Virus record (IMG/VR): IMGVR_UViG_3300047409_000613
Coordinates: 1-52,110 of that record
Origin: a virus
Taxonomy: Duplodnaviria > Caudoviricetes
DNA length: 52,110 nucleotides
Strand: one strand, 5' to 3'
A program made the translations under genes and the position numbers. The notes beneath the pieces are model-generated. The model did not search any database. It worked only from the letters and a program-made list of their open reading frames with translations, and had not been told where the DNA came from. Below, in pieces: positions 1 to 52,110 of the stretch (position 1 is the first letter of the stretch; each line of letters begins with the position of its first letter).

Positions 1-121
1 AAGAGACCCGGCAACGACACCCGCGAGTGAGCCGCGCTGCCCGTGGTGTGGCGAGCTCCGCGGGCTCGAGCCGATCGGCGGGATCTGGTTCTGCGTCGTC
101 TGCAGCCACACCTTCCTCTGG
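1..121. repeat. Direct terminal repeat, left copy (identical to 51990-52110)
   Basis: Exact 121-bp match between the start and end of the window; indicates a circular assembly. Confidence 0.97.
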
Positions 122-476
122 ACCGGCGGCGCGGGGCGTGCTGGGAAATCAGGCGCCGGGAATCCGCCCGGCGCGTGAGGCGCGTCGACCGTGTCGCCGG
201 GTCAACCGTGGCGGCCGGTGTCTCCACTTACGGCCGCCCCGCCGTCATCGTCCCAGCGGGCCAGCTCACGCGGACTGACACGATTCAGGAACCGGCTGAC
301 GATCGCGCCGACGATGGCTGATGGGAGTCGCATCGGGCCAGGGAGCAGCGCCGCGCGGAGGCCGGCGTCGAACGCGGCTTCGAAGCTCTCGAGACGGGTC
401 AGGGTTCGATCGTCCATCGCTGGTACTCTACGCCTCTTCGGTCAGCCGGGTGTTCCACGTGGAAGCGTGGACGACC

Positions 477-1184
477 CTACTTGCTAAAGGCGACGGCCGT
501 CACAGTCGCGGTGATCTTTCCCGCCCAGTCCGACGGGATGTCCCGGATTCCACCACCGTACGTGCGCGTGTAGTTCGGGCGGAGCGGGGTGTTCTCGACG
601 CCGTACCCGCCCACCAGGACCGGATGAACCGCGTCCTCGTGGACCCGTTGGCCGGCCTTGTCGAGAAAATAGACCATGACCACGACGTCGTCGAGCGTTC
701 GATCCCCGCCGTTCTTCACTTCGAACTTGACGATCGCGATGCCCTGGCCGAGTTCCGGGAGGCCGGGCCGCGCCTCGAGGTGCCGTAGTTCGACCTTGGG
801 GAGGTACGCGCGCTGAGCATCGTCGGACGGCGGCGATCCGGCCACGACCGTCGCGACCTGTGGACGCGCCGTGGGGATCTTGAACGGAACGGGCTCGCGC
901 CGCTCGCCGTCGATGATCTCTCCGACGGTCTTTCCGATGGCCGCGCGAAACGGATCCGCCACGCCGCCTTCCGCGGCGCGCATGATGGCGGCGTCGAGCA
1001 GGTCGCTCTCGGCCACGGTCAGCCGTTGCGTGGCCTTCACGTCCTTGAACCACGTCGCCGCATTGCCGTCGGTGATGCGCAGCCGACGCGGGTCGTCGGT
1101 CCTGCTACAACCGACGAGGACGAGACAGACCAGGACCAAGCCGCCCAGCGCCGCCAGGAGGCGCGTGACGCCGGGGGTCACCAT
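477..1184 (-). CDS. Putative lipoprotein with C-terminal FxLYD-like beta domain
   Basis: Hydrophobic leader and lipobox LVGC; C-terminal FEVKNGGDRTLDDVVVMVYFLDKAG resembles FxLYD domains. Start uncertain. Confidence 0.6.
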   Translation of the reverse strand: MVTPGVTRLLAALGGLVLVCLVLVGCSRTDDPRRLRITDGNAATWFKDVKATQRLTVAESDLLDAAIMRAAEGGVADPFRAAIGKTVGEIIDGERREPVPFKIPTARPQVATVVAGSPPSDDAQRAYLPKVELRHLEARPGLPELGQGIAIVKFEVKNGGDRTLDDVVVMVYFLDKAGQRVHEDAVHPVLVGGYGVENTPLRPNYTRTYGGGIRDIPSDWAGKITATVTAVAFSK

Positions 1185-1318
1185 CGGGCCGATCGCCGAC
1201 CGGTCCGGCGCGCTGGTGGCCGGCAACGCGCTGCCGTTGGGCTCGTGCGCGCGTCTCACAGACTTCATGGAGCGACGCCTTTCAAGCTGACCGATGGGTG
1301 AACGACCTAGCCGGTTCA

Positions 1319-1346
1319 GGGACAACTTCTGGGACAACTTCTGCCC
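1319..1346. repeat. Putative integrase arm-type sites, left pair
   Basis: Tandem GGGACAACTTCT x2 (1319-1342) followed by GCCC. Confidence 0.7.
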
Positions 1347-1456
1347 GAACAACGGGGAAAAACCGGGACGTTCGGGTAAGTTCGAGAGCGTAAGCGTGAG
1401 GCCCGTTTGGAGAGGATTTCCCAGCGAATCATTGAATGTTCTCAACGATTTTCTAG

Positions 1457-1503
1457 TGGCGTCCCCAACGGGATTCGAACCCGTGTCTTGGCCTTGAAAG
1501 GGC
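1457..1503 (-). mobile_element. attP core: 3' half of tRNA-Glu(TTC)
   Basis: Minus strand reads GCCCTTTCAAGGCCAAGACACGGGTTCGAATCCCGTTGGGGACGCCA (anticodon loop, T-arm, CCA). No 5' half; abuts the integrase stop codon. Confidence 0.92.
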
Positions 1504-2738
1504 TAGGACACTCGACGTAACCGCCTGCGCGTGTGGACCTTGCGGGCCGGGACAACTTTCGGGGACAACTTCTGCCCCGGCGCGCGCCCGACCGCTTCCG
1601 TCTTCCGCCTTCCGCCTTTAGCCGGAACGCCCGGGGCGGAGAGGTTCACCGCGGCGACCGCCGCCACGTTCACCGCGTCATGCGCGGCCGCTGTGTAGCG
1701 CGCGGTCATCGGCGACCCTTCCGCGTGCATCCCGAGCCGGCCGACGGTCGCCTGATCGCGCGTCGCCAGGTAGACCTGGCTCAGGAAGCTGTGCCGCAGG
1801 TCGTAGATCGTCAGCAGCTCGGTGATGCCCACCTGCCGCGCGGCCCGCTGGAACGAGCGGTTCAGCGGCGAGGGGTCGAACTCGCCGTACGCATCGGCGG
1901 CGTCAAACGCCACGAACGCCGCGCGTCCTTCGGTCGAGAGTGGCAAGGTGCGCGTCTCGACGCCCCCGCCCTTCAGTCGACGCTCCAGGCGCACCGTCGA
2001 CGGTGTCGCGCGCAGGTTAACGTCGGTACGGCCGATCCCGCCAACCATCCCCGGCGGGATCCCGGCGTAGGCGATCACCCCGGCGCGCAGGGGACCGAGG
2101 CTTAGGACCGGCGGCCGTCCTTTCTTGACCGACCGGTGCGTCGGCATCGCGGCGAGGATCTGCGCGATGGTCCCGTAATCGGTGCCCCGGAGCTCAGGCT
2201 TCGCCGCCTTGATCGACTGCGACCCGCGGACGGGATTGGCGCCGGCCTTGCCGTTCATCACGCGGAAGAAGGTCCGCAGCGTCGACCGCCGTTTCAGCAC
2301 CGTCTGGTCGCCGATACCGTCGGGCCCGCTCGGCCGTCCGCGGGCACCGGCTGCGAAGTCCGGCACGCTCGGCGTCGTCAGCCAGGTCTGCATGACAATG
2401 TCGATCTCCGCGGACGCGATCGAGTGCCGCGATCGATCACGACCGAGCGCGTTGGCCCAAAGCTCCATGTGGGCCATCATCTGGTTCGCGGTCCGCTTCG
2501 CCGCGATCCGCTTGCCGAAGATGACGATGTCAGCGACGAACGTGCCGCGCTCGACGCGGGGCCCGCCGCCGAAGTGCTCGCGCTTCGTCTTCAGCCGCCA
2601 GGCGCGGATGTTCTCGAGCGGCTCGTCGAGTGGGTAATCCTTCGAGTACAGGACGCCGCGGACTCGGATGTAGCCCTGCAGCCCACCCTTCCACGGACGG
2701 ATCCCTTTTTCGAGGCGACGGTTCTTTCGACGGGTCAT
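1503..2738 (-). CDS. int: Tyrosine recombinase / phage integrase
   Basis: YDLRHSF, LGMH and TARY catalytic box II motifs; RLKGG lysine; adjacent to attP. Confidence 0.9.
   Translation of the reverse strand: MTRRKNRRLEKGIRPWKGGLQGYIRVRGVLYSKDYPLDEPLENIRAWRLKTKREHFGGGPRVERGTFVADIVIFGKRIAAKRTANQMMAHMELWANALGRDRSRHSIASAEIDIVMQTWLTTPSVPDFAAGARGRPSGPDGIGDQTVLKRRSTLRTFFRVMNGKAGANPVRGSQSIKAAKPELRGTDYGTIAQILAAMPTHRSVKKGRPPVLSLGPLRAGVIAYAGIPPGMVGGIGRTDVNLRATPSTVRLERRLKGGGVETRTLPLSTEGRAAFVAFDAADAYGEFDPSPLNRSFQRAARQVGITELLTIYDLRHSFLSQVYLATRDQATVGRLGMHAEGSPMTARYTAAAHDAVNVAAVAAVNLSAPGVPAKGGRRKTEAVGRAPGQKLSPKVVPARKVHTRRRLRRVS
1549..1577. repeat. Putative integrase arm-type sites, right pair (inside the int 3' end)
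   Basis: GGGACAACTTTC G GGGACAACTTCTGCCC, same motif and orientation as 1319-1346. Confidence 0.7.
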
Positions 2739-2798
2739 GGTTTAGTGTCCTTTAGTTCCGAAAGTGTCGATCGGCCGGCGCGTGACGGCGACGCGCAC

Positions 2799-3110
2799 CT
2801 AGTAGCCGTCACGCCTCGCCTGGTCGGCGAGCCAGGCCGGCCAATCGATGTCGACGTCGAACGTCCGCGGCCAGCCCTGGACGAACGCCGCCTTGAAGCG
2901 CTGGTGCAGACGGACCGCCGTGGCGTCGTCGAGCCCGGCCTCGAGCACGATCGCCAGCGCGAGCTGCGCCGGCCCGCTGCCGGCGTAGCCCCACTCGAAG
3001 CCGTCCGGGCTATGGTTCCAGAGCTGCTGCGATCGCGCCGGCGAGAGCAGCGTGCCGTCGACCCAGACTTCGCGCGTGTCGGCGTCGGGGCGCGTCCCGG
3101 TGATTCTCAT
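2799..3110 (-). CDS. DUF6166-like protein
   Basis: HSPDGFEWGYAGSGPAQLALA motif. Confidence 0.7.
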   Translation of the reverse strand: MRITGTRPDADTREVWVDGTLLSPARSQQLWNHSPDGFEWGYAGSGPAQLALAIVLEAGLDDATAVRLHQRFKAAFVQGWPRTFDVDIDWPAWLADQARRDGY

Positions 3111-3373
3111 CACCGGTCCTCCGCGGGATCGTCGCCGCGGCGCACGACGTCGAGCACCGTCGGGCAATCTGAGAAGTACACGCGGACGGCCTTCAGGAAG
3201 CGCTCCACCGTCGCACGCACATCCGGTGGGACGTTCGGGTGCCGGAGCGCGAGCTGCAGCGCGGCCGTCAGTTGAAACACGGTGACCGGCCGGAACGCCG
3301 CCTCCATCGGCTGGTGCTTGGCGGCGAGCTCGCACGCCATCAGATCGACGATGAGTTGATCGGCGGGGGTCAC
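3110..3373 (-). CDS. Hypothetical phage protein
   Basis: ORF coupled to its neighbours; globular composition. Confidence 0.6.
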   Translation of the reverse strand: MTPADQLIVDLMACELAAKHQPMEAAFRPVTVFQLTAALQLALRHPNVPPDVRATVERFLKAVRVYFSDCPTVLDVVRRGDDPAEDR

Positions 3374-3855
3374 TGGGTCTGACTCGCGATGAACTTCCGC
3401 ATCATCACCAGGACGTCGGCCCGCTCAGCATTCGCGATGTAGAAGAGGCTGCCCGGGTCGAACTCAAAGATCAGCAGCGTGAAGCCCCAGCCCTGCGGCA
3501 GCTCCTCGCGGATGTGGTCGGCCAGGGCGCGCAGCAGCGGCTTGATCTCGTCGGCATCCGACGTCGTGTAGTGGTGATCTGGGACGGTCGGCGCCGGCGG
3601 CTCCGCGATCGGGAGCGGCATCCCGACTGACTTCGCGAAGGCCTCGCACTCGACCCGGATCGCCTCGAGCTGCTCGGCGCCCTCATCCTCCGACGTCGAG
3701 TCGTCGCCCAGGTTATAGAGCGCGTGCATCAGCAGGAAGTACGAGCCCGCGTAGAAGGCCCGCCGGCACTCTTCCACCTGGACGTCCGACGCGCCGCGCG
3801 GGATCACGCCGGCGCGGTACGTGGCGAAGGACTCGGCGATCGTCGGGGTCTTCAT
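3370..3855 (-). CDS. Hypothetical phage protein
   Basis: MKTPTIAESF start overlaps the upstream stop; CRRAFYAG motif. Confidence 0.6.
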   Translation of the reverse strand: MKTPTIAESFATYRAGVIPRGASDVQVEECRRAFYAGSYFLLMHALYNLGDDSTSEDEGAEQLEAIRVECEAFAKSVGMPLPIAEPPAPTVPDHHYTTSDADEIKPLLRALADHIREELPQGWGFTLLIFEFDPGSLFYIANAERADVLVMMRKFIASQTQ

Positions 3856-4106
3856 CGCTGAATGACTTCCAGGTTCGTCCGGACCGAGAACTGCGCGAGC
3901 GTGATCGTCTTCCCTTTCAGCAGGGGATCGGTCATGACTTGTTTGCGCAGCGCCTCGACGCGCGCCGGGTCCGCGCCCATGAAGGGAAGCATCGTGGCGG
4001 TCGGGAACACGCCGGGCGGCACGAGCATCGCGGGCACGCCCTCGGTGCCGTCGTCGTCGACGACGATGAACGCGAACAGGGTGTCGATGCGCAGCTGGCC
4101 CTTCAC
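3852..4106 (-). CDS. Hypothetical phage protein
   Basis: Coupled ORF with GTEGVPA motif. Confidence 0.6.
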   Translation of the reverse strand: MKGQLRIDTLFAFIVVDDDGTEGVPAMLVPPGVFPTATMLPFMGADPARVEALRKQVMTDPLLKGKTITLAQFSVRTNLEVIQR

Positions 4107-4372
4107 TGCTGCCTCGGCGGCTTCGGGTCGCGCGGCTGCGCACTGACCTTCGTGTCGGGGCCGATCACGCCCATCGCCTGGAGGTCCGCAGTGATCGCCG
4201 CTTCCGTCTCCCCGTAGATGATCGCGATCGTCCAGCCCAGGGGAATGCCGGCGCCGTGCGTTTCCGTCGTCAGGCGAATCGGGCGCCCAGCCTGCAGCTC
4301 CTCAATGTTCCGACGGGAGATGCCGAGGAGTAGGAGCTCGGTGCCGTCGCCGATCGCGCGGGCAATGATCAT
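4103..4372 (-). CDS. Hypothetical phage protein
   Basis: Coupled ORF (LLGISRRNIEELQAGRPI). Confidence 0.6.
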   Translation of the reverse strand: MIIARAIGDGTELLLLGISRRNIEELQAGRPIRLTTETHGAGIPLGWTIAIIYGETEAAITADLQAMGVIGPDTKVSAQPRDPKPPRQQ

Positions 4373-4543
4373 CGGATCCTCCGTGGCCGCCTGCGTCGCC
4401 GGTGCCGCGCGACCCGCCGGCCCGTCTCGCGCACGCGCCCGCCGATCGTGATGAGGAGCAGTAGCGCCGCGGCGAGATCGTACCGGTCACGCCGGCGGTT
4501 CAGGAGCGCGGCGATCGCGTCGAGAGCGCCGCGGTCGGAGACG

Positions 4544-4828
4544 CTACGCGCCATCGCGTCTCCTGGTGGGCCAGCCGCGCGCGAGCGCCTTGGTCAGTTC
4601 GGGGAGGGCGTCAACCTCGTCCTGCGTCGCGATCCGAAACGCGTCCAGGGTCATCACCAGCGCGGCGCCGCAGTAGCCGCAGATTGTGATGTCCCCGGGT
4701 TTCGGGAGCGGCGTCGTCGTGGGTTTCCGGCCGACCGTCGCGGTCGTCACCGCATCGAGCCGGCGACGACAACTCGGACACGACCTCACGGCGAGCTTGC
4801 CGGACGTGCGGATCCAGGCGTCCGTCAC
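4544..4828 (-). CDS. Zn-binding hypothetical protein
   Basis: CPSC and CGYC pairs. Confidence 0.5.
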   Translation of the reverse strand: MTDAWIRTSGKLAVRSCPSCRRRLDAVTTATVGRKPTTTPLPKPGDITICGYCGAALVMTLDAFRIATQDEVDALPELTKALARGWPTRRRDGA

Positions 4829-5154
4829 GGGATCTCCAATCGGCCCGGCGTCGTCGTCCAGGCGAGCACCTTCTCGCGCGACCCCCACGCGTCGAAGGGC
4901 GCGTGGTCGAGCAGGAACCGAATCAACCCGCCGATCGTCGCCTCGGCGTCCTGGCCGCCATACCGGTACCGCGCGTCCGCGACGTGGTTACAGAGGACGG
5001 CCTGCAGGAAGCCGCCGGGCAGGATGCCGTCCCTGAAGTAGCGGACGAGCCCGCCGTGGAGATGCTCAGGAATCCCCGACGCCGCCAACGCGGCGACGAC
5101 CTCGAGCACGAGCTGATCGCGCTGCGCGTCGGTCATCTGATCCCAGAGCGTCAC
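4825..5154 (-). CDS. Hypothetical phage protein
   Basis: GILPGGFLQAVLCN motif; coupled ORF. Confidence 0.6.
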   Translation of the reverse strand: MTLWDQMTDAQRDQLVLEVVAALAASGIPEHLHGGLVRYFRDGILPGGFLQAVLCNHVADARYRYGGQDAEATIGGLIRFLLDHAPFDAWGSREKVLAWTTTPGRLEIP

Positions 5155-5408
5155 CGGCGCCTTGCTTTCTGCTCGCGCTTCTTCTGTGTCCGGGCGGCCG
5201 CCGCGGACTTACTGGCTTTCGTGACGACCGCGCCTCGCTTGAAGAACGCCGTGTAGACGTACGCGACGGTGCCCGCGCGGCGTTCGACCCGCAGATGGAT
5301 CAGCCGATGGCCCTCCGCCTCGGTCGCCGCGAGGAGCGCGTCTAGGTTCGTCGCGGGCACCCGCTCGACGTTGAAGTAGCGCCGGGAGTCGTCGGCGGTC
5401 TCAGACAC
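5151..5408 (-). CDS. Hypothetical protein
   Basis: Coupled ORF in the leftward operon. Confidence 0.5.
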   Translation of the reverse strand: MSETADDSRRYFNVERVPATNLDALLAATEAEGHRLIHLRVERRAGTVAYVYTAFFKRGAVVTKASKSAAAARTQKKREQKARRR

Positions 5409-5741
5409 TCAGTCCTTCGCTTTCTTCGCGCGGCCCCCGCCGCCCTTCATCGACGCGGTCCAGGCCATCACGCGCCCCGCGACCGTCGCGTCCTGCGCGG
5501 CCGTCAACGCCTGCACCGCGGTGGTGTGGCGGTGCACCATCCGGAGGAGCTCGTCGCCGTAGGCCTCCCGGCCCACCGGATCGGTGACCGCGCTCAGCGC
5601 CTGGTCGGTGAACTGCAGCGTCTCGCGCAGCTGGACGATCAACTGCTCGAGCATCTGATCGCGGAACCGCCCGATCCGCACGAGCATCCACTGGGCGACG
5701 AGGGTCAGCGCGATCAGGAGGAAATAGGCTGCGAGGATCAT
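5409..5741 (-). CDS. Membrane-anchored hypothetical protein
   Basis: N-terminal transmembrane helix followed by a helical region. Confidence 0.55.
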   Translation of the reverse strand: MILAAYFLLIALTLVAQWMLVRIGRFRDQMLEQLIVQLRETLQFTDQALSAVTDPVGREAYGDELLRMVHRHTTAVQALTAAQDATVAGRVMAWTASMKGGGGRAKKAKD

Positions 5742-6316
5742 CGGCCGGCGGCCCGCTCTTTATCGAGATCGATCCAGTTCGGCGTGTTCGACGGCGTACA
5801 GCCGATGATTCGACCGCCGTGCAGCGCGCGCAGCCCTCGGGTCCGCGCGGCCATCTGCTCGATAACCGCGTCGGGGAGCCACTGCGATTCCGGACGGAAG
5901 TCCAGGAAGCTGTCGTGGGGTGCGAGCGGGCCGAGGGTGGGCAGCACCATCGCGCCGCCGACGCGCTCGACCGCTTGCATCAGGGCGAGGGATTCGCGAT
6001 CGGTCAGCCAGCGATCGGGGACACAGCCGTGCATGCAGGACATCCGCTGCACGGCGCCCCACACGCGGCAGACGAGCGGGCGCACCGCGTAGACGCTGCA
6101 GCGCTCACGGGCCGTCAGGTAGATGCACCGCGCGTCCTCGCGAATCATCGGCAGCCGCCGTCCAGGATCGGCGCGGCGAGCGCGCGCCGCCTCGAGCGTC
6201 GTCATCGGGACCGCCCCGCGCGCGATCGCGCAGCGGCCGCGGCACGCGACGCGCGGGATCGTCGCGTAGAGGGCCTCGAGCTTCGCGATGGCCTTCCGGT
6301 GCGTCTTCTGGCTCAC
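5738..6316 (-). CDS. YkgJ/CxxCxxCC-family Zn/Fe-chelating protein
   Basis: CRGRC...CIYL...CSVYAVRPLVCRVWG motif. Confidence 0.75.
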   Translation of the reverse strand: MSQKTHRKAIAKLEALYATIPRVACRGRCAIARGAVPMTTLEAARARRADPGRRLPMIREDARCIYLTARERCSVYAVRPLVCRVWGAVQRMSCMHGCVPDRWLTDRESLALMQAVERVGGAMVLPTLGPLAPHDSFLDFRPESQWLPDAVIEQMAARTRGLRALHGGRIIGCTPSNTPNWIDLDKERAAGR

Positions 6317-6609
6317 GCGTACGTCTCGGTTTCCTGGCCCATGTCGCGGCAGACCGCCGCGATCACGTCGCCGAAGAGAACGCCGTCGTGGTGCCGGGGC
6401 GACCCCCGGTAGAGCCGTGTGGCGGCCTCATTCACGCGCAGCCTCGGCCGGTACCGGCCGCATTCGTCGCAGATCAACACGGCGCCGGGTGCCCCACCAG
6501 CCGGTGTCACGATCTCGATGTCGCCGCCGACGAGCCGCTGCATCACGGGCAGCGTGAGCGCCTCGGTGATCGCGACCGTCGTACCGTCGGCCTTGAGCAG
6601 AATCGCCAT
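6313..6609 (-). CDS. DUF3846-like protein
   Basis: MQRLVGGDIEIV...DECG...NEAAT...GDV pattern. Confidence 0.65.
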   Translation of the reverse strand: MAILLKADGTTVAITEALTLPVMQRLVGGDIEIVTPAGGAPGAVLICDECGRYRPRLRVNEAATRLYRGSPRHHDGVLFGDVIAAVCRDMGQETETYA

Positions 6610-6612
6610 CAG

Positions 6613-6879
6613 TCAGGACTCTTCCTGTTGACGGATGATCGCGGCGGTCCCCGTCTGGGCCAGCTCCCGCGTGAGCATCTCCGTGACGATCGCGCGGTTC
6701 GCCGGCGTGTTCGGGAGCGCCACCAGCGCGAGCAGCTCGGGGACGCTGAAGTGCACACCGCCGTCGGCATCGAGCCAGATCCCCGGCGCGACGCGGACGC
6801 TGCCGATGCGTTGGGCGGCGACCGTCGCCGGCGTCAGCGTGCGATCGATCACCCGCGTCGGGCCGACGTGCTTCTTCAT
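6613..6879 (-). CDS. Hypothetical protein
   Basis: ORF in the leftward operon with a globular sequence. Confidence 0.5.
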   Translation of the reverse strand: MKKHVGPTRVIDRTLTPATVAAQRIGSVRVAPGIWLDADGGVHFSVPELLALVALPNTPANRAIVTEMLTRELAQTGTAAIIRQQEES

Positions 6880-6896
6880 GGGGTCCCTGGGGTGCT

Positions 6897-7148
6897 TTAC
6901 GCGCCGCTCTTCTGCTCGTCGTCCACGGGTGGCGCGTCGAACGCCGCGCCGTTGTGATGTTGCGAATCAGCCTGCTGCGGCTCCGTCGGCATCGCGGCCT
7001 GACGCGCCGCCCAATCCTTCAGGCCCTGCGCGGAGATCTCGCGTAGGTGCGCCTCCGGATGATGGCGGAAGTAGTCGGTGATTAACTCGTCGAGCGCGTC
7101 ATGGAGGCGCGCGTGCCGGGCCTGGTGAGTCTCGGGGTTTAACTGCAT
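6897..7148 (-). CDS. Hypothetical protein
   Basis: HQARHARLHDALDELITDY motif. Confidence 0.55.
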   Translation of the reverse strand: MQLNPETHQARHARLHDALDELITDYFRHHPEAHLREISAQGLKDWAARQAAMPTEPQQADSQHHNGAAFDAPPVDDEQKSGA

Positions 7149-7441
7149 TGCTCGATCCTCAGCCGCGCTTCAAACCAGGCTCGCAAGCGGGTGCCTTCGC
7201 CGGCGGCGGCGATGTCGGCGCGGCGCGCGCGCAGCAGATCCGCTTTCGCCTGGCGGTGCACCTTCACGATGAACTGGCCCGCGACGACGTTGAGGGCCTC
7301 CACCGCGCCAGGCCGGACCCGGTCGAGGATCTCTACCTTCCCCAGGAGCTCGCGCGCGGCAGGCGACTGGGTCAGCGTGGTGGACTTCTTCGGCAGCCGC
7401 TGACGTGGCCGCTGACGCGCGAATAGCAGTGTCCGTCCCAT
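7139..7441 (-). CDS. Hypothetical protein downstream of the repressor
   Basis: AAGGAG SD, then a C11 tract, then ATG at 7441. Confidence 0.45.
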   Translation of the reverse strand: MGRTLLFARQRPRQRLPKKSTTLTQSPAARELLGKVEILDRVRPGAVEALNVVAGQFIVKVHRQAKADLLRARRADIAAAGEGTRLRAWFEARLRIEQCS

Positions 7442-7460
7442 GGGGGGGGGGGTGCTCCTT

Positions 7461-8006
7461 CTACGCTCCGACTTTTCCGCGAACGACACGCGCGGGCTGA
7501 CCCGCGGCGTCCTTCGGCGCAGCACTCTCGTCTTCCGACAACATGGCTTCGAATTCCGCGATCACCGTCGCGATCGCCTGACGCTTCTCCGGGTCGAGGC
7601 CGAGCAGTCGTCGCGACCATTCCGCGACGTCGTGACTCGAGGAGTCCTTGCCACGCCCGCGCCGCGCGCGCTCCTGAAGGACGCCGAGTGCGCGTTGCTT
7701 CACGCGCATCGGGGCGTGGTGGAACGCCTGCGCGACCTCGAGGTCTTCATCGTTGAGATCGGCGAGCAACGGATCGCTGGTATCGATGGCGCGCTTGCCG
7801 CTCGTGAGCGAGGACGGCGTCGTGCCGAGCATGCGCGCGATGCGATCGATCGTCCGCTGGCTGGGGTCCTGGGCCCCGCGCTCGAGCGCGCGGAGCGTGT
7901 TCGTCGTAATCCCGGCCTTCTTGCAGAAGTCGACTTTGTTCAGATCGAGCTTCGCGCGACCGGTCCGGAGGGTTTCGGCAAATTGCTGCAGCTGCTCAGG
8001 GGTCAT
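7461..8006 (-). CDS. CI-like XRE-family repressor
   Basis: XRE HTH (LNKVDFCKKAGITTNTLRALERG...IARMLG); divergent from the cro-like gene. Confidence 0.8.
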   Translation of the reverse strand: MTPEQLQQFAETLRTGRAKLDLNKVDFCKKAGITTNTLRALERGAQDPSQRTIDRIARMLGTTPSSLTSGKRAIDTSDPLLADLNDEDLEVAQAFHHAPMRVKQRALGVLQERARRGRGKDSSSHDVAEWSRRLLGLDPEKRQAIATVIAEFEAMLSEDESAAPKDAAGQPARVVRGKVGA

Positions 8007-8062
8007 CCCGCCATTTTTTGACCCCGGTTCTGAGGCGTCAACGCCAAACGGTTCGACGCGCA

Positions 8063-8136
8063 GTGCGATACCTACCATGAGCAGTCACTATCGCACACTA
8101 CTTGACAACGCGCAATCAATTACCCATACTGCTCAT
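8063..8136. promoter_or_regulatory. Putative operator inverted repeats in the lysis/lysogeny switch
   Basis: GTGCGATA (8063)/TATCGCAC (8089) and ATGAGCAGT (8077)/ACTGCTCAT (8128). Confidence 0.55.
8102..8130 (+). promoter_or_regulatory. Sigma70-type promoter (PR-like)
   Basis: TTGACA-17 bp-CATACT upstream of the cro-like gene. Confidence 0.8.
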
Positions 8137-8147
8137 TACAGGTAACT

Positions 8148-8363
8148 ATGGAACTCAAGACTGCCAGGCGGATTGCGCGTCTCACGCAACAGGAACTCGC
8201 CAAACGGGCCGGCGTCGACCCCGCCCTCATCTGCCGCCTGGAGGGCGGCAAGGGGCGGCGGCCCAGCTACGAGACGATCGTGCGCATCGCACGGGCGCTC
8301 AATCTGGCGCCCGACGAGCTGTTCCCGGTCGCCGACGTCGGCGACGTCAAGAGGTCCGCGTGA
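8148..8363 (+). CDS. Cro-like XRE HTH protein
   Basis: LTQQELAKRAGVDPALICRLEGG...IARAL. Confidence 0.85.
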   Translation: MELKTARRIARLTQQELAKRAGVDPALICRLEGGKGRRPSYETIVRIARALNLAPDELFPVADVGDVKRSA

Positions 8364-8563
8364 GCCGCGCCTATCTCCGTGGCGCCTCTCTCCGTCTCGC
8401 GTTCGTCGGCGAGCCGCCGGTCCACCCGATCGCCGTCGTCCTGCCGCGCCTCGTCTGCTGCTACTGCACGCCGCATCACGTCATGCGAGAGGGGCCCGAG
8501 CCGACCTCGCATGGCGCCTGCCCGATCGGCGTCGCCCGGTTCGAAGCGGGAGCGACGGCATGA
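8360..8563 (+). CDS. Small Cys-rich phage protein
   Basis: CCYC...SHGAC motif; coupled to cro. Confidence 0.5.
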   Translation: MSRAYLRGASLRLAFVGEPPVHPIAVVLPRLVCCYCTPHHVMREGPEPTSHGACPIGVARFEAGATA

Positions 8564-8994
8564 CGGCCGCGAAGGGGCTCGAGGTGCACCGGCATTCCTT
8601 CGTGCGCGGCCGGCGCGCGAACGGCGGGTGCTACGGGCCGGGCGGCGCGTGGCTGCTGTCGACGTTCTCGCACTCGCACGAGGGCGGGAGCGCCCCGCAT
8701 CAGCATCCGGACATCGGCCCGGCGTCGTTCACGATCGACAAGGACGCGTGGGCGCGGGCCACCGGCCTGAAGGGCGGCGGCCGGAAGGTGTTCACCGCGG
8801 CGCCGACGGGCGAGCAGTTTGCGATCGTGGAGCTCGAGGCCTGGCAGACGACGTTCGAGGTGATCCTCGGCACGCCAACGCCGCCGGCCTGGGGCACCGG
8901 GCCCGGCGTCGCGTTACCGCTGCGCATGGTGCTGCAGTTCGGCATGACGGGCATCGTCCGCGTCGATCGTCCGACGCGAAAGCGAAACGCGTAG
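8560..8994 (+). CDS. Hypothetical His-rich protein
   Basis: ATGA overlap with the upstream gene. Confidence 0.5.
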   Translation: MTAAKGLEVHRHSFVRGRRANGGCYGPGGAWLLSTFSHSHEGGSAPHQHPDIGPASFTIDKDAWARATGLKGGGRKVFTAAPTGEQFAIVELEAWQTTFEVILGTPTPPAWGTGPGVALPLRMVLQFGMTGIVRVDRPTRKRNA

Positions 8995-9004
8995 GAGGCG
9001 CCGC

Positions 9005-9220
9005 ATGTCCTCGTCGACCCGCTGCTACACCGTCGCCGAACTCCTCGAGAAGCTCCAGCTCGCGCGCTCCACCTTCGACCAATTGAAGGGCGCCGGGCAA
9101 CTCCCCTTTCTCGAGGAGCTCCGCCCTCGCATTGGCCGCAAGCTCCGCTTCCGCGCGGACCTGGTCGATCGCTATCTCGAAGGGCGCCCCGTCATCCAGC
9201 CGGTCGCCAAGCGCGCCTGA
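9005..9220 (+). CDS. Excisionase-like HTH protein
   Basis: YTVAELLEKLQLARSTF...RIGRKLRFRADLVDRYL; AGGAGG SD. Confidence 0.75.
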   Translation: MSSSTRCYTVAELLEKLQLARSTFDQLKGAGQLPFLEELRPRIGRKLRFRADLVDRYLEGRPVIQPVAKRA

Positions 9221-9225
9221 CCCCC

Positions 9226-9522
9226 ATGCTGACGATCCATCTCTTCACGCGGGCGGGCGACGAGATCCACACGGCGCGGATCCCGGCGCCGCCGCACGAC
9301 GACATGCCGGACGTGATCGTCTGGGGCGCGCGGCTGTTCGTAGTCCCCGACATCAACGGTCCCTCGATCATCACCCTGACGGACGGCGCGTACGTCGAGG
9401 CGCTCGTCTTCCAGCTCCCAGCTTCCAGCTGTCAGCCGACCGGGGCCGTCTACAACGCGACCGGCGGCGATCTGACGCCACCGCCGTGGCCGGCTGATCC
9501 TCGCGTGGGGGCCCGACGGTGA
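9226..9522 (+). CDS. Hypothetical protein
   Basis: PDVIVWGARLF; ORF in the early operon. Confidence 0.5.
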   Translation: MLTIHLFTRAGDEIHTARIPAPPHDDMPDVIVWGARLFVVPDINGPSIITLTDGAYVEALVFQLPASSCQPTGAVYNATGGDLTPPPWPADPRVGARR

Positions 9523-9680
9523 CGCCGCTGGCCGCCTCGATCCTCGGGTATTTCCTCGGCCTGGCCACGGGCGCCTTCCTCGTCGCGATCGTGCTGGTCA
9601 TGCGCGGCGGGCGGGACGTGCGCGACCACGATCGGCGCCGGGATGATCAGGCGCCGACGATCAAGAGGCGGGACTGGTGA
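9519..9680 (+). CDS. Small membrane protein
   Basis: GTG start overlaps the upstream stop; one transmembrane helix. Confidence 0.45.
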   Translation: MTPLAASILGYFLGLATGAFLVAIVLVMRGGRDVRDHDRRRDDQAPTIKRRDW

Positions 9681-9952
9681 GGAAGCGGGTCATGACGGTC
9701 GTGGCGACGTGGCTGGCCGTCACCGCGCTGTTGATCGCGTCGCTTCGCGGCTACTACGGCCAGGAGAAACCCGTCCGCGAGACGCGCATGTGGAAGATCG
9801 CCGACAACGTGAACGGCGCGCGGGTCGCGGTGATTGACACCGAGGGTGTGTGTCTCTACGTCGTGACGGGCGAGGTCTACGCGCAAGGCACCGTGCCGGC
9901 GGTCGCGGCCGTGCCGAAGACGCAGCTGCCAAAAGGAACGGGCTGCCAATGA
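9677..9952 (+). CDS. Small membrane/exported protein
   Basis: N-terminal hydrophobic helix. Confidence 0.5.
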   Translation: MRKRVMTVVATWLAVTALLIASLRGYYGQEKPVRETRMWKIADNVNGARVAVIDTEGVCLYVVTGEVYAQGTVPAVAAVPKTQLPKGTGCQ

Positions 9953-9955
9953 CGC

Positions 9956-10365
9956 CGCCGGCCGGCAAGTCGGTGATTTCAGAACGGGGATAGCCGAGGC
10001 ACGAGCCGCGAGCGCGGGAACGGACAAGACAGGGCGCCGTCCCGCGTGATGACCGGTGTGAGGCTAGGGCGCGAACGATGTCCCCCCATGGGACAGCCCG
10101 GGTACGTGAGAAGGGCTGATCGGCCTCCATGGTGACGCAGAGGGTACGGCCTCGCTGACGCGTCGGTGCCCAGGTGGAGCGGGTGCCACAAAAGATCGGC
10201 CGTCGGTTCGCCGCTCGCCCGGATGTGAGTAGGCCGAGAACGCCAGCGTGAGGTGGGGACAACAGCAGGGCCCTGCGAGGCGTGACTGCCGGGGGAGAGA
10301 CCCGGCGCGGAAACAAGTCGGGGCTCGCCGACCGCTGGCACGGTGACGAGCCCCCTCCCTGGCTA
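9956..10365 (+). ncRNA. Candidate large structured non-coding RNA
   Basis: ~410-nt gap in an otherwise tightly coupled operon; many nested helices and end-to-end pairing. Strand assumed from the operon. Confidence 0.55.
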
Positions 10366-10366
10366 A

Positions 10367-10834
10367 GTGGAGATTGCCGTGCTGCTGCAGTTTACCAAAG
10401 CGATGCGCATTGAGGAATCCCCCCACCGGACCCACGCCCGGACAGCGGTCGCCCTGGCGCACGCGGACGTCGAGCGCGCCGCGCTGCTGGCACGCCTCAC
10501 GGAGTTCCTGGACGTCGAGCTCGGCGAGCTGGTCCAGTCCGCGGGGCTCGCCGGCGCGATCCTTCGCCTGGTCGATGAGATCCGCGCGGAGCGGCCGCCG
10601 ACGCCGTTCGAGATCGCGCACGTCGCTCACGCGCGGACGCTGCAGCTCGCGCGGAGCCGCGTCCGGTGTCACGCGGTCGCGAACGGGCACACGCTCGGCG
10701 TGTGGCGGACGGATCCGGCACGCCCCGGCTGCGAAGAGGCGCGTTGTACGCGCTGCGGCGCCGCCGCGGCGATCCCTCTTGGGACGGCGCGCGAGCACCT
10801 GGCCGACGCGCTCCTGCGCGGGTGCGAGCGGTAG
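10367..10834 (+). CDS. Hypothetical protein with C-terminal Cys/His motif
   Basis: GHTLGVW...ARCTRCG. Confidence 0.5.
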   Translation: MEIAVLLQFTKAMRIEESPHRTHARTAVALAHADVERAALLARLTEFLDVELGELVQSAGLAGAILRLVDEIRAERPPTPFEIAHVAHARTLQLARSRVRCHAVANGHTLGVWRTDPARPGCEEARCTRCGAAAAIPLGTAREHLADALLRGCER

Positions 10835-11185
10835 ATGCCGACGACCGCCCCGAGCCGTGACGTCGTCGCGACGCGCGCCGCGGAACGGCGCCGCCGTCAA
10901 CACCGGGCGCTGCTGCGCACGCTCGGCCCGCTGGTGCTGCGCTGTCGCGCGTTCCTCGTCCGCGACCAGGGCAAGGCCGCTGACCTGGTCCGCGACGTCC
11001 TGCGGGCGCTCCTGCGCGTGTTGGGGCCCACGCCGGGCGTCTGCCGGGTCTGCGCCTGCAGCGAGCTGGACCCGTGTGACGTCAATCGGACCGGCGTCGC
11101 CTGCAGCTGGGCCGACGCGTCGCAGACGTTGTGCACCGCGCCGGCGTGTCGCCACCAGGCGTCGCTCGAGGACATCCGATCATGA
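10835..11185 (+). CDS. Zn-finger hypothetical protein
   Basis: CRVCACSELDPC...CSW...LCT motif. Confidence 0.55.
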   Translation: MPTTAPSRDVVATRAAERRRRQHRALLRTLGPLVLRCRAFLVRDQGKAADLVRDVLRALLRVLGPTPGVCRVCACSELDPCDVNRTGVACSWADASQTLCTAPACRHQASLEDIRS

Positions 11186-11541
11186 GGCCCGGCGCCGAGC
11201 GGATGGATACGTCGGGGTTCCACCACGGCCTGCGCGTGCGCATGGGCGCCCGCGGTCCCAAAGGCATGTTGCTGCGGTGCGAGCGGCGGGACGGCACCGG
11301 GTTCTACTGGAAGGTCCGCCTCAACACCGGCGAGTGGGTCTGGCCTGAAGGCCTGATCCTCGAGGGCCCGGGCACGCGCGTCGGCGTCTGCGAGCAGTGC
11401 GCGCTGCCGTTCATGACGGACCAGACCGGCGACGGGCTGTTGTGCCCGCGCTGCGACGAAGAGATCCACGGCACGCGCGCCCGCGCGGCCGACCCGACCC
11501 CCCCGCGCCGCCAGTGGGATGTGCGGCGCCGCCACCGCTAA
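11182..11541 (+). CDS. Zn-ribbon hypothetical protein
   Basis: CEQC...CPRC. Confidence 0.55.
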   Translation: MRPGAERMDTSGFHHGLRVRMGARGPKGMLLRCERRDGTGFYWKVRLNTGEWVWPEGLILEGPGTRVGVCEQCALPFMTDQTGDGLLCPRCDEEIHGTRARAADPTPPRRQWDVRRRHR

Positions 11542-11565
11542 CAACTAGGAAGGACACGTTCCACT

Positions 11566-12501
11566 ATGAGCACCGACACCGTCATCGACGACGCGCCGCC
11601 CATCGACGCGCTGCAGCTGCGTCGCCCCGATACGCCCGTCACGCTCAGCGAGCTCGCCGCGCTCAAGGGCGAGGCGATGGAAGTCATCGAGGCGCGCGTC
11701 CAGATCATCGAGACGCTGCGCAAGGCCGCCATTCGCATGACGAGCCCGGAGGACTGGCTGCTGTTCAAGTCGCCCGAGGAACAGGGCGGGCAGACCGTCG
11801 GGTATCTCCAGGACGCCGGCGCGGACCGCGTGCGCGACCTGTGGGGCATCGAGGTCTTCGGCGTGTCGATCCCGGAGAAGGTCGTCGGGAACGATCCGGC
11901 CGTCTTCCACTACCTGATTCGCGGGTCCGGCCGCTGCAAGCTGACGCGGCAGGTCATCGAGGAGGTCGAGGGCGGGCGCTCGTCGACCGACGACTTCTGT
12001 AAAGGCAAGACCGGGCTCGAGCTCGAGCTCGCGGTCCGCAAGGCCGCGCGCGCCAACCTGGACGGCGGCATCACGCGCGAGCTCGCCGGCATGAAGTCGG
12101 TCCCGATCGCCGACCTCGAGGCCGCCTGGGTCGGCACGCCGAAGAAGATCGAACACTGCCGGCGCGGCCGGGGCTTCGGCACGCGCGACGAACGCGTCGG
12201 CGGCGCGTCCGCGAAGGCGCCGGACGTCGAGCCGCCGGTGTGCCCGCACTGCCAGAGCAAGGGCGTGTACCGGCCGGCGAAGGACAACCGGAAGGCGTTC
12301 TACGGCTGCCCGCAGTACTCGAAACACCCAACCCAGAAGTTCATCATCGACGCGGAGAAGTGGGTCGCGGAGCACCAGGCGAAGCCGGCGGCCGCCGCGA
12401 CGCCAGCAAACGGCCAGGCGCCCGCCGGGAAGACCACGTCGCCGAGCGCCAACGAAATCTTCGGCGGGCCGCGCGATCGTGAACCGGGAGAAGAAGGGTG
12501 A
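11566..12501 (+). CDS. Putative recombination/ssDNA-annealing protein with Zn ribbon
   Basis: CPHC...FYGCPQY ribbon; lies directly upstream of the exonuclease. Function inferred from context. Confidence 0.5.
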   Translation: MSTDTVIDDAPPIDALQLRRPDTPVTLSELAALKGEAMEVIEARVQIIETLRKAAIRMTSPEDWLLFKSPEEQGGQTVGYLQDAGADRVRDLWGIEVFGVSIPEKVVGNDPAVFHYLIRGSGRCKLTRQVIEEVEGGRSSTDDFCKGKTGLELELAVRKAARANLDGGITRELAGMKSVPIADLEAAWVGTPKKIEHCRRGRGFGTRDERVGGASAKAPDVEPPVCPHCQSKGVYRPAKDNRKAFYGCPQYSKHPTQKFIIDAEKWVAEHQAKPAAAATPANGQAPAGKTTSPSANEIFGGPRDREPGEEG

Positions 12502-13511
12502 GCGGCGAGATCGCCCCGGCGCTCGCGCCGAGTGACATCGCGGCCACCGTCGAGAAGGCCTGGCAGGCGTTCCTGCTCGCCGATCGCCGGGCGCCGAACG
12601 CGCACCCGACGCACGTCTACGCCTCGGCCTGGCGCGTCTGCGAGCGCCGCATGGTGTACGAGGCCACCGTCCCCGAACAGCAGCCGCCCTTCGACGCGTT
12701 CACGCTCGCGCGGTTCCGGCGCGGCAACGATCGCGAGCGGGACCTGCTCGCCGATCTCTCACGGATCGGCCGCAACGCCGAGCCCGCGTTCTCCATCATC
12801 GGGCAGCAGGACCAGTTCAAGGTGCGCGACCGCAAGGGCCGCTACGTGATTAGCGGGAAGGTTGACGCGTTCCTGGCGATCGGTAACATGCGCGCGCCGC
12901 TCGAGGTGAAGGCCTGGTCGCCGCTGCTTGTCGATCGCATCGAGACGTTCGCGGATCTCTTCGACAGCCCCTGGACGCGCAGCGGCGCGCACCAGCTGAT
13001 CTCGTACTTGTACGGCCACGCGGATCCCGTCGGGTTCATGGTGCTCGATCGCAGCGGCATCCCGAAGCTGCTCCCGGTCGTCCTCGACGAGCACCTCGAC
13101 AAGATGGAGGAGTTCCTCACAAAGGCCGAACGCGTCGTCGATCACGCCCAGGCGGGCACGCTCCCTGGGTTCCTCGAGGGCGACGCGGCGGAGTGCAAGC
13201 GCTGCCCGTTCTTCGGGGGCGTGTGTCAGCCGCCGCTCGACGCCGTCGGCGCGCAGCTGCTGAACGACCCCGAGCTCGAGGCCGCGCTCGAGCGGCGCGA
13301 AGCCCTGAAGGCCGCCGGTTACGAGTTCCTCGATCTCGACAAGGAGATTAAGGCGCGGCTGCGCGGCTGCGAGAGCGGCATCGCGGGCAAGTTCCAGATC
13401 ACCGGCACCTGGGGGAAGAGCTCGCACCTGGAGCTGCCGGCCGCGCTCAAGAAGCAGTACACGGTTTCGGATCCGAAAGGCAAGTTCACCCTCGACATCA
13501 CCCGGTTGTAG
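12498..13511 (+). CDS. Cas4-like PD-(D/E)XK exonuclease
   Basis: N-terminal C, GKVD, LEVK, HQLISY and CKRCPFFGGVC. Confidence 0.8.
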   Translation: MSGEIAPALAPSDIAATVEKAWQAFLLADRRAPNAHPTHVYASAWRVCERRMVYEATVPEQQPPFDAFTLARFRRGNDRERDLLADLSRIGRNAEPAFSIIGQQDQFKVRDRKGRYVISGKVDAFLAIGNMRAPLEVKAWSPLLVDRIETFADLFDSPWTRSGAHQLISYLYGHADPVGFMVLDRSGIPKLLPVVLDEHLDKMEEFLTKAERVVDHAQAGTLPGFLEGDAAECKRCPFFGGVCQPPLDAVGAQLLNDPELEAALERREALKAAGYEFLDLDKEIKARLRGCESGIAGKFQITGTWGKSSHLELPAALKKQYTVSDPKGKFTLDITRL

Positions 13512-13519
13512 GAGATCCC

Positions 13520-13705
13520 GTGGCCACAAAGAAGAATCCCGCGGACGCGGCCGTCGCGTTTTTCGAGACGGCGCCGATCGACGTCGCCGTGCAGGTCCTC
13601 GCGATCTGTAAGGGCATCGTGCAGCGCCGGTCGCCGAAGGTGAAGTCTCCGCGCGCCAGCACGAGGACCGCGGCCACGTCCGCGCAGGACGTCGCGACCC
13701 GGTGA
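13520..13705 (+). CDS. Hypothetical protein
   Basis: AGGAG SD; short ORF. Confidence 0.5.
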   Translation: MATKKNPADAAVAFFETAPIDVAVQVLAICKGIVQRRSPKVKSPRASTRTAATSAQDVATR

Positions 13706-13719
13706 CCCACCGGTGACTA

Positions 13720-14133
13720 ATGGCCTCGTCGTCCGATCGTCCGCCGCCCCTGCAGTTGCCGTACTACCCGAAGTACGTCGACGACTGGCTGTCGTCGCTG
13801 ACGATCGCGGGGTTAACGCTCGAGCAGGAGGGCGCGTACGACCGACTCTTGATGCACCAATGGAAGTCGCCCGACTGCTCGCTGCCGGACTCGGACCAGA
13901 CGCTCGCGCAGTACTCGCGACTCGGGGCCCGCTGGCGGAAAGTGGGCCGGCCGATCATCGACGCGTGTTTCGTCGCGATCGAGGGCGGGCGACTCCGCAA
14001 CGAGAAGCTGTACCAGCTCTGGCTGGACGCGCAGGACAAGAGCGTCAAAGCCCGCGCCGCCGCCGACGCGCGATGGACGAAAGTCCGGCAGGGCCGGCTG
14101 CCGATGTCGTCCAACGGTGGGGACAATTCGTGA
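13720..14133 (+). CDS. DUF1376/YdaU-family replication protein
   Basis: YPKYVDDWL...LTLEQEGAYDRLL...W...LP...LRNEKL. Confidence 0.8.
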   Translation: MASSSDRPPPLQLPYYPKYVDDWLSSLTIAGLTLEQEGAYDRLLMHQWKSPDCSLPDSDQTLAQYSRLGARWRKVGRPIIDACFVAIEGGRLRNEKLYQLWLDAQDKSVKARAAADARWTKVRQGRLPMSSNGGDNS

Positions 14134-14143
14134 CAGGTGTCGC

Positions 14144-14255
14144 ATGCGGACGCATATGCGGACGCATCTGCGAACGCACCCGCCGAGCATGGCTAGATCA
14201 CCGATCTGGGCATGCTCCAGCGATGCAAGTACGTAAGTACAAAGTACTTAAGTAC
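14144..14255. repeat. Putative origin 1: iterons plus AT-rich repeats
   Basis: ATGCGGACGCAT x2 plus CTGCGAACGCAC (14144-14179); AAGTAC x4 (14227-14255). Confidence 0.65.
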
Positions 14256-14378
14256 CACCGTACGGGTTCTTCGTACGTCCGTTCTTCTCTTCCTCCGTGT
14301 ACCCAGATCCGAGAATTAGAGCACCGGCGCTGGCGCGCCGGGACACCCACACGATTCACGAGAGACCGGGGGTTCCCT

Positions 14379-14864
14379 ATGCGAACGCCGGTGGCTTTTC
14401 CGCTGCTCTGCGTTATCGCGAAGGAGCAGCTCCTCGCGGAGCCGTCGATCGACAACGGGGAATGGGCGGAGCGGATCAAGGTTCGCCTGGTCCGGTTGCG
14501 GTTGGGCTACCCGGATCCCCCGCATCGGCTGACCGACGCGATGGACGCGGTGGAGCACGCGCTGGCGAAGGAAGGCCGGCCACGGCCCCTGCCGCGTCGA
14601 CTGGGCCCAGCGCCGCCGCCGGCCGACGTCCGTCCGCTCAGCCACGACGAGGCCCGGCGCGCCCTCGCCTTTGTCGGCGGGCTCGGCCTGGTGAAGACCA
14701 TGCCGAAGCCTCGCGCGATCACCCGTCGCGTGGTCGACCTTCACGCGCAGTCGCGGATGGTCGCGGCTGCGATCGTTGCGTCCGTCGAACGGTGCGAAGC
14801 ACTCGAGCGCGCGGCCGCCGACGCCGCTGCCGTCGTGCCCGATCCCGTGGAGCCCGGCGCATGA
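14379..14864 (+). CDS. Hypothetical replication-region protein
   Basis: Helical ORF between the origin and RusA. Confidence 0.55.
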   Translation: MRTPVAFPLLCVIAKEQLLAEPSIDNGEWAERIKVRLVRLRLGYPDPPHRLTDAMDAVEHALAKEGRPRPLPRRLGPAPPPADVRPLSHDEARRALAFVGGLGLVKTMPKPRAITRRVVDLHAQSRMVAAAIVASVERCEALERAAADAAAVVPDPVEPGA

Positions 14865-15388
14865 CGCTCACGATGGCGCGTCGCCGGGTGTCGTTCGAGG
14901 TCCTCGGCGCGGCCGAGACGAAGGGATCCGCGAAGGCGTTCGTCCCGAAGAAATGGGCGGACGAGGCGCACCGCGCCGGCAAAGCGCCGCGGGCGATCGT
15001 CACGAACGACAACCCCAGCGCTAAGGCCTGGGAGCAACGCATCGCCACCGAGGCCCAGAAGGTCGCCGGCGATGGGCTCTTCGTCGGCCCCGTCGTGCTG
15101 CTCGTGACGTTCCACCTGCCGCGGCCGAAGTCGCTGCCGAAGCGCGTCCTCCACCACACGACGCGGCCTGACTGCGACAAGGCGGCGCGGTGCGTGCTCG
15201 ACGCGCTCACCGGCGTGCTCTACCACGACGACGGGCAGATCACGGAGTTGCACGTGCGGAAGGCCTTCGCCGCGACCGCGACGGCGCCGCGCGCCGTCAT
15301 CACCGTCGCCGCGGCGGCGGACCCCGACCCGATGCAGCACGTGCTCACCGTCGACGAGGCGCGCGATCTCTTCTCCATGGAGGCGTAA
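14861..15388 (+). CDS. rusA: RusA-family Holliday junction resolvase
   Basis: KGS...RPDCDKAARCVLDALTGVLYHDDGQI. Confidence 0.88.
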   Translation: MTLTMARRRVSFEVLGAAETKGSAKAFVPKKWADEAHRAGKAPRAIVTNDNPSAKAWEQRIATEAQKVAGDGLFVGPVVLLVTFHLPRPKSLPKRVLHHTTRPDCDKAARCVLDALTGVLYHDDGQITELHVRKAFAATATAPRAVITVAAAADPDPMQHVLTVDEARDLFSMEA

Positions 15389-15643
15389 ATGGCGTTCGAT
15401 GTGACCGAAACAGAAGCCGCCGAGGAGAGCGCGATCGACGCGCATTTCGAACAATGGCCCGAAGGCTGCCCAGACGGGTGCCGGCACTGCGCGTCGCGTC
15501 TGCGCGATCGGTGCGGCGACGTCGACGGGCACATGTGGCCGGCGACCTTCGATTACGGCGACACCTGCTACTGCGGCGCCCTGTATCTGCTGCGGGATCC
15601 CGGGGGCCGCGTGCGAGTCACGACGGCGCCGACGTCGACGTAG
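15389..15643 (+). CDS. Cys-rich hypothetical protein
   Basis: CRHC and CYCG. Confidence 0.5.
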   Translation: MAFDVTETEAAEESAIDAHFEQWPEGCPDGCRHCASRLRDRCGDVDGHMWPATFDYGDTCYCGALYLLRDPGGRVRVTTAPTST

Positions 15644-15651
15644 CCCCCAGG

Positions 15652-15678
15652 GAAACTGCATTTTAGAAATGCATTTTC
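15652..15678. promoter_or_regulatory. AT-rich inverted repeat (putative operator)
   Basis: GAAACTGCATTT-TAG-AAATGCATTTTC, intergenic. Confidence 0.5.
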
Positions 15679-15700
15679 GGAAGATCGATCTCAGGAGAGT

Positions 15701-16357
15701 GTGATGGCGAGAAAATCCCACGGCCCGAAACCCCGACGTGTCAGCTACGAGCTCGTCCCGCGCGACAGCGTCGTCGGCTTCCCGATGTACAGCCTGCTCG
15801 ACGAGCTCGTCTACGCGCACCACGACGATCTCCGGGTCGCGCGGATCGCGCTCGCCTGGTGCACGTCCTGGCAACCCGACCTTGATGGCCGCCTCCGGCT
15901 CGGCCAGTGCAAGCGCGCGTCCGACCTCGATCGCGAGCTCGCGGCGTTCGACTTCGTCATCCTGCTGCGCCGCGCCTTCTGGAAGAACGAGCACGTGACG
16001 GACCTGCAGCGGCGCGCGCTGCTCGACCACGAGCTCTGTCACGGGGCCCGGGCGCAGGACAAGCACGGCGATCCGGTCGTCGACGAGCGCGGCCGTCCGG
16101 TGTGGCGCACGCGGCGCCATAACGTCGAGGAGTTCACGGAAGTCGTCGAACGCCACGGCATGTGGACCGCCGACCTGGAACGCGTCGCGGTCGCGCTCCG
16201 GCGCCAGGCCGCGGGGCCCTTCCAGCCGTGCGTGACCTGCCAGGCGACGCCGGGCTGGGTGCCCACGGCCGACGGGCGCGCCGTCACGCGCTGCGCGTGC
16301 TGGGTGAGTTGGGCGGCGCAGCGCGAGGATCTGCGCGCGGATCAAGCGACGGCGTGA
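15701..16357 (+). CDS. Putative phage metallopeptidase
   Basis: ALLDHELCH (HExxH) and HNVEEF..VVERHG. Confidence 0.8.
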   Translation: MMARKSHGPKPRRVSYELVPRDSVVGFPMYSLLDELVYAHHDDLRVARIALAWCTSWQPDLDGRLRLGQCKRASDLDRELAAFDFVILLRRAFWKNEHVTDLQRRALLDHELCHGARAQDKHGDPVVDERGRPVWRTRRHNVEEFTEVVERHGMWTADLERVAVALRRQAAGPFQPCVTCQATPGWVPTADGRAVTRCACWVSWAAQREDLRADQATA

Positions 16358-16617
16358 GCAACATGCGCTGCCGATGCTGCGGAATCCGGTGGGCCCAGCA
16401 GGCCGGCCTCTGTCGGACCTGCCAGGCGCTCCCCGGCGATCAGCGCCGGGACGCGGAGCGCGAGCGCGACCGGCGGCGCGGGGTTGACCGGCCGGTGCTC
16501 CATGTGCAGCACGACCCGACGCCGACCCCGCTGCGCACGCTCACGGTGCGCGGGGTCGACTACGACGTGCTGTGGGACGGCTCCGACGGCTCCGCCGTGG
16601 GGCAGCGCTATCTATGA
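16354..16617 (+). CDS. Small Zn-finger protein
   Basis: CRCC...CRTC. Confidence 0.45.
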   Translation: MSNMRCRCCGIRWAQQAGLCRTCQALPGDQRRDAERERDRRRGVDRPVLHVQHDPTPTPLRTLTVRGVDYDVLWDGSDGSAVGQRYL

Positions 16618-16793
16618 CCGAGGCGCGCGTTCAGCAGCTCGCGCAGACGACGTCGCGCGCCCTGCTGCAGGTCTACGTGCGACAAGCGGAGGCCTGCGCG
16701 GCGCGGGGCTGTGCGGCGTGCCGCGAAGAGGCCGCGAACTATCGGGAGGCGTTCCGCCGCGTGCTCGAGCGCGACGCGCGGCAGTCCACGTGA
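16614..16793 (+). CDS. Hypothetical protein
   Basis: Coupled short ORF with CAAC. Confidence 0.45.
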   Translation: MTEARVQQLAQTTSRALLQVYVRQAEACAARGCAACREEAANYREAFRRVLERDARQST

Positions 16794-16915
16794 TCATCTT
16801 CGCCGCGGACGATCCGCTTGTCCTCAACGGCACCTACGACCGCGAAGGCTACAAACCCGGGGAACGCGCACGGATCGCAAAAGCCCGCACCCTACAGACG
16901 AAAGGATCAGTCCCG

Positions 16916-17287
16916 ATGGCGAAGAAGACGACGAAGACGAAGGACACCAAGCCGGCGCGCCCAGGCCGCCCGCGCCAGGCCGATCTCCCCGGGACCGAGG
17001 ACCGCGCGATCAAAGCGCTCGAGGACGCGGCGACCGTGTACGCCTAGATTCGCGATCAGCGCATCGAGCTCAACGTCGACGAGGCGAAGCTGAAAGCCTC
17101 GTTGCTCGCGTTGATGCACAAGCACGGGAAGACGATCTACGCGCGCGACGGGATCACAATCACGATCATCCCGGAGGCGGAGTCCGTGAAGGTGAAGGTC
17201 CGCAAGCCGGGCGACGACGACGAAGACGACAAGATCGAGAACCTCAAGGGCGAGGAACTGCGGCCCGGTGTGCGCGCGGAGCACTGA
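16916..17287 (+). pseudogene. Phage protein interrupted by an in-frame TAG (17045-17047)
   Basis: AAAGGA SD and ATG; helical pattern continues across the stop (LEDAATVYA*IRDQRIELN). Confidence 0.65.
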
Positions 17288-17292
17288 TCGCC

Positions 17293-17925
17293 ATGACGAC
17301 ACATCCTGCGGGGGGGGCGACCACAATGAGCAGCAGCGCCGCGGCCGCCGATCGCCCGGGCCTGATCTACACGCGCTGTCGCGTCTGCACCTGCGCGCTC
17401 GGCCTCGACGACGACCGCACGCGCGGCGTCTGCGTCGATTGCGCGAATCGACCGGAGGGCAAGCGGCTCCTCGCGCGCGCGGTCGCACCCGGCGTCACGC
17501 CGACGGCCGCGCCGTCCAAGACGGCGGCGCCAACGGCCCCGCCGATCGCAGTCGCCGCGCCGCCGCCGGCGCAGGAGCGCCCCTTCTCGCCGGCGGAGAA
17601 GTCGCTCATCCGGCACATGCACCACGTCCTGCCCCCGGCGGACCTGTTGCGCGTGCTGAACGATCGGCTGCAGGCCGACGTCGGGCCCGGCGTGCCGCTC
17701 TGGACGCTCGAGCAGGTGCACGCCGAAACGACGACGCTGCAGCGGACGAGCGGCGCGAGCGATTGGGAGGGGCTGCGCCAGATCGTCCGCCTCGCGCGGC
17801 ACGGCGGCGTCCTCGATTCAATCACGGCCGAGGTGATCAACGACTTCGCCATGGTGTTCCAGCTCTCGTCGGCGCAGCTCATGACTCTGCGCGACGTCAT
17901 CCGCAGCGCAAAGGAGTCCGCATGA
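17293..17925 (+). CDS. Hypothetical protein with N-terminal Zn finger
   Basis: CRVC...CVDC, Pro/Ala linker, helical C-domain. Confidence 0.65.
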   Translation: MTTHPAGGATTMSSSAAAADRPGLIYTRCRVCTCALGLDDDRTRGVCVDCANRPEGKRLLARAVAPGVTPTAAPSKTAAPTAPPIAVAAPPPAQERPFSPAEKSLIRHMHHVLPPADLLRVLNDRLQADVGPGVPLWTLEQVHAETTTLQRTSGASDWEGLRQIVRLARHGGVLDSITAEVINDFAMVFQLSSAQLMTLRDVIRSAKESA

Positions 17926-18866
17926 TCGGCAAGCCCGTCTTCCGGCGCCAGGAGTTCGATACCGCGACGCTCGAGCTCGGCGGCGCGCCGATCGCGCTCT
18001 CGGCCTATGCGACCACGGGCCTCCGGATCGTCTGCGTCGGCCCGAGCGGCGCCGGCAAGACCAACGCCGGGCTCCTCATCGCCGAGCAGCTCGCGACGCA
18101 GGGCTGGATCTCCGTGCTGTTCGATCGCGAGGGCGACATCGGCGCGCTCTACGAACCCATGCGCGACGTCACGCACTTCGAGAATTACCTGCGCGGCCGC
18201 CATCACCCGATCCTTGTGGTGCCGGTGCGCCACACGGATGACTTCCTCCACTACGGGCGGACGGTCCAGCGCGTCGTCGAGGAGGACCGTCAGCCGGTCT
18301 TCCTGATGGTCGACGAGGGGCAGATGGTCAGCGCGTCCCGGAAGCGGAAGGAATCGATCGGCGAGGCCTCCGACCTGATGAACGATTTCACCGAGCGCGG
18401 GCGCAAACGGTCCCTCGACGTCTTCGTGACGGCGCACCGCTTCAGCGGCACGCTCCATCGCTCGGTCTTCGCGAACAAGAACCTGACCCTGATCGGCCGC
18501 CAGGAAGATCCGACCGCCTGGTCGGCGCTCGCGCCGCAGTTCAAGGGCTCGGCGATCGGCTATCCGGATCTCGCGGCGCTCGCGCCCGGGGAGTTCTTCT
18601 GCTTCGCGCGATCGGGGGTGGAGAAGATCCAGATGCCGATGGCAGATGCGCTCGCCGCGGTCGCCCCGCCGGCGACCGTCGTCCGCCAGGCGCTGCCCAG
18701 CACGTTTTCGCAGTGGGACCGGGCCATGCGCGAGCTGCCGACCGACCGGCTGCAGCGGCTGGACGACGCGGTCACGGGCGTGCTGGCGGCGATCGTCGGG
18801 CTCACGTTTCCGCAACTGGCGGCCGGTCGACGCGCGCGGCGTGAGGAACTGGAGGCCCGGCCGTGA
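17922..18866 (+). CDS. HerA/FtsK-like (DUF87-type) P-loop ATPase
   Basis: Walker A GPSGAGKT, FDREGD, Walker B LMVDEG, RGRKR. Confidence 0.8.
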   Translation: MIGKPVFRRQEFDTATLELGGAPIALSAYATTGLRIVCVGPSGAGKTNAGLLIAEQLATQGWISVLFDREGDIGALYEPMRDVTHFENYLRGRHHPILVVPVRHTDDFLHYGRTVQRVVEEDRQPVFLMVDEGQMVSASRKRKESIGEASDLMNDFTERGRKRSLDVFVTAHRFSGTLHRSVFANKNLTLIGRQEDPTAWSALAPQFKGSAIGYPDLAALAPGEFFCFARSGVEKIQMPMADALAAVAPPATVVRQALPSTFSQWDRAMRELPTDRLQRLDDAVTGVLAAIVGLTFPQLAAGRRARREELEARP

Positions 18867-20746
18867 CCTGGCAGGCCTTCGTCCTCGAGCACGGGTGGCA
18901 CGCGCACGGCGCGCACCTGGCCGCGGTGCTCGAGCAGCCCCTGTTGGCGATCGCGCGCCTGCGCCAATCGGCCAGTTGCCGGCGACTCGCGAAGGCCAAA
19001 ACGTTCGGCGACCTCTTCGCGCTCTGGCGCGGGCGGCCGCCACGCGACGAGGAGTGGCCGGCGCCGCGGAAGATCGGCGGCGGCTATGAGTGGCTGGCGC
19101 CGGAGCTCGCGCTGCTCGCGTCGCTCGTCGGGCGCCTGGGCGCCGCGGAGATTGCGGGCGTCCTGACGACGCGCCTGCGGCGGCTGACCGGCGATCGCCG
19201 CGCGGTCCGGCCGCGCAATGCGATCTGGACCGCCTCCCAGCGCGTCGGCCTCATCGCCACCGACGTCGCCGGCGGGCTCACGGCGCACCAGGCCGGCCGC
19301 GAGATCGGCTGCGTGTCGATCATCTACAACGAGATCCGGCACGGACGGCTGAAGACCGTGCGCGTCGGCCGCCTCCTCGTCATCCCGCGCGACGAGTGGG
19401 CGCGGTGGAAGGGCACGCGGGTCTTCCCCCCGAAGGGCTACGTCCAGCTCTCGCGGCTGAAGCGGCCGCTCGGCATCCGGAGTGACAAGCTCTCGGAGTG
19501 GGCGCGGCTCGGCTACGTGCCGACGGCGATCCGCTGCAACCCGTACGGCGCGCGCGCGGCATCGACGATGTTCGGCACCTGGTGGATTGACCCGAAGATC
19601 GTCACGAAGCTCACCGCCGATCGCCGCGCCGGCCGCGCGATGCCCTGGTGGGGCCAGCCCGAGCCGGGCAACCTGAAGATCACCTGGACGCTCCTGCAGC
19701 AGCGCCAGCATCCCGCGCGGTGTGCCACGTGCCGCGCGATCTGGGGCCCCGCGGGCGCGCCGCGGACGTTCGACGACTACATGCAGCGGTATCCGCCGCT
19801 GGCCTTCGGCGCGAAGCGGCACCTCACGCGCGTGTGGTCGGACGGCCTGTCGGTCAGCGAGCTCGCGCGCGACGTCAACCTCCCCTCGTCGCTGGTGTTG
19901 TCCGCGATCCGGACCGGGGTCCTTCGCGCGACCCGCGTCGCCAGCCGGTATGTCATCACGCGCACCGACGCGACGCGCTGGAAGTTCCGGCGCTGTCCCA
20001 CGGGTCGCGGCCGGCACTGCTGGATGCAGATCAGCGCGGCGCGTCAGACATACGGGTTCAGCCGCGCGGAAATCGCCGCGCACATCAAGGCCGGTCGACT
20101 CACGTCGAAAATCGGCGCGTGCGGTCCGCAGCGGGGTCTTCGGTACGTGCTCCGCCAGCAGATCCGCGAGCTCCGGGAAACCTCGGGTTTCCCCGCCGCG
20201 GACGCCGCCCGGCGACTCGGGATCTCCGTCGCGCGCCTGAAGACGTTCGCGCGGTACGCGGACTGGCGCGATCCGCACCGCTACACCCTCGACGTCATCA
20301 CCACCATCCGGAAGCGAATGGAATCCGAGGCGGGGTTGACGATCGCCCAGGCCGCGCGGAAGCTCCGCAAGTCGGTCCGGTGGGTCGAGCGGGAGATCGC
20401 CAATGGCACCGCGCGGGTGTTGCGGACCCCGTTCAAGACGACGCGGCGCTATATCTCCGGGCCGATGTTCCGACGTCTACAGGCCGCGGTCACCCATCCC
20501 ACCCCCAGGCTGCGCTGGTCGTCGGAATGGCTGCTCGTGAGCGACGCGGCACTGTTGGCCGGCGTCTGCAGCAACACGGTGCAGCGCTGGGCGGATCTGG
20601 GCCAGGTCCGGATCCGCTTCAAGGCGCGCTTCCGTCGCTACCACCGCCGTTCGGTCATCGCGCGCGCGCGGCTGCATTGGACCACTGAACGCCGGCGCGG
20701 GCGCGCCCCCGCCCCCGCCTGGCTGCAGACCCCGGAGGCCGCGTGA
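18863..20746 (+). CDS. Large basic protein with multiple excisionase-like HTH repeats
   Basis: About seven [L/M]xxxxAAxxLG...xG.L-type units. Confidence 0.7.
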   Translation: MTWQAFVLEHGWHAHGAHLAAVLEQPLLAIARLRQSASCRRLAKAKTFGDLFALWRGRPPRDEEWPAPRKIGGGYEWLAPELALLASLVGRLGAAEIAGVLTTRLRRLTGDRRAVRPRNAIWTASQRVGLIATDVAGGLTAHQAGREIGCVSIIYNEIRHGRLKTVRVGRLLVIPRDEWARWKGTRVFPPKGYVQLSRLKRPLGIRSDKLSEWARLGYVPTAIRCNPYGARAASTMFGTWWIDPKIVTKLTADRRAGRAMPWWGQPEPGNLKITWTLLQQRQHPARCATCRAIWGPAGAPRTFDDYMQRYPPLAFGAKRHLTRVWSDGLSVSELARDVNLPSSLVLSAIRTGVLRATRVASRYVITRTDATRWKFRRCPTGRGRHCWMQISAARQTYGFSRAEIAAHIKAGRLTSKIGACGPQRGLRYVLRQQIRELRETSGFPAADAARRLGISVARLKTFARYADWRDPHRYTLDVITTIRKRMESEAGLTIAQAARKLRKSVRWVEREIANGTARVLRTPFKTTRRYISGPMFRRLQAAVTHPTPRLRWSSEWLLVSDAALLAGVCSNTVQRWADLGQVRIRFKARFRRYHRRSVIARARLHWTTERRRGRAPAPAWLQTPEAA

Positions 20747-20991
20747 TGGCCGAGACGCTCATCCGCCTCCTCGCGGACACCAAGAAGCCGGGCGTCTGCT
20801 CGGCCGCGAGTTGCCGCGCGGCGATCGATTGGTACCGCACGCTGAGCGGCGCGAGCATGCCGATGAACCGTGGCGCCGTCCCGCGCACGTCGGAGCCGCT
20901 GGCGGGGCAGACGGTCGGGTTCTTCTCGAGCGAGGACAGCCACTGGGCCTCCTGCGTCGCGCGGGGGCAGTTCGGACGGCACGCCCGATGA
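20743..20991 (+). CDS. Small Cys/His phage protein
   Basis: C..C.A.I.W...MP...SHWASC motif. Confidence 0.6.
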   Translation: MMAETLIRLLADTKKPGVCSAASCRAAIDWYRTLSGASMPMNRGAVPRTSEPLAGQTVGFFSSEDSHWASCVARGQFGRHAR

Positions 20992-21356
20992 GGCATATCA
21001 GCGTCGCGCTCACCACGCGCCAGATCCGGGCCCGGACGAAGACGGTGACACGGCGCCTCGGCTGGACACACCTGCAGCCCGGCACGCTGCTGCAGCCGGT
21101 GAAGAAATCGCGGGGCCTCAAGAAAGGCGAGCGCGTGGAAAAAATCGGCCGCCCGATCCGCGTCGTCCGCGTCTCCCGCGAGCGAGTCTCGGCGCTCCTG
21201 GCCAACGAACCCTACGGCTCCCTGGAAGTCTCCCGCGAGGGCTTCGGGGGCGAACTGACGCCGCGGATGTTTGTCGAGTTCTTCTGCCGGACGCACCGCT
21301 GCCGGCCGTCCACCTACGTCACCCGGATCGAATTCCAGCACCTGGAGACACTATGA
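20988..21356 (+). CDS. ASCH-domain protein
   Basis: IRARTKTVTRR...EGF...FVEFF...VTRIEF. Confidence 0.75.
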   Translation: MRHISVALTTRQIRARTKTVTRRLGWTHLQPGTLLQPVKKSRGLKKGERVEKIGRPIRVVRVSRERVSALLANEPYGSLEVSREGFGGELTPRMFVEFFCRTHRCRPSTYVTRIEFQHLETL

Positions 21357-22084
21357 GCACAGACGCCCTCATCGCCGAAGCCCCGTCGGACGTCCACGTC
21401 GTCGCGCTCACCCCGGCCGAGATGGTGCCCGCGCAGGCCGAGCTCGTCGCCTGGTGCGACCGGAAGATCCGGGCGCTCATCGACGAGGCCGACGAGCTCG
21501 ACCTGCACATGAAGCTGGCGCTCGAGAACGGCTGGAAGACGAGCGTCGTCCACGCGACGATGAACCGCACGGCGCGGCGCATCACCTACTACCAGAAGAT
21601 GCAGGCGGCGCTGCAGGCCGGCTACCTGCTCGTGCCGAACATGCCGGTCGACGTCCTCGCGGTGCGCGTCAAGGGCGCGCGGCCGCGGCAGCAGACGAGC
21701 GGGTACGCCTCGCATCGGTTCACATCGCCCCCCGAGCTGCTCCCGGCCGGCGCGGGCCGCTACGTCGACGAGCAGCCGCGCGAAACGTCCGAGGAGTATG
21801 AGGGCAAGGACTACCAAGGGAAGCCCGAAACGAAGACTCGCTATCTCTCCGCCGAGCACGACGAGGAGGTCGACTTCCCGTTCCAGACCATGAAGCCCGT
21901 CGTGCTCGAGGCCGCGGCCCGCGCGATGGCGCTGAAGATCTTCGACCAGATCGGGCAGGTGCAGAACAGCGGCGGTGAGGATCCGATTCTCGTCGGGCAA
22001 CTCCTCGACCCGCGCGGCTCGCGACACCATCGACGCCTGGTGACGTTCTTCATCGCGTGGTGGGTCGACACCGCGTCGCTCTAA
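21353..22084 (+). CDS. Hypothetical phage protein
   Basis: GGAG SD; coiled-coil N-terminus; FFIAWW C-terminus. Confidence 0.65.
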   Translation: MSTDALIAEAPSDVHVVALTPAEMVPAQAELVAWCDRKIRALIDEADELDLHMKLALENGWKTSVVHATMNRTARRITYYQKMQAALQAGYLLVPNMPVDVLAVRVKGARPRQQTSGYASHRFTSPPELLPAGAGRYVDEQPRETSEEYEGKDYQGKPETKTRYLSAEHDEEVDFPFQTMKPVVLEAAARAMALKIFDQIGQVQNSGGEDPILVGQLLDPRGSRHHRRLVTFFIAWWVDTASL

Positions 22085-22096
22085 GGGCAACCGCCC

Positions 22097-22378
22097 ATGA
22101 CGAAGCGCCAACGGCCAACGAAACTCGCCGCGCGGGTACTCTCGGTCAGCGTCGACAAGGTCCGAGAACTCACCGAGCAGATCGCGCGCCTGGAAGCCGA
22201 CGCCCTCCGGATGGGCGAGTACTGCGCGCGCCAGGACACGGCGCTCGAGGGCCTGATGCGGGCGGTGTTGCAGGAGGCGTGTGACCCCTACGCCCATCCC
22301 ACGTCGATCGCCTGCGCCAGCTTGATCGCGGCCGTCGCCACCGCGAGCCAGGTCCTCCACGGACGGGAGCGCCACTGA
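22097..22378 (+). CDS. Hypothetical coiled-coil protein
   Basis: Last ORF before the second att site. Confidence 0.5.
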   Translation: MTKRQRPTKLAARVLSVSVDKVRELTEQIARLEADALRMGEYCARQDTALEGLMRAVLQEACDPYAHPTSIACASLIAAVATASQVLHGRERH

Positions 22379-22480
22379 ATGGCCACGAAGACGCGGCCGC
22401 GAGCCACCACACCGGCGGCGAACCACTCGAAAACATTCAACAAACGGTGACCGTGCACTAAACTATTGGGGTCGGTTTGC

Positions 22481-22527
22481 GACTGGGGGTCAGGGGGTCG
22501 CTGGTTCGAATCCAGTCATCCCGACCA
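22481..22527 (+). mobile_element. Second att-like core: 3' half of tRNA-Pro(GGG)
   Basis: GACTGGGGGTCAGGGGGTCGCTGGTTCGAATCCAGTCATCCCGACCA (anticodon loop, T-arm, CCA); no 5' half upstream. Confidence 0.88.
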
Positions 22528-22662
22528 TTTTTCGCACGAATCGTTGCCGTAAAATTGCCGAATTCGGCGGCTAGGGTTGCTCTGAACGGCTGGACCATCC
22601 GCGCCAGCCTGCCGCCGATTCTTTCCCACCCATTCCGCGGACGCTGCTTGCGGAGGCAGCCC

Positions 22663-23034
22663 GTGGCGAAGTACTCGGTTCGTATCGTCACCACCTCACC
22701 CGACGGGCCGCCGATCATTTTCGAGGTTCGAAACCTCGCTGAGATCGCCGGGGCATATCAGCGACTCCGGAATGAGGCGCTGGGGCGTGCACACCGGGCC
22801 CAGCAGCGCGCGCGATCGATCGCCGGCGTGACGGCGAAACGCGATGCCCGGCAGCGCGGGGCCGACGGGGACGAGGAGCTGCTCACGGCCTTGAAGGCTC
22901 AACGCGAGAAACACCCCTCGCACTCACTCCGCGCGATTGCCAGCAACCTGGTGTCGCGCTTCGGCAGCCATCATCACAAGAGTCCCGTCGACGCGCTGCG
23001 CAAGCGACTCGCCCGCCTCGAACGCCGAAAGTAG
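22663..23034 (+). CDS. Hypothetical protein with C-terminal HTH-like segment
   Basis: GGAGG SD; SLRAIASNL...DALRKRL. Confidence 0.55.
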   Translation: MAKYSVRIVTTSPDGPPIIFEVRNLAEIAGAYQRLRNEALGRAHRAQQRARSIAGVTAKRDARQRGADGDEELLTALKAQREKHPSHSLRAIASNLVSRFGSHHHKSPVDALRKRLARLERRK

Positions 23035-23081
23035 GACGCGCGCCGCGGTTCTGTCCCATCGCGCGTGCTCTACTCCCACAC

Positions 23082-23309
23082 ATGAGCACGACGGTTCAGA
23101 GCGTCACACCCGACAGCCCCCCCGCTCGCATCCTCCGGCGTCCAGTCGTGATCGATCGCGTTGGCGTGAGCTACTCGACGATCTGGCGCATGTACCGGGC
23201 CGGGCAATTCCCCGCGCCGATTCGGGTTTCGGCCCGGATTGTCGGTTGGCGCGAGCGTGACGTCGACGCCTGGATTGCCGCGCGCGAAGAGCGCCGGAGG
23301 ATCGGGTGA
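23082..23309 (+). CDS. alpA: AlpA-family transcriptional regulator
   Basis: ILRRPVVIDRVGVSYSTIWRMYRAGQFPAPIRVSARIVGWRERDVDAWI. Confidence 0.92.
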   Translation: MSTTVQSVTPDSPPARILRRPVVIDRVGVSYSTIWRMYRAGQFPAPIRVSARIVGWRERDVDAWIAAREERRRIG

Positions 23310-23560
23310 GCGCCGGCGACGACAGCAACCAGGCAGCGGAGCGCGCCGCGATCGCGACGACGTCGCCATGGCTGAACGGCCAGCAGGCAGCAGCCTACGT
23401 GGGGAAGAGCAAGCAATTTCTCTTTCGCGAGATCCACGCCGGCCGGCTGCGCGCGGCTCGTATCGGAGGCCGCGGCGAAATCCTGACGCGCGCCGAATGG
23501 CTCGACGAGTTTGTCCAGGCGCAGGCAATTCCGATCTCGATCAACAGGCGGCGCGCGTAA
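23306..23560 (+). CDS. Excisionase-family HTH protein
   Basis: WLNGQQAAAYVG...IHAGRLRAARIGGR...WLDEF. Confidence 0.85.
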   Translation: MSAGDDSNQAAERAAIATTSPWLNGQQAAAYVGKSKQFLFREIHAGRLRAARIGGRGEILTRAEWLDEFVQAQAIPISINRRRA

Positions 23561-24518
23561 ATGGCCACGCCCAGGCGGCCGTACGTCTCGATTCGGCTCG
23601 GGACGTTCGACGACGCGATCGCCGCCGGCGTCTCGAGCGGCGGCGTGTTACTGCTGGCACGCCTACTGACGCATCGCGACAAGCGCTCGGTCCCTGGGCT
23701 TCTCCGGTCTGGCCTCGCTGGTTTGAGCGAATCACTCGGACAGTCGAAGACGGCGACGCGGCGCGGGCTCATCGAACTCGAACGCGCCCACCTGGTGCGT
23801 CTCGACGCCCCCGCGCGGGTGCTCTATGTGGAGGGCGCGATCGACGCGGATCCCCCGCGGACAGAAAACAGCGTCCGCGGCATGGCGGCCCAGGTGCGCG
23901 AACTGCCGGCGACCTCCCCGGTCACTCTGGCCGTCCGTCGCGCCATCGAGGCCGCGCTCTCGGAAGGCGACAAGGCGTCCGCCTGGCTGGCGACGTGGCG
24001 CGAGCTCGCCGGCCCGGACTCAGGCCCTGACCCAAGCCCTGAGTCAGGGCCTGACCCAGGGCCGGACTCAGGCCCTCACGCGCGCGCGCGTACCACCACC
24101 ACCACCGATCCCGAGATCCGATCCCGAGATCCGAGATCCGAGACCCGCGCGCGCGGCGCTGGCGGGCGAGGGCGGCGCCGGCGACGTCGTCGCGGTGGCG
24201 GCGAAGACCAACGGCACGGGCCTGCGTGAACGCTTCGACGCGTTCTGGCAGGCGTATCCCCGGAAAGTCGCGAAGGATGGCGCGTGGCGCGCCTGGCAGA
24301 AGCGGAAGCCGAGTGCGGAACTGCTGCAGCAGATCGTCGCGGCGCTTGCCTGGCAAGTACACCAGGACACCTGGCTGAAGGACGGCGGCCGCTACATTCC
24401 GCACCCGGCCACGTGGCTCAATGCCGGCCGGTGGCAGGACGAACCGAGCAAGGGCCCGCGGCTGAACGATCGCACGCTCGCGATCGGCCGGGCCGGCGAG
24501 GAGTTTCTCCGATCATGA
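23561..24518 (+). pseudogene. Phage replication initiator split by a frameshift in an internal repeat tract
   Basis: wHTH-like N-part (23561-24229 frame); C-terminal FDAFWQAYPRKVAK...YIPHPATWLNAGRWQDE in another frame. Confidence 0.75.
24016..24143. repeat. Putative origin 2: 5x12-bp iterons plus simple repeats
   Basis: GGACTCAGGCCC-like x5 (24016-24075), (CG)6, (ACC)5, GATCCCGAGATCC x2. Confidence 0.75.
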
Positions 24519-25186
24519 TCGACGCCGACAAGCCGAGGTTCGTGGAGGCCGTCGGCCGTCTCGCGGTCGCGCTGCGCGAGAAGGACCCCGACGTCGTCAC
24601 GCTGCGTGTGTACTTCGACGGGCTGCGGACCCTCGAGATCGAGCTCGTCGACGCCGCCGCGGAGCGACTGATGAGCGCGGCGTGGTTTCCCAAGGTGAGT
24701 GAATGGCGAGCGGCGGCCGCGAAGATCGAAGGCGAGCGCCGCGCGGCGCAACGCGAGCTGTTACGAAAACTCCCGACGCCAATTTGTGACCGGTGCGCCG
24801 ACACGGGCTGGATCGAACTGGGCGCCGGCGAGACGTTCAAGGGCCACACGGCGACGCGGCGCGCGGAACCCTGCGCGTGTCAACAGGCGCGGCGGCTCGA
24901 GCTGCTCGGCCGGCGACACTGGCCCGCGCTCCCGGCCGGTGCGCCGGCGACAGAGGACCGCGCGTTCACGCGAGCCGAGAGCGCGAGGGCCGTCACCGAG
25001 TTCGAACGCGCCCGCGGCGCGCGGCTCGTGAAGACGATGCCAGAGGATCCGCCGAGACGCGCGCGCAGCGCCACGCAACGCGCGTTTGAGATCGTGCTGC
25101 AGGGCATCGCGGCCCAGGTGAAGCGGGTCGCCGCGGCCGAGGCGGTCGTCGCCACGAAGACAGGGACGGACGGCGACCCACGATGA
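24515..25186 (+). CDS. Putative helicase loader/inhibitor-like protein with Zn finger
   Basis: YFDGL...WFPKVSEW and CDRCADTGW...PCAC; directly follows Rep. Confidence 0.55.
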   Translation: MIDADKPRFVEAVGRLAVALREKDPDVVTLRVYFDGLRTLEIELVDAAAERLMSAAWFPKVSEWRAAAAKIEGERRAAQRELLRKLPTPICDRCADTGWIELGAGETFKGHTATRRAEPCACQQARRLELLGRRHWPALPAGAPATEDRAFTRAESARAVTEFERARGARLVKTMPEDPPRRARSATQRAFEIVLQGIAAQVKRVAAAEAVVATKTGTDGDPR

Positions 25187-25413
25187 AGACGGCCGCGACC
25201 GGCGTAGTCGTGCTCTGCGCCGGCCACGTGGTTCGATCGGCGGTCGTCGAACTGCTCGCGGATCTTGAGACCAGAGGCTTCCGGTTCTTCGTCGAGCGCG
25301 GGCGCCTCCTCGTCTCGCCCGCCTCTGAGTTGACGGACTTTGATGATCTCTGTATCCGCGCGAATGTTGACGAGCTGCGCGCCATCGTGCGCGCGTGTGG
25401 AGATCGCCAGTGA
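25183..25413 (+). CDS. TubC-N docking-like small protein
   Basis: LLADLETRGFRFFVERGRLLVSP...IRANVDELRAIV; a pattern often seen near satellite primases. Confidence 0.55.
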   Translation: MKTAATGVVVLCAGHVVRSAVVELLADLETRGFRFFVERGRLLVSPASELTDFDDLCIRANVDELRAIVRACGDRQ

Positions 25414-25760
25414 CGGACCAGGTCCGCACGTCCGGCGATCTTCGCGTGCCGTTCACCACGGCGCTCGACGCGTTCAGCGTGCCGGCAGTCGTGACGCCCC
25501 CCGAGGGCACGCCGATCGAGACGCGCGGGATCTGGGTCAGTCCGACGACCGAGAACAGGCCCGGTTCCATCGACCTGAAGCGCCGCGAACCGACGCGGAT
25601 CCTGGCCCTTCCGCTCGCCGACGTGCCGAGCGTGCCACGTGGAACGGCCATCGTGGCGCCCGAGATGGACGGGCTCGAGGCGCGGCGCTGGCGCGTGGAG
25701 GGGTTCGACCGCCTCGAGGTGGACCACGTCCGCGTCATCGTCGCCGAGGGCGCGCCGTGA
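25410..25760 (+). CDS. Head-tail joining protein paralog
   Basis: About 77/104 residues identical (by-eye count) to 34406-34741; GGAG SD. Confidence 0.8.
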   Translation: MTDQVRTSGDLRVPFTTALDAFSVPAVVTPPEGTPIETRGIWVSPTTENRPGSIDLKRREPTRILALPLADVPSVPRGTAIVAPEMDGLEARRWRVEGFDRLEVDHVRVIVAEGAP

Positions 25761-25897
25761 CGCGGACGTACGACGAGGTGCAGGCCGCGGCGGTGCTCAC
25801 CGTGTGCACGTCGTGCCCGATCTGCATCCGCTGCCGACGTCGATTCGATCGTCGAGATTTCGGGGCCCCCAGCGGTGGCCGCGTCCGCTGCGGTTGA
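25757..25897 (+). CDS. Small Cys-rich protein
   Basis: CTSC..CIRC; GTGA overlap. Confidence 0.35.
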   Translation: MTRTYDEVQAAAVLTVCTSCPICIRCRRRFDRRDFGAPSGGRVRCG

Positions 25898-26014
25898 GCC
25901 TCAAAGGTTCGGAGGCTCCTGTGACTTCTGGGCCCCAGACGGGTGCACGGCAGCGCAGGAATCGTCCACCTTCCAGCTGACATTTAGGGCTAAACCGTAA
26001 CGGGCGGCGCATCG
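25898..26014. other. Putative cos/packaging region
   Basis: Intergenic stretch upstream of terS, where lambda-type cos sites lie; exact site not identifiable. Confidence 0.35.
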
Positions 26015-26581
26015 ATGACGAAGACGAAGGCCAGCGCGCGGCGACGGGCGTCGAAGAAAACCGCGCCCCGAACGCGGTCGAAGCCGCGCGGCCTGTTGAC
26101 GCGCCGGGAGCTCGCGACGCTGCTCGACATGCATCGGCAGACGGTGGTGAAGTGGGAGCAGGAGGGGATGCCGATCGCCGAGCGCGGCTCGCGCGGCCGC
26201 GCGTCGCTCTACCGCGAGGTCGACGTGCGCGCCTGGTTGCAGCTGCGCGCGGAGGCCGCGAAACAGCCGGGCGTCGTCACGGCCCTCCAGGACCGGGCGC
26301 GCAAGGAACGTGCGCAGGCCGCGCTCGCGGAACAGTCGTATCAGATGCGAATGCGTGACCTGCTGCCGCGGGACGAGGTCGAGAAGACGTGGGCCGCCGA
26401 GGTCGCCGCGGTGCGCACGAAGCTGCTCGCGTGGACGACGACGCTGGCCGACCAGGTGCACCGAGTCTCGACGATCGAAGGCCTGCCGGGCGTGGAGCGC
26501 CTGCTCCTGGAAGCGGTGCAGGACGTGTTGCGCGAGCTCACCGATCCCCAGCCACCGGTCCCGGGAGCGCGCGTCGCATGA
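26015..26581 (+). CDS. terS: Terminase small subunit (Nu1-like)
   Basis: LTRRELATLL...VKWEQEGMP wHTH followed by a coiled coil. Confidence 0.88.
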   Translation: MTKTKASARRRASKKTAPRTRSKPRGLLTRRELATLLDMHRQTVVKWEQEGMPIAERGSRGRASLYREVDVRAWLQLRAEAAKQPGVVTALQDRARKERAQAALAEQSYQMRMRDLLPRDEVEKTWAAEVAAVRTKLLAWTTTLADQVHRVSTIEGLPGVERLLLEAVQDVLRELTDPQPPVPGARVA

Positions 26582-28479
26582 TGCCCGCGGTCACCGAGAG
26601 CGAGACCCCCGTCCACGCGCTGCTCGTGCAGGTGCGCGCCGGCTACGCGCCGCCACCGGAGCTCAAGGTGTCCGAATTCGCCGACGAACACATCATCGTC
26701 ACGAGCGGCCCGCTCGCGGGAACCAAGTGGCAGACCGCCTTCGCGCCGTATCAGCGCGGGATCCTCGACGCGTTCCATGAGCCCGGCGTGCAGACCGTCG
26801 TCGTGATGGGCAGCTCGCAGTGGGGCAAGACGGCCTGTGCCGTAAACGTCGTCGCGTACCACATCGCGCACGACCCCTGCCCGATCCTCGTCGTCGAGCC
26901 GACGGTTGAGCCGATGGCGAAGGACTTCGCGCGCAACCGCCTCGAGCCGGTCATCGCCGCGAGCGAGATCCTATCGAAGACCGTCGGCAAGAAACGCGCG
27001 AAGGACGCCTCGAACACCACGCTCGCGAAAACGTTCCGTGGCGGCGCCGTGGCGATCGGCGGCGCGAACTCGTCGGCCTCGCTGGCCGCGCGGTCGGTGC
27101 GCCTACTGATCCTCGACGAGGTCGATCGCTATCCGCCCGAGCTCCCGGGCGAGGGCTCGACGCTCGCGATCGTGATGAAGCGGACGCAAGCCTATCGGCG
27201 GCGCAAGCGCATCCTGATGCTCTCGTCGCCGACGCTCGCGAAGGCGCCGATCCACGTGTGGTTCCTGCGCGGCGATCAGCGCCGTTACTACGTGCCCTGT
27301 CCGTCCTGCGCGCACCTGCATGCATTCGAGTGGAAGCAGGTGCGGTGGACCGACGACGATCCCCTGACGGCGCGTCTGCACTGCCCGGCCTGCGACTACG
27401 GCATCAACGATGCGGAGCGCGTCGCCATCCTCGCGCGCGGCGAGTGGCGGGCCGAGGTGCCGGGCCGGCGCGACAAGGCCATCGTGTCGTTCCACATGTG
27501 GGAGGCGTACTCGCCCCTCTCCTCGCTCAGCGAAATCGTCGGCACCTTCCTCGCGGCGCGCGACAAGCAGAAGGCCGGCGACAAGGCGGAGATGCACACC
27601 TGGCAGAACACCACGCTCGGCGAACCGGTGGAGGCGGACGCCGGCGAAGGCGTCGAGCCCTCGTCGCTCATCCTGCGGCGCGAAGCGTACGGCCCCGACA
27701 TCGACGTGCCGGCGGGCGCCTGCTGTCTGACCATGGGGGTCGACGTCCAGGACGATCGCCTCGAGGCGCTGGTGATCGGGTGGGGCCCGGGCGAAGAGTC
27801 ATGGCTCGTCGATCGGCAGACGCTGCCAGGGGATACGTCGCAGCCCGAGCCCTGGCGCGCGCTCGACGCGCTGCTCGATCGGCCCTATCGGCACGCGCGC
27901 GGCGCCCAGTTGATGATCCACGCGATGTGCATCGACTCGGCGGGCCACCGGACGACGATGGTCTACGACTACGCGGAGGTGAAGGCGGCGCGCCGGGTCT
28001 ATGCGATCATTGGGCGGGACGGCCAGCGGCCGATCGTGTCGTCGCCGTCGCCGAAACGCTGGGGCCGGCACGAGCGCCAGGTCCCGCTCTACACCCTCGG
28101 CGTCGACGCGGCGAAGTCGCTGATCGTCTCGCGCCTCAAGCTCCTCGAAAGAGGCGCGGGCTATGTCCATCTCCCGCACACCGAGTGGTGCGACGAGGAG
28201 CTCGCCGCGCAGCTCGCCAGCGAGAAGCTCGTGACGAAGTGGACCAAGGGCGTGCCGGTGCAGGTCTGGGTCAAGAAGCGGGCGCGCAACGAAGGCCTCG
28301 ACATGTTCGTCTACGCGATCGCGGCGCTGCGGTTGCTGAACCCGCGACTGCCGGCGATGCTCCAGGCGCTGCAGGCCGCGAGCTACGACCCGACCGACAT
28401 GCCGCCGCGCGCGCCCGGCGCCTCGGGCCCGCGGCCGCCGGGTCGGCGTGTCGGGCGCAGCGGGTACCTCGGACGTTGA
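26578..28479 (+). CDS. terL: Terminase large subunit (lambda GpA family)
   Basis: SSQWGKT, LILDEVDRY, SSPT, GDQRRYYVPCPSC, GVDVQ, RNEGLD. Confidence 0.96.
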   Translation: MMPAVTESETPVHALLVQVRAGYAPPPELKVSEFADEHIIVTSGPLAGTKWQTAFAPYQRGILDAFHEPGVQTVVVMGSSQWGKTACAVNVVAYHIAHDPCPILVVEPTVEPMAKDFARNRLEPVIAASEILSKTVGKKRAKDASNTTLAKTFRGGAVAIGGANSSASLAARSVRLLILDEVDRYPPELPGEGSTLAIVMKRTQAYRRRKRILMLSSPTLAKAPIHVWFLRGDQRRYYVPCPSCAHLHAFEWKQVRWTDDDPLTARLHCPACDYGINDAERVAILARGEWRAEVPGRRDKAIVSFHMWEAYSPLSSLSEIVGTFLAARDKQKAGDKAEMHTWQNTTLGEPVEADAGEGVEPSSLILRREAYGPDIDVPAGACCLTMGVDVQDDRLEALVIGWGPGEESWLVDRQTLPGDTSQPEPWRALDALLDRPYRHARGAQLMIHAMCIDSAGHRTTMVYDYAEVKAARRVYAIIGRDGQRPIVSSPSPKRWGRHERQVPLYTLGVDAAKSLIVSRLKLLERGAGYVHLPHTEWCDEELAAQLASEKLVTKWTKGVPVQVWVKKRARNEGLDMFVYAIAALRLLNPRLPAMLQALQAASYDPTDMPPRAPGASGPRPPGRRVGRSGYLGR

Positions 28480-28492
28480 GCAGGAGACCCAC

Positions 28493-28717
28493 ATGATCAC
28501 CCGGCGAGGATTCCTCACACTGCTGCCTGGTCCGCTGCTCACGCGGCTCCCGGCGCGCCTTCCGCAACGCGTCCCGCCGGCTGCCATCACCGTGCCGCAT
28601 GTGGGCGTGCGCGAAGTCACGATCCATCTCGACGACCGCCAACTGGTGCACGTCTGCTTCGACGCCGCCGGGGGCCGGCTGCCGGCGGACCTGGTGAAGG
28701 AGATCCTGAGGCCGTGA
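28493..28717 (+). CDS. Small protein with twin-arginine-like N-terminus
   Basis: AGGAG SD; MITRRGFL. Confidence 0.5.
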   Translation: MITRRGFLTLLPGPLLTRLPARLPQRVPPAAITVPHVGVREVTIHLDDRQLVHVCFDAAGGRLPADLVKEILRP

Positions 28718-28920
28718 TGTCCCCGCTGACCGACAAGCAGCGGCGCGTCTTCGCGTTGGCGGTCCGCTACCACGCGATCGCGGAGGAACCCTGCAGCACC
28801 AGCTGGCTGGCGCGCCGGCTCCACCGGCACCGAGCCACCATTCGCGGGCACGCCCTCGCGATCGTGAAAAAGGGCTGGGCGAGCCGCAATACGCCGGCCT
28901 TCCGCGGCCTCCACCTATAA
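28714..28920 (+). CDS. Small winged-HTH protein (LexA-N-like), possible late regulator
   Basis: LTDKQRRVF...STSWLARRL...TIRGHALAIVKKGW. Confidence 0.65.
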   Translation: MMSPLTDKQRRVFALAVRYHAIAEEPCSTSWLARRLHRHRATIRGHALAIVKKGWASRNTPAFRGLHL

Positions 28921-29001
28921 GCCCGGATCCGGCTTACACCGGATACCCACACTTTTTGCGGTCTATCCCGGGCGCGCGCGTTCTGCCACGCTCACGCCAC
29001 C

Positions 29002-29241
29002 ATGACGCCCCAGACCCGCGACCAGCTCCTCGGCAAGCAGACGGCCAACACGGCCGCCCTGGACAAGCTCAAGGCCGAGGTCGCCGAGATTTCGAAGAAC
29101 GCCCCCGCGGCCCGCTCGCAGGCGCAGAACGACCGCCTCCAGGCGATCGAGAAAGAGCGCCAGGCCCTGGTGGAGGAGGCCGAGACGATCGCGGCCGACC
29201 TCGCCAAGCTGCCGGCGGCGGACCCGAAGAAGGCCAAGTAG
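29002..29241 (+). CDS. Small coiled-coil protein
   Basis: Heptad pattern; strong GC3 codon bias. Confidence 0.6.
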   Translation: MTPQTRDQLLGKQTANTAALDKLKAEVAEISKNAPAARSQAQNDRLQAIEKERQALVEEAETIAADLAKLPAADPKKAK

Positions 29242-29248
29242 GGGCTGC

Positions 29249-29488
29249 GTGCCCCCGATCCCGTATACCGCGGACGAGCTCCGGGACCGGATCCGGACGC
29301 TCGAGGATGGCCTGCTCCAGGTCGCCAAGGGCGTGCAGTTCGCGGACCGGGGCGTGACGTACAACTCGGCGGCCGAGATCCGCGAACGGATCGACTACTT
29401 CTCGGGCCAGCTCACGCAATTGACCAGCGGCGCCAGCGTGGTGCCGCGGTCCAAGCAAACCCTCGGCGTCTCGAGGAACGGGTTCTGA
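29249..29488 (+). CDS. gpW-like head completion protein
   Basis: GVQFADRGVTYNSAAEI; lies before the portal. Confidence 0.8.
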   Translation: MPPIPYTADELRDRIRTLEDGLLQVAKGVQFADRGVTYNSAAEIRERIDYFSGQLTQLTSGASVVPRSKQTLGVSRNGF

Positions 29489-31050
29489 TGCAGGCCACCA
29501 CGGCGGTCCCCGAGTTTGACAGCCCGCGGCCGCAGCTGGCGCTGACGTCGCGTCCGGGGCGGGTCCGTGCCCAGGTCGCCGAGCGCGTCGAGTCGCTGTA
29601 CGACGCCGGCGCGAACACGCGGCGCACCGTCGGCTGGCGCGCGCCCACCGTCTCCTCGAACCAGGCCCTCCTCGCCAACCTCACCACGCTCCGCGATCGC
29701 TCGCGCGCCGCCACCCGCAACGACGGGTACGCGAAGGGCGTGATCGACAAGCTGGTCACCAACGTCATCGGCACCGGGATCCAGCCGCTCTCGCAAGCGG
29801 CCGACCCGGCGTTCCGCCGCGCGCTGCAGGCGCTGTGGCTGCAGTGGACGGACGAGAGCGACGCCGACGGCCTCCTCGACTACTACGGCCAGCAGACCCA
29901 GGCGGTCCGCACGTGGTTCGAAGGCGGCGAGGCCTTCACCCGGCTGCGGCCGCGGCTCCCGGAGGACGGGCTCTCGGTGCCGCTGCAGATCCAGGTCCTC
30001 GAGCCGGAGCTCTGCCCCCATACCCACACGGTCTGGTCGGCGACCGCGCGTATTCGGGCGGGGATCGAGTTCAACCCGATCGGGAAGCGCGTCGCGTACT
30101 GGTTCCACCCCTCGCGCCCCGAGATCGATGACTTCGACGCGTCGACGTTGCGCCGCGTGCCGGCGACCAGCGTCCAGCATCTCTACGATCCGCTGCGGCC
30201 GGGGCAGTTGCGCGGACTGCCGCTGCTCGTCCAGGCGCTGATCGCCCTCTACGAACTCGACAAGTACGACGACGCCTCGCTCCTCAAGCAGCAGCTGGCG
30301 AATCTCTTTGTCGCGTTCGTGACGCGGACGGCGCCGATCGTCGAGCCCGAGACCGTGCATCCGCTCACGGGCCTGCCGGTCGACCGCAGCGTCGACGACG
30401 CGCCGATGCTCGTGATGGAGCCGGGCATCTTCCAGGAGCTCAATCCGGGCGAGGACGTGAAGTGGTCGACGCCGCCCGCCGTCGACGCGGCGTATCCGGA
30501 TTTCATGCGGCAGCAGCTGCTCGGCGTGTCGGCCGCCACGGGCGTCCCGTACGAAGTGCTGACCGGCGACATGTCCAAGGTGAACGACCGGACGGTGCGC
30601 GTCATCCTCAACGAGTTCCGGCGCCGCATCACCGCGTGGCAGCACCAGATCGTCGTCTTCCAGGTGTGCCGGCCGCACTGGCAGGCGTGGATGGACCAGG
30701 TGTTTCTCTCGGGGGCGCTGCCGATTCCCCTGGCGTACCTCGACGATCCGTCCCCCTGGGCCGCGGTCGAGTGGCAGCCGCAGGGCTGGCCGTACATCAA
30801 TCCGACCCAGGACGTGCAGGCGCAGCGGGAAGCCGTCCGGTCGGGCTTCAAGTCGCGCACCCGGGTCGTCAGCGAGCAAGGCGACAGCGCCGCGGTCATC
30901 GACGCGGAGCAGGAGGCCGACAACACGCGGGCCGACGAGCTCCGGCTGCGCTACGACTCTGACGGCCGCACCGCCGCCACTCCGACGGCGGCGGCGATGT
31001 TCGTCCCCGAGCCCAAGGCGGCCCTTGCCCAGACCGGAGCCCCCGCATGA
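29488..31050 (+). CDS. Portal protein, lambda family
   Basis: LRDRSR..RND.YA, RPGQLRG, GVPYEVLTGDMSKVN. Confidence 0.95.
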   Translation: MQATTAVPEFDSPRPQLALTSRPGRVRAQVAERVESLYDAGANTRRTVGWRAPTVSSNQALLANLTTLRDRSRAATRNDGYAKGVIDKLVTNVIGTGIQPLSQAADPAFRRALQALWLQWTDESDADGLLDYYGQQTQAVRTWFEGGEAFTRLRPRLPEDGLSVPLQIQVLEPELCPHTHTVWSATARIRAGIEFNPIGKRVAYWFHPSRPEIDDFDASTLRRVPATSVQHLYDPLRPGQLRGLPLLVQALIALYELDKYDDASLLKQQLANLFVAFVTRTAPIVEPETVHPLTGLPVDRSVDDAPMLVMEPGIFQELNPGEDVKWSTPPAVDAAYPDFMRQQLLGVSAATGVPYEVLTGDMSKVNDRTVRVILNEFRRRITAWQHQIVVFQVCRPHWQAWMDQVFLSGALPIPLAYLDDPSPWAAVEWQPQGWPYINPTQDVQAQREAVRSGFKSRTRVVSEQGDSAAVIDAEQEADNTRADELRLRYDSDGRTAATPTAAAMFVPEPKAALAQTGAPA

Positions 31051-32111
31051 AGAGGCAGTGGTATCGCTTCGACAACAGCGCGAGCGACCCGGCGATCGCC
31101 GAGCTGTTCATCTTCGGCGACATCGGCGCGTCGTACTGGGGCGAGGAGAGCGTCACCGCCAAGCAGTTCATGGACGACCTGAAGGCGCTCGCGTCCGTCG
31201 TGACCACGATCAAGGTGCACGTGAACTCGCTCGGCGGCGACGTCTTCGACGGCGTCGCGATCGCGAACGCGCTGCGCGACCAGATCCGCACGAAGGGGCG
31301 GACGGTCACGACGATTGTCGAGGGGATTGCCGCGAGCGCGGCCTCGATCGTGATCATGGCGGGCGAAACGATTCAGGTCGCCGACAACGCGCTCGTGATG
31401 GTGCACAACTGCTGGACCGTCGGCATCGGCAACGCGGCCGACATGCGGAAGCTGGCCGACGATCTCGACAAGATCGACGGCGCCATCCTGGCCACCTACA
31501 AATGGCACTCCACGCTGAGCGACGAGGAACTGCACGCGCTCATGGACGCCGAAACCTGGATGTCCGCCGATGAAGCGATCGCCAACGGGTTCGCCACCGA
31601 AAAAGTCGAAGGCCTCAAAGCCGCCGCCAGCCTGGACGCGCGCGCGCTCGCCAAGCTCACGGTCCCCGAGAAGTATCGCGATCGTGTCACGGCGTTGCTG
31701 ACGCCCGTGCCGGCGCCGGAGACGCCACCGGCCGCGGCGGCCGCAGCAGACGTGCTCCGCCTCTGTCGCGAAGCGGACTGCCTCGACCTGGCCGAGGGGC
31801 TGCTCGCCGCGCACACCCCGCTGGCCGACGTGCAGGCGCGGGTGACCGAGGCGAAGACGACGCGCGCGATCGCCGCCCGCCGCGCGACGGACATCCGCGC
31901 GCTCTGCGGCCTGGCCAAATTGCCCGAGCTCGCCGACGGCTACATCGCCGGCGGCATCACCATCGACGCGGTCAAGGCCCAGCTCGTCGTGCTCAAGGCC
32001 AAGATCGAGCACACCGAGATCGACGGCAGCCTGCTCCCGGACGCCGGCGCCCGCCGGCCGAGCGTCCTCAACAGCCGCGACATTTACCTCGAACGCAACC
32101 GACGCAACTAG
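31047..32111 (+). CDS. ClpP-like head maturation protease/scaffold
   Basis: NSLGGDVFDG, GIAASAAS, MVHN, ETWMSADEA. Confidence 0.93.
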   Translation: MKRQWYRFDNSASDPAIAELFIFGDIGASYWGEESVTAKQFMDDLKALASVVTTIKVHVNSLGGDVFDGVAIANALRDQIRTKGRTVTTIVEGIAASAASIVIMAGETIQVADNALVMVHNCWTVGIGNAADMRKLADDLDKIDGAILATYKWHSTLSDEELHALMDAETWMSADEAIANGFATEKVEGLKAAASLDARALAKLTVPEKYRDRVTALLTPVPAPETPPAAAAAADVLRLCREADCLDLAEGLLAAHTPLADVQARVTEAKTTRAIAARRATDIRALCGLAKLPELADGYIAGGITIDAVKAQLVVLKAKIEHTEIDGSLLPDAGARRPSVLNSRDIYLERNRRN

Positions 32112-32123
32112 GAGTAGCCAACC

Positions 32124-33344
32124 ATGACGACCCCTCGCACTCGCTTCACCGTGACGCCCTGGCTGGTCGCGTTGCTCGTGGCCGTTGCGCATCTGCCGGC
32201 GACGGCGATCGTGAAAGTCAATGCGCTCGGGATGGGCTTTGAACACGAACAGCCGTGGCGCCGCCCCCTGGCCGCCCTCGGCGCCGGCCTCGCGCGCGTG
32301 CACCGGTCCCCGCTCTTCGGGCCCGGCCTCGCGGCGGCCGCGCTCGTCGTGTCCTGGCTCCATCCGCACGCCGCGTGGGCGCTGCCGCTGGCGGTCGGCG
32401 TCCTCACCGAGGGCCGGCACGCCGGCGAGTTCCTGCTCGAGGAGCGCGCCATGGGCGGCATCGGCACGCCGAGCCGCGAGAACGTCACGGTGTTGTCGGG
32501 GCAGGTCCTGAAAGCCGGGTCCGTCATCGGCCGCGTGAACAAGGCCGTCGGCAGCGTGGCGATTCCGGTCGTCGTGGGCACCGGCAACGGCGTCGCCTCG
32601 ACCGTCTTCGGCGGGCCCGACACGCTGGCCGGCAACTACGTCGTGACGTGCACGATCGCGGCGGCCAACGGCGGCACGTTCAGCGTCACGAATCCCGCCG
32701 GCAAGGCGCTGCCCGTCGCCCTCGTCGGCGTGCCGTACCGCTCGCGCGAGATCAACTTCACGATCGCGGACGGCGCCGCCGACTTCATCGTGGGCGATTC
32801 GTTCACCTTCGTCGTTGGCACGACCGCGCCGCTCGCGGTCGGGACCGGCAACGGGGTCATCTCGGCGATCACCTTCGGGCCGGACGCGAAACCGGGCAAC
32901 TACCGGTTCGAGATCATCCAGGCCATCGCCAACGGCGGGCAGTTTAAGTTGACCGATCCCGACGGCGAGCTCGTCGACACGGGCTACATCGTCGCCGGCG
33001 CTGGCGGGACCTACGTGGGCGCCAACAAGCGCCAGATCAACTTCACCGTCACGGAAGGCGCGACCGACTTCGTCCTGGGCGACGCCTTCAACATCGCCGT
33101 GTCGAAGACGGCGACGGGCGGCAAGGTGGTCGCCTGGGATCCGACGCTCGTGGACGGCCGCGACGACGTGGCCGGCATCCAGTTCGACAACGTCGACGCC
33201 ACGGCGGGCGATGTGGTCGGCGTGATCATCGCCCGCGACGCGACCGTCATCAAGGCCTCGCTCGAGTGGGCGGCGGGCATCACCGCCGCGCAGAAGGAAT
33301 CGGCGTACCTCGACCTCGAGGCGCGCGGGATCATTTGCCGGTAG
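32124..33344 (+). CDS. Head decoration protein (gpD-like) with hydrophobic leader and duplicated insert
   Basis: LTEGRHAGEFLL...SRE and terminal LEARGIICR; lies between protease and MCP. Confidence 0.85.
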   Translation: MTTPRTRFTVTPWLVALLVAVAHLPATAIVKVNALGMGFEHEQPWRRPLAALGAGLARVHRSPLFGPGLAAAALVVSWLHPHAAWALPLAVGVLTEGRHAGEFLLEERAMGGIGTPSRENVTVLSGQVLKAGSVIGRVNKAVGSVAIPVVVGTGNGVASTVFGGPDTLAGNYVVTCTIAAANGGTFSVTNPAGKALPVALVGVPYRSREINFTIADGAADFIVGDSFTFVVGTTAPLAVGTGNGVISAITFGPDAKPGNYRFEIIQAIANGGQFKLTDPDGELVDTGYIVAGAGGTYVGANKRQINFTVTEGATDFVLGDAFNIAVSKTATGGKVVAWDPTLVDGRDDVAGIQFDNVDATAGDVVGVIIARDATVIKASLEWAAGITAAQKESAYLDLEARGIICR

Positions 33345-33378
33345 GCCGCAGGCCGTAACGAGGAAAAGAGAGACCACC

Positions 33379-34401
33379 ATGCAACTCGACGTCTTCACCG
33401 GCGACGCCTTCTCGATGCACTCGCTGACGGCCACGTTCATCAAGCTGCCGTACCAGCCGATGCGCCTGGGCGCGCTGAAGCTCTTTCAGGAGAGCGGCAT
33501 GCGCACCACGTACGCGGACGTCGAGTCCATGGACGGCCGCCTGTCGCTCATCCAGTCCTCGCCGCGCGGCGGGGTCGCCGCCGATCCGTTGGGCTCGAAC
33601 AAACGCAAGCTGCGCACCTTCAAGGCCTACCACTTCGAACGCCAGTCGAAGGTGTACGCCGACGAGGTGCAGAGCATCCGCGCCTTCGGGTCCGAGACCG
33701 AGCTGCAGCAGGTCGAGACGATCGTCCAGGAGCGGCTGGCCGAGCTCCGCCCGATGCACGAGGTCACGCAGGAGTACCACCGCGCCAACGCGCTCCAGGG
33801 GTTGCTGCTGGACGCCGACGGGTCGACGCTGCTGAATCTCTTCACGGAGTTCGGGGTCGCGCAGCAGGTGGAGAACTTCCCCTTCAGCGTCGTCGCGACC
33901 GACGTGCGGGCGCTCATCGTGGCCGCCAAGCGCCTGGCCGAGAACGAGCTCGGCGGCCAGGTCATCACCGGGTGGCGGGGCTTCTGTTCCGGCGAGTGGT
34001 TCGATGCCTTTGTCGGGCACGCCAGCGTCGTCGAGGCGCTCAAGTTCCAGGAGTCGCAGGTCCTCCGATCGGACATCCGGGCGGGGTGGGAATACGCCGG
34101 CGTGACCTGGGAGGAGTACGTGGGCGGCGTACCGAAGCCGGAGAGCGCCGGCGGCGGCACGGCCAGCTTCTTCCCGGCCAACGTCGCGTTCCTGGTGCCG
34201 ACCGTCGCGCCGTCGATCTTCATCACGCGGTTCGCGCCGGCCGACTACGAGGAAACCGTGAACACGCTCGGCCTGCCGCTCTACGCGAAGTCGGTCCCGG
34301 ACTCGAGCGGGCTGAACAAGTACCGGCTGATCGACACGCAGTCGAACTTCATCAGCCTGAACCTGCGGCCGCGCGCCGTCATCAAGCTGACGAAGTCGTA
34401 G
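33379..34401 (+). CDS. Major capsid protein (lambda E family)
   Basis: DAFSMHSLT, SSPRGG, IRAFG, TQEYHR, FAPADY.E.VNT.GLP.Y. Confidence 0.95.
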   Translation: MQLDVFTGDAFSMHSLTATFIKLPYQPMRLGALKLFQESGMRTTYADVESMDGRLSLIQSSPRGGVAADPLGSNKRKLRTFKAYHFERQSKVYADEVQSIRAFGSETELQQVETIVQERLAELRPMHEVTQEYHRANALQGLLLDADGSTLLNLFTEFGVAQQVENFPFSVVATDVRALIVAAKRLAENELGGQVITGWRGFCSGEWFDAFVGHASVVEALKFQESQVLRSDIRAGWEYAGVTWEEYVGGVPKPESAGGGTASFFPANVAFLVPTVAPSIFITRFAPADYEETVNTLGLPLYAKSVPDSSGLNKYRLIDTQSNFISLNLRPRAVIKLTKS

Positions 34402-34405
34402 CGCC

Positions 34406-34741
34406 GTGAGCGGCGATCTCCGGGTCCCGTTCGCGACGGCGCTCGAGGCGTTCGCGGTACCGGCGACCGTCACGGTGCCCGGCGGCGGGCCCCTCATCAC
34501 GCGCGGGATCTGGGTCTCGCCGCTGACGCAGGACATGCCCGGATCCGGCGGGGTCCGGCGCCGGGAGCCGAAGCGGGTGCTGGCGCTGCCGCTCGCGGAC
34601 GTGCCGACGGTGCCGCGCGACACCGCGATCGTGGCGCCGGAGATGGCGGGCCTGACGGCCCAGCGCTGGCGGGTGGAGGGGTTCGAGAGCGTCGAAGTCG
34701 ATCACGTGCGCGTGATCGTCGTGGCGGATCCGGGGGCGTAA
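34406..34741 (+). CDS. Head-tail joining protein (FII-like)
   Basis: Position after MCP; small beta-rich protein. Confidence 0.7.
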   Translation: MSGDLRVPFATALEAFAVPATVTVPGGGPLITRGIWVSPLTQDMPGSGGVRRREPKRVLALPLADVPTVPRDTAIVAPEMAGLTAQRWRVEGFESVEVDHVRVIVVADPGA

Positions 34742-34744
34742 CCG

Positions 34745-34897
34745 ATGGGCCTGCTCGAAACGCTGATTCTCGTTTGTCTGGTGCTGTGGATCCTCGGGCT
34801 CGGCACCGGGTACGCGCTCGGCGGCGCCATTCACGTGCTCCTGGCCGTCGTGATCGTGCTGGTGCTCGTGAAGGTCCTCCGAGGCGAGCGGCTCTGA
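34745..34897 (+). CDS. lmo0937/DUF5670-like small membrane protein
   Basis: LVLWILGLGTGYALGGAIHVLL; 50 aa, absent from the ORF track. Confidence 0.75.
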   Translation: MGLLETLILVCLVLWILGLGTGYALGGAIHVLLAVVIVLVLVKVLRGERL

Positions 34898-35344
34898 ATG
34901 ACGAAGCGGCAGGCGATTCTCACCGCGCTCGTGGCCCGGGTCAGCGCGATCGCGATCGCCGCCGGCTTCGCCACCGACGCCGGCGCGACCGTGTTCCTCG
35001 GGGAGGCGGCGGAACTCGGGCCCGACGATCCCGACGCGGCGATCGCGCTGGTGCTCGAGGACGACTCGCCGCAGGACAAGGGCTACCTGTACGTGCAGCT
35101 GCCCATCGCCGTGGCGGCCCTCGCGAAGGCCGACCTCGAGACGCCCTGGCTGACGATCGAAGCCATCGTGGGGGACATCAAGCGCGCGGTGGAGCATGAG
35201 GACCGCACGCTCGGGGGGCTGCTGAAAGGGCCGATGACGCGCGGCGCGACCCGGACCCTCACGCGCGAGCCGGGGAGCACGACGGTCGGCGCGAGCGTCA
35301 CCTACATCTGCAGTTACGTCGAGGCATGGGGAGATCCTGGGTAG
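34898..35344 (+). CDS. Tail terminator-like protein
   Basis: Position; RQAIL...DIKRAV...DRTLGG. Confidence 0.65.
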   Translation: MTKRQAILTALVARVSAIAIAAGFATDAGATVFLGEAAELGPDDPDAAIALVLEDDSPQDKGYLYVQLPIAVAALAKADLETPWLTIEAIVGDIKRAVEHEDRTLGGLLKGPMTRGATRTLTREPGSTTVGASVTYICSYVEAWGDPG

Positions 35345-35896
35345 ATGGCCACCATCACGCTGAACTTCAAGACCGACCAGACGCAGCGCGCGATCGACCG
35401 CCTGGCCACGCAGGCGCCGATCGCGATCGTGCGCGCGCTGAACAAGTCGATCGCGAGCGCGAAGACGGCCATGAACCGCGTGGTCAGCCAGGACATGGGC
35501 CTCAAGGTGAGCGACGTCAGCGCGAAGATCGGGATCGTCCCGGCCGCGGCCGATCGGCAGCGGGCGCGGCTGTACGCGGACGCGACGCGGATCCCCCTGA
35601 TCAAGTTCGGCGCGAAGGGGCCGGAGCCCTCGCGCGGCAAAGGCCGCGGCGTCACGGCGAAGCTGGGCCAGGCGCGCGGCCGCTACCCGACCGCGTTCAT
35701 CGCGACGATGGCGGGCGGCCATCGCGGCGTCTACGTGCGGAACGCCAAAGCGCGGCTCTCCATCCGTGAGCTCTTCGGCCCGTCGATCGCGCACGTGTTC
35801 GAGAAGCACGTCAACGTCGGGATCGCGCGCGGCCAGGAGCAGCTCGCGAAGAACCTGAAGTCGGAATTCCGGTTTGCCCTGCAGCAGGCCGCGTAA
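35345..35896 (+). CDS. Minor tail protein Z-like
   Basis: AIVRALNK...AFIATM..GH.GV..R...ELFGPSI. Confidence 0.8.
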   Translation: MATITLNFKTDQTQRAIDRLATQAPIAIVRALNKSIASAKTAMNRVVSQDMGLKVSDVSAKIGIVPAAADRQRARLYADATRIPLIKFGAKGPEPSRGKGRGVTAKLGQARGRYPTAFIATMAGGHRGVYVRNAKARLSIRELFGPSIAHVFEKHVNVGIARGQEQLAKNLKSEFRFALQQAA

Positions 35897-35908
35897 GCAG
35901 AGGACACC

Positions 35909-36517
35909 ATGCTCAATGCCACCCCGTTTGAAGTCATCGCCGCCCCGTTCACCCTGTGGGTGGCGGTCGTCGGGACCGCCTTTCCCCTCGTCTCCGCCGT
36001 GCCCGCCGTCGCCTGGGTTGAGGTGGGCTCGTCTGGGCCGCTCAACTACGACGACGCGGGCGTCACGATCGAGCAGCCGCAGTCGATCGCCTTCTGGAAG
36101 TCGCTCGGCGACGCCGGGTCCCGCAAGGCGTTTCGGTCCAGCGAAGACCTCAAGATCGGCCTGACGCTCGTCGACCTCACGCTCGAGCAGTACGCGCTGG
36201 CGCTCAACCACAACGCGATCACGACGGTCGCGGCCGCGTCGGCGATCCCTGGGACCAAAAAGATCGGCCTGTCGCGCGGCTTCTCGGTGGACACGCGGGC
36301 GCTGCTCGTGCGCGGCCCCTCGCCGTACATGGCCGACGGCATCGCGCAATTTGAAGTCCCGCGCGCGGCGCAAACCGGCAGCCCCTCGACGGTCTTCAAG
36401 CGCGATACCCCGGCCGGTCTGAAGCTGGAATGGACCGCCATGGTCGATCCGGGCGCCGCGACCCCGGACGAGTACTTCGGTCGCCTCGTCTGCGAGACGG
36501 CGGCCGCGCTCCCGTAA
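35909..36517 (+). CDS. Major tail tube protein
   Basis: Position, size and beta-rich composition. Confidence 0.75.
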   Translation: MLNATPFEVIAAPFTLWVAVVGTAFPLVSAVPAVAWVEVGSSGPLNYDDAGVTIEQPQSIAFWKSLGDAGSRKAFRSSEDLKIGLTLVDLTLEQYALALNHNAITTVAAASAIPGTKKIGLSRGFSVDTRALLVRGPSPYMADGIAQFEVPRAAQTGSPSTVFKRDTPAGLKLEWTAMVDPGAATPDEYFGRLVCETAAALP

Positions 36518-36528
36518 GGCGCGCGCTG

Positions 36529-36741
36529 ATGTCGACGGACCTGGCCGCGCGCGGGCAGCAGCTGCGCGCGACCGTCGCTGAACACAAGGCGGCCATCCGG
36601 CGCCACCGGGAGCAACTCGGCGCCGCGAAGGCCGCGCTCGATCGGTTCGAAGCGGAGTGCCGCCAGCGCGGCATCGCCGTCACGCAGGTTCCCATCACTG
36701 GCGCAGGAGGCATCCATGGCCATCGTCCAACCGGTCCTTGA
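36529..36741 (+). CDS. Small coiled-coil protein
   Basis: ORF between tube and chaperone genes. Confidence 0.5.
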   Translation: MSTDLAARGQQLRATVAEHKAAIRRHREQLGAAKAALDRFEAECRQRGIAVTQVPITGAGGIHGHRPTGP

Positions 36742-37401
36742 TCTCACCACCGACCTCGAGCGGCCCACGGTCAAGATTGACCAGGTCGCGTATCTCCTCC
36801 GGACGGCGCGTGACCTGACGCTCGACGCCTACAAGGCGCTCGAGCGCGCGACGCCGCGCATCGCCGCGCTGCTCCTCGCCGACGTGCTGTCGGCCGACGA
36901 GGGACAGGAGCTGAGCCACCTCCTTGATTCGGCCTGCCAGATCGCGCTGATCGCGCCCGAGGCCGTCCACGCGAAGCTCGGGGACGTGCAGCGGATGCAG
37001 ATCTTCCAAGTTTTTACGGAGCGCTTGACGCCGAAACTTCGGATGGCGGCAAGCGCGCGCCCGACGACGGCCGGCCGTGCGGCTGGGACGAAGCCCTCCC
37101 GCGGCTCCAACGGTTCTACGGCGGCACCGCCGCGAGTTGGCTCACGGAGACGCCGCTCGGCGTCCTCCGCGCGTACCTGACCATGTTGCCCCGCCTCCAG
37201 GCCGAGGAATCGTTCTTGACCGCCGAGCGCACGGTGATCGGGAGCGGCACGCTCGAGCCGTCCGTGGCGCGCGCGACGACCCGGCGCTGGTCGCAGGCGA
37301 CCGGGCGTGCGGTCGCGCGGGCGGCGCAAGCTTCGCCCGCCGCGCTCGGCGCGATCGGGATCGGGGTGCGACACGTGCCCAGGAAGCCCGCCACCGCATG
37401 A
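36716..37401 (+). CDS. Tail assembly chaperone G/GT with probable -1 frameshift at about 37009-37015
   Basis: G ORF 36716-37180; the -1 frame is open from AGTTTTT to 37401. Confidence 0.75.
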
Positions 37402-40400
37402 GCGATTCCGGGCTCGGCAAAGCGGTCCTCGAGCTGTCGACCGACAGCGCGACGTTCTTCACGGATCTCGATCGGGTGAAGACGGGCGCGAAGGGGATCG
37501 AGGCCGACTTCAAGAAAGCCGGCGAGAGCGCAAAGGGCTTCGGCGCGACACTCGACGGGCTCAGCCTGAACTCGAAAAAGTGGTCGGCCGACACCAAGGA
37601 CAGCTTCAAGGCCGTCGGCCAGGCGGCCGGCCTCCTCCTCGGCGCGATCGGCGCCGTCGGCGCCGGGATCATCCTGCTCGGGCAGCGCGGGGCCGACGTC
37701 GACGACGTCTCGAGCGCCTTCAACCGGCTGAGCGCCGACGCCCCGGCGGCGCTGGCCGGCCTGCGCGCGGGCATCGGCGGGCTCCTCACCGACTACGACC
37801 TGATGAAGCCCGCGAACGCGGCGATGTCCGCCGGCTTCCAGATGAACGCCGCGGACGCGCAGACGATGGCGCGCGCGGCGTGGATCCTCGCGGACGCGCA
37901 GGGGAAGGATCTCAAGGAGAGCTACGAGACGATCGCGAACGCCATGGCCACGGGCAAGGTCCAGGCGCTCGGCGCGCTCGGCCTGAACGTGGAGCTGAAG
38001 GGCGCGTCGCTGGCGCTCAAGACCGCGCTCGGCGCCGAAGGGGAAGCGATCACCTCGAACGCGCAGAAGCAGGCCAACCGCCAAGCGGCGATGGAGGCGA
38101 TGAACCGCGTCGTGCTGGCCGCGGGCGCGCAGGAACTCGACTTCGGCGAGAAGCTGACCCGCGTCAAGGTCCAGATCGGCAACATGACCGACTCGCTCGG
38201 CGTGGCGATCGCGAGCTCGCCGGTGCTGGGCGTGGCCATGAACAGCGCGGGAGACGCGCTGCAGTCCGCCTTCGGCGCGAACCAGACCCAAACCATTCAG
38301 GCGTTGGTGAAAGCGATCGGCCAGATCGCCATCATGGCGGTGCAGACGGCGACGTTCGTCGTCGCCGCGGCGAGCGAGATGGCGTCGGCGTACTACAAGA
38401 CCCGCGCGGCCGTCGACACCCTCTTTCAGGCGTTCAACGATCGCGAGATCGCGCGCGTGCAAGCGCTCGTCACGACCTACGAGGCGATCGCGGCCACGTC
38501 CACGACCGCGACGTCGACCTCGAAGCTGCGCCTCCAGGAGCTCCAGATCGAGCTCGCGCGGCTGAAGGGCGTGTCGAAGGGGTTCGACAGCGACGCGAAC
38601 GACTCGCTCGCCACCCAGGCCAAGCTGGCGGCCGCCAACGAGAAGGCGCAGAAGTTCCTCGACGACATGATCCGGTCGATGCAGCTCGCGCAGGCGCAGG
38701 GCGTGTCGGCCACCGCCATCGCGAAAGGCCTGGCGCAGGCCCACGTCGAGCTCGCCGGCGGCGTCCACGTGGCGACCGCCGAAGAAAAAGAGCAGGCGAA
38801 GGCGATCGCGGAGATCCTCGCGGCCGCGATCCCGCTGACGGCCGCGCAGATGGCCACCGCCGTCGCGAACGAGAAGCTCGGGATCTCGGCCGAGACGACG
38901 GCGAAGGCGCTCGGCATCAGCGCGGCCGCGGTCACGACGTACCTGAACTCGGTGGCCGGCATCAAGGAGATCGCCGCGATCTGGGACAAGGCGCACGTCG
39001 ACATGCTCGACGACAGCAAGAAATTCATCAACAAGGCGCTGGCCGACAGCACCGCCGCGCGGCAGAAGGAGGCGGACGCGTCCGGGAAGGCGCTGGCCGA
39101 GCAGCTCGCCACGCGCGCCGAGTACGAGGAGAAGAACTACCAGCTGACACTCACCGGGACCGATCTGATTGTGCGGCAGGCCGAGGTGGAGCGGCAGGCC
39201 CGGCTCGACGCCATCCCGACCAATCTGACCGGGCCGCTCTACGATCAGGCCGCGGCGCAAATCAACAAGTACTACGACAGCGTGGTCGCCGGCGCTGAGC
39301 GCGCGCGGCACGCGATGGACGTCTCGCAGGTCCTCGGCGCCGTCGTGCAGGCCTTCGCGACCCTCGGCCAGTCGGCGCACGGGGCGCTCGGGCAGATCCT
39401 CACCGACGTCGCCGGCATTGGGTCGACGCTCCAGTCGGCGATGAAGATCACGACGAAGGCCGGCGGCGCCGGCACGGGCGGGATCCTCACGCCGTTCTTC
39501 GATAAAGATGCGTCGTCCGCCGACAAATGGGGGGCGGCGATCCAGGCCGGCGTGACGGTGGCGCAAGGCGCGATGGAAGTCTGGAGCGCCACCGCGAACG
39601 ACGGGACGAAGTCCGCGGCCGCGCTCCATGGCGCGATGGCCGGCGCGAAAGCGGGCGCGGCATTCGGGCCCTATGGCATGGCGGTGGGTGCGGTCGCGGG
39701 CGCCGTCCTGGGCATGGTCCACGCGATGACGATCGGCCGGCGCACGGTCGAGGACTTCGCGAAATCGTTCGACACGAAGGCGCTCGGCGACGGCTTCGAC
39801 GAATTGCACGCGAAGATGGCGGCGACGCTCGGCGACGCGGTGAGTGAGAAGTTCTGGATCCAACTCACCCAGGGGGTGAAGAAGGGCGACAAGGCCGGGG
39901 CCGAAGCGGTCATCGCCGCGATCCAGAACGCGCTGGCCGCGGCGCCGTCGACGTTGGCGGCCGCCGCCGGGTACCAGACGACCGTGCAGCTGCAGGCCGT
40001 CGCCGACAAGGCGAAGCAGGTGTACGACTTCATGCTGGCATCCGGGCAGTACTCCGCCTCCGAGCTCGCGAAGGCCTTCCAGGCGTCGGCGGACGCGACA
40101 AAGGCGGTCCTCGGCGACACCGCGACGGCGCAGCAGGATGCGCTCGACGCGATCGATGCGAAGTACAAAGACTCGCTCGACCAGCTCGATAGCGAATTCA
40201 AGACCCTCTCGGACTCGGTCGGTGCCGAGGCCGAAGAGGCCGAGATGGGCGTGATCGAAACGCGCGACCGCGCGCGCATGGCCCAGATCGAAAAAGAGAA
40301 GACGGCGCTCGAGGACAAGAAGGCCGCGGAGATCGCCAACGCCACCGACACCGCCGCGGCCGTCCTGGCGGCGGCCGCCGACGCGGCGAAGGCCGCCGCC

Positions 40401-40730
40401 GAGGCCGCGGACGCCGCGTTCCGCGCCAAGTTCGAGCCGGGCTACAAGATCCCGATCACCTTCACGTATCCCGACGGGTCGCCGGGTGGGTTCACGCTGC
40501 CCCCGAGTAAGCCGATGGCGAGCGGCGGCTTTGGCCGCGTCACGACGCCGACGCTCTTCTATTCCGCCGGCGATGAAGACTACGCGTTCAGCGGCGAGGG
40601 GAGCCGCTTCGGGCAGATGGCATCGCGACAGCCGACGGTGATCGAGAACCGGATCATCCTGGACGGCCGCGAGCTCGCCAGGAACCAGGTGAAGCACATC
40701 CCGAGCGTCCTCGCCGGAGCGGGGCTCTAA
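37398..40730 (+). CDS. Tape measure protein
   Basis: 1110 aa, Ala-rich and helical; follows the chaperones. Confidence 0.92.
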   Translation: MSDSGLGKAVLELSTDSATFFTDLDRVKTGAKGIEADFKKAGESAKGFGATLDGLSLNSKKWSADTKDSFKAVGQAAGLLLGAIGAVGAGIILLGQRGADVDDVSSAFNRLSADAPAALAGLRAGIGGLLTDYDLMKPANAAMSAGFQMNAADAQTMARAAWILADAQGKDLKESYETIANAMATGKVQALGALGLNVELKGASLALKTALGAEGEAITSNAQKQANRQAAMEAMNRVVLAAGAQELDFGEKLTRVKVQIGNMTDSLGVAIASSPVLGVAMNSAGDALQSAFGANQTQTIQALVKAIGQIAIMAVQTATFVVAAASEMASAYYKTRAAVDTLFQAFNDREIARVQALVTTYEAIAATSTTATSTSKLRLQELQIELARLKGVSKGFDSDANDSLATQAKLAAANEKAQKFLDDMIRSMQLAQAQGVSATAIAKGLAQAHVELAGGVHVATAEEKEQAKAIAEILAAAIPLTAAQMATAVANEKLGISAETTAKALGISAAAVTTYLNSVAGIKEIAAIWDKAHVDMLDDSKKFINKALADSTAARQKEADASGKALAEQLATRAEYEEKNYQLTLTGTDLIVRQAEVERQARLDAIPTNLTGPLYDQAAAQINKYYDSVVAGAERARHAMDVSQVLGAVVQAFATLGQSAHGALGQILTDVAGIGSTLQSAMKITTKAGGAGTGGILTPFFDKDASSADKWGAAIQAGVTVAQGAMEVWSATANDGTKSAAALHGAMAGAKAGAAFGPYGMAVGAVAGAVLGMVHAMTIGRRTVEDFAKSFDTKALGDGFDELHAKMAATLGDAVSEKFWIQLTQGVKKGDKAGAEAVIAAIQNALAAAPSTLAAAAGYQTTVQLQAVADKAKQVYDFMLASGQYSASELAKAFQASADATKAVLGDTATAQQDALDAIDAKYKDSLDQLDSEFKTLSDSVGAEAEEAEMGVIETRDRARMAQIEKEKTALEDKKAAEIANATDTAAAVLAAAADAAKAAAEAADAAFRAKFEPGYKIPITFTYPDGSPGGFTLPPSKPMASGGFGRVTTPTLFYSAGDEDYAFSGEGSRFGQMASRQPTVIENRIILDGRELARNQVKHIPSVLAGAGL

Positions 40731-42347
40731 ATGGGCTGGAAGCTGACGGTCGCCGGCGTGGACCATACCGACGACGTCGACGCGGCCCAGATTACCCGGG
40801 CGCTCAACGCACGCGCGCAGCTGCACTTCGCGACCGGGCCCGGGTACGTGCCGGCCCGCTTCGCGGAGGTCGTCGCCTACGACCAGGACGGCGTCACGCC
40901 GCTGTTCGGCGGACTCATCACCCGGCGCGGCGGGGCGCCGTTCGGCGACGCGTCGGCGGCGGCGTGCGTCACCGCGGTCGAGTGCGGGGACTTCTTCACC
41001 TACTTCGATTGGGCGTACCTCACGCTCACCTACCCCACGACCCACGTGACGCTCAAGGCCGCGCTGGAGGATCTCGTGGCCCTGTTGCCGGCGGCCTACG
41101 GCATCACGCTCGACCCCGCCCAGGTGGCCGGACCGGCCCTGGCCACGTTCACGTGGGTCCGCAAACGCGCCTCGGATGCGGTGCGCGAACTGAGCGATCG
41201 CACCGGCTACGTCGCGGTCCTCTCGCCGGGCAAGGTGTTGCGGATGTTCGTGCCGGGGTCGGTCGCCGCACCGTTTGCGATCACGGACGGCGATCCGCAC
41301 TGCACCTCGCTGGCGTGGGCGGACAGTGATCAGATTCCGGCGAACTCGGTCACGTGTATCTGCGGCCCGAGCGGCGCCGTCGAGCGGTCGCAGCGGTGGA
41401 TCCAGGCCGGTGGCGCGACGTCGTGGACGACGGACATTCCCGCGGCCGCGGGGACGTTCACCGGGCTGGCCGTCGTCGGGGGGCTGTTCTGCACCGTGGG
41501 CCCCGGCGCCATGTTCACGTGGGACGCCGCGACGTCGACGTTGCACCTCGGCACGTTCGCGCTGCCGGCCAACGGGACGATCATCGACCTCGTCTACACC
41601 GCGCAGTTCCCCTTCATTGTGACGGCGACGAGCGGCACGACGCCGGTCATCGAGGTCCAAGAGGAGTATCCCGACGTCGTCGACGTCGCGCAGGCGCAGG
41701 AGATTGCCGACGGGCGGCTCGCGCAGTTGAATCAGCAGCCGCGCCAGGTCGACGTCGTGTCGATCGAGCCGGGCTGGGCGCCCGGGCAGGCGCTGACGAT
41801 CGCGCGCACCGATCGCCTGACCGCGGACTGCCTCATCACGAACGACACGATCACGCTCAACACCGCGCTCGAGTGGGTCTACGCGTTCACGGCGATCGAG
41901 AACGACACCTACCAAGGCTCGTACCTGGATCAGTGGCGCGCGATGACGGGCGGCGGCTCGAGCGGCGTGTCGTCGGTGAGCGGCGTCGGGGGCGGCGGGA
42001 CGACGGTCGTCCTCGCGGCGCCGGTCTATTTGGGCGGCAGCTACAGCACGCTCGTCACGAACCCGGTCGCGAAAAAGCTGATCCAGAACGCCGTGCCCTA
42101 CGTCGCGCCGGCGAGTTTCACCGGACGCCTGCGGGTGAATCTCCGCGCGCGCGACGCCGGCGTCGGCATGAAGGCGATCATCAGCGACGGGACGACGGAC
42201 GTGGCCACGAGTGTCGTCACGAATCAGGCGTTCGTCGACGAAGGCGTCATCGTGGCCATCGTCGCCGGGCACACCTATTGGGTCTACATCCAGAACACGG
42301 TCGCGGGCGACGGCGCCGTGGGCTACGCCACGTTGGAAGCCGCCTGA
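40731..42347 (+). CDS. Tail tip/hub protein
   Basis: Follows TMP; LFGGLI pattern; beta-rich. Confidence 0.7.
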   Translation: MGWKLTVAGVDHTDDVDAAQITRALNARAQLHFATGPGYVPARFAEVVAYDQDGVTPLFGGLITRRGGAPFGDASAAACVTAVECGDFFTYFDWAYLTLTYPTTHVTLKAALEDLVALLPAAYGITLDPAQVAGPALATFTWVRKRASDAVRELSDRTGYVAVLSPGKVLRMFVPGSVAAPFAITDGDPHCTSLAWADSDQIPANSVTCICGPSGAVERSQRWIQAGGATSWTTDIPAAAGTFTGLAVVGGLFCTVGPGAMFTWDAATSTLHLGTFALPANGTIIDLVYTAQFPFIVTATSGTTPVIEVQEEYPDVVDVAQAQEIADGRLAQLNQQPRQVDVVSIEPGWAPGQALTIARTDRLTADCLITNDTITLNTALEWVYAFTAIENDTYQGSYLDQWRAMTGGGSSGVSSVSGVGGGGTTVVLAAPVYLGGSYSTLVTNPVAKKLIQNAVPYVAPASFTGRLRVNLRARDAGVGMKAIISDGTTDVATSVVTNQAFVDEGVIVAIVAGHTYWVYIQNTVAGDGAVGYATLEAA

Positions 42348-42358
42348 AAGAACACCCT

Positions 42359-45286
42359 ATGAAACAGATCCTCGCGACCGTCGCCCTCGTCCTTGCCCTC
42401 GCGTCCGCCGCCGCCGCGCAGGGCAGCGTCGACGCCGAGGCCCTCTACCTCGGCCCCTACGGCGGCACGATCTGCCCGGTCTCCACCGGCAGCGGCGCGC
42501 CGACCGGCGCCTCGACGTGCAGTCACTACATCGACACCTCCACCGGGGATCTGTACGGCAAGCAGGCGGGCACGTGGAAGAAGATCAACACCTACGGCAC
42601 CGTGACGAGCGTCGCGATCACGGGCCCCACGGGGATCACCTGGACGAGCTCGCCGGTCACGACCAGCGGCACGCTGACCGGCGCGATCGCGTCGGGGTAC
42701 TTCCTCCCGAACGCCGGCACGAGCGGGCAGATCCTGCGGTCGGCCGGCGCGAGCGCGCCCGGCTGGAGCACGGCGACGTTCGCGAGTACGTACACGCAGG
42801 GGGACCTGCTCTACGCGAACACGGCGGACGGCATCGTCGGGTTGCCGGCCAGCAGCACACCGGGGACGTTCCTCCGATCCGCGCCGCCGCTACCGCAGTG
42901 GTCCACGCTGGTGCTCCCCAACGCGGCGACCGCGAATCAAGTCGTGCGCGCCACGAGCGCGAACACCTGGGGTGGGGACACGGGCCTGACCTACAACGGC
43001 ACGACGCTCCAGGTGACGGGCAACATCGGCGTGGGGACGGGGAGCGCGAACTACACGCTGGTGCTGTCGAAGGCGTCCGTGCCCGGTATCCAATGGCTCG
43101 ACTCAGCGACGGGGACTGGGACGTCGAGCGGGTTCACGATCGCGTTGTCGACGGGTGACGTCTTCCTCAACCAGCGGGAAAACAAGTCGCTGTTTTTCTA
43201 CGACAACGGCGCGGAGGCGTTCGCGATCACGCCCTCGCGCGACCTCGGGCCGAGTACCTACGCCAGTCAGACGACCGACTGGCGCATGACGCGGAACGGG
43301 TCGCTCGACGTGCGCTACCTCTACACCGACGAACTGCGGGCCAAGTTGTTCACGGCCGACCTGGAGAGCGTGCTGGCCGGCAGTCAGCGGGTGACGAAGT
43401 CGTTTTCCACGGTCAGCCAGACGTTCACTTGCCCGGTGCCGACCGCGACCTCGACGCTCTGGGTGCTGGATGCGCCGACGTTTGGCGACGCCGCGATCTT
43501 CGTCTCGGGTGATGCCGTCGTCCTGCATGCGATGACCCGGACGACCTTCGGGCCGTTCACGATCGCCGATTGCGTGGGGGTCGTGACGAGCTACACCGAT
43601 GGCACGGGCGTGAACGCGGGCCAACAATCGTGGACGTTCACGCGCAACGGTGGCGGACCCAGCAACCAAGGCTCCATGACCGGCGGGACGACCATTGCCG
43701 TGAATCAATTGGTCCAGGACATGGGCGTGAGCGGCAACGGGTACGTGGAGACGACCGCGATCGATGGGGCGGCGGGAATCAACGCGCCCTACACGCAGGT
43801 CGTCACGTGGACGACGGCGCCGACTGCGGCCAACACAACCACGCGGTGCCGGCTGGGGAATCTGAACGGAATCACCAGCGTTGCGGAGTACGGGCTGCTC
43901 TGCGGCAGCTTCGGCGGGAACGCGTTCGTCCGGTTCTCGGACCAGAACGCGGAAATTCGCGGCATCCCGTTGAAGCTGTACAACGGGGGGACGAACGTGA
44001 TCTCGATTGCGCCGAACGGCACTTCACCGTATATCAGCTTGGGCAGTCCTCCCCCGGCCGCGTTCTCGGAGTTCGGCACGGTCGCGGGCATCTTCCTCCA
44101 GTACTCCTCGGCCACCAGTAAGGCGCGCATGTACCTCTGGGCGGACGCGAACAACTACTTGAAGTACGACGGGTCGGTGCTGTCATGGAAAGCCGCGAAC
44201 ACGACGCTCGATGCGAGCGGCAATCTCACGGCGGCGAGCGCCACACTCAGCGGCGCCATCACGGCGACGAGCGGATCGATCGCGGGGGCCTTCACGATCG
44301 GCACGAGTGGATCGCTCGCGTCGGGCGCGACCGCGTACGGGACGGGCACCGGGATCTGGGCGGCGTACAACGGCGGCACGCCGCAATTCCGCGCCGGGAA
44401 TCCCAGCGGGAATCGTCTGGACTGGAGCGGGTCGGTCTTGGTCGTGAAGTCGAACACCGTCAACATCGACGGCACCAACGGGATCCAGGTGGCCCCGTAT
44501 CAGGGGTTCCTCGGGGATCCGGCCGGCATCGCGCCCGTCGCGAACGGCTTCAACTTCGGGCCCTATGGGTACACGGCCACGGGGTTTGTCGGCATGCGCG
44601 GGGCTGAGTATCCGACCGGCAATCTCCACGAAGTCACCCTGACCGCTGAATCCGCCGGGTCCTCCATCGCGACCGCGGCGAACGCGTCGGTGGCCGCGAT
44701 TTCGCAAGATGCCTCGAACAACCGCCAGGTGGCGTCCATCTATCTGCAGACCACGGGGGCGACGCCGGCGTCGGCCATGATTACGCTGCGCGCCCGGAAC
44801 TACGGCTTCAGTGACGTGATCGGTGGCCTCGGTGGCGCCTCCTTTACCTTCCAAGGCCACGTCGGCATCGGGGCGATCACCACCCATCTGCTGGAAATCA
44901 CCGGGGCGGACGACGCCGTGAAGCCCACGACGGCGACCTGGACCATCGCCTCGGACGCGCGGGTGAAAACCCAGGTCCGCCCGGCCTCGGACGCGCTCGC
45001 TGTGATCCGCCAGGTGCAGATCCATGCGTTCACCTACACCGGGGAGTACGGGACCGCGGCCGGCGTCCACGGCCTCGGGCCGATCGCGCAGGAGATTGCG
45101 CCGCTGTTCCCCGGGTCGGTCTCGACGGCCCTACTGAGTCGCACCCCGGGCGCGCCCGCGGATCCGATTCTCCTGTTCAATCCGCACGAACTCTGGATGG
45201 AGACCACGCAGGCTGTGATCGAACTCGACCGAGACGTCCAGGCGCTGAAGGCGGCGCTCGCCGCGCTGAAGGCGAAACAGCAGTAA
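42359..45286 (+). CDS. Tail fibre/spike with C-terminal intramolecular chaperone (peptidase S74) and signal-peptide-like start
   Basis: Gly/Thr-rich; SDARVK...GPIAQE...terminal coiled coil. Confidence 0.85.
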   Translation: MKQILATVALVLALASAAAAQGSVDAEALYLGPYGGTICPVSTGSGAPTGASTCSHYIDTSTGDLYGKQAGTWKKINTYGTVTSVAITGPTGITWTSSPVTTSGTLTGAIASGYFLPNAGTSGQILRSAGASAPGWSTATFASTYTQGDLLYANTADGIVGLPASSTPGTFLRSAPPLPQWSTLVLPNAATANQVVRATSANTWGGDTGLTYNGTTLQVTGNIGVGTGSANYTLVLSKASVPGIQWLDSATGTGTSSGFTIALSTGDVFLNQRENKSLFFYDNGAEAFAITPSRDLGPSTYASQTTDWRMTRNGSLDVRYLYTDELRAKLFTADLESVLAGSQRVTKSFSTVSQTFTCPVPTATSTLWVLDAPTFGDAAIFVSGDAVVLHAMTRTTFGPFTIADCVGVVTSYTDGTGVNAGQQSWTFTRNGGGPSNQGSMTGGTTIAVNQLVQDMGVSGNGYVETTAIDGAAGINAPYTQVVTWTTAPTAANTTTRCRLGNLNGITSVAEYGLLCGSFGGNAFVRFSDQNAEIRGIPLKLYNGGTNVISIAPNGTSPYISLGSPPPAAFSEFGTVAGIFLQYSSATSKARMYLWADANNYLKYDGSVLSWKAANTTLDASGNLTAASATLSGAITATSGSIAGAFTIGTSGSLASGATAYGTGTGIWAAYNGGTPQFRAGNPSGNRLDWSGSVLVVKSNTVNIDGTNGIQVAPYQGFLGDPAGIAPVANGFNFGPYGYTATGFVGMRGAEYPTGNLHEVTLTAESAGSSIATAANASVAAISQDASNNRQVASIYLQTTGATPASAMITLRARNYGFSDVIGGLGGASFTFQGHVGIGAITTHLLEITGADDAVKPTTATWTIASDARVKTQVRPASDALAVIRQVQIHAFTYTGEYGTAAGVHGLGPIAQEIAPLFPGSVSTALLSRTPGAPADPILLFNPHELWMETTQAVIELDRDVQALKAALAALKAKQQ

Positions 45287-45309
45287 CCGCGCACGGGAGG
45301 AACAACGCC

Positions 45310-45507
45310 ATGGCCTCAGACAAGAACGGCAACAACCTCAACCCCGGCGACACGGTGACCGTCACGGGCACGGTCACCGACGTCGGCACGCTCGGCGGAC
45401 AGAACCCGCGCCGGATCGTGGTCGACGTGCCGGCACTCACGGACGACGCCCCCGCGCCGGCGGTAACGATCAGCCTCGACGGTCGTCAGACGGTCAAGGT
45501 GTCGTGA
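45310..45507 (+). CDS. Small beta protein
   Basis: GGAGG SD; DKNGNNLNPGDTV. Confidence 0.6.
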   Translation: MASDKNGNNLNPGDTVTVTGTVTDVGTLGGQNPRRIVVDVPALTDDAPAPAVTISLDGRQTVKVS

Positions 45508-45872
45508 GGACCAGCCTGCGCTGGGCGGTGCTCACCCTGGGCCTGGTCCTGGGCGGCGCGGTCGGGCTCGCCCAGGACGCGCCGAAACCCGCGGCCGACG
45601 CGAAGGCCGACGGCGCGAAACCGCCCGAGCTCTCAGAGCTCCAGCAGACGCAGATCACCGCCGCCGCGCTGACGAAAGAAAACTGGGCGTTGAAACTGCA
45701 GCAGGCGGGTTCGGAATACACGAAGGCCAGCGAGGCGCTCGATCGGCTCGTGGCGTCGCTGCAGAAGCCCGGGTACACGCTGCAGCAGAACCGCGAGACC
45801 GGCAAGCTCGAATACGTGAAGACCCCGGACCCGCCGAAGGGCGATCCGAAGAAAGGCGGAGGCACGCGATGA
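45504..45872 (+). CDS. Signal-peptide-bearing coiled-coil protein
   Basis: Leader ending GLA-QD; helical body. Confidence 0.6.
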   Translation: MRTSLRWAVLTLGLVLGGAVGLAQDAPKPAADAKADGAKPPELSELQQTQITAAALTKENWALKLQQAGSEYTKASEALDRLVASLQKPGYTLQQNRETGKLEYVKTPDPPKGDPKKGGGTR

Positions 45873-46144
45873 AGGGACTCAGTAACCTCTACGGCCGGCA
45901 GCCCGTCATGCTGCTCGCCCTCCTGCAGGCCGGGCTCGCGATGCTCATGGGCTTCGGCCTGCATCTCACCGGGGACCAGGTGGCGCTCGTCGTGGCCTTC
46001 TCTGCGGCGCTCCTGGGCGTGCTGACGCAAACGCAGGTGACGCCGATGGCCACGCTGCCGGACCACGTCGCGGCTGCGGTCAATGCTGCCGCGAATGCCA
46101 GCGTGCCGAAAATCACGGTGCCGGGCGAGGCGCCGAAAGGCTGA
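45869..46144 (+). CDS. Putative holin
   Basis: Two transmembrane helices followed by QVTP; lies upstream of the endolysin. Confidence 0.7.
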   Translation: MKGLSNLYGRQPVMLLALLQAGLAMLMGFGLHLTGDQVALVVAFSAALLGVLTQTQVTPMATLPDHVAAAVNAAANASVPKITVPGEAPKG

Positions 46145-46148
46145 GCGT

Positions 46149-46775
46149 ATGGGGAATGATCCCGAGTCGTTAGCGACCGCGGCGGCGCGCGGCGGTCCTC
46201 CGCCCATCGACCCCACGAAGAACGTCATCGCGCTCGTCGAGGCCAACGCCAAGGCCGCGGCGGCGCTTCGGCGCGCGGATACGAAGTTCAATGACGCCAA
46301 GGCGCGGCACCTGAAAGAGATCGGCAAGCTGCGGGCGGCGCACGCCGAGACGCTGCGCGTGAGCGACCTCGATCGCCTGGACAAGACGCGGCAGGTCGAC
46401 GTGCTCGCCGGCACCGCGTCGGCCGCGGCGCTCGCGACAGCGGTGCAAACCCTGGCGAACACCTCGGACCGCAACGCGGAGACGCTGCGCAACCTCGTCA
46501 ACGCGACCGCGGCGACGATGGCGAAGCAAACGTCCGACCAGGCGCAGCTCCTCTCGGCGCAGACCGACAACCTCGTCAAGGACATCAATTCGCGGATCGC
46601 GGAACTGCAGAAGTCCAGCTACCAGGGCGCGGGGAAGAGCGAGGGGATCAGCTCGACGACCGCGATCTTGATTGCCGTGGGCGGCCTCGCCGTCGCCGCC
46701 GTCGTGGGGTTTTTCACGATCATTGCCGGCCTGGCCGCGATCGGCGGCGTGCTCTACGCAGTGCTGAAGCCATGA
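46149..46775 (+). CDS. Coiled-coil protein with C-terminal transmembrane anchor
   Basis: Lysis-module position; long hydrophobic C-terminus. Confidence 0.6.
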   Translation: MGNDPESLATAAARGGPPPIDPTKNVIALVEANAKAAAALRRADTKFNDAKARHLKEIGKLRAAHAETLRVSDLDRLDKTRQVDVLAGTASAAALATAVQTLANTSDRNAETLRNLVNATAATMAKQTSDQAQLLSAQTDNLVKDINSRIAELQKSSYQGAGKSEGISSTTAILIAVGGLAVAAVVGFFTIIAGLAAIGGVLYAVLKP

Positions 46776-47320
46776 CCGAAGACCAACTGGTCGCCGACGT
46801 CTTCGCGCGAGAGGGCGACACGTACGGCGACACGACCACGCACCCGCCGATCGATCAGCCGACGGCTCGAGGCGGGATCACGCTGGCGGTGCTGCGGGCG
46901 TTCATTGCCGCGACGCCTTCGCCGCTCGCGGGGACGGTGACGACGCTGAAGGCGCTCACGCGCGAGCAGGCCGAGGCCATCGTGCGCTGGAACGTGCGCA
47001 CCCTCTCAGCCGAGCACAAGTTCACCTCGATCACGTTCGAACCGCTGCGGCTGCAGGTCATTGATTTCGCCTACAACTCCGGCGCGCCGTTGGCTATTCG
47101 CTGGCTGCAGCGCGTGCTGCGCGTGGATCGCACGGGCGTGATGGACGCGTCGACGTTCGCGGCACTCGAGGGCGCCGATCAGTGGTTGGTCAACCAGGCC
47201 TACGTCGCGGCGCGGCTGGAAATGATCGACCGCTGGACGGACAGCGACGCGCAGGCGAAGGCGTGGGAAGAGGGGCTGGAATCGCGCGGGCTGACCTTCT
47301 CGCTGCTGGAGGTGCCGTGA
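46772..47320 (+). CDS. Endolysin, glycoside hydrolase family 108-like
   Basis: REG...TARGGIT...DFAYNSG...AIRWLQRVL. Confidence 0.8.
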   Translation: MTEDQLVADVFAREGDTYGDTTTHPPIDQPTARGGITLAVLRAFIAATPSPLAGTVTTLKALTREQAEAIVRWNVRTLSAEHKFTSITFEPLRLQVIDFAYNSGAPLAIRWLQRVLRVDRTGVMDASTFAALEGADQWLVNQAYVAARLEMIDRWTDSDAQAKAWEEGLESRGLTFSLLEVP

Positions 47321-47541
47321 AGGACCAGAGCCTGACGTTCCCGCGGCGGCCGCGCAATCGCGGGGCCTTCGTCGTCGACGGGGACAAGAAGACGATCGGG
47401 CGCATCGGGATGACGGCCGGCGTGCCGATCTTCGAACCGATCGGGAAGATCTTCCTCGAGCAGGACCTGCGCGAGATCGCCGACGCGCTGCAGCGCGAGA
47501 GCCAGGACCTGTCCCTCTTCGCCACGCGGAAGCACGGCTGA
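47317..47541 (+). CDS. Hypothetical protein
   Basis: Coupled ORF. Confidence 0.5.
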   Translation: MKDQSLTFPRRPRNRGAFVVDGDKKTIGRIGMTAGVPIFEPIGKIFLEQDLREIADALQRESQDLSLFATRKHG

Positions 47542-49466
47542 TGCCGACGCTGAATAGTCGCGGCCAGGCGGCGATGGGCCAGGCGGGCGGGCCGGGGTCG
47601 GTGGACCGGCGCGTGCTGCTCGATCCCGGCGGCGAGCTGTGCTGGGTGACCGACGATCTCCTGATCGGCAACACCGGGAGCGATGCGGCGGGCTGGCAGG
47701 TCGTGGCGATCAATCTCACCGGCGCGTGGATCCCGCTCGCGCCCGGCGCGAATACCCTCTGCGCCGGCGGCGGCCGGTGGCTCGGGTGGGCCGATCCTGC
47801 GAAGGGCGGCGCCGGCCTGTTCGGATCGATCACGCACCCGGCCGCGGGTCCCCGCGGCGCCGGCCCGGACGGCACGCTCGCGTACTGCCGGGACTACCAG
47901 TCCGGCCGCGGCCTCGTGCTCCAGGCCCCCGACGGGACCGAGACCGAGGCGCCCGCCGACATCTACGCGCTCGACGTGCAGGTGCTCGGCCCGACGTCGG
48001 CCTTGTGGAACGACGGACACGATCACACCGAGGTCCTGGGCCGCGCGCCGGTGCGTCCGGCGCTCCCGTCGTGGCGGCTGCGCCTCGTCACGGTCGATAG
48101 CGTCGACTATCTGATCTACTGGTCGGAAGGTACCGGCCTCGTCGTGCAAGTCGACGGCGCGGCCGACGGGTGGATCCTCGAGCCGCGGCCGATCGCGTTC
48201 AATCACGGTGCGCGCGAGGTAAACGGCGCGCTCGTGGTCACCTGGTCGACCACCTCCGGCGAAGGCCCGAACGACCTGGTTACGGTGACCGTCGATCGGA
48301 CGCAGCCGCGCGTCCCCCTCGTCCCGTCCGTCCAGGTCCCGGCGATCGGCCGACCGCTCTGGGTGGGGCCGTTCTATTTCGGCGCCGGGAAGGTCGCATT
48401 CCCTGGGAACTGCACACTGCCGGTCGTCCAGGGCGCGCCGCGGCTGCTCCTGACGTCCCGCGCGGGCGACGTGCTCGCGGCCTATGTGGCGGGCAATCCG
48501 GACGGCGACGTCGACGCCCTGGAGCGCGCGATCGCCGCGTCGCAGCAGCTGGGCCCGGAGCCGGTGCTCGCGTACTGGACCGCGGCCGCGCAACGCGGGC
48601 GTCTGCCCCACGGCGCCGCAATCGTTGGGGTCGAGGCCTACCGCCACGTCGACGAGTCGCTCGCGGTGTTCGAGACGCGCGTCGCCGCGGCCGTCGCCCG
48701 CATTGCTGATCGCGCATTTCTGATCGCCCAGTGTTACTCGAGCAACGCCAACAACACAGCCGACCTGGTCAGCCTCGTGCCGATCTACGCGCGCCTCGCG
48801 CGGGCGCACGCGACCATCGAAGGCATCCTCGTCTTCAGCGCCGGCGCGCGCGCGAGCGGCTGGGACGACCACCCGGAGGTGCGCGATGCGTGGCGGCGTC
48901 TCACAGAAGGCATCGCTGGAACGCCGGCTGTGCCGCCTGCTTCGGATCCGGGACCAACTGCGCCGCCTCCACCACCGCCTCACTCACCACCTGTCGATCC
49001 GCCCGGCCCGCCGGCGGCGTCGCGGTTTGCACTCGCGAAAGAGGTAACCATGTCCGAACCCACACGTGTCGCCCTGCGGCTGGGGCAGTACTTTGCCAGC
49101 GTCGACCCGGCCGAGATGGGGACGCGGCTCTACGGCTTCGGCCCGCTCCGCTTCAAAAAAGAGACCGCGCGCACGGACCCGCACGCCGCATTCACGATGA
49201 CCCCGATCGGGTCGAACAAATTCCTCGTGCGGCCCGAGTCCGTGCCGACCGGCGCGGTCTCGATCGACGCGACCGAGTTCAGCGGGGAGATCGCCGAGGA
49301 GTTCGGAATCAAGCCGAACGTCGCGGACGGCGACGTGGGGCCCGACAGCTACGAGGCGCTGAGCGGCTGGACGCTCGGGGTGACGGGCGTCGTGATCCTG
49401 CTCGTCCACTACAACCGGAACGGGGAGCAGTACGAGTCGGCGTGTCTCACGATGGTGAAACTGTGA
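47541..49466 (+). CDS. Multidomain protein (beta-rich N-part, alpha/beta domain, Pro linker, C-domain)
   Basis: Long ORF; possible carbohydrate-active enzyme (inferred). Confidence 0.6.
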   Translation: MPTLNSRGQAAMGQAGGPGSVDRRVLLDPGGELCWVTDDLLIGNTGSDAAGWQVVAINLTGAWIPLAPGANTLCAGGGRWLGWADPAKGGAGLFGSITHPAAGPRGAGPDGTLAYCRDYQSGRGLVLQAPDGTETEAPADIYALDVQVLGPTSALWNDGHDHTEVLGRAPVRPALPSWRLRLVTVDSVDYLIYWSEGTGLVVQVDGAADGWILEPRPIAFNHGAREVNGALVVTWSTTSGEGPNDLVTVTVDRTQPRVPLVPSVQVPAIGRPLWVGPFYFGAGKVAFPGNCTLPVVQGAPRLLLTSRAGDVLAAYVAGNPDGDVDALERAIAASQQLGPEPVLAYWTAAAQRGRLPHGAAIVGVEAYRHVDESLAVFETRVAAAVARIADRAFLIAQCYSSNANNTADLVSLVPIYARLARAHATIEGILVFSAGARASGWDDHPEVRDAWRRLTEGIAGTPAVPPASDPGPTAPPPPPPHSPPVDPPGPPAASRFALAKEVTMSEPTRVALRLGQYFASVDPAEMGTRLYGFGPLRFKKETARTDPHAAFTMTPIGSNKFLVRPESVPTGAVSIDATEFSGEIAEEFGIKPNVADGDVGPDSYEALSGWTLGVTGVVILLVHYNRNGEQYESACLTMVKL

Positions 49467-50638
49467 CACCCGGCCTGACCTTCCCGCTCGCGACGCCGTA
49501 CAGCGGCGCCGGCCGGGGCACGATCGCCGGCCGCCTCCGCGTCATCGAGGGGCGCTTCGCGACCGACGCCGGCGTCACCGGCCTGCACACGATCAGCGAG
49601 TTCAGCGGCGCGCACCTCTGTCGCACCGGGAACGCGGGGGAGTTCGAGCGCCGGCTCGATCGCGCGGCCGCGGCCCGGCGTAACGGCGCGCGCGTGTTTC
49701 TCATGGCGCGCAACCTCTTCGACTTGTCGCCCATGCAGCCCGGGTACTGGGACGCGGCGACGCGGGCGGTCGACCTCGCGGCCGCGCGCGGCCTCTACAC
49801 CGAGACGTGCCTCTTTCCCGACGCGCAGATGGTGATGCCGTCGGCCGACGACCGGCGGGCGCTCGTGACGGACTACGGCGCCTGGTGTCGCGCCCACGTG
49901 AGCGTGTTGCCCTCGCTGGCCAACGAGGCCGGCGCGAACGGGTGGGACAGCGTCACCGACCCCGCGCTCCTCGAGCTCGCGGACCGCTTCGCGGACGCCT
50001 ACGGCTCGCGCGACTTCTTGATCGGGGACGTGCCCGACGTCGTCACGGACGGACAGGAACCCCTCCGCGGCCGGCTGCTCACCCTCGCCGCGCGCAGTAG
50101 CGTGCTCAGCGTGCACGACGACCGGGCCGAGGACGCCGCCCGGTTCGCGCGGTGGGTCGATCACCTGAAGGGCCTCGCCGAGTATCGCGACGCCGTGAAG
50201 GGCTGTGCCCTCTACCATGGCGAACCGATGGGGATGGCGAGCGTGCGCGACGTGCCGATCGGCAACGGCAAAACCTACCGGCGGGAGAACCGCGCCGAGG
50301 CGCTCGTGGCCGCGACCTGCATCGCCGCGATCACGCAGACCGGGTTCTGTACGCACTACATCAGTGAACAGGACGATACGGTCCCGGGCCTCATGGAGTC
50401 GGCGATCGCGGCGGACATTCCGCAGGGGCCGGACTGGCGCTTCATCAACGCCGCGATCGGCGGCTCGCCGGTCACCGGGTTCTCGGGCTGGGAGAAGGTC
50501 CGGCCGTCGACGAACGGCGCCGAGGCGTGGGCGTGTGCATACGGACTGTCGAAAGGGACGATCACCTGGGCCGACGGCTTCATCCCCGAGAAGGTCTTCG
50601 ACGGCGTGAACGTCGAAATCTGGCACGCGCACCGATGA
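49463..50638 (+). CDS. Putative TIM-barrel glycoside hydrolase (clan A-like)
   Basis: SLANE motif and HGEP; GTGA overlap with the upstream gene. Confidence 0.5.
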   Translation: MTPGLTFPLATPYSGAGRGTIAGRLRVIEGRFATDAGVTGLHTISEFSGAHLCRTGNAGEFERRLDRAAAARRNGARVFLMARNLFDLSPMQPGYWDAATRAVDLAAARGLYTETCLFPDAQMVMPSADDRRALVTDYGAWCRAHVSVLPSLANEAGANGWDSVTDPALLELADRFADAYGSRDFLIGDVPDVVTDGQEPLRGRLLTLAARSSVLSVHDDRAEDAARFARWVDHLKGLAEYRDAVKGCALYHGEPMGMASVRDVPIGNGKTYRRENRAEALVAATCIAAITQTGFCTHYISEQDDTVPGLMESAIAADIPQGPDWRFINAAIGGSPVTGFSGWEKVRPSTNGAEAWACAYGLSKGTITWADGFIPEKVFDGVNVEIWHAHR

Positions 50639-51081
50639 AGAAGAGCCCGCTCGCGCGCCTCACGATTGCCCTCATGGGCCGAGACAATCGCGATTGGCCG
50701 GCGATGTTGGCGCGCGTCGACGACCTGAAGGCGGCCGCGGTGCTCCCTCCTGCGCGCGCGGCGCTCTTGCGCGTGCTGGCCGAGATGCCGGACGAGGCCT
50801 TCGGGTGGCTCGTCGTGATGATCGCGCACGTCAAGGGGAGCGGGCAGATCTGGCCGGACGGGTTGGGCGGGTTCCGTCCGGAGTCTCGCGCCTCGATCGA
50901 GGCCGCGGTCAAGGCAGCACTGGCGATCATGAACGGCCCCGGCGACGTGGACGGACCGACCGACCAGGCGCCGGATCCGGCGGACGCGTCTCAACTCGCC
51001 GACGCGACGACGCCAGGGATCCGGATCACCTACGTGCCGCGCCGACCACGGAAACGGAAACGGAAAGGACGGACCTCATGA
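50635..51081 (+). CDS. Hypothetical protein
   Basis: Coupled ORF. Confidence 0.5.
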   Translation: MKKSPLARLTIALMGRDNRDWPAMLARVDDLKAAAVLPPARAALLRVLAEMPDEAFGWLVVMIAHVKGSGQIWPDGLGGFRPESRASIEAAVKAALAIMNGPGDVDGPTDQAPDPADASQLADATTPGIRITYVPRRPRKRKRKGRTS

Positions 51082-51695
51082 TGATCTTCGCGCTCGTCAC
51101 CCTCGTGACCCTGCTGCTGGCGCTCCAAACCCCGTACTTCCGGCGCCGCCACCCGCGGCCGCCGCGCGACATTCACGCCGGCTCGGTCTCCGACGCGCAT
51201 CTCGCGCGGCTCACCGCCGATGATGCGCGGCTGCGGCACCGGCTGCTGCTGCCGATCGTACTGCTCAGCGCGCTCGCGATCGCCACCCCGAGCTGCGTCC
51301 ACACGCCCCCGACGACGACGCCGGCGCCGATCGGCACGCCGGCGGCCGCGCATCTCGCGCAGGTGCAACGCGTGCTCGACGCCACGCGCAAGGTCGGCCT
51401 GGTGGCGGAGCAGGTGCAAGCCGCGGAGATCGCGCTCTACCGGGGCGGCTCGGTGCCGGCGTTGACCGCCGCGGTCCACGCGACGATTCAGACCGCGTTC
51501 CAGAAAACCGCGGCCTCGGTCATCGCGGCGACCGGTGCGCTGGTGCACGCCGTCGAGACGACCGATCCCGCGACCGTGGTCCGCGCGCTGCGGGACGGCG
51601 TCACGGATCTCGCGAAGGCGTTGCAGCTGTATTCCGCGTCGCTCGCGGGCTGGCTGGGCACGGCGGACGCGCTGCTCGAGCTCGCGCTGGCGTGA
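51078..51695 (+). CDS. Membrane/lipoprotein, possible spanin-like
   Basis: Two hydrophobic segments, the second ending ATPSC; helical body. Confidence 0.5.
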   Translation: MMIFALVTLVTLLLALQTPYFRRRHPRPPRDIHAGSVSDAHLARLTADDARLRHRLLLPIVLLSALAIATPSCVHTPPTTTPAPIGTPAAAHLAQVQRVLDATRKVGLVAEQVQAAEIALYRGGSVPALTAAVHATIQTAFQKTAASVIAATGALVHAVETTDPATVVRALRDGVTDLAKALQLYSASLAGWLGTADALLELALA

Positions 51696-51752
51696 CCGGT
51701 GCTGAAGTGGTGGCTGACGGGCGTCGTGCTCGTGAAAGAACGGAGATCGGAA

Positions 51753-52019
51753 ATGACCCTCACCGACAAGATCCTGAAAGTGTTGACGCTCGTGCCGCTG
51801 CCGCTCGTGCCGCAGGCCGCGCAGATCGTCCAGGCCGTCCTCCTCGTCTCGCACGAGGCGCACGCCGAGGCCGCGGCCGCGGGCTTGCCCCCGCCCACCG
51901 TCGCGGAGCTCGAGGCGGCGCTCGCCGAGGCGCTCACGCTCGCGCAGGAACCGTGGCGCCGGATTCAGGCGAAGGCCGATGCCGAGCTCAAGAGACCCGG
52001 CAACGACACCCGCGAGTGA
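51753..52019 (+). CDS. Hypothetical helical protein
   Basis: GGAG SD before ATG 51753. Confidence 0.55.
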   Translation: MTLTDKILKVLTLVPLPLVPQAAQIVQAVLLVSHEAHAEAAAAGLPPPTVAELEAALAEALTLAQEPWRRIQAKADAELKRPGNDTRE

Positions 52020-52110
52020 GCCGCGCTGCCCGTGGTGTGGCGAGCTCCGCGGGCTCGAGCCGATCGGCGGGATCTGGTTCTGCGTCGTCTGCAGCCACAC
52101 CTTCCTCTGG
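51979..52110 (+). CDS. Small Zn-ribbon protein spanning the circular junction (ends at 178)
   Basis: MPSSRDP...RCPWCGE...WFCVVCSHTF; stop at 176-178. Confidence 0.55.
   Translation, partial: MPSSRDPATTPASEPRCPWCGELRGLEPIGGIWFCVVCSHTFLW
51990..52110. repeat. Direct terminal repeat, right copy
   Basis: Identical to 1-121. Confidence 0.97.

Follow-up and report, generated by a model that had tools for sequence, protein, structure and literature searches.

The window analysed here, a stretch of 52,110 nucleotides, is a complete lambda-like temperate phage of soil Acidobacteria / Vicinamibacterales in which a small cassette lies directly ahead of the packaging genes; the record is circular (121-nt end overlap) and carries a completeness rating of 100%. 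The locus raises the question of whether this cassette is a PICI- or P4-type satellite fused into a phage, with its own att site and a second replicon, as the original prediction proposed, or a module of other origin. We find that the block at ~22481-25900 (3.4 kb) is a distinct att-regulator-replication cassette, extra to the phage's own integrase and attP, as had been predicted. We estimate a probability of roughly 0.6 that a lambda-like Vicinamibacterales phage captured it from a small tRNA-Pro(GGG)-targeting integrative element; sequence comparison makes a satellite donor plausible without proving it. The block and its right boundary comprise the following features, all on the plus strand:

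22481-22527 (+): att core, a 47-nt tRNA-Pro(GGG) 3' fragment, starting with the final 2 nt of the anticodon stem and ending in CCA
22528-22570 (+): non-coding arm, with TTGCCG twice and the palindrome GCCGAATTCGGC
22648-23034 (+): orf128, function unknown; GC3 0.79
23082-23309 (+): AlpA-family DNA-binding regulator, excisionase-type; PF05930 E 3e-11, phrog_66 E 7e-12
23306-23560 (+): HTH_17 (MerR/excisionase-type) protein; PF12728 E 4e-5, sub-threshold
23561-24229 (+): N part of Rep and linker with iterons; phrog_25711 E 4e-5; frame ends at 24229
24195-24518 (+): Rep C-domain, in the +1 frame relative to the N part; phrog_9474 E 7e-24
24515-25186 (+): Rep partner 'E', 223 aa, helical N-domain and 4-Cys motif; ATGA overlap with Rep
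25183-25413 (+): orf76, function unknown; ATGA overlap with the partner gene; GC3 0.77
25395-25760 (+): FII', a second lambda-FII-type head-tail attachment gene; PF05354 E 1.8e-6, 28.9 bits; GC3 0.89
25757-25897 (+): doubtful Cys-rich 46-aa ORF; GTGA overlap with FII'
to 26014 (+): pre-terS non-coding stretch with short direct repeats
26015-26581 (+): terS, first late gene and right boundary; phrog_57 E 1.4e-24, DUF1441 E 1e-8

Comparison with intact genes bears out the predicted tRNA-Pro(GGG) 3' fragment ahead of the block. A 32-nt part of the core has exact matches in at least 120 genome_contigs stretches; among the 80 of these loci retained for comparison, 28 match the core over its full length (47/47 nt), the match lying in each case inside an intact tRNA-Pro(GGG) gene; the titles of these 28, without exception, name Vicinamibacteria, Vicinamibacterales or Acidobacteriota. 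ARAGORN and Rfam make no call at 22481-22527 because only a fragment is present there, and a search of the whole record (E<=0.001) returned no second copy of the core. The TTGCCG copies and palindrome of the adjoining arm, whose motif occurs once in the window, are putative binding sites for a recombinase, Xis or regulator.

The identities proposed for the genes fared unevenly. AlpA is confirmed, at 43.4 bits for PF05930 against a cut-off of 21. The excisionase call at 23306-23560 stands insofar as the protein matches HTH_17 and phrog_66 (E 2.7e-4), and falls short in that HTH_17 scores 24.2 bits where the cut-off is 27. The supposed HTH-like gene at 22648-23034 has no match in Pfam or PHROG; the supposed TubC-N-like gene at 25183-25413 matches TubC_N at E 0.047 and 14.3 bits against a cut-off of 26; and the supposed loader-like gene at 24515-25186, the Rep partner, has no match in Pfam, in PHROG or, at E<=0.001, in a fold search, with PF11417 matching one of six of its homologues (E 0.096). 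Homologues of the partner in a chromosomal island (G070, below) and two further loci (L152, L153) are 57-61% identical in amino acids and always lie directly 3' of Rep. The predicted absence of an integrase from the block holds by Pfam, PHROG and island-protein comparison, and no integrase remnant was demonstrated there. Five 4-nt start/stop overlaps (ATGA/GTGA) chain the block ORFs up to terS, including a GTGA shared by alpA and the HTH_17 gene and another in which FII' likely starts (GTG at 25410). What bears on the proposed, hypothetical control of cos/terS by AlpA is confined to two observations: the ORFs are co-oriented with the late operon, and a search for a plus-strand terminator-like site before that operon found none. 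The block also stands apart in composition: median GC3 is 0.79 for its 7 ORFs vs. 0.90 for the 78 other ORFs (Mann-Whitney p 2.4e-5), and 5 of the 7 lie below the lowest of the 78.

The predicted second Rep with iterons is present as an initiator C-domain and in-gene iterons, in a gene that is divided between two frames. The C-domain at 24195-24518 matches phrog_9474, phrog_9327 and phrog_270 (E 7e-24 to 1e-19), which are phage 'replication initiation / primosomal' proteins. The iterons are a 12-nt unit (x5.5, 24011-24076), a 13-nt unit (x2.3, 24105-24134) and a 7-nt unit (x5.4, 24111-24147), and the iteron-bearing stretches of the linker are 24011-24083 and 24105-24147. A +1 frame change within this linker splits Rep; deletion in silico of one 13-nt unit gives an open 314-aa Rep frame, and all five Rep homologues that were read are undivided (~255 and ~290 aa in L008 and L009; 288, 269 and 274 aa in L152-L154). 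In lambda O-type initiators the origin lies inside the gene. Like them and the phage proteins of the three PHROG families, the block Rep has iterons in a linker between an N-terminal domain and a conserved C-domain, and a small partner gene coupled downstream; unlike them, it has an N-domain without a named family and an ORF split into the +1 frame by the extra 13-nt unit. With the Rep ORF broken, the claim that the block supplies a second replicon is not sustained. A 13-nt iteron duplication would have put the initiator out of frame, and because it is out of frame the second replicon has probably fallen silent or is decaying.

Outside the block, the phage carries systems of its own to which those of the cassette can be compared:

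1456-1502 (-): own attP core, a 47-nt tRNA-Glu(UUC) 3' fragment, abutting the integrase stop
1503-2738 (-): phage integrase; PF00589 E 4.8e-4 (sub-threshold), phrog_1
13720-14263 (+): DUF1376 ORF (137 aa) and repeat cluster; PF07120 E 1.8e-11; candidate first initiator/ori
34406-34741 (+): canonical phage FII, source or sister of FII'

The tRNA-Glu(UUC) fragment at the integrase stop confirms that the phage has an att of its own. The integrase is 23% identical (E 1e-9) to an ORF beside tRNA-Met in a prophage (G148), which from this match and its place is taken to be an integrase. The expectation that the phage already has a Rep and ori is upheld by the DUF1376 ORF followed by repeats at 14141-14263, and weakened in that neither a helicase nor a primase was recognised. 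The phage's own Xis, also expected, was not found: excisionase families match none of the 10 left-arm ORFs beside int, and AlpA and HTH_17 may therefore be the phage's only excisionase-type proteins. The proposed head-closure paralog proves to be a copy of the head-tail joining gene, with FII' and the canonical FII 74% identical in amino acids (77/104) and 76% in nucleotides, as compared with 39-56% amino-acid identity to the FII of four relatives. In the packaging context of a GpA terminase and a lambda-family portal, 25757-26014 is likely the cos region of a lambda-type packaging system.

A search for related phages without the block found the G148 prophage, the best structural relative (TerL 66%, portal 70%, capsid 68%), in which the layout is tRNA, int, ~21 kb of early genes and terS, with a single FII, and no block proteins were found. 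The block is likewise absent upstream of terS in L005 and in the G001 prophage, with the exception of a distant partner-like gene ~7.5 kb upstream of terS, in the early region of the latter. Similarity to relatives starts only at ~26083, within terS, and no early gene common to the window and its structural relatives was found; for that reason, the relatives without the block show layout rather than a clean empty site.

A search for stand-alone tRNA-Pro islands yielded the closest counterpart of the block, a Vicinamibacterales island of 9.2 kb (G070:C4), bounded by an intact tRNA-Pro(GGG) at one end and a 40-nt direct repeat at the other. After the tRNA come arm, HTH_17, Rep and partner, in the order of the block, followed by an S49 protease, an HK97 capsid gene and an integrase (E 1e-18) that lies at the far end and reads outward. 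The arm plus core of the block is 82% identical over 91 nt to the arm right of this tRNA; the arm flank alone scores z 8.1 (0/500 shuffles as high) vs. z 0.5 for host-side control flanks, and the left flank of the core scores z 0.0 against the integrase-side arm of the island, similarity being absent. Amino-acid identity is 54% for HTH_17, 72% for the Rep C-domain and 57% for the partner, and HTH_17 together with the Rep N part (window 23348-23908) aligns at 31% over 225 aa (E 5e-23). The island thus shares with the block the tRNA target, a homologous arm and an HTH_17-Rep-partner series (54-72% identity) with an iteron-type linker, the same C-domain and similar GC3 (0.72-0.84 for the homologues). 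Unlike the block, it has an integrase, both att repeats, the protease and the HK97-type capsid gene, lacks AlpA, orf128, orf76 and FII, and has a tRNA whose T-arm sequence differs from the window's core. Frame breaks occur in the island too, which may be a defective prophage and as it stands cannot be an autonomous phage; it is a singleton in the samples searched (1/401 genomes of the order, 1/118 of its family). Within the island itself, regulatory genes also have lower GC3 than structural genes. A second tRNA-Pro(GGG) island (G001; locus L090) opens with an AlpA 42% identical to that of the block, its best match among the 80 tRNA-Pro loci, followed by primase-like and helicase-like ORFs (both named by eye).

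Membership of the block in the PICI or P4 families is not borne out (no integrase, no primase, one att core, 3.4 kb), and membership in the helper-embedded PICIs (HE-PICIs) was rejected. As HE-PICIs are described in the part of Tommasini, Mageeney & Williams 2023 (PMC10111431) drawn on here, they are, like the block, satellite-type cassettes within a lambda-like phage, co-oriented with late genes and replicated passively with the composite; and in the four-zone Gram-negative PICI layout given there, as in the block, integration-zone proteins (AlpA, HTH_17) and replication are followed by a 'Late' end with a captured helper gene. The block differs from HE-PICIs so described in its absent integrase, single att core, uninterrupted late genes, position before terS and Acidobacteriota host; in its tRNA-type attP, which carries a tRNA replacement sequence that those HE-PICIs lack; in that no Bro-N protein was found and its initiator is not a primase; and in that its composite is a circular complete viral record, whereas theirs is a prophage that releases the satellite. 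With the PICI, cfPICI and P4-like models of SatelliteFinder, as given in the part of de Sousa et al. 2023 (PMC10085698) used for comparison, the block shares AlpA beside a replication module; it also shares a gene for head-tail attachment, which is a component of the cfPICI type. Unlike those models, it has no primase-replicase, does not bring its own terS, capsid or capsid-remodelling gene, and lacks psu, sid and delta; it measures 3.4 kb vs. ~10 kb or more; and it sits among tail and lysis genes, which the models forbid.

As to the direction and route of capture, we infer that the captured set would have comprised the att core and one arm, AlpA, HTH_17, Rep/ori with its partner, and a short 'late' tail with a helper-type FII, now placed where early and late genes meet, immediately before the presumed cos and terS. 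It could have entered by crossover at a common cos site, with int lost afterwards, or, alternatively, by integration at a secondary site. The cassette would be copied and packaged passively within the 52-kb genome, and could not excise unaided, since it retained no integrase and only one att core. AlpA and HTH_17, which lie in an overlap-coupled, co-directional chain without a plus-strand terminator-like site, are for that reason likely to be expressed still, whether as DNA-binding regulators or as directionality factors. With a small chromosomal island as the nearest relative of a phage cassette, phages and islands would appear to swap whole control modules.

A possible, though rather doubtful, alternative is ordinary mosaicism: another temperate phage would have donated the block as its module for excision control and replication, which is now in use, with no satellite involved; the donor layout would be attP, xis, Rep, partner, late genes and int, and the tRNA-Pro piece would be a fossil attP. 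The Rep-partner pair, judged by its occurrence, is not satellite-specific, because it is found in ordinary phage contigs, a short way upstream of terminase genes (L153, L154): directly before TerL and portal (1.5 kb upstream) in L153 and after int and RecT-like and exonuclease-like ORFs (both by eye) in L154; the donor could therefore be a temperate phage or defective prophage. The early-region partner-like gene of the G001 prophage points the same way, as do the frame breaks of the G070 island, a possible defective prophage, and its outward-reading far-end integrase, a prophage arrangement in the part of PMC10111431 cited above. So does the state of the block ORFs, which except for Rep are intact and overlap-coupled, and, with no other Xis recognised in the phage, AlpA and HTH_17 may be ordinary, needed genes. 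Yet the phage already has an integrase with a tRNA-Glu attP and a DUF1376 ORF with repeats, so that the block duplicates functions, and the block's Rep is broken. Moreover, the att arm has its closest relative in a 9.2-kb element that as it stands cannot be an autonomous phage, the best AlpA match found lies in a tRNA-Pro island with primase-like and helicase-like ORFs (by eye), and a duplicated helper-type late gene at the cassette end fits the PICI 'Late zone' as described in that part of PMC10111431.

Capture from a tRNA-Pro(GGG)-targeting element also has to be weighed against continued mobility and against artefact. That the block is a still-mobile helper-embedded element, using an integrase in trans from a resident tRNA-Pro island either to leave and enter the phage or to steer the whole phage into tRNA-Pro(GGG), is improbable: the 47/47 match of the core to host tRNA, the conserved motifs of the adjoining arm, the integrase-bearing tRNA-Pro(GGG) islands in the host order and an intact tRNA-Pro with the same core in the same sequencing run (X1) are consistent with it, whereas the core is present in a single copy, the integrase-side arm is unrecognisable, and in 0 contigs does the 5' half of the host tRNA run into the interior of the block, though contigs cannot exclude such a joint. 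That two elements with a tRNA-Pro core were fused in assembly at the 47-nt repeat is scarcely credible. The sequence is present in one run only, probably the source of the record, and the k=31 Logan graph is broken exactly at the core (22481-22527), where it forks into host tRNA and no Logan contig bridges the left junction. However, the reads are much longer than the 47-nt repeat, as is the 121-nt end overlap, which suggests a final assembly word of ~121; and at the left boundary a 43-nt unitig of depth 24.4, about the sum of the flanks with the host copy, joins contigs of similar depth (12.1 and 14.0). The record circularises and is rated complete, and a coverage check across the block, as the original prediction had proposed, gave even depth. 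We conclude that the block is real and that the available evidence does not indicate an assembly chimera; its right boundary is internal to one 28.7-kb Logan contig, with 0 differences.

The window is an entire IMG/VR virus record (52,110 nt) with identical ends: its first 121 nt are the same as its last 121 nt, which indicates a circular assembly of 51,989 nt. The record is rated 100% complete. GC content is ~0.69 throughout the window. Genes called by third-position GC and annotated with Pfam and PHROGs give the following layout.

Features of the phage genome and of the block
1456-1502: 47-nt tRNA-Glu(UUC) 3' fragment, adjoining the integrase stop
1503-2738, minus: integrase (tyrosine type, weak match), left arm
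7461-8006, minus: CI-like repressor, left arm
from 8148, plus: Cro-like gene, first of the right arm
right arm after the Cro-like gene, plus, in order: Cas4-type exonuclease, DUF1376 ORF, repeat cluster, RusA, metallopeptidase, AAA ATPase, multi-HTH protein
13720-14133, plus: DUF1376 ORF, 137 aa; the repeat cluster (14141-14263) comes next
17922-20746, plus: AAA_22-like ATPase (314 aa), overlapping the start of a 627-aa protein with several HTH
between orf93 (end 22378) and terS: the block
22481-22527: tRNA-Pro core
downstream of the core, plus, in order:
orf128
AlpA (PF05930, E 3e-11, above cut-off)
HTH_17 protein (E 4e-5, below threshold)
Rep
partner, a 223-aa ORF (24515-25186)
orf76
FII' (25395/25410-25760; PF05354, E 1.8e-6), a second copy of FII
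a doubtful 46-aa ORF
late set, plus, between portal and E-type capsid protein: ClpP-type protease
34406-34741, plus: canonical FII

The lambda-type late set begins at 26015 (plus strand) with terS and continues through terminase, portal, protease, capsid and FII to tail and lysis genes, with matches to GpA terminase (E 4e-87 and 5e-72), lambda-family portal (5e-106) and E-type capsid protein (2e-76). The 627-aa protein matches HTH_17 (E 5e-10) and, weakly, a sigma-70 region-4-like domain; the pair that it forms with the ATPase may be an early-to-late regulator. Region 13720-14390 is probably the phage's own origin region. The DUF1376 ORF in it stands alone: the C-domain to which such N-domains are fused in contig L152 is missing, and ATGCGGACGCAT x2.9 and AAGTAC-type repeats come after the ORF. 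Next to the phage's integrase, no match to an excisionase family was obtained for any of 10 ORFs, so AlpA and the HTH_17 protein of the block could be working phage genes. Upstream of the block, orf243 (21353-22084) has a homologue (61% aa) in the viral contig L273 (9366-14371), located after RusA and 1.6 kb ahead of an HNH, terS and TerL set of different type; this position suggests that the gene tends toward the early/late junction in unrelated phages.

The left limit of the block is marked by the core, a tRNA 3' fragment at which ARAGORN and Rfam call nothing. A 32-nt part of the core has exact matches in at least 120 stretches of the species-genome collection; among the 80 loci returned, 28 have the full 47-nt identity within an intact tRNA-Pro(GGG), starting two bases ahead of the anticodon loop and ending with CCA, and the titles of all 28 name Vicinamibacteria, Vicinamibacterales or Acidobacteriota. 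The 47-nt identity in these loci also names the likely host group. The record holds no second copy of the core; that is, the att of the block is single-copy. To the right of the core, 43 nt of non-coding sequence align to the arm (the conserved flank beside a core) to the right of the tRNA-Pro(GGG) of G070, a Vicinamibacterales genome, and the two arms have in common two TTGCCG repeats and a GCCGAATTCGGC palindrome. The arm alignment scores 35, vs. 15.8 +/- 2.4 for shuffles (0 of 500 shuffles reach 35), and scores for two host-side controls and for the left flank of the window's core are at chance level. We conclude that the window holds the core and the regulator-facing arm. The integrase-side arm is not recognisable in the window: a local alignment of the 100-nt left flank with the integrase-side arm of the G070 island gives z 0.0 (255 of 500 shuffles equal or better), and tblastn finds no integrase similarity. 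A set of codons before the core ending in ...TVTVH*, which by eye resembled the C-terminus of the G070 integrase, is therefore not taken as an integrase remnant.

Whether the block is an assembly artefact was judged from k=31 Logan contigs of the one sequencing run (X1) that holds the stretch and is probably the record's source. The right boundary is inside a single contig of 28,727 nt (depth 14.0), which runs from 22494 through the block, terS and terL to past 30000 with no difference from the record. At the left boundary, a contig of 21,053 nt (depth 12.1) ends at 22510, a 43-nt unitig (depth 24.4) covers 22481-22523, and no Logan contig of run X1 bridges the tRNA core. The left boundary crosses a 47-nt repeat common to a host tRNA in the same sample, flank depths are alike, and low-depth joints with sides of 20-23 nt resemble other organisms. 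Because the 47-nt repeat is much shorter than the 121-nt overlap that closes the circle, a mis-join at the core is unlikely. The loose end at 22481 reads as the 5' continuation of a tRNA-Pro gene. The depth of the core unitig is about double that of the phage contigs, and the loose end of the unitig runs into a tRNA 5' half; together these point to an organism with an identical tRNA-Pro 3' half in the same sample, a candidate host with a sample depth similar to that of the phage.

Gene junctions in the block, read from the sequence, comprise five 4-nt ATGA/GTGA overlaps and one direct abutment, with FII' at the end of the overlap-coupled chain, and no plus-strand terminator-like site was found through the block to terS. 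The median GC3 is 0.79 in the seven ORFs of 22648-25413 vs. 0.90 in the other 78 (Mann-Whitney p 2.4e-5), with five of the seven lower than the minimum of the remaining 78; the G070 homologues have GC3 values of 0.72-0.84, and FII' has a GC3 of 0.89, like structural genes. Compared with the phage's own FII, FII' shows 74% protein and 76% DNA identity; its identity to FII of L004, L005 and the prophages of genomes G148 and G001 is 39-56%. Since FII' is far closer to the phage's own FII than to those of its relatives, we conclude that it is a duplicate from this phage lineage or a near relative. No family match in Pfam or PHROGs was obtained for orf128, and orf76, predicted to be TubC-N-like, matches TubC_N only at E 0.047, which does not support that name. 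The partner had been called loader-like, a description that stays a guess from gene position: it has no Pfam or PHROGs match, a six-sequence profile against PDB sequences gave syntaxin-like noise only (E>=0.12), one of six homologues matches the G39P-type helicase loader family PF11417 (E 0.096), and a Foldseek search of PDB with its AlphaFold model (mean pLDDT 63.9; ~88 over residues 1-80) gave no match at E<=0.001, with lambda P as the best match (E 0.97, TM 0.24).

The original prediction of a second replication initiator with iterons is borne out as to the conserved domain and the iterons; the ORF itself is split between frames. Frame 0 carries the conserved C-domain of Rep (24195-24518; phrog_9474, E 7e-24), and the N-terminal part and the repeat-rich linker are in frame 2, with a stop at 24229, the first stop coming after residue 222. 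The linker contains 12-nt units x5.5 (24011-24076), a perfect 13-nt unit x2.3 (24105-24134) and 7-nt units x5.4. Rep homologues are single ORFs in all five read, of ~255 and 290 aa (L008, L009) and 288, 269 and 274 aa (L152-L154), and once a script drops one 13-nt unit, the frame stays open over 314 aa, from 23561 through 24518. A tandem duplication of one iteron-like unit is therefore the best reading of the break. The Rep region of the Logan contig of run X1 is identical, with 0 differences (such contigs show no rare variants), and so the frame break is not one assembler's error.

Among the structural relatives found, the G148 prophage is the closest (TerL 66%, portal 70%, capsid 68%); it consists of tRNA-Met, an integrase reading toward the tRNA, ~21 kb of early genes and terS, and contains no block protein and a single FII. 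The block is also missing upstream of terS in L005 (TerL 68%) and in the G001 prophage (TerL 72%), the latter having one distant partner-like gene ~7.5 kb upstream of terS. The window without the block has the G148 layout. The window and these relatives have no early genes in common, similarity starting within terS at ~26083, and the case for the block as an extra is thus an argument from architecture, not an empty-site comparison. Scans of viral contigs returned four loci for TerL, none for the partner, five distant loci for the Rep C-domain that share that domain alone, one spurious locus for AlpA and one locus for orf243 (L273, of different terminase type); a distant-mode search of INPHARED yielded no more than a 73-nt match of Rep to Pseudomonas phages. 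The search for related phages lacking the block accordingly produced structural relatives without it, and neither the viral contig scans nor INPHARED produced one close enough for an empty-site comparison.

The search for a stand-alone tRNA-Pro island found one, with several of the block's genes. In the order with the exact tRNA match, 401 genomes were searched with the partner protein, which has one strong match, in G070 (E 1.7e-44); the 60 kb around this match were examined. In tRNA orientation, an intact tRNA-Pro(GGG) is followed by homologues of the HTH_17 protein, the Rep C-domain and the partner (54, 72 and 57% aa, respectively), in the order of the block, and the island ends 9.2 kb downstream at a 40-nt copy of the tRNA 3' end (G070:C4 ~935,000-944,300, locus L149). 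Other products of the island are an S49 protease (2.5e-18), an HK97-type capsid protein (1.9e-42) and, adjoining the far repeat, a tyrosine integrase (1e-18) that reads outward, a prophage arrangement according to PMC10111431; no terminase, portal or tail gene lies between the repeats, and both Rep and the protease seem to be divided over different frames. The island is a candidate for a capsid-encoding satellite, or for a deleted prophage, of Vicinamibacterales. It is also the sole example in the 401 + 118 genomes searched. Its capsid gene has IMG/VR relatives in 117 of 122 candidate stretches; in the 80 loci kept, the island's Rep, partner, HTH_17 protein and integrase are absent from all. 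Related capsids occur in 12 of the 401 genomes, combined with the partner in G070 alone, and G070 has no second related capsid gene. The capsid and partner searches thus demonstrate no family of G070-type islands.

A tRNA-Pro(GGG) in G001 matches the window core exactly and is followed by an AlpA 42% identical to that of the block and then by two ORFs labelled by eye from translations, one primase-like (Zn-finger/toprim), the other large and helicase-like. No integrase is seen there, and no tRNA-end repeat of at least 12 nt occurs within 40 kb. The G070 and G001 elements together indicate that small integrative elements of this order use tRNA-Pro(GGG) as a landing site. The G001 locus (L090/L171, G001:C8 778,895-784,900) reads as a P4-like set after the intact tRNA, with two transposase-like ORFs further on.

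The membership of the block in a described satellite class was assessed feature by feature. A PICI has its own integrase, and no integrase family is matched by the 10 ORFs from 22648 to 26581, nor does tblastn with the G070 integrase find one. The AlpA-type regulator is present (PF05930, E 3e-11). In place of a primase-replicase (pri-rep) with an ori beside it, the block has a frame-broken initiator of phrog_9474/270 type with iterons and no primase or helicase domain; such an initiator is a single ORF of ~250-320 aa, and in the block the C-domain is present but in the other frame. In place of a discrete element of ~10-15 kb between two att repeats, free of tail and lysis genes, the block has a single core and ~3.4 kb inside a 52-kb complete phage. 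The closest described situation is that of the helper-embedded PICI (PMC10111431), with which the block shares embedding and orientation. The succession AlpA/HTH_17, Rep with partner, FII' would fit the zone order Integration, Bro, Replication, Late in part, with no Bro-N domain found and no family match for orf128. Against the defining features given there, it differs in all the testable ones: it has no integrase to place in the integrase clade; it ends upstream of an intact terS (188 aa, aligning with relatives from residue ~20-27) and interrupts no late gene; and its core is a tRNA 3' replacement sequence, which the attP of helper-embedded PICIs lacks. P4-like satellites have seven core genes, int, psu, delta, sid, alpA, epsilon and alpha, according to PMC10085698, and alpA alone is recognisable in the block. 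A cfPICI has its own capsid, protease, portal, head-tail adaptor/connector, terL/terS, int, regulator and primase; the block has a regulator and one head-tail attachment gene only, the other head genes being the phage's single lambda-type set. By the definitions summarised in PMC10085698, the block falls outside PICIs, cfPICIs and P4-like satellites, chiefly for want of an integrase. The observation behind the original prediction is largely right, and its satellite/PICI-like interpretation is partly supported.

Rep and the partner are not confined to islands: they occur in L153, 1.5 kb ahead of TerL and portal, and in L154, after int, HTH_17 and RecT-like and exonuclease-like ORFs (both by eye). 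The capsid gene of the G070 island has relatives in ordinary phages that lack the island's other genes (80 IMG/VR loci kept). Given Rep and partner in phages, a singleton, frame-broken island with an outward-reading integrase, and no other excisionase found, we call the donor a small integrative element; it may be a satellite or a defective mini-prophage. The anatomy of the block comprises a one-sided att, two excisionase-type DNA-binding proteins, a broken initiator with iterons, a conserved partner and a spare FII, co-directional with and directly ahead of the packaging operon of a lambda-type cos phage. We read the block as the probable outcome of modular exchange between a phage and an integrative element, with the phage as recipient, in an unstudied host phylum.

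In the cassette as it stands, replication and packaging would be passive, AlpA and the HTH_17 protein are probably expressed and the second origin is probably silent. Capture could plausibly have proceeded by crossover of the phage with a circular element in a cos region common to both, the duplicated cos and int being lost afterwards; Tommasini et al. describe helper-like cos sequences at that position in PICIs (PMC10111431). An alternative route would be insertion at a secondary site, from which the int side was lost later. The position of FII' corresponds to the PICI Late zone, which holds captured helper late genes (PMC10111431). A bolder reading takes the record as a stable helper-satellite composite packaged as one genome, a lambda-like phage having kept the control half of a tRNA-Pro satellite; we consider this improbable. 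The half kept would be att, AlpA, the Xis-type protein and ori; an island integrase acting in trans would place the phage at tRNA-Pro(GGG), or recombine it with resident islands, via the orphan core; AlpA and the HTH_17 protein would couple the expression of late and packaging genes to the regulatory circuit of the satellite; and the 13-nt iteron slip would be an on/off switch of the second origin.

Enterobacteria are known to have satellites that lie within helper prophages and satellites that have taken up late genes of their helpers. The opposite flow, in which a complete packaged phage fixes a satellite- or island-type att-AlpA-replication cassette, is to our knowledge little documented, and no report of it was found in the literature searched; phage-satellite biology in Vicinamibacterales (soil Acidobacteriota) is, as far as we know, essentially uncharted. 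The case suggests that tRNA-Pro(GGG) is a hotspot of small integrative elements in Vicinamibacterales. If the orphan att or AlpA/HTH_17 is functional, the phage is a tractable example of borrowing a parasite's control module; if they are non-functional, it is a dated fossil of a phage-parasite encounter. The lesion in Rep, a duplicated 13-nt iteron unit, is clean and testable.

Three further observations concern att sites. In L152, the 3' end of an integrase is followed by HTH_17, a one-ORF Rep and the partner, and positions 455-560, directly past the integrase stop, look by eye like a tRNA 5' half up to the anticodon loop; on this by-eye reading, L152 would be a cassette relative with a different att specificity. 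In L043 (G002:C532, a contig end in a Gemmatimonadaceae-labelled MAG), the same tRNA-Pro 3' fragment occurs without the tRNA 5' half, with an HTH_17 homologue (33% aa) ~1.8 kb upstream, and the likeness of L064, L031 and L043 just after CCA suggests another element family at tRNA-Pro. In the record, GARAACATTCAA occurs only twice, at 1432-1443 (minus), 13 nt beyond the tRNA-Glu core, and at 22429-22440 (plus), 41 nt ahead of the tRNA-Pro core, vs. an expected count of 0.07 for a motif defined from its two sites, which makes the test post hoc; it could be a shared putative protein-binding site adjoining both att cores.

Follow-up and report, generated by a model that had tools for sequence, protein, structure and literature searches.

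Two constrained copies of a predicted gpFII-type stopper gene in one complete 52-kb phage genome

The stopper is a small protein that closes the DNA-filled head of a phage and sets the surface on which the tail docks, and the locus considered here raises the question of why a complete phage genome should carry two genes for it. The window, i.e., the whole stretch of DNA that was analysed, has 52,110 nucleotides and is a complete IMG/VR virus genome (IMGVR_UViG_3300047409_000613) with direct terminal repeats of 121 nt, a completeness rating of 100%, and a G+C content of 70%. The sole sequencing run that contains it is soil metagenome DNA. One stopper gene, copy A, precedes the terminase genes, and the other, copy B, occupies the canonical place in the head-tail gene run (Table 1). 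Following the integrase-like gene region, the window has a rightward block of genes that are mostly without known family. Within the head-tail run the gpW-like adaptor is the expected upper partner of the stopper, and the gpU-like terminator is its expected lower partner. The tail module also has a tape-measure-sized ORF of 1217 aa, and holin-like and glycosyl hydrolase 108-like matches, both weak, are found at about 45.9-47.3 kb.

Table 1. Coordinates of the features of the window that are discussed in the text.
Feature	Position	Strand	Remarks
Integrase-like gene	1503-2738		
Start of tightly packed gene string	23306-24518	+	HTH_17-like ORF, 222-aa ORF, ~97-aa ORF
222-aa ORF	24518-25186	+	GC3 0.85; no family; stop overlaps start of 76-aa ORF (ATGA)
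76-aa phage ORF without known family	25183-25413	+	No Pfam/PHROG; stop overlaps start of copy A
Copy A, predicted gpFII-type stopper (head-closure) paralogue, 116 aa	25410-25760	+	GC3 0.91
Spacer between copy A and terS, 254 nt	25761-26014		No coding GC3 signal
Small terminase terS, Nu1/DUF1441-like	26015-26581	+	
Large terminase, gpA type	26578-28479	+	GpA_ATPase E 6e-72, GpA_nuclease E 5e-87
gpW-like head-tail adaptor (Ad1)	29249-29488	+	phrog_2545, E 7.6e-8
Portal, lambda family	29488-31050		
ClpP-type protease	31047-32111		
gpD-like protein, 406 aa	32124-33344	+	
Major capsid protein, gpE type	33379-34401	+	PF03864, E 2.4e-76
Copy B, predicted stopper, 111 aa	34406-34741	+	Canonical place, 4 nt after major capsid gene
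DUF5670 small hydrophobic ORF, 50 aa	34745-34897	+	PF18919, E 3.7e-8
Tail terminator, gpU-like	34898-35344	+	phrog_4204, E 3.2e-7
gpZ-like tail completion protein	35345-35896	+	PF06763, E 1e-16

According to Pfam and modelled fold, both copies are predicted gpFII-type stoppers, which agrees with an earlier note on this DNA that had called the product of copy A a head-tail joining protein. Copy A matches PF05354 (Phage_attach, the lambda gpFII family) with 28.9 bits and E = 1.8e-6, above the gathering cut-off of 26, and copy B, having 24.1 bits and E = 5.5e-5, lies just below this cut-off and would not pass it alone. AlphaFold2 models based on 63-row alignments have pLDDT of 90.0 and 90.8 and pTM of 0.80 and 0.81 for A and B, respectively, with one helix and six strands in the same order in both. 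In Foldseek, which that note had suggested as a check for an FII-like fold, the same four structures rank highest for the two models: lambda neck 8k37_M, lambda 8xow_f, Chi neck 8vhx_F, and R4C stopper 8gtf_M. The best match is 8k37_M (E 2.6e-4 for A and 3.3e-4 for B, TM 0.59). VIA-align reports for copy A the Z values of 11.0 with the Chi neck, 10.2 with the phage 812 stopper, 9.8 with the Pam3 neck, and 9.3 and 9.1 with lambda. The models thus have the N-terminal helix, beta-sandwich, inserted hairpin or loop, C-terminal tail, and length of about 115 aa that characterize the gpFII fold. As for a gene position between the major capsid gene and the tail terminator/completion genes, copy B has it and copy A does not.

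PHROGs offers no family for A or B. Profiles of 4 and of 63 rows, run by sequence against the PDB, return no phage neck protein at a useful E, the best phage row being 'Stopper protein gp12' with E = 0.52. A profile of A, B, and the two nearest proteins finds 443 cluster representatives with E of at most 0.001 among 1.84 billion, and judging by these matches the A/B subfamily is sizeable and mostly metagenomic. A complex prediction for copy A and the tail terminator, made without controls, has a score of 0.01 and carries no weight either way.

The proteins of the two copies share 77 of 104 aligned residues (74%, BLASTP, gapless, E 4e-54). Their DNA is identical at 232 of 312 positions (74%), and self-blastn reports 75.6% identity over 312 nt with E = 1e-55. 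The similar segment extends from the codon of Ser8 in A (Ser2 in B) through the common 'VIV' near the C-terminus; the flanks do not align, and the similarity is confined to the ORF. Among the 80 base differences 42 fall at third positions, and 30 of the 77 identical residues are encoded by different codons. Copy A is therefore, as the earlier note had it, an intact ORF about three-quarters identical to copy B with many synonymous changes, and no assembly duplicate. A 28.7-kb Logan contig from another assembler covers positions 24000-36000, including both copies, with zero differences; its source is probably the data that also gave the record, so that the independent support it lends is weak. 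An assembly or tandem-duplicate artefact was rejected on these grounds, namely the DNA identity of 74-76%, the third-position changes, and the single contig that spans both genes. Matches of 21-27 letters between other contigs and the stretch were disregarded. Apart from the terminal repeat, self-blastn finds only one more internal repeat in the record besides the A/B pair, a 72-nt repeat within the gpD-like gene; the repeat analysis rests on self-blastn, as self-tblastx is dominated by low-scoring high-GC matches.

Both copies are constrained, being neither decaying nor accelerated. By NG86, dN equals 0.227 and dS 0.606, a ratio of 0.37. The pairwise codon model GY94, which allows for the strong third-position G+C bias, gives an ML omega of 0.094 at a dS near 2 that is saturated and imprecise, and omega = 1 is rejected (2dlnL 51.7, p 7e-13). 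The dN/dS near 1 that the earlier note had taken as a sign against its proposal is thus not what the copies have. In a quick ML tree of 72 rows (A, B, three locus sequences, and P0003-P0069, with P0070-P0154 omitted), A and B are sisters with SH-aLRT of 89 and end branches of 0.30 and 0.32. Compared with 175 outgroup members, A retains the commoner residue at 14 of the differing sites and B at 19. The differences sit on variable family columns (mean entropy 2.69 vs 1.99), the invariant and nearly invariant family columns correspond between the copies, and the mean BLASTP score to 155 family members is 76.1 bits for A and 73.6 for B. The dN/dS, however, averages both lineages since their split, and a history in which A served another phage as its normal stopper and moved here only recently would give the same value. 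Since the copies may have diverged as orthologues in two phages, the low value does not prove selection at the present place.

Regarding the age of the pair, the outgroups are about 50% identical to the copies and their synonymous sites are saturated. The most similar capsid protein, 78% identical, belongs to locus L030, the stopper of which is merely 49-50% identical to A and B. Because of this, and because the relatives have no second copies, the split between A and B appears from the sequences to be younger than their split from every sampled relative.

Relatives were fetched via the terminase, portal, and capsid proteins, giving 85 loci in all. By the family HMM, 23 distinct related contigs have one stopper gene apiece, always on the strand of the anchoring query gene, and only the record under study has two; no stopper was detected in 58 more distant or shorter loci. 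In the three loci that were inspected (L003, L005, and L006) the stopper lies downstream of capsid/head genes, as copy B does, and no second copy is present in the 10 kb upstream of the terminase or portal in the seven loci that include this region. Extra short HMM stretches in L031 and L041 are in the same open frame as the real match and were taken as spurious. Ten related whole virus records (completeness 31-100%) have one strong match each, and one of them (G010) also has an additional 12-bit match with E = 0.0027. Among 50,697 cultured phage records, lambda FII matches 111 records at 111 places, never two per record, which differs from the two copies seen here; tblastn of copy A against 50,697 phage records gives no match. 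The nearest proteins after A and B in a collection of 5.8 billion clusters are 52% and 48% identical. As for pattern scans, copy A alone returns nothing in viral contigs and the small alignment A2 returns one locus there; genome contigs yield nothing with copy A or the small alignment, and metagenome contigs yield one contig of 1.2 kb. A search of genome contigs with the large terminase has its sole match in Clostridium (28% identical). The literature search on duplicated stopper genes found no relevant report, which is not proof of absence. Within this survey, two constrained stopper copies in a full phage are a rare arrangement of a well-known protein.

Copy A is the last gene of the tightly packed string that starts at 23306, with a chain of 1-4 nt overlaps from 24518 onward. 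Its GTG start overlaps the upstream TGA as GTGA, with GGAG 7 nt upstream of the GTG, and an alternative longer reading from the GTG at 25395 is also open. The neighbours upstream have no Pfam or PHROG function. The 76-aa ORF is TubC_N-like according to a weak Atlas lead, and further weak Atlas leads in the string are zinc-binding and G39P_N. The 222-aa ORF at 24518-25186 overlaps the preceding ORF by one base, hits only phage hypothetical clusters in the Atlas, and has no relative in IMG/VR viral contigs by pattern scan. The five ORFs at 23306-25413 have a tblastn match in none of 81 related loci, and terS has one in 12; copy A thus stands at a sharp mosaic boundary, where a lineage-specific block gives way to the head module that relatives share. 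Neither B nor most relatives have anything that corresponds to the first seven codons of A, and the position of the GTG start of B reads ACG in A, which points to a rebuilt 5' end of copy A. The description of copy A as lying outside the morphogenesis operon is accurate for its position, but the gene has the orientation of terS and ends 254 nt before it, and the consensus scan shows no plus-strand terminator between the two. Just before the gene string of copy A, about 900 nt (22400-23300) lack a clear third-position coding signal and could be a regulatory or origin region; the 185-aa ORF found there has no Pfam family.

The spacer that separates copy A from terS is the expected place of cos given the gpA/Nu1-type terminase, by comparison with lambda, and is likely to be the site of cos and/or a promoter. 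It contains two 14-nt direct repeats 67 nt apart, GATTTCGGGGCCCC and GACTTCTGGGCCCC, and, immediately ahead of the terS start, a motif CATT(T)AGGGCT that recurs in the related locus L006 at about 9440-9490; the repeats and the motif are candidates for packaging signals or promoter elements. Across the stop of copy A lies a perfect inverted repeat of 12 bp, its arms separated by a 20-nt loop (25726-25769). In folding against shuffled sequences neither the inverted repeat (z -0.36) nor the whole spacer (z -0.09) does better. The consensus scan finds no promoter, no plus-strand terminator between A and terS, and one minus-strand terminator only. An ORF of 46 codons on the plus strand (25757-25897), the GTG of which overlaps the copy A stop as GTGA, encodes a CxxCxxCxxC run and has no GC3 signal; it is probably not a gene.

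To see where the copies differ, the parts of lambda gpFII serve as a guide. In the lambda virion structure (PMC10721106), the gpW barrel is received by a ring made of the N-terminal helix of gpFII (residues 4-24). Two other parts touch gpU, namely the hairpin (46-62), which reaches into the gpU ring, and the C-terminal loop (108-117). The A and B models have their elements in an order that matches lambda gpFII almost residue for residue, a register that rests on a weak profile alignment (E 0.089) and on secondary-structure order. The copies differ at 4 of 17 sites in the N-terminal part, 15 of 65 in the sandwich, 9 of 19 in the hairpin, and 5 of 9 in the C-terminal part. Taken together, the hairpin and the C-terminal part hold 14 of the 33 differences, where family variability would predict 31% (P 0.03; Fisher p 0.016). 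The enrichment holds for the tail-facing parts as a pair; for the hairpin alone the excess is not significant (p 0.10). This small excess hints that the tail-docking face may have shifted more than the head-side face.

Compared with known systems, the arrangement is partly lambda-like. Lambda gpFII (head closure Hc1; PF05354; PDB 8k37, 8xow, and 1K0H) has 117 aa, close to the 116 and 111 aa of A and B, and copy B follows the capsid gene in a run of terminase, gpW-like adaptor, portal, protease, gpD-like, and gpE genes as in lambda. Unlike lambda, there is no FI gene between capsid and stopper, and the lambda order FII, Z, U is replaced by stopper, DUF5670, terminator, and gpZ. The identity of the copies to lambda gpFII in structural alignment is only 14-17%, and the A/B subfamily finds no lambda protein chain in the PDB by sequence. 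Stoppers of other siphophages (Chi 8vhx_F, 812 8qgr, R4C 8gtf_M, and SPP1 gp16 7z4w) match the fold of copy A with Z of 7-11 and have no detectable sequence similarity to it. As for capsid-forming PICI satellites (cf-PICIs), a preprint (bioRxiv 10.1101/2025.02.11.637232) describes connectors that are 61-83% identical and, with their adaptors, go with different tail use; A and B are likewise small neck proteins, 74% identical. The cf-PICIs of that account are 10-18 kb long and lack lysis genes or a full tail module, whereas the present phage genome is complete at 52 kb and encodes both a tail module and lysis-like genes. A further difference is that the two stoppers occur here in one genome, with no second adaptor gene found among the ORFs scanned.

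What, then, is copy A for? We tentatively prefer the reading that it is a retained second neck isoform, which seats under the adaptor ring and presents a somewhat different tail-docking face. Copy A would date from after the lineage had parted from all sampled relatives, and would stem either from duplication of B or from capture of an orthologue from a very close relative. Its 5' end would later have been rebuilt, with seven extra codons, the GGAG ribosome site, and a start overlapping the prior stop. The protein would still be made and still work as a neck subunit, its N-terminal helix and beta-sandwich seating under the gpW-like adaptor ring of DNA-filled heads and its beta-hairpin and C-terminal tail forming a docking face unlike that of B. 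Two isoforms of the stopper would then be available to the phage, perhaps produced at different times or in different amounts. The data establish the identity, fold, intactness, constraint, rarity, and position of copy A; its expression, its place in the neck, and a changed tail docking belong to the proposed reading. Against the second isoform stand several points: no relative keeps a second copy, so that conservation does not show a long-term benefit; a low dN/dS would look alike if A had recently been an orthologue in another phage; the tail-facing excess of differences is small; and a hexameric ring needs six copies only, which makes the need for a second gene not obvious. Several of the same data suit a somewhat unlikely alternative, in which copy A is the stopper of a close relative, left by recent recombination at the module boundary next to cos, functional or not, doing nothing distinct and bound for eventual loss. 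Copy A lies exactly at the mosaic boundary given by the tblastn counts of the upstream ORFs and terS, a second copy is absent from all sampled relatives, and the similarity stops at the ORF edges. Furthermore, stoppers evolve fast here, as the L030 capsid and stopper identities indicate, so that 74% identity between A and B fits a donor closer than any sampled phage. No trace of donor flanks is seen, however, and no closer donor appears among the 5.8 billion clusters; the new 5' end with its ribosome site and start-stop overlap also looks fitted, although a chance junction could do the same.

It is unlikely, in our estimate, that a complete temperate phage keeps a second stopper with a shifted tail-facing hairpin and C-terminus so that its heads dock to the tails of another resident phage or the heads of rivals are capped. 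Taken separately, the capping variant is rather improbable: copy A, made early or by the prophage, would cap the heads of related rival phages or satellites with a stopper on which their tails fail to dock, or titrate those tails, acting as a dominant-negative neck subunit. Its place at the end of a non-structural gene string, away from the head-tail block, suits this variant, as do the better-kept head side (4/17 and 15/65) compared with the tail side (9/19 and 5/9; P 0.03) and the cf-PICI pair of adaptor and connector, which sets tail choice (bioRxiv 10.1101/2025.02.11.637232). Such a protein would, however, poison the phage's own heads too unless copy A still fits its own tail. The same tail-facing pattern could also be read as an adaptor for foreign tails, heads closed by copy A joining the tails of another resident phage and widening the host range of the particles. 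This is very unlikely in spite of an experimental precedent, since the genome itself encodes a complete tail module. In the precedent, connector/adaptor pairs decide tail compatibility in cf-PICIs and the adaptor changes too, while only one gpW-like gene was found here among the ORFs scanned and self-blastn finds no internal DNA repeat beyond the A/B pair and the one in the gpD-like gene. The suggestion that copy A is a helper gene captured by a satellite did not survive, as this 52-kb phage genome is complete and has its own genes for terminase, portal, capsid, adaptor, and tail terminator, besides the tape-measure-sized ORF and the lysis-like genes. Finally, copy A may be an intact but unexpressed leftover, in line with promoter and terminator scans that found nothing for it. 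We regard this as hardly probable at all: the 116 codons of copy A read through without interruption, its branch in the tree is no longer than that of B, it has a ribosome site and a coupled start, and at an ML dS near 2 a copy free of constraint would have fallen below 74% protein identity.

The readings differ in what they would mean. If both copies are used, the pair would be a young example of neck-gene duplication and would offer a simple setting in which to study the evolution of head-tail specificity; as a mere passenger, copy A would be an ordinary mosaic scar. Duplication of this kind may reportedly have given rise to the related folds of gpFII, gpU, and tube proteins (Cardarelli et al. 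2010). Tail sharing, if true, would be done by a full phage rather than by a satellite, and with tail sharing or capping the head-tail interface would be a site of phage conflict or exchange via a lone extra neck gene.

Several other observations concern the genes around the two copies. Squeezed in after copy B and before the tail terminator, the DUF5670 ORF resembles a moron within the run of neck genes. A 627-aa protein at 18863-20746 (plus strand) has one clear HTH_17 domain (E 5e-10), several more weak helix-turn-helix matches, and a faint match to a late transcriptional activator PHROG. In the 406-aa gpD-like protein, the 116-position gpD decoration model is matched in a manner spread over residues 93-403, and its gene contains the 72-nt direct repeat (32744-32815 and 33029-33100, 79% identical); the product may be a decoration protein that has gained large insertions or been fused to part of a scaffold.
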